Shown: piece after piece, positions 1 through 18,578 of the stretch
Layout of the letters: each line of letters begins with the position of its first letter
How positions within the stretch are numbered: position 1 is the stretch's first letter
Virus record (IMG/VR): IMGVR_UViG_2778261535_000010
Length of the DNA stretch: 18,578 bases
Direction: 5' to 3' (one strand)
Source: a virus
Lineage: Duplodnaviria; Heunggongvirae; Uroviricota; Caudoviricetes
Position numbers and translations under genes: made by a program
The notes under the pieces: model-generated
What the model was told of the DNA's origin: nothing
The model's database searches: none
What the model saw: only the letters and a program-made list of their open reading frames with translations

Positions 1-444
1 CTCATTCAGCAAATGCTGGATCTGCTTAAAAGCGGTAAAGACGCCGCAACGGGTGATGCTGACACGGTTGATACCCCGGAACAGGCCGCTGATGTGGTGG
101 CAGATGTTGCCGCCCAGATCGCTGATGCTGCCGACGAGGTGGCTGAGCTGGCGCAGGACGTTATCGAAAACCCGGAAGACGAAGTCAAAGCGGAAGAATT
201 CAGCGCCGCCAAAGCCAACCTGGCAAAAGTCATGAAGTCATTCAATGTGACGCCAACGAAGCGCCCGCGCGCCAGCCGTCGCCGTGACTTTTCCGCCCGT
301 CGCCAGCCAGCTGACAACCAGATGGACAACCTTACCACGCAGCTGACTACCGTCCTGACCAAGTTGTCAGCGATGGAAAACGGCAATACGCGCCGCCCTG
401 GCAGTGCGCCAGGCGGAAGCAAAGAACCGTTTGAGTTTGTTTAA
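1..444 (+). CDS. capsid scaffolding protein (gpO-like), 5' partial
   Basis: The reading frame is open from base 1 (LIQQMLDLL...), so the N-terminus is outside the window. Ala/Asp/Glu-rich, directly upstream of the major capsid gene as in P2 (O then N). Confidence 0.7.
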   Translation, partial: LIQQMLDLLKSGKDAATGDADTVDTPEQAADVVADVAAQIADAADEVAELAQDVIENPEDEVKAEEFSAAKANLAKVMKSFNVTPTKRPRASRRRDFSARRQPADNQMDNLTTQLTTVLTKLSAMENGNTRRPGSAPGGSKEPFEFV

Positions 445-472
445 CAGCCATTCTTTTCAGGAATAAAAGATT

Positions 473-1495
473 ATGCAATTAACCCCAAAAGCAGAGCAGA
501 TGCTGCGTAAGTTTGCCGCAGGCCTGGCGAAAGCTAACGGCCAGGTGGACACGTCGCGCTACTTCTCGCTGACAAATCCGAAAGAAACCCAGCTGCGCAA
601 TGCCCTGTTGCAACAGTCTGAGTTCCTGCGCCTGCTGCCTAACGTGCTGGATGTGGACCAGATCACCGGCCAGGTGGTCAGTACCGGTAAACCGGGTATT
701 TATACCGGGCGCAAAAAGGACGGTCGTTTCTCCCGCCCCCTGGGTGTTACCGGGAATGAATACAAGCTGGTAGAAACGGATTCCGGTTCGTATCTGCCTT
801 ATTCCCTGCTGGTTGTCTGGGCGAACGCGGGCAGCGAAGAAGAGTTCTTCCAGCGTATTCAGGCATTCAGCAACGAATCATTCGCACTGGATATGCTGCG
901 CGTGGCGTTTAACGGTACGAGTGCTGCAGACGACACCGACCCGGAAACCAACCCGAGCGGCGAAGACGTTAACATCGGCTGGCACCAAATCGTTAAGGCC
1001 CGTTCGTCTGAGCAGATTATTTCTGATGCCGTCACTATCGGCGCGTCGGGTGCTGACTTTATTGGTCTGGATGCGGCTGTCACTGACCTGGTGCACACCT
1101 GCATTTATGAGCCATTCCGCAATGACCCGCGCCTGGTTGTGCTGGCTTCCGCTGACCTTATCGGCAACGACGCCACCACGATGATGAATAAGATTGATCG
1201 CCCGACTGAGAAGGTCGCCGCGCAGCTTATTGGCCGTCAGATTGCTGGCCGTACCGTGTACACCCCGCCGTTTATGCCGGAGGGTCGCCTTATCGTCACC
1301 ACGCTGGACAACCTGCATATCTATACCCAGCAGGGCACACGTAAGCGTAAAGCGGAATGGAACGACGACCGCAAGCGCTTCGAGAATAACTATCTGCGCA
1401 TGGAAGGTTACGGCGTCGAGCATGACGAGCTGTATGCGGCATTCGACAAAATCACCCTTGCGACCGGCGAAGTTGCACCGGGAGGGGGCGCGTAA
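473..1495 (+). CDS. major capsid protein (P2 gpN family)
   Basis: 340 aa; AGGAA Shine-Dalgarno 10 nt upstream. Motifs recalled from P2 gpN are present in the same order (AFNGT, DVNIGW, PPFMPEGRLIVTTLDNLHIY versus P2 FNGV, DVAVGW, PYFPADAMLITKLENLSIY). Confidence 0.85.
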   Translation: MQLTPKAEQMLRKFAAGLAKANGQVDTSRYFSLTNPKETQLRNALLQQSEFLRLLPNVLDVDQITGQVVSTGKPGIYTGRKKDGRFSRPLGVTGNEYKLVETDSGSYLPYSLLVVWANAGSEEEFFQRIQAFSNESFALDMLRVAFNGTSAADDTDPETNPSGEDVNIGWHQIVKARSSEQIISDAVTIGASGADFIGLDAAVTDLVHTCIYEPFRNDPRLVVLASADLIGNDATTMMNKIDRPTEKVAAQLIGRQIAGRTVYTPPFMPEGRLIVTTLDNLHIYTQQGTRKRKAEWNDDRKRFENNYLRMEGYGVEHDELYAAFDKITLATGEVAPGGGA

Positions 1496-1497
1496 AA

Positions 1498-2199
1498 ATG
1501 GCCATGACCCCGTGTCAGCGACACCGAGCACGCGTGAAAGCCGCAAAGGCGCTGGATAAGTGCGAAGCCCTGACGGCATCGCCGGTCAGCTTTCACATTC
1601 AAATGCTGGAGCTGGAAAGGGATGTTGAACGGCTTCGCAGTCTGACGCGTGCAGAACGTATGGACATGAAGCGCGACGTTCTTTTGCCGCGCTGGATGCC
1701 GACCGTCGAGGCATATCTCGCCGGTGATGCCCGCTTTGCCAATCCGGCCCTGGTTTACTGCGTGATCTGGTTGTTCGATACGGGGGAAATGGGCAAGGCG
1801 CTGGACTGGGCTGACGTGGCTATCAGTGAGAGCCAGGCCACGCCGGAGAACTTCAAAAGCAACCTGCCTGCCTTTGTGGCCGACACGGTGCTGGAGTGGG
1901 CGATCATGCAGGCGGAAGCCGGTCACAGCATCGAACCCTATTTCAGCCGCACGTTTGAAAACATCCGCGAAAAGTGGCGTTTGCACGAAGACATTAACGC
2001 GAAGTGGTTCAAGTTTGCCGGCCTTTACCTGCTGCGCGACGAGAAGGGGCAGCCGCGAGCCACTGCCGTGGATGATGTGAACACGCTGGAGCAGGCCGAC
2101 GCCCTTTTGGCCCAGGCGGCGGCGTACAACAAAAACGCCGGAGTTAAGACCATGCGCGAAAAAATCCGCGCCCGGATTAACGGCCTGAACCAGCTTTAA
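1498..2199 (+). CDS. terminase endonuclease (small) subunit, gpM-like
   Basis: 233 aa; starts 2 nt after the capsid stop with a GGGAGGGGG RBS; position O-N-M matches P2 synteny. Confidence 0.7.
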   Translation: MAMTPCQRHRARVKAAKALDKCEALTASPVSFHIQMLELERDVERLRSLTRAERMDMKRDVLLPRWMPTVEAYLAGDARFANPALVYCVIWLFDTGEMGKALDWADVAISESQATPENFKSNLPAFVADTVLEWAIMQAEAGHSIEPYFSRTFENIREKWRLHEDINAKWFKFAGLYLLRDEKGQPRATAVDDVNTLEQADALLAQAAAYNKNAGVKTMREKIRARINGLNQL

Positions 2200-2301
2200 A
2201 GACTCCCGCTAGCCGGGACGGGCGCGGGGGAGGCATCAACCATGCGGTTGTTGGCCGTGGAACCCGTTAGCCCGTTTCTATTGCAAAACCGAGGTACGCC
2301 A

Positions 2302-2775
2302 ATGAGTGGCCCAAGTTTCAGTATCAGCGGCAAGCCAGTGATGGTGACGCCAACAGCGATCACCAACGGCGTGACGTTCTGGCCCGATCTCGATCTGGCC
2401 GAGTTTCAGAAGGTGCGCACGCTGCCCGCTGATCTGCCGCCAGAAACCGCAGGCGTGGCCCTGCTGGCTGCTATTGCGGAGGTAAACGACGCGCTGGCCG
2501 ACGTGGTGACGTACTGGAACGCGAAAGCCTGCGAGCGGGCCGCAGATGTACCGGGTGCAAAGATGGGCGACGAAACCCAGTTAACAGCCCAGTACAAAAA
2601 AGCGGTCTACGCCCGCGCAAAGGCCGATTTACTGGGGGAGTTCGCCACCATCGGGCGGCGTGAATCGCATCCGGGACAGGAAAGCCAGGACACCCGCGCC
2701 AGTCTGTTGGCCGAGGCGGCCAACGTGATGCGAAACATGCTGCGACAACCTCGCGTTGGGGTGCATCTGATATGA
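2302..2775 (+). CDS. head completion/stabilization protein (gpL-like)
   Basis: ATG at 2302 preceded by GAGG at 2291-2294. The ORF track extends to 2242 but that upstream Met has no RBS. Position after gpM matches P2. Confidence 0.6.
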   Translation: MSGPSFSISGKPVMVTPTAITNGVTFWPDLDLAEFQKVRTLPADLPPETAGVALLAAIAEVNDALADVVTYWNAKACERAADVPGAKMGDETQLTAQYKKAVYARAKADLLGEFATIGRRESHPGQESQDTRASLLAEAANVMRNMLRQPRVGVHLI

Positions 2776-3248
2776 GCCAGCTTGAAAGCCTGACGACATT
2801 TATTACGGAAAATCTGCCGCCTGATGCCATGCAGATGTTTTCCAGTGTGATGGAAGATTGCGGGCTGACACGCAACGCCAAAGCGATGGGAAACAACCAG
2901 CGCCGGATCGGGGTGCTGACTTACACCGGTCGTTTGTCATGGGATGATTTCCCCTACCGCAAGTATTCGCCGGGGCTGATTTATGCGCTGGTGCTGGCCT
3001 GGGTGGATGAGTTCGCCAACGAGCTGCGCGACGAGCTGAGGCTGGATGATCCAAAAGTGGACCCGGAGTTCGACGACGAAGGGGCATGCATTCTGGATGT
3101 GGTCATCCCGCTGGTTGATCCGCTGGTTTTGCGTGAAGCGGAAAACGGCCCGATCCCCTACAAAGGCAAGCGCTGGGAAATCGTGGACCCCGAAATCTGG
3201 GAGGCGTCGCAACTGGAATTTATTGTCCAGCGTGGTGACGCGTCGTGA
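2772..3248 (+). CDS. tail completion protein (P2 gpR-like)
   Basis: 158 aa; start overlaps the gpL stop (ATGA). The motif TYTGRLSWDDF...LIYALVLAWVDE resembles the P2 gpR pattern (TDFTG...PVLAWL) as I recall it; size is close to P2 gpR (155 aa). Confidence 0.5.
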   Translation: MSQLESLTTFITENLPPDAMQMFSSVMEDCGLTRNAKAMGNNQRRIGVLTYTGRLSWDDFPYRKYSPGLIYALVLAWVDEFANELRDELRLDDPKVDPEFDDEGACILDVVIPLVDPLVLREAENGPIPYKGKRWEIVDPEIWEASQLEFIVQRGDAS

Positions 3249-3940
3249 TCCGGGGGGAGCTGAACCAACAACAGCTAAAGCAGATGCGGGAAACGCTGGC
3301 AAAAGCTGACCTTCCCCCGCGTAAGCGCCAGCGCCTTTTATGGCGTATTGCAAAGCTGGGCATTGTCGCAGCGGCAAAACGTCACCAGCGCCAGCAGGCG
3401 GCCCCGGGCGGTACGCCGTGGGAGCCGCGCAAGCGTGGCAAAGGGAAGATGTTAAAAGGGCTGCCCAAGCTGTTGGCCGTGCGCGAAATGCCAGAGATTC
3501 AGGGGGTAAGAATTTACCTCAAGGGCGGGAACTACCGGAACGGGACGAAGCCGATCGCGGCGGGCCTGGTCGGTGCGGTCCAGCAGGACGGCGCACGGAT
3601 CCAGATGAAAGCCAGTAACGCCCCGCGCAAGCCGCAGGCTGACCAGCCAGCGCTACCGCGACAGGCCAAGCGTCTGCGGGCACTGGGCTACAAAACCCGC
3701 AAGGGCAAGCGCTGGGTTAAGCCGTCCAGCAGGCAAATCATGGAAACCATGAGCATGGCCCAGGCGGGATTACTGATTCGAAAACTGAAAGGCACACCAT
3801 CAAAACGCACATGGACTATTGATATTCCTGGTCGCGTTTTTCTGGGGGTGAGCAACGACGAATTTAACCAAATTATTGCGCGGCAAATGCAGGCAATCGG
3901 CTTCGGCTGGGACGTCAACGCGCAGCAAATCAGGGGGTAA
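3245..3940 (+). CDS. virion morphogenesis / tail completion protein (gpS-like)
   Basis: 231 aa; GTG start overlapping the previous stop (GTGA). Lys/Arg-rich central region. The nearest ATG alternative is at 3284. Confidence 0.45.
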   Translation: MIRGELNQQQLKQMRETLAKADLPPRKRQRLLWRIAKLGIVAAAKRHQRQQAAPGGTPWEPRKRGKGKMLKGLPKLLAVREMPEIQGVRIYLKGGNYRNGTKPIAAGLVGAVQQDGARIQMKASNAPRKPQADQPALPRQAKRLRALGYKTRKGKRWVKPSSRQIMETMSMAQAGLLIRKLKGTPSKRTWTIDIPGRVFLGVSNDEFNQIIARQMQAIGFGWDVNAQQIRG

Positions 3941-3942
3941 AA

Positions 3943-5085
3943 ATGACCTGGCCTACAGTCAACGTCAGTCAGAAAAACCGCTTCAACGGCACAACGAACG
4001 ACGTCGAGCGCGTCATCCTCTTTGTGGGTTACGGCGACACTAACATCGGGAAAACCCAGTCGCTTAATACCGGCAGCGATCTGGTTAAAGCTCTGGGCGA
4101 CAAAGACAGCCCGTTAAAAAATATGGTGGCCGCAGCAGCCAATAACGCCGGTCAGAACTGGTTTGCTTACGTGCATGTGCTGGCAGAGCCAGACAAGGGA
4201 GCCGAGGGCTACAAACCAGACGAAGACTGGATGAACGCGGTCAAACAGGCCCAGAGCGTGGCATCCGTGGAAGGGGTTGTCCTGGCATTTGATACCGCCG
4301 ACGCAGCCACCATTAACCGCGCAACGGAAATGCGCGTCACCTTACAGGCCAGTTTTGGGCGTTTTATCTGGTTTGCCCTTGCTGTGGGCGGGCCGGAAAA
4401 GGACGAAGCGTGGAGCGACTATGTGACGCGCCTGGCTGAACTCCAGGACGGTATTGCATCGCCTGGAGTGCAACTGGTCCCGCGTCTGTGGGGTAACGAA
4501 CCCGGCGTCCTGGTCGGTCGCCTGTGTAACCGTTCGGTGACGGTGGCAGACAGCCCCGCCCGCGTCGCAACCGGCGCAGTCACCGCGCTGGGGAGCGACG
4601 GCCTGCCGGTCGACGGGACGGGGGCCGAAATTGATCTGGCCGTGTTGCAGTCCTTGCAGGCGAACCGCTACAGCGTGCCGATGTGGTATCACGATTATGA
4701 CGGCATCTACTGGGCTGACGGTCGCACCCTGGACGTTGAAGGCGGTGATTATCAGGTGATTGAAAACGTGCGCGTGGTTGATAAAGCCTCCCGCCGCGTC
4801 CGTCTGCGTGCAATCCCAAAAATTGCCGATCGTTCACTGAACAGCACACCGGGCAGCATCGCCGCGCATGAAACCTATTTCGGCAAGCCGCTGCGCGAAA
4901 TGGCGATTTCAACCCAGATCAATGGCGTCGAATTTCCGGGCGAAGTGAAGCCACCAAAGGACGGCGACATCACCATCACCTGGACCAGTAGCGAAGCGGT
5001 GCAGATTTACCTTGTGGTTCGACCGTATGAGAGCGCGAAAGAAATCAGCGTCAGCATCGAACTGGACACCTCACTGGAGAGCTAA
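3943..5085 (+). CDS. tail sheath protein (putative)
   Basis: 380 aa, in the size range of contractile sheath proteins, directly followed by a 151-aa tube-sized gene, in a prophage that also has TMP and baseplate genes. AGGGGG RBS. Confidence 0.5.
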   Translation: MTWPTVNVSQKNRFNGTTNDVERVILFVGYGDTNIGKTQSLNTGSDLVKALGDKDSPLKNMVAAAANNAGQNWFAYVHVLAEPDKGAEGYKPDEDWMNAVKQAQSVASVEGVVLAFDTADAATINRATEMRVTLQASFGRFIWFALAVGGPEKDEAWSDYVTRLAELQDGIASPGVQLVPRLWGNEPGVLVGRLCNRSVTVADSPARVATGAVTALGSDGLPVDGTGAEIDLAVLQSLQANRYSVPMWYHDYDGIYWADGRTLDVEGGDYQVIENVRVVDKASRRVRLRAIPKIADRSLNSTPGSIAAHETYFGKPLREMAISTQINGVEFPGEVKPPKDGDITITWTSSEAVQIYLVVRPYESAKEISVSIELDTSLES

Positions 5086-5088
5086 TCA

Positions 5089-5544
5089 ATGACTGAACGT
5101 ATCAGCGGTGGATCGTTCGATGTGAACTACGACAGCATCATGATTCACGTCGAAAACGCCACCGTCACCATTACGGATAACAGCGCCGTTGCGCAGTCGC
5201 GTGGCATCCCGAACGGCCACACGAAAGGGGCAGTTTCGGCGGATGTGGAAGTCGAAGTCGACTCCCAGAACTTTAAAAAGTTTACCGCCGTGGCCCGTGC
5301 CGCAGGTTCCTGGCGATCCATTCCGGCAAAGGACTTTTTGTTCTACGCCAACGCCGGGGACGACGAAGAAAAAATCGAGGTGTTTGGCTGCGTTCCGACG
5401 CTGTCCGACATCGTCAACATCAACCCCAACGAGGCCAGCAAAACCACGAAGAAAATTAAATTCATGGTGACAAGCCCGGACTTTGTCGCGATTGACGGCG
5501 TGCCGTACCTGTCAGCCCGCGACACTCGCGATTTGAAAGGCTGA
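5089..5544 (+). CDS. tail tube protein (putative)
   Basis: 151 aa; starts 4 nt after the sheath stop. Size and position are typical for a tube protein. Confidence 0.5.
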   Translation: MTERISGGSFDVNYDSIMIHVENATVTITDNSAVAQSRGIPNGHTKGAVSADVEVEVDSQNFKKFTAVARAAGSWRSIPAKDFLFYANAGDDEEKIEVFGCVPTLSDIVNINPNEASKTTKKIKFMVTSPDFVAIDGVPYLSARDTRDLKG

Positions 5545-5548
5545 CACG

Positions 5549-5860
5549 ATGATGAACGGAGAAACGTCACTGCTTGAAAAGCTGTTGCTTATCGGGGCCG
5601 TGATTGGCCTGGGGCAACTGATGGTCAGCAATGAGCGAATCACAACCCGCCTGCTGGTCGGGCGGATGATTCTGGGATCTGCGGTCGCACCGCTGGCCGC
5701 AATCCCGCTGCTGAAATTCCCCGATATGCCGGAACTGGTCGTCATTGGGCTGGCCTGCGCCCTGGGCATTCTGGGAAGCGCGTTTATTGAGGCCGGGTTA
5801 AAGCGCTGCCTGGATATGTATATCAAGCGATGGGGGAGCAAGCGCAATGAAACTGAGTGA
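5549..5860 (+). CDS. holin (class I-like, three predicted TM segments)
   Basis: 103 aa; tandem Met-Met start. Three hydrophobic stretches (LLEKLLLIGAVIGLGQLMV, LLVGRMILGSAVAPLAAIPLL, LVVIGLACALGILGSAFIEAGL) and a charged C-terminus (KRCLDMYIKRWGSKRNETE). Lies immediately upstream of the endolysin. Confidence 0.6.
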   Translation: MMNGETSLLEKLLLIGAVIGLGQLMVSNERITTRLLVGRMILGSAVAPLAAIPLLKFPDMPELVVIGLACALGILGSAFIEAGLKRCLDMYIKRWGSKRNETE

Positions 5861-6185
5861 AAAACAGCAACTTTTCACGGTGATGATCGCCAACCTGATT
5901 CATTTTGCCGAAGAAAAGGGTTATCGCCTGACGTTTGGCGAAGCGTACCGCACGCCGGAACAGGCCGCGCTTAACGCAAAAAAAGGGAGCGGCATTACTA
6001 ACAGCCTGCATACCCAGCGCCTGGCGGTGGATTTTAACCTGTTTATTAACGGCGATTACCAGACCGACAGCGCCGCATATCGCCCACTGGGCGAATACTG
6101 GGAATCTATCGGCGGATCGTGGGGTGGCCGTTTCAGTAAGCCGGACGGGAACCATTTCAGTCTTGAGCATAACGGGGTTCGCTGA
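5847..6185 (+). CDS. endolysin, L-alanyl-D-glutamate peptidase (peptidase M15 family)
   Basis: 112 aa; GGGGGAG RBS. Contains SLHTQRLAVDF (His-x6-Asp) and a C-terminal DGNHFSLEH His, the zinc-ligand pattern of T5-type M15 endolysins. Start overlaps the holin 3' end. Confidence 0.75.
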   Translation: MKLSEKQQLFTVMIANLIHFAEEKGYRLTFGEAYRTPEQAALNAKKGSGITNSLHTQRLAVDFNLFINGDYQTDSAAYRPLGEYWESIGGSWGGRFSKPDGNHFSLEHNGVR

Positions 6186-6568
6186 TGCGCAATTTGCTGG
6201 GTCTTTTGCTGATTCTGGTCGCTGCAATGTCAGCGGGCTGGCAGGCGCATGACTGGCACGACGCAAAGCTGCAACTCGCTGCCAGTGAAGCGGCAGAACA
6301 AACACGCCAGATTGTCGTTGAAGTGACGCAACAGTCTGGCGAAGCGCTGGAAGCAAAACTCGCGGGGCTAAAAGCCAATGAAAGGCACACGGAACGGGTT
6401 ATTCGCACAGAAATCATTAAGCCGGTTTTTAGCAACGTTTGCGCTTCTGATGATTACGTCCGGTTGTTCAACGAAAGTGCAGATCAAGCCGAACGAGAAT
6501 TATCAGGAAAACCAGCTGACACTTTGCCCGGTCACGCTGCCACGTCTGGCCGGACCGACCGGAAATGA
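6185..6568 (+). CDS. i-spanin (Rz-like)
   Basis: 127 aa; ATG overlaps the endolysin stop (TGATG). N-terminal TM segment LLGLLLILVAAM followed by a charged, probably coiled-coil, periplasmic region. Confidence 0.65.
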   Translation: MRNLLGLLLILVAAMSAGWQAHDWHDAKLQLAASEAAEQTRQIVVEVTQQSGEALEAKLAGLKANERHTERVIRTEIIKPVFSNVCASDDYVRLFNESADQAERELSGKPADTLPGHAATSGRTDRK

Positions 6569-6674
6569 CTTTGACGCGGCGCTGACAGCCTACCGGCAGA
6601 TGTATACCGACTGCGCCGCCCGACATAACGCCCTGGTGGGCATCATTCGACAACGTAAGGAATTAGCACAATGA
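6378..6674 (+). CDS. o-spanin (Rz1-like lipoprotein), +1 frame overlapping Rz
   Basis: Starts inside Rz in another frame and extends past the Rz stop. Signal peptide with a lipobox-like FALLMITSGC. The true start codon is uncertain. Confidence 0.55.
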   Translation: MKGTRNGLFAQKSLSRFLATFALLMITSGCSTKVQIKPNENYQENQLTLCPVTLPRLAGPTGNDFDAALTAYRQMYTDCAARHNALVGIIRQRKELAQ

Positions 6675-6940
6675 GTAAACCGAAAAAAATCGCCATGACC
6701 GTGGCGGGCGTAAATCTGAGCTTTGAGCCGAATAAAACCGCGTTTAACAACCTGCTTAACGAAATGACCATGACCAATAAGGTTGCCCCTATGGTGACGT
6801 ATCTGGGCCGCATTGTTGATGCCGAGTGTAAAGAGTCGCTCAACAAGCTGATGGAAGATTATCCGGGTTGCGAAATGCAGATCGTCGAGAAGGTTAACGA
6901 GATTTACTCCCCCAAACTTGAGATCGAAGTAAAAAACTGA
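6671..6940 (+). CDS. tail assembly chaperone (gpE-like), zero-frame product
   Basis: 89 aa; lies directly upstream of the tape measure gene; ends in the slippery heptamer A_AAA_AAC followed by TGA. Confidence 0.65.
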   Translation: MSKPKKIAMTVAGVNLSFEPNKTAFNNLLNEMTMTNKVAPMVTYLGRIVDAECKESLNKLMEDYPGCEMQIVEKVNEIYSPKLEIEVKN

Positions 6941-7128
6941 CGGCGCGGGTGGCGGCCATTCGCAAGAATGCGCTTGAGCAATACCTTGCCCTGCGCCGCT
7001 ACTACCTCCCGCACGAAGCCGACGACGAAGAAAGCATCGCCCGCGCCCTGTGGCTGGACGAGTATTTTGCCCAGACCCGCGCCAGCAAGACGGCGGAAGG
7101 GATAGCCATCGCATTTAACGGAAACTGA
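6671..7128 (+). CDS. tail assembly chaperone, -1 frameshift fusion product (E+E'-like)
   Basis: Slippery A_AAA_AAC at 6931-6937 in the zero frame. The -1 frame is open from 6937 to the TGA at 7126-7128 (63 extra codons, LTARVAAIRKNALEQYLALRR...IAFNGN) and has no start codon of its own. It ends 1 nt before the tape measure ATG. Confidence 0.6.
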
Positions 7129-7129
7129 T

Positions 7130-9244
7130 ATGAGCCACCTGGATTTTACCCTGAGCCTGATCGATAAGCTGACGCGGCCATTAAAAACGGCCCAGTCTTC
7201 GCTGTCTGGCTTTGCTGAAAAATCGCAGGCATCTTTTACAAAAATCGGGATCGGTGCGGCGGCTGTCTGGGGCGTGGCGCAGTCCATCGCGGGCGTGGTG
7301 GGTCCGGCATATGAGATGAACGCCGCACTTGCAGAAGTGGGTTCCAAAGGCGTGGCAGAGGACGCGCTGAAGCGTCTGTCCGGCGAAGCTATGCGATTCA
7401 GTATGCGCTACGGCAAAGGGGCCGTTGATGTGGTCCGGTCAAGCTACGCGATGAAAGGTGCAATGGCGGGCCTGTCCGATCTGGACCTGCCCCGCGTCAC
7501 CATCGCGGCCAATACCCTTGCGGCAGGCGTCAAGGCCAGCGGCGAAGAGGCAGGCGAATACATCGGCGCGATGGCGTCACGTTTCAACGCGGAGTTGTCC
7601 AGTCTGGGCCATGTGCGTTTTGCCGAAGAGCTGGCAGGGAAAACCGCGTACATGGTGCAAAACTTCGGCGTGAAAATGCAGACCATGCAGGAGCTTATCG
7701 AGGGGACGAAAAGTGCCGGTGCTGACTTTGGCGTCAGCCTGGATGAACAGTTCGCCGTCCTGGGTACGCTTTCGCGCACGCTGGGTACTGAGGCCAGCGG
7801 GATCTACGAGCAGTTTTTACGCAGCGCCCCGGCTGCCGCTGAAAAGCTGGGTATGAGCTTTGTCGATGCCACCGGAAAAATGCTGCCGATGGGCGACATT
7901 CTGCAAAAACTCCAGAGTAAATACGGGCAGAGCATTGAAGGGAACGTCAAGGCACAACAGGCGCTGGACGCCGCGTTCGGTGGCGGTGCTGACGTTATCA
8001 AAAAGCTGTACGGCCAGCAGGATAAATTAAATCGCAGTATCACCGAGCTGGGCCGAAACGACGGGATGAAACGCGCCCAGGAAATGGCCGCACGAATGGC
8101 CGAGCCGTGGGAGCGTATCAAAGCGACATTCTTTGCCATTCGCGTGGCGATTGGTAACAGGCTGATCCCTATTCTGTCACCGCTGATGAACCGTATTGCC
8201 GACGTGGGGACAAAATTTGCCCGCTGGCTGGATATGTTCCCGAATATTGCCCGCTGGCTGGGTTACATCACCCTGGGCGTGCTGTCCTTCGGGCTGGCCG
8301 GGGCGGCGGTCAATATCGTGATGGGGGTCTTTGGCTTCACCATGATGGGGCTGGCCGCAATCGCAAAAGTGCTGGGCGGTGCATGGAAACTCCTGTTATG
8401 GACGCTCAACCTGTTGCGTCCGTCCCTGCTGACGACGCGCATCGGTCTGGCCGCATTATGGATCCAGTCAAAATTGCTGGCGTTGTGGACGGGCGTCTGT
8501 CGCATCGCGCTTGCTGCATGGAATATCGCGTTAAAGGCCGGGGCCATTGCCATGCGGGTTTACGGTGCGGCGACCATGTTTGCCGGGGCTGCAATGCAAT
8601 TCCTGATGAGTCCGATCACCCTGATTATTGCCGGACTGGCGCTTCTGGCTGTGGGGGTCTGGTATGTCGTCACCCACTGGGAAGAACTGGCGGCAGCGAT
8701 CATGGATACGGCGGCTTTTGCCTGGGTGATGTCAGTCGCTGAACAGGTGGGACAGGTGTTTGCGCAGGTCTGGCAATCCATTACTGACGGCTGGGCCGTG
8801 GTGGTTGATTTCTTTGCCGGTCTTTCCCCGCTCGCCACCTTTGAAGGGTTCGCACAGACCATCGGCGGGGTATTCAGCAAACTTTTCGACGTCCTCAAAA
8901 ATACCTTTGCATCTACCTATAACTGGATTGTTGAGAAGTTAAACAAGATCCCCGGCGTCAACATCGACCTGAAAACCGTTTCGCCACCGGCAGCGGCTGC
9001 CGTTCCGGCAAACGCGGTCGTTCCTGACAGTGCTGCAGGTTCGTCGAAGCTGAACAGCCCGTCCGTGCTGACGGGGAACCGAATTAATGCAGACATCCCA
9101 CGCGGCGGCCTGATGAGTCAGGTTAAAACCGACAGCAAAACCGCTGTGGATAACCGTAAATCGTGGGGCGACACCTACATCAACGCCCCCAATGGAATCA
9201 CCCCGGCCCAGCTGGCTGAATGGCAGGAGCTTAACGCAGGATGA
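7130..9244 (+). CDS. tail tape measure protein
   Basis: 704 aa; follows the frameshifted chaperone; Ala/Gly-rich with a long central hydrophobic, helix-rich block (NIARWLGYITLGVLSFGLAGAAVNIVMGVFGF...). Confidence 0.85.
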   Translation: MSHLDFTLSLIDKLTRPLKTAQSSLSGFAEKSQASFTKIGIGAAAVWGVAQSIAGVVGPAYEMNAALAEVGSKGVAEDALKRLSGEAMRFSMRYGKGAVDVVRSSYAMKGAMAGLSDLDLPRVTIAANTLAAGVKASGEEAGEYIGAMASRFNAELSSLGHVRFAEELAGKTAYMVQNFGVKMQTMQELIEGTKSAGADFGVSLDEQFAVLGTLSRTLGTEASGIYEQFLRSAPAAAEKLGMSFVDATGKMLPMGDILQKLQSKYGQSIEGNVKAQQALDAAFGGGADVIKKLYGQQDKLNRSITELGRNDGMKRAQEMAARMAEPWERIKATFFAIRVAIGNRLIPILSPLMNRIADVGTKFARWLDMFPNIARWLGYITLGVLSFGLAGAAVNIVMGVFGFTMMGLAAIAKVLGGAWKLLLWTLNLLRPSLLTTRIGLAALWIQSKLLALWTGVCRIALAAWNIALKAGAIAMRVYGAATMFAGAAMQFLMSPITLIIAGLALLAVGVWYVVTHWEELAAAIMDTAAFAWVMSVAEQVGQVFAQVWQSITDGWAVVVDFFAGLSPLATFEGFAQTIGGVFSKLFDVLKNTFASTYNWIVEKLNKIPGVNIDLKTVSPPAAAAVPANAVVPDSAAGSSKLNSPSVLTGNRINADIPRGGLMSQVKTDSKTAVDNRKSWGDTYINAPNGITPAQLAEWQELNAG

Positions 9245-9576
9245 GTACCGAACCGTTATACATCGACCTTTTGATCACTGACGGCGATTTCACGCTGGAC
9301 AGCGGCAACGAGCCGCGCCGTTGCGATAACCGCGACAGCATCACCCAGGACATTATTCACAGCATTCTGGAAAGCGGTATCACCACCCGCCTGATCGGTG
9401 AGCGCAGCCCGACAATGCGCGGTGACGTGCTGACGCAACTGTCCTTACTGGTGGAAAGCGACGAACGTCTGGTCCCCGGCACCATATTGATCACCGAAGA
9501 AACCCTTTCGCGGTTGTATGTCACGGCGGAAACCTACGATTTCGGCCCTGTCGGTACAGAGGTTAACTATGACTGA
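9241..9576 (+). CDS. baseplate protein, possibly gp25/gpW-like wedge
   Basis: 111 aa; ATGA overlap with the TMP stop. Weak gp25-like pattern (DSITQDIIHSILESGITTRLIGER). Sits immediately before the baseplate J gene. Confidence 0.4.
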   Translation: MSTEPLYIDLLITDGDFTLDSGNEPRRCDNRDSITQDIIHSILESGITTRLIGERSPTMRGDVLTQLSLLVESDERLVPGTILITEETLSRLYVTAETYDFGPVGTEVNYD

Positions 9577-10753
9577 GAAACCCGACATTGATTTTGAAAA
9601 AGTGCTGAATGACAGCGGGATGCCCGCGACAGAGGCCGAAATTACGGCGGCATTTAAAGCCACCGTGCAGGCGGAAGGGTTCGTCACAAATACGTCGAGA
9701 ATGTCACCTTTCTGGCGGCTGATTTCGAAGATTGTCACCACGCCGGTGTTATGGCTGCGGGCGGCGCTGATCGATGTGGTTCTGCGCAATATGTTTGTCG
9801 CGACGGCCACCGGTCCAATGTTGCGCCTGCTGGCCTGGGCGGTCCATATCGTGCCTAAACCCGCCAGCGCTGCCGCTGGCGTGCTGCGGTTCTACAAGCT
9901 GAACGCGGCGGATGTGGTCGTCGTGCCAGCCGGAACACTGGTGCAAACCGAGCGTATTAACGGCGTGGTTTACGTGCTGGCCGTGAATGAAGACGTGACG
10001 CTGCCTGCCGGGGTTGAAAGCGGGCTGGTTCCCGTCACGGCGACCGGCACCGGTAGCGGCTATAACCTTGCGCCCGGCTATTACCGGATCTTACCTGTTG
10101 CGGTGGCCGGGATTGCCAGCGCGGTAAACGAGGACGAATGGCTGATTACGCCAGGGGCTAACGAGGAAAGCGACGACGAGCTGCGCGACCGGACCCGCAA
10201 CCAGTTTAATCTGGTAGGTAATTACCACTCTGACGCTATTTACCGCAGCATGATTGCCAGCGTGCTGGGCCTGAGCGTTGATCGCATTTACTTTTTGCAC
10301 GATGCCCCGCGTGGGCCGGGTACGGCAAATGCTTACCTGTTGCTGGACAGTGGCGAAATATCACAGCCCTATATTGATGCGGTTAACGACTATGTGAATA
10401 CCCAGGGCCACCACGGACACGGTGATGATCTGCAGTGTTATGCCATGCCGGAAACCAGCCACACCCTGGCGGTGACGGTCTACGTCAAAAGCGTGGAAAA
10501 CATGGAAGCGGAAGACCTGAACGCGTTAAAAACCGGTATTACTGACCTGATTCGTTGCGCGTTTCGCGAGAACGCCAATTACGACGTTAAAAAGACGCAG
10601 CCCTATTCGCGCTATTCCTTTTCGAATCTGGGCCGCGAGATCCACAAGGCTTTTCCGGTTGTCGATTCACTGCATTTTTCACTGACGGATATTGTCAGCG
10701 AACTGTCGGTCCCGCGCCTGTCAGGGTTAACGGTGGAGGTTGAAAATGACTGA
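9569..10753 (+). CDS. baseplate J-like protein (gpJ/gp47/gp6 family)
   Basis: ATG at 9569 with GAGG 7 nt upstream (the track ORF begins at 9518 without an RBS). About 394 aa. Position between the wedge and gpI-like genes matches P2 W-J-I order. Confidence 0.7.
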   Translation: MTEKPDIDFEKVLNDSGMPATEAEITAAFKATVQAEGFVTNTSRMSPFWRLISKIVTTPVLWLRAALIDVVLRNMFVATATGPMLRLLAWAVHIVPKPASAAAGVLRFYKLNAADVVVVPAGTLVQTERINGVVYVLAVNEDVTLPAGVESGLVPVTATGTGSGYNLAPGYYRILPVAVAGIASAVNEDEWLITPGANEESDDELRDRTRNQFNLVGNYHSDAIYRSMIASVLGLSVDRIYFLHDAPRGPGTANAYLLLDSGEISQPYIDAVNDYVNTQGHHGHGDDLQCYAMPETSHTLAVTVYVKSVENMEAEDLNALKTGITDLIRCAFRENANYDVKKTQPYSRYSFSNLGREIHKAFPVVDSLHFSLTDIVSELSVPRLSGLTVEVEND

Positions 10754-11339
10754 GTTTTCAACCTTGCTTGCCGGTCTGAAATTGCCGTCGTGGCTGAACA
10801 AAGGCGACCCCGCCAGGCTGTTGCGTGGCTGCGTGAAATTCTGGTCGCAGGTGTACGGGTGGATTACCTGGCCGTTAAAGCAGTTTGACCCACTGGTCTG
10901 CCCCGAACCGCTGTTAAACCTGATTGCCTGGGAACGCGACATCGTTCGGTTTAAGGGGGAGCCGCTCGACATTTTCCGCAAACGGGTGAGTTACGCATTT
11001 ATCAATGCGCAGCAGGCCGGAGAGGTGGCGGGCTTTATTGCCATTTTTGAGCGACTGGGGATTGGTTACGTTGAATTACTGGAGCGGCAGGACGGACTCG
11101 ACTGGGATGTGATTGTCGTTCGGGTGACAAACAGTCAGATTGCGGAAAATGGCGATCTCCTGCTGGAAATTATCCGTAAATATGGGCGTACATGCCGCCG
11201 TTACCAATTTGAAGTGATCACAGCCCTGCCACTGAATATCAATATCGGCTGGTATCAGGGGGAATATATTTGCTGGCCTGCCACCCTGAGTGATGTGAAT
11301 AACCAGCCCCAAATAACATACAGCGCAAGTTTGAAGTAG
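10746..11339 (+). CDS. tail protein I-like (baseplate, gpI family)
   Basis: ATG at 10746 with GGAGGT RBS; overlaps the J-like stop by 8 nt. About 197 aa, immediately upstream of the tail fiber. Confidence 0.55.
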   Translation: MTEFSTLLAGLKLPSWLNKGDPARLLRGCVKFWSQVYGWITWPLKQFDPLVCPEPLLNLIAWERDIVRFKGEPLDIFRKRVSYAFINAQQAGEVAGFIAIFERLGIGYVELLERQDGLDWDVIVVRVTNSQIAENGDLLLEIIRKYGRTCRRYQFEVITALPLNINIGWYQGEYICWPATLSDVNNQPQITYSASLK

Positions 11340-11350
11340 AGGAAAAACCT

Positions 11351-13036
11351 ATGTCACAGGCTGTTATTACAAAAGCATTTACAGAGTGGAAAGCCCAGCA
11401 GGCTATTAATAATCAGCCCGTCACGCTGGATGAATTTATTTTTGCGTATATTCCGGGGTTGGATGCTGATAAGCCGATTGATAATACCGAGACAGCACCC
11501 GCAGTGGATAAAATTGTTTATCGTCAGGTGGTGAGTAAATCCGGTGTTGTGAATGAAAACTCTGTCGTTTATTCCGTCACTATGGGGGCGGATGTGGGTG
11601 ATTTTGATTTCAACTGGATCGGTCTGGCAAATAAAGCCACCGGTACACTGGCGATGATTATTCATGCCCCGACCCAGCGTAAAATCAAAAATGCGAACGG
11701 CCAGCAGGGAAACGTTCTGGTCCGTTCCATGCTGATGGAATACAGCGGAGCCAGGGAAGCAACGGAAATTACCACCCCGGCAGAGACATGGCAGATTGAT
11801 TTTACTGCCCGGCTGGCGGCAATGGATGAACGCCAGCGCCGCGAAAATATCGATCTGTATGGCGCAGCGGCTTTTTTTGATTCGGGCTATCTGGTAGCCA
11901 AAACCGGCAATCAATTTTTTGTCACAAAGGGGGCGGGATACGTCGCCGGGTTACGTGCTGAATTGCCCGCAAACATGAATATCACTGCATCCGCGAAGCC
12001 AACAAAGGTCTGGCTTGATGTCAGCTGGACCGGGACGTTAACGAGCGAATGGGCAGTGCAGAGCAAAATCACCGTTGCCGCAGATCTTGCCGATTATGTA
12101 CTGGGCGGTGTGCAGCATTATGTCTTTGCGGTGGCGAGTATTGATGCTACCGGAAATGTCATGGACCTGCGCCCGAAAGGCACGCTGAACCACCAGGCGG
12201 CCAGTGATGCGCTGAAAAAGCATGAGCAGTCGCGAAATCACCCTGATGCCTCAATCAGCGAAAAAGGGTTTGTGCAGTTAAGCAATGCCACGAACAGCGA
12301 TTCCGAGACACTGGCCGCCACGCCAAAGGCAGTAAAAGCGGTGAATGAGAATGCGAATAAGCGCGTTCCTTCCGAACGCAAAGTGAATGGTAAGCCACTG
12401 ACGGAAGATATTGAGATTACGTCGATAACGGGTAATGCAGGGACTGCCACGAAGCTGGCTACAGCCCGCACTATAGGGGGAGTGGGGTTTGATGGTTCGG
12501 CTAACATTAATCTGCCGGGTGTAAACACTCAGGGAAACCAGAACACTACGGGTAATGCAGGGACTGCCACAAAGCTGGCTACAGCTCGCACTATAGGGGG
12601 AGTGGAGTTTGATGGTTCGGCAAACATTAATCTGCCGGGGGTAAACACTCAGGGAAACCAGAACACCACAGGTAACGCTGCAACAGCCACAAAGTTGCAT
12701 ACAGCTCGCACAATTAATGGCGTTGTTTTTGACGGTACGAAAGATATTGCTATTTCAGCAAGTGCGATTGGTTCCTACACAAAAGCGGAATCTGATGCAC
12801 GATTTCAGATAATTGTTCCTGTTTCTGGTGCGGTGGGTACTTATGCCTTCGCCCGAATTGAATCAGGTAATACCACTATTAATTTTGGTTCCACTCTGCC
12901 CGGTTCAGTACTTCGTGCAACATGTGGAGATGGCACTCTGGCCGGTAATGCTCTTGCAGGTACATGGCGATGTTGTGGAGCAACTTGGGGATCTTCCTGG
13001 TACAGTCGAAATACTGTATGGATTCGCATTGTATAA
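11351..13036 (+). CDS. tail fiber protein
   Basis: 561 aa. Contains SETLAATPKAVKAVNE and tandem KLATARTIGGVxFDGSANINL repeats typical of phage tail fibers. Followed by a tail fiber assembly gene. Confidence 0.85.
   Translation: MSQAVITKAFTEWKAQQAINNQPVTLDEFIFAYIPGLDADKPIDNTETAPAVDKIVYRQVVSKSGVVNENSVVYSVTMGADVGDFDFNWIGLANKATGTLAMIIHAPTQRKIKNANGQQGNVLVRSMLMEYSGAREATEITTPAETWQIDFTARLAAMDERQRRENIDLYGAAAFFDSGYLVAKTGNQFFVTKGAGYVAGLRAELPANMNITASAKPTKVWLDVSWTGTLTSEWAVQSKITVAADLADYVLGGVQHYVFAVASIDATGNVMDLRPKGTLNHQAASDALKKHEQSRNHPDASISEKGFVQLSNATNSDSETLAATPKAVKAVNENANKRVPSERKVNGKPLTEDIEITSITGNAGTATKLATARTIGGVGFDGSANINLPGVNTQGNQNTTGNAGTATKLATARTIGGVEFDGSANINLPGVNTQGNQNTTGNAATATKLHTARTINGVVFDGTKDIAISASAIGSYTKAESDARFQIIVPVSGAVGTYAFARIESGNTTINFGSTLPGSVLRATCGDGTLAGNALAGTWRCCGATWGSSWYSRNTVWIRIV
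12428..12750 (+). repeat. in-frame 120-bp tandem repeat inside the tail fiber gene (two near-identical copies plus a diverged third)
   Basis: Copy 1 (12428-12547) and copy 2 (12548-12667) differ at about 5 positions. From 12668 the homology continues but is diverged (GNAATATKLHTARTINGVVFDG). Confidence 0.9.
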
Positions 13037-13049
13037 TTTGGAGGTGCTT

Positions 13050-13448
13050 ATGTTTGAGAATGCAACGATTGATAACCCTCGAACCACAAATATCAATATT
13101 TATATTGATGTGGATATTCACCTGAATGATCAATCAATTACTTTTACTTCGATGCCTGACGACTCCGAAATATATAGTGTTGAGATTTATAAACGCGCTT
13201 TAAATGGCGAGTTTGGAAAAATTATAACTATTGAAAATGATGTTTTTTCGGCAAACAAACTACAAAAAGACATGTTGCAATCAAGGGCGGCTGAATCAAT
13301 TACTGTTCTTGAATATGCGGTTGAATTGAAAATGGCAACGGAAAAGGAAATGCAACTACTCAATGAATGGAAAAAATATGTAGTTTTATTAAGCCGCGTT
13401 AATTTAACAAACCCTAAATGGCCGGAGGTTCCGGGCGATGTGGCGTGA
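13050..13448 (+). CDS. tail fiber assembly protein (Tfa/gpG-like chaperone)
   Basis: 133 aa; GGAGG RBS with ATG at 13050. C-terminal NPKWPEVP motif typical of Tfa proteins. Markedly AT-rich compared with neighbouring genes. Confidence 0.7.
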   Translation: MFENATIDNPRTTNINIYIDVDIHLNDQSITFTSMPDDSEIYSVEIYKRALNGEFGKIITIENDVFSANKLQKDMLQSRAAESITVLEYAVELKMATEKEMQLLNEWKKYVVLLSRVNLTNPKWPEVPGDVA

Positions 13449-14160
13449 ATCGGTTGTAAAGATTGCTGATGATATGGGGGCGCTGGCCTGTTCCATTGTC
13501 CCCGCGCATCCCTGGGTTTACGGTCTGGGACAGAACACGGATTCAGGCGGTTATCTTAGCCCGGCCAATGCGATGGGATATCTTGCTAAAAAGCTGTTAT
13601 CCGGTGTCGGTAGCGGTGACGTCATCGTCATGATGGTGGCGGAGAATACCCACGACGCTTTTATGCAGGGACTGAATAAACTGTCCACCGTATTTCCGGC
13701 CCCGGTATTTACGCAGGTAAGCCGCATGGCCGCAGCCGCCGCAGAACTCAGCACGGTAAAAATGCAGTTGCCGGTTAAAGCCGACGTATTGCCAGCCAGT
13801 GCGCCGTTATCTGTCTCAACCAACCGGCTGGCGCTGAATGCCCAGCGGGTTGCCGCCGCTCAGCTGGCCGCCTCAGTCAGTACCACCACAACAGATCTAA
13901 AAAATCAGGTTACGGGCTTTATTCAGGAACGGGCCGGTTTGCTGGCCTCACTCAGCCAGGGACTGGACGATCTGAAAGCCGCCAGTGCGAATATTTTTTC
14001 ATTCAGTTACAGCGGGAGTTATGCCGTTGCAGCCGCTGAATTGCTGAAAGGCATCCCGCAAACAACGGCAGTGCATACCGCCGCGATGATGTTTATCGGG
14101 GATTCGTTATCTGACTTAGAGAAGATGCTACATGAGCCAGACCGCATTACTCGCGCTTGA
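13438..14160 (+). CDS. hypothetical phage protein (unassigned, Ala-rich)
   Basis: 240 aa; GGAGG RBS 9 nt upstream of ATG 13438; overlaps the Tfa stop. Phage-like G+C. No motif I can assign. Confidence 0.4.
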   Translation: MWRESVVKIADDMGALACSIVPAHPWVYGLGQNTDSGGYLSPANAMGYLAKKLLSGVGSGDVIVMMVAENTHDAFMQGLNKLSTVFPAPVFTQVSRMAAAAAELSTVKMQLPVKADVLPASAPLSVSTNRLALNAQRVAAAQLAASVSTTTTDLKNQVTGFIQERAGLLASLSQGLDDLKAASANIFSFSYSGSYAVAAAELLKGIPQTTAVHTAAMMFIGDSLSDLEKMLHEPDRITRA

Positions 14161-14674
14161 TGGTGAAGGGATCGCCATGCAAAACATGCTGGTTTCACCT
14201 TCCATGCAGTTTCAGGAGAAGGACCAGTCGGGCCAGACATCGAGCACGGCCAATGCTGAACAGGGTATCAAGGCCAAAGAGCTGCGCGTGTCGGGTCTGG
14301 TGACATTCGACGACGAAGCCGTTTTACAGCGGCTTTTCCAGCTGGCATCCGCAACCGAAGCCAGCGGCGCACTGAAAAAGTACCGCGTCGCAAATGCGAC
14401 GGCAACGGCTATCAACCTTCGTGAAGCCACGTTCACCGGCCAGATTGATGCCGTACCGCAGGAGGATCGCCTTGCCTGGCAGGTAAGTTTTACCCTGCGT
14501 GAAAAAGGCAGCGTCCCGGAAAAACGACAGGCCCGCAAAGGTAATGCGACGGCCAGCACCAAGCAAACGGGGTCAAAGGGCGCGGGTTCGGCTGCCGGTG
14601 CTGACGAGCCAGCCGACAAAATGAGCTGGTTTGAAGAAAAGGTCTTAAAGCCGGTCAACGATGCGCTGGGGTAA
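14132..14674 (+). CDS. hypothetical phage tail protein (possibly gpU-like tube initiator)
   Basis: 180 aa; alternative start at 14177 has a better RBS (GAAGGG). Assignment rests only on size and its position just upstream of the hub/spike gene. Confidence 0.35.
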   Translation: MSQTALLALDGEGIAMQNMLVSPSMQFQEKDQSGQTSSTANAEQGIKAKELRVSGLVTFDDEAVLQRLFQLASATEASGALKKYRVANATATAINLREATFTGQIDAVPQEDRLAWQVSFTLREKGSVPEKRQARKGNATASTKQTGSKGAGSAAGADEPADKMSWFEEKVLKPVNDALG

Positions 14675-14681
14675 TTAAACG

Positions 14682-16406
14682 ATGAAACCAATTAAACGCC
14701 TGTACCTTTCCTCTGATCCGGTCCATCTGATTGACTGCAATATCGTGCTGGAGCTGAACGCGTGCGGTCGGGGGTTTATTACGGCGGGGACCGAGACAGA
14801 TTACACCGGTAAAATAGTGCGTATCGATGTTGGTTATGATGGTCTGGTCCTGCGCTGGTTTACCGGGTATGTCGAGCGGTCACAGCCTGCTGATAATGGA
14901 ACATGCCGGTTGTTCGTGCGTGAGCTGGTAGGCATCTTTGATAAATTGTGGCCGTGTTCTTTCCAGCATCCAACGCTGCGCCAGATTACTGACTGGATAA
15001 GTGAGCAAAGCGGGCTGGCCGTCACAACGCCGGTCGGCGCTGCTTATGCAGATAAACCGATCCCCCACTTTACGCACAGCGGCACGGGCTATCAGCTTCT
15101 TGCCATTCTGGGCCGCGCATTTTCAGTGACGGATTATCTCTGGTATCAGCTGCCGGACGGGGATGTCTTCGTCGGCGCTGCGGATCACAGTCTTTTTGCG
15201 GGTAAACCAGTGGAGATCCCGCACGAATTTAGTCAGGCATCGGCAGGCGGTAATTCAATGGTTGTGCCGATGATTCAGAGCCTGCGCCCCGGCGTTGACG
15301 TCAACGGCCATCGGCTAAACCAGGTCCGGCTAAATAACGACGATATGGCAATCACCTGGCAGCCACGCAGCAAAGCCAACGGCCAGCCATTGCAAAAATC
15401 ACCGATTCAGCGGCAGATTGAAAACGCATTCCCGGAGCTGGCAAGCGGCCTGCATCTTCCAAAGTTCGCCAGAGTGGAAGCACCAAGCGAGGATGTATCA
15501 GGGGGGAATATTGCCGATCCATTCCGCCCGCGCTATGCCGTGGATCTCCAGCTGCTTGACGAAGACGGCAAGCCAGCCGCAAATACGCCGGTTTATTCTG
15601 CCGTTCCGCTACCTGTACCAATGGCGGGGAGCGAGTCGGGAATGTTCCAGTTTCCGCCCCCTGGCACGCTGGTTGAAGTCGGGTTCACGGAGGGGCGGCA
15701 GGATAAGCCCTTTGTGCGCCAGATTATGGCGGAGGGGCATAACCTGCCAGCGGTTAAACCCGGCGAGCAATTGCAGCAACAGCGCGATGGTGTATCGCAG
15801 CGCGTGACGGTTGCCGGAGACTGGGAACGCCAGACGGACCAGACAATTCGCGAAAACTCCATGACTCGCGAAGTCACCACCGACGAAGAGATCCGCAAAG
15901 TGGTTGTCCGTGAAACTACGGTCCAGGCAACAGATAAAACAACCGTGCTGGGCACGGCCACACTTCTGGCCGGGGCGGTGGTCCATATCAGCGAGGGTGA
16001 TTACAGTATTGGCACATCCGGCAACCTGACAGTAACCTGCAGCAAGGACAATTCCGTCAGTGTTGGCCGGAACGTGAAACGGGACGTCGCGGGCAATGTT
16101 ACAGACGACGTGAAAGGGAATGTCACGTCAAACGTCAGCGGCGCACTGACTGAAAAAATCAGCGGCATCCGCCGAAGTGTGGCCCAGGCGCAACAGTTGA
16201 TTGCCCCGGTGGTAAAACTGGGAAGCGAAGAGATTAACGTCCTGACACTACTCACTGACACCCTGGACGTGGTGAGGGTGCTGGCAGAGACTGCCGCATC
16301 ACATACTCACCCCAATACGGGGACCAGCGGGCAGGCTGCGCAGTTCACCGCAACGGCCACTAAAACCGGTACATTGAAAAGCAAATACGGCCCCCTGATA
16401 GCCTGA
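14682..16406 (+). CDS. baseplate hub/central spike protein (VgrG-like architecture; gpV-like C-terminus, possibly fused to a gpD-like N-terminus)
   Basis: 574 aa. The C-terminal region has octapeptide V-x-G repeats (DVAGNVTD / DVKGNVTS / NVSGALTE / KISGIRRS) visible as 24-nt periodicity around 16057-16170, and an H-x-H motif (SHTHP, about 16301-16309) like spike apex iron sites. It is the last gene before att, as gpD is in P2. Confidence 0.55.
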   Translation: MKPIKRLYLSSDPVHLIDCNIVLELNACGRGFITAGTETDYTGKIVRIDVGYDGLVLRWFTGYVERSQPADNGTCRLFVRELVGIFDKLWPCSFQHPTLRQITDWISEQSGLAVTTPVGAAYADKPIPHFTHSGTGYQLLAILGRAFSVTDYLWYQLPDGDVFVGAADHSLFAGKPVEIPHEFSQASAGGNSMVVPMIQSLRPGVDVNGHRLNQVRLNNDDMAITWQPRSKANGQPLQKSPIQRQIENAFPELASGLHLPKFARVEAPSEDVSGGNIADPFRPRYAVDLQLLDEDGKPAANTPVYSAVPLPVPMAGSESGMFQFPPPGTLVEVGFTEGRQDKPFVRQIMAEGHNLPAVKPGEQLQQQRDGVSQRVTVAGDWERQTDQTIRENSMTREVTTDEEIRKVVVRETTVQATDKTTVLGTATLLAGAVVHISEGDYSIGTSGNLTVTCSKDNSVSVGRNVKRDVAGNVTDDVKGNVTSNVSGALTEKISGIRRSVAQAQQLIAPVVKLGSEEINVLTLLTDTLDVVRVLAETAASHTHPNTGTSGQAAQFTATATKTGTLKSKYGPLIA

Positions 16407-16477
16407 CAAAAAGCGGCATAACCGCACACATCACCAGACACCACAGAACGCGCCACAGCAGGCGCAAATATTAAAGG

Positions 16478-16515
16478 TCGCCAACGTGCGGCCTTTCGTT
16501 CGTTCGTTCAACAGC
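16478..16515 (+). terminator. putative intrinsic terminator of the late operon
   Basis: GGUCGC/GCGGCC stem (one G-U pair) with a 6-nt loop, followed by the U-rich UUUCGUUCGUUCGUU, about 70 nt after the hub/spike stop. Confidence 0.35.
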
Positions 16516-16952
16516 GGCCCACAGCGTAAGCGACAGCAGGCAGACGGAAGCGGATCCAGGACGGAAACGGCGCTACACCGCACCCGCCTGCGCAGTTTGG
16601 ATCATAAAAATTTTGCAAAAGAAATTTTGCGCAAAGCACCCCGCCAGCCTGCGCCGCTGATGGGATTTTGCATCCTGCGGGCGTTTGCACGCTGCGCAAA
16701 GATTTGCAGCACTTTGCAAAAGTCACCGCGCAGTCAGTCGCTAACTGACTGGATAACATGATGTTTTTAAAAGGATCGTTTTGGTTTTCGTGACGATCAA
16801 AATGATTCGGTGGCATCCGGTAGTTTTCGGACGCGGATATCGTGAAGCCTTGCGCGGCGCGGGCTGGCGGCAGGTTTGCTTTGATTTGGGTTTTGCAAAA
16901 TGATGCACGAAGATTTGATAAAAGAATCTACAGCGAAGGGGGGGGAAGTATT

Positions 16953-16984
16953 AAAAAACCCCGTTTTGTGGACGGGGTTTGTTT
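16953..16984. terminator. bidirectional hairpin terminator
   Basis: CCCCGT (16959-16964) and ACGGGG (16972-16977) form a 6-bp stem with a 7-nt loop, flanked by AAAAAA on the 5' side and TTTGTTT on the 3' side. On the minus strand it is followed by six U. Confidence 0.45.
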
Positions 16985-17005
16985 GATGTGGTCAATGTGT
17001 GGACG
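16967..17005 (+). promoter_or_regulatory. candidate arm-type integrase binding sites (three direct repeats)
   Basis: TGTGGACG at 16967-16974, TGTGGTCA at 16987-16994 and TGTGGACG at 16998-17005, within 80 bp of the att core. They resemble the P2 Int arm-site consensus (TGTGGACA) as I recall it. Confidence 0.45.
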
Positions 17006-17045
17006 TTGTAAGAAATAAATCCATTTATTTCAGTAGATTACAGGC

Positions 17046-17072
17046 AAAAAATAAGCCCGTGTAAGGGAGATT
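17046..17072. other. P2-type attachment site core (prophage-host junction, attR or attL)
   Basis: AAAAAATAAGCCCGTGTAAGGGAGATT matches the 27-bp P2 att core from memory. It coincides with the 3' terminator half of cyaR. Phage-type sequence lies to the left and host genes to the right. Confidence 0.65.
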
Positions 17073-17132
17073 ACACAGGCTAAGGAGGTGGTTCCTGGTA
17101 CAGCTAGCATTTTATGGGTTATGTTTTTCAGC
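17046..17132 (-). ncRNA. cyaR: CyaR (RyeE) Hfq-dependent small RNA
   Basis: The reverse complement reads GCTGAAAAACATAACCCATAAAATGCTAGCTGTACCAGGAACCACCTCCTTAGCCTGTGTAATCTCCCTTACACGGGCTTATTTTTT, matching the E. coli CyaR sequence as I recall it, including the terminator hairpin and U tail. It lies downstream of yegQ as in E. coli. Confidence 0.85.
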
Positions 17133-17139
17133 GAAACGG

Positions 17140-17182
17140 ATGATAACCTTAATAAATGCAGCTGTATGTGATCGGTTTCTAA
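17140..17182 (-). promoter_or_regulatory. cyaR promoter with class II-type CRP site
   Basis: On the minus strand, a TATCAT -10 hexamer (17140-17145) sits about 7 nt upstream of the CyaR 5' end. A CRP-like site TTAGAaaccgaTCACA (17167-17182) is centred near -42. cyaR is known to be CRP-activated. Confidence 0.5.
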
Positions 17183-17216
17183 GAATTTTCCATCCGGGAA
17201 AAATAATCGAAATTAA

Positions 17217-18578
17217 TCACTTACCGTGGGGGTTACGCGTGGTTTCCCCGGAGAAATTACGCATCAGCAGCGCGTAATTTAGCTCAAGATCCTGCGGCAC
17301 CGGGATCCACACAGTATAACCATCGCCTGGTGCGACCGGCATAGCTTCACCTTTGGCGTTTTCCATATGCTCAAGGGTAAAGTTAATGTTGCCTTGCGGC
17401 GTCATCAGCTCAAGGCTGTCGCCAACGGAGAATTTATTTTTCACCGCTACCGCCGCGAGGTCGCCCTTGCGCTCACCGGTAAACTCACCAACAAACTGCT
17501 GGCGGTCAGAAACTGAATAACCGTATTCGTAGTTCTGATAATCGTCGTGAGTATGACGACGCAGGAAACCTTCGGTATAGCCACGATGCGCCAGACCTTC
17601 CAGAGTTTCCAGCAGGCTGGTATCGAATGGTTTGCCCGCAGCGGCATCATCGATAGCTTTACGATAAACCTGTGCGGTGCGTGCGCAATAGTAGAAAGAT
17701 TTGGTACGGCCTTCGATTTTCAGCGAATGCACGCCCATTTTGGTCAGGCGTTCTACATGGGCGATGGCGCGCAGATCTTTCGAGTTCATGATGTAAGTGC
17801 CGTGCTCATCTTCAAACGCGGTCATATACTCGCCCGGACGCTGGGCTTCTTCGATCATAAACACTTTGTCAGTTGGTGCGCCGATACCCAGCGTCGGCTC
17901 AACATTTTGCACCGGAATCGGCTCGTACTTGTGTACGATGTTGCCAACGTCATCTTCTTTCCCTTCCTGGACGTTGTACTCCCAGCGGCAGGCGTTGGTG
18001 CAGGTGCCCTGATTCGGATCGCGCTTGTTGATGTAGCCAGAGAGCAGGCAGCGACCAGAGTAGGCCATACACAGCGCGCCGTGAACGAAGATCTCTACCT
18101 CCATATCCGGCACCTGATTGCGGATCTCTTCAATCTCTTCCAGCGACAGCTCGCGAGAGAGGATCACGCGGGTCAGGCCCATTTGCTGCCAGAATTTCAC
18201 CGTCGCCCAGTTCACGGCGTTAGCCTGTACCGAGAGATGGATCGGCATTTCAGGGAAGTGCTCACGCACCAGCATAATCAGCCCTGGATCGGACATAATC
18301 AGCGCATCCGGCCCCATTTCCACCACCGGTTTCAGGTCACGGATAAAGGTTTTCAGCTTGGCGTTGTGCGGTGCAATGTTGACCACGACATAAAACTTTT
18401 TCCCCAGCGCATGGGCTTCATTAATGCCGAGCTGAAGATTTTCGTGGTTGAATTCGTTGTTGCGCACACGCAGGGAGTAACGCGGCTGGCCCGCATAAAC
18501 AGCATCTGCGCCATAAGCGAAAGCGTAACGCATATTTTTCAGCGTTCCCGCCGGGGAAAGGAGTTCCGGTTTAAACAT
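17217..18578 (-). CDS. yegQ: peptidase U32 family protein YegQ (tRNA hydroxylation protein TrhP)
   Basis: Complete 453-aa ORF; the window ends exactly at its start codon. MFKPELLSPAGTLKNMRYAFAYGADAVYAGQPRYSLRV... matches E. coli YegQ as I recall it. Has the conserved neighbourhood with cyaR. Confidence 0.85.
   Translation of the reverse strand: MFKPELLSPAGTLKNMRYAFAYGADAVYAGQPRYSLRVRNNEFNHENLQLGINEAHALGKKFYVVVNIAPHNAKLKTFIRDLKPVVEMGPDALIMSDPGLIMLVREHFPEMPIHLSVQANAVNWATVKFWQQMGLTRVILSRELSLEEIEEIRNQVPDMEVEIFVHGALCMAYSGRCLLSGYINKRDPNQGTCTNACRWEYNVQEGKEDDVGNIVHKYEPIPVQNVEPTLGIGAPTDKVFMIEEAQRPGEYMTAFEDEHGTYIMNSKDLRAIAHVERLTKMGVHSLKIEGRTKSFYYCARTAQVYRKAIDDAAAGKPFDTSLLETLEGLAHRGYTEGFLRRHTHDDYQNYEYGYSVSDRQQFVGEFTGERKGDLAAVAVKNKFSVGDSLELMTPQGNINFTLEHMENAKGEAMPVAPGDGYTVWIPVPQDLELNYALLMRNFSGETTRNPHGK

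Follow-up and report, generated by a model that had tools for sequence, protein, structure and literature searches.

Positions 17,046–17,072 of the window, as we call the whole 18,578-nt stretch of DNA analysed here, are very probably the integrase-distal (right-hand) junction of a 31.7-kb temperate prophage of the P2 family (Peduoviridae), integrated site-specifically in the 3′ end of the E. coli small RNA gene cyaR. Among the evidence for this reading are the duplication of a 22-bp core at both prophage ends in other assemblies, the P2-type attachment-site arm that meets cyaR at this point, and the uninterrupted site found in most complete E. coli genomes.

The host side: cyaR and its terminator

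The cyaR (ryeE) gene lies on the minus strand at 17,046–17,132 and is intact. All of its 87 nt are identical to the K-12 ncRNA cyaR (b4438; 87/87), and the Rfam family CyaR_RyeE (RF00112) matches the minus strand at 17,049–17,134 with 100.7 bits against a gathering score of 47 (E = 1.8e-19), its covariance model being covered in full (positions 1–85 of 85). The location, too, is that of cyaR: the promoter and the yegQ–cyaR intergenic region follow at 17,133–17,216 (minus strand; 84/84 bases identical to K-12), and adjacent to them lies the host gene yegQ/trhP at 17,217–18,578 (minus strand), which is 97.6% identical to K-12 b2081 and bears the same annotation in the E. coli matches. A first-pass annotation, made from the letters alone, had taken cyaR and yegQ for host DNA, and these comparisons bear it out. 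The window ends exactly at the yegQ start codon; at its other end, it starts inside the scaffold gene gpO.

RNA folding, a terminator scan and the structure line of the Rfam family agree on an intrinsic CyaR terminator hairpin at 17,054–17,081 (minus strand), with an 11-bp stem and a 6-nt loop. In the fold, the stem AGCCUGUGUAA/UUACACGGGCU pairs 17,081–17,071 with 17,064–17,054; folding and terminator scan place the loop UCUCCC at 17,070–17,065 and the tail UAUUUUUU at 17,053–17,046. The 27-mer at 17,046–17,072 takes in the U-tail, the loop, the whole 3′ half of the stem and a further 2 nt of its 5′ half, in agreement with the original description. Judged by its sequence, cyaR should be functional in the lysogen, where expression of CyaR as a CRP-dependent, Hfq-binding RNA and its normal termination are predicted to continue.

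The attachment core

The 27-mer AAAAAATAAGCCCGTGTAAGGGAGATT occurs once in the window, on the plus strand at 17,046–17,072; a further copy with up to three mismatches was found neither in the window nor in 200 shuffles of it. It equals base for base positions 24,356–24,382 of the P2 RefSeq genome (NC_001895), annotated 'attP' and 'Int attP core', as the first-pass annotation had stated. But is this core also that of the phage? The integrase-side copy, found in other assemblies, reads AAAAAATAAGCCCGTGTAAGGGCGTTT and agrees with the P2 core at 25 of 27 positions, being exact for the first 22 only: P2 has AGATT at positions 23–27, whereas the attP of this phage has CGTTT and so differs at 23 and 25. 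At the window junction, bases 23–27 (AGATT) are host cyaR sequence. The phage's own attP thus lacks the full 27-bp P2 core; the 27/27 match in the window is supplied by host bases, and the identity of the 27-mer to P2 therefore reflects cyaR, not this phage.

The identity between attP and attB of this SI7-like phage comprises only the 22 bp AAAAAATAAGCCCGTGTAAGGG (17,046–17,067, plus strand). This segment, duplicated at both prophage ends and recovered as an exact direct repeat beside the integrase gene in other assemblies, is the effective core; of the CyaR terminator it encodes the U-tail, half of the loop and the stem's 3′ half. The earlier proposal of a P2-type 27-bp att core at the junction is therefore right in that the 27-mer is present, but not in its extent, as the phage duplicates 22 bp and the remaining five are host bases. 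The same holds for the proposal that the terminator of cyaR is partly rebuilt from the phage-borne core: the gene is identical to that of K-12 and shares these 22 bp with the phage, not the full 27.

Phage DNA to the left of the junction

Positions 1–16,902 (plus strand) carry head, lysis and tail genes of the prophage, as shown by identity to Salmonella phage SI7 and by the Pfam labels of the called genes. These comprise a P2-family capsid, small terminase, gpL, gpR, sheath, tube, holin and endolysin, as well as tape measure, baseplate J, tail fibre, chaperone and two more tail-module proteins. The region is 96% identical to SI7, SW5 and SW3 (30 kb; Peduoviridae, Irrigatiovirus); for SI7 against window positions 1–17,072, a comparison that covers the window part of the 31.7-kb element, the identity is 96.4% over 93%. 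Homology to SI7 ends at 16,902, just short of the att region, and a P2-type P arm follows at 16,985–17,045, so that the sequence left of the junction is phage-type, as had been claimed. SI7, SW3 and SW5 share the gene order, and in them attP and int likewise follow the tail module. In SI7, the integrase gene comes directly after the point matching 16,902, which places attP exactly where the phage DNA of the window meets cyaR.

At positions 12,370–13,418, where the tail-fibre gene reaches its 3′ end and the chaperone region begins, the window matches neither SI7 nor the E. coli relatives, and its GC content falls to 0.43 from about 0.57 elsewhere; the segment looks like a swapped host-range cassette. 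The tape-measure gene is a single 704-aa ORF in the window (7,130–9,244) and is called as two ORFs of 518 and 180 aa in two metagenome-derived ENA copies (loci L132 and L134, 2,449–4,563), which may contain a frameshift or be misassembled there.

A P2-type attP and integration module

Window positions 16,985–17,045 align with the P arm of P2 attP. Int arm-type binding repeats (GATGTGGTCAATGTGTGGAC) at 16,985–17,004 (plus strand) are 20/20 identical within the P2 'Int P arm' (24,293–24,320), and an IHF-site-like segment (AATAAATCCATTTATTTCA...) at 17,014–17,047 (plus strand) aligns with the P2 'IHF' feature (24,324–24,357), its 5′ half being nearly identical. Just upstream of the P arm, the terminator scan places a phage intrinsic terminator at 16,956–16,980 (plus strand), in the position of the P2 ogr/F-operon terminator; in the alignments, P2 24,265–24,288 is its positional equivalent. 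Direct repeats of the Int arm type are present on both arms, GATGTGGTCAATGTGTGGAC on the P arm and CTGTGGACACAGTGTGGACA on the P′ arm (locus L129); the published consensus of the arm repeat is tgTGGaCa (PMC3448106). When the P arm and core of the window are joined to the P′ arm of the identical prophage in another assembly, the reconstructed attP is colinear with all annotated P2 features: terminator, Int P arm, IHF, core, Cox boxes and Int P′ arm. The IHF site and the Cox boxes are putative, named for their alignment with the annotated features of P2.

The 335-aa tyrosine integrase shares 87% identity with P2 Int and only 52% with SI7 Int. The gene order is that of P2 and of a P2-family module, with int followed by an HTH_3 repressor (C) and then Phage_Cox (Pfam Phage_integrase, HTH_3 and Phage_Cox). 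Apart from P2-type arm repeats (TGTGGACA), the att region of SI7 is unrelated; together with the low identity of the integrases, this means that the integration specificity differs from that of SI7. An attP taken from SI7 was considered and ruled out on the same grounds and by the end of homology at 16,902. With a P2-type int/att module and SI7-like head, lysis and tail genes, the element is a mosaic: not P2 itself, but an SI7-like (Irrigatiovirus-type) backbone carrying P2-type integration functions. It also departs from P2 in layout, as ogr precedes the P arm in P2, whereas here ogr adjoins the portal gene and the P arm follows a non-coding stretch of 550 bp.

The second core copy

Draft contig NMHT01000019.1 (GCA_002511955.1), whose first 18,578 nt make up the window, starts mid-prophage. 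The second core copy is missing from the window because the contig begins inside the prophage, and its absence is therefore not counted against integration. Since the att region of SI7 is unlike that of the window, the integrase end was reached indirectly: we searched with the 941-aa ATPase of an identical contig and then looked up the contigs that encode it. A second draft assembly of the same prophage (GCA_020296055.1) also breaks inside the prophage, within the ATPase gene.

In the Logan contig SRR11430528_89, which is 100% identical to the window over the 11.5 kb compared, the core variant given above lies between yegR and the gene for the 335-aa integrase, in the same orientation as the core of the window; the 22-bp repeat beside the integrase is found at 2,227–2,248 of locus L129. 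The ENA contig ERZ27237685 k111_33979 is 99.77% identical to the whole window (43 mismatches, no gaps), and its stitched sequence holds both 22-bp copies as direct repeats at 2,227 and 33,893, 31,666 bp apart. A relative with about 95.6% identity sits at the same locus in 18 complete E. coli genomes, and in the one of these that was examined, E. coli FWSEC0003, a second core copy lies between int and yegR. The second copy predicted for the int-proximal end was thus recovered in all three sources, and the core is duplicated at both prophage ends as an exact 22-bp direct repeat, as in P2-type integration. From these identical and near-identical copies we infer that the window's own genome would carry the same integrase-side junction.

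The flanks follow the pattern expected for recombination inside the repeat: on the integrase side, host-type sequence lies to the left and phage-type sequence to the right of the core, and on the cyaR side the order is reversed. Strand exchange would have to lie within the 22-bp segment; as the two junctions are identical throughout it, the crossover position is resolved no more finely than this.

But could the phage DNA beside cyaR be a decayed, non-excisable remnant like the cryptic prophage PR-X of K-12, with the 27-mer being the native end of cyaR and no second copy in the genome? The window does begin at the contig start inside the prophage, with its own integrase end outside the sequence, but the ORFs are intact across all 17 kb of its phage DNA, and the identical or 99.77% identical copies found elsewhere have the full set of int, C, cox, gpA, portal, terminase and second core. 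Remnants evidently persist at this site: PR-X (ogrK–yegZ), whose RefSeq prophage feature begins at cyaR nt 70, has the same junction of P arm, core and cyaR. Of its classical P2-type phage, about 0.6 kb is all that is left (ogr and part of D), whereas the window shows one end of a complete 31.7-kb element that probably belongs to a different genus. Kluyvera species, too, have the 27-mer as part of their native cyaR, and most of them have unrelated, non-phage left flanks. Weighing these points, we consider a remnant quite unlikely. The integrated, complete prophage that we favour should be able to excise. An assembly artefact, in which phage and host contigs were misjoined at a short shared repeat, has a negligible probability: the source assembly is a draft with a contig that begins inside the prophage, but the same junction recurs in independent NCBI, ENA and Logan assemblies and in the 18 complete E. 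coli genomes with the related prophage.

The empty site and the distribution of the core

The unoccupied site was sought in 5,426 complete E. coli genomes with an 800-bp query in which the yegR-side flank is joined to the core and the cyaR side, and it was called where at least 80% of the query was covered in one place. In 4,562 of the 5,424 genomes with a match (about 84%), yegR, core, cyaR and yegQ are contiguous, with yegR about 160 bp left of the core and no phage genes between them. The uninterrupted site anticipated in prophage-free relatives therefore exists, mostly as a single contiguous piece; a minority of the 4,562 carry small inserts, such as the ogrK–yegZ remnant of K-12. In the roughly 860 remaining genomes, the site is split, the pattern expected of an occupied site. 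That the DNA left of 17,046 is ancestral host DNA, with no insertion at all, is refuted by this comparison and by the 96% identity of the left flank to a sequenced phage, the nearest fact to any support for it being a short fossil P arm left of the core in 'empty' sites, and we give it next to no credence.

Lysogens at the cyaR site should yield two junction types, and both are seen in IMG/VR: among the 122 exact 22-mer matches listed, about 54 read P arm, core and cyaR, and about 65 read yegR side, core and P′ arm. An exact scan of the GTDB species representatives for the 22-mer returned 21 stretches, confined to Escherichia/Shigella, Kluyvera and two records titled Enterobacter hormaechei. 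The match lies at the 3′ end of cyaR in all cases but one, the exception being the integrase-side copy of a prophage in Escherichia ruysiae, where both junctions are present. The same exact-match scan found no 22-mer among the Salmonella species representatives, and the notion of a core shared by enterobacterial cyaR genes in general was dropped. Kluyvera intermedia and one 'E. coli' record with a Kluyvera-like cyaR have a P arm resembling that of the window. The record titled E. coli CP178308.1 shows a Kluyvera-type cyaR sequence and P arm, and the two records titled Enterobacter hormaechei an E. coli-type cyaR (GTDB; loci L136, L135 and L146); these records may carry the wrong label or come from unusual genomes.

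In 'empty' E. coli sites, the sequence that adjoins the core on its left looks like a P2-type P arm (GATGTGGTCAATGgaagacGGTGACCAG...) that has decayed and carries a 16-bp deletion. This fossil arm, GATGTGGTCAATG...GGTGACCAG, abuts the core in the examined sites of E. coli, Shigella and related Escherichia (L129, 2,182–2,226; L155, about 600–660; L156, 2,620–2,700, in K-12). Escherichia sp. MOD1-EC7003 has a longer and more complete version that includes the IHF-like ATAAATCCTTCTGTTTCA, and the fossil arm is absent from the Kluyvera sites without a phage P arm. This suggests that the attB of E. coli may itself be the scar of an older lysogeny; if so, the E. coli DNA directly downstream of the CyaR terminator would be phage-derived.

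Mechanism and relation to known systems

As in classical tyrosine-recombinase integration, Int, together with IHF, would recombine attP with the 22-bp identical stretch at the 3′ end of cyaR. Recombination inside the shared 22 bp would duplicate the segment at both prophage ends and regenerate cyaR base for base, and a site that leaves the gene unchanged could be used without loss of the sRNA. We propose that the phage Int would act on a core in which 22 of the 27 P2 positions are common to attP and attB; with its differences from P2 at positions 23 and 25, this core amounts to a natural experiment on the part of the 27-bp P2 core that is required. Where does the module come from? P2-like phages are known to exchange integration specificity (PMC3448106). 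With moderate confidence, we read the element as an Irrigatiovirus (SI7-like) backbone that acquired a P2 int–att module with a 22-bp core, and the 'empty' E. coli site as the scar of an older P2-type lysogeny.

As a P2-type attachment site, cyaR is already known, and the only departures here are the 22-bp instead of 27-bp core and the non-P2 backbone. The preferred E. coli site of P2 is called locI in the P2 literature; a literature search for an explicit equation of cyaR with locI found indirect statements only. The genome paper of E. coli W gives 'cyaR RNA' as the site where Wphi2 (P2-like, E. coli W), the K-12 ogr-D′ remnant and P2*B (P2-like, E. coli B) are inserted (PMC3032704); it is by this listed site that we liken Wphi2 and P2*B to the present element. 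A 2013 paper on temperate-phage adaptation, in a passage citing Wassarman and colleagues 2001, already names ryeE in E. coli as a phage target (PMC3603311); recognition of the site dates from the early surveys of sRNAs.

More widely, phages integrate at the 3′ ends of tRNA, tmRNA and sRNA genes, among them ssrA (Fels-2, SopE-phi) and, in Salmonella, ryeB/sdsR (PMC3448106, PMC3603311, PMC3333887). These cases are alike in that the phage core duplicates the end of a structured-RNA gene and the gene is regenerated; the target here appears to be the terminator of an Hfq-dependent sRNA, not a tRNA-like fold. The junction is a clean example of a temperate phage landing on an sRNA terminator without destroying the gene, and it brings no new principle. 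Its value is modest and lies in the int/att module with a shortened 22-bp core on a non-P2 backbone and in the fossil P arm at the 'empty' E. coli site; in addition, marking the prophage boundary correctly helps to annotate the draft genome.

Non-coding stretch and accessory genes near attP

Between the last tail-module ORF and the P arm, about 320 nt at 16,600–16,920, inside the non-coding region 16,407–16,955, fold far better than shuffled controls (z = −5.5 on the plus strand and −6.2 on the minus strand). The stretch has a long closing helix, with 16,632–16,657 paired with 16,854–16,883, and three to four palindromic TTTTGCAAAA motifs (16,611, 16,712, 16,891), and it is conserved in SI7 and the E. 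coli relatives. An Rfam search of 16,380–17,050 at a permissive E-value gave only sub-threshold chance matches (rimP leader, isrJ, PsrR1). It may represent a phage ncRNA or a group of sites to which proteins bind.

In FWSEC0003 (locus L002, 32,351–33,316), a 1.07-kb insert annotated as an AbiH abortive-infection gene lies between this non-coding stretch and the P-arm terminator, at a point corresponding to about 16,955–16,963 of the window. The remaining 17 complete genomes of E. coli that carry the related prophage have the same AbiH annotation, and the gene is absent from the window's prophage and from the IMG/VR locus L081; the position is an accessory-gene slot right beside attP. Outside the window, the full prophage (loci L128 and L129, 10,001–12,826) encodes the 941-aa ATPase (SMC_N/AAA) between gpA and the ogr and portal genes, a slot described in PMC13586616 as the main hotspot for defence in P2-like phages. 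One source labels distant homologues of this ATPase (about 33% identical) DndD, and the FWSEC0003 relative carries a different protein, of 925 aa, in the same slot.
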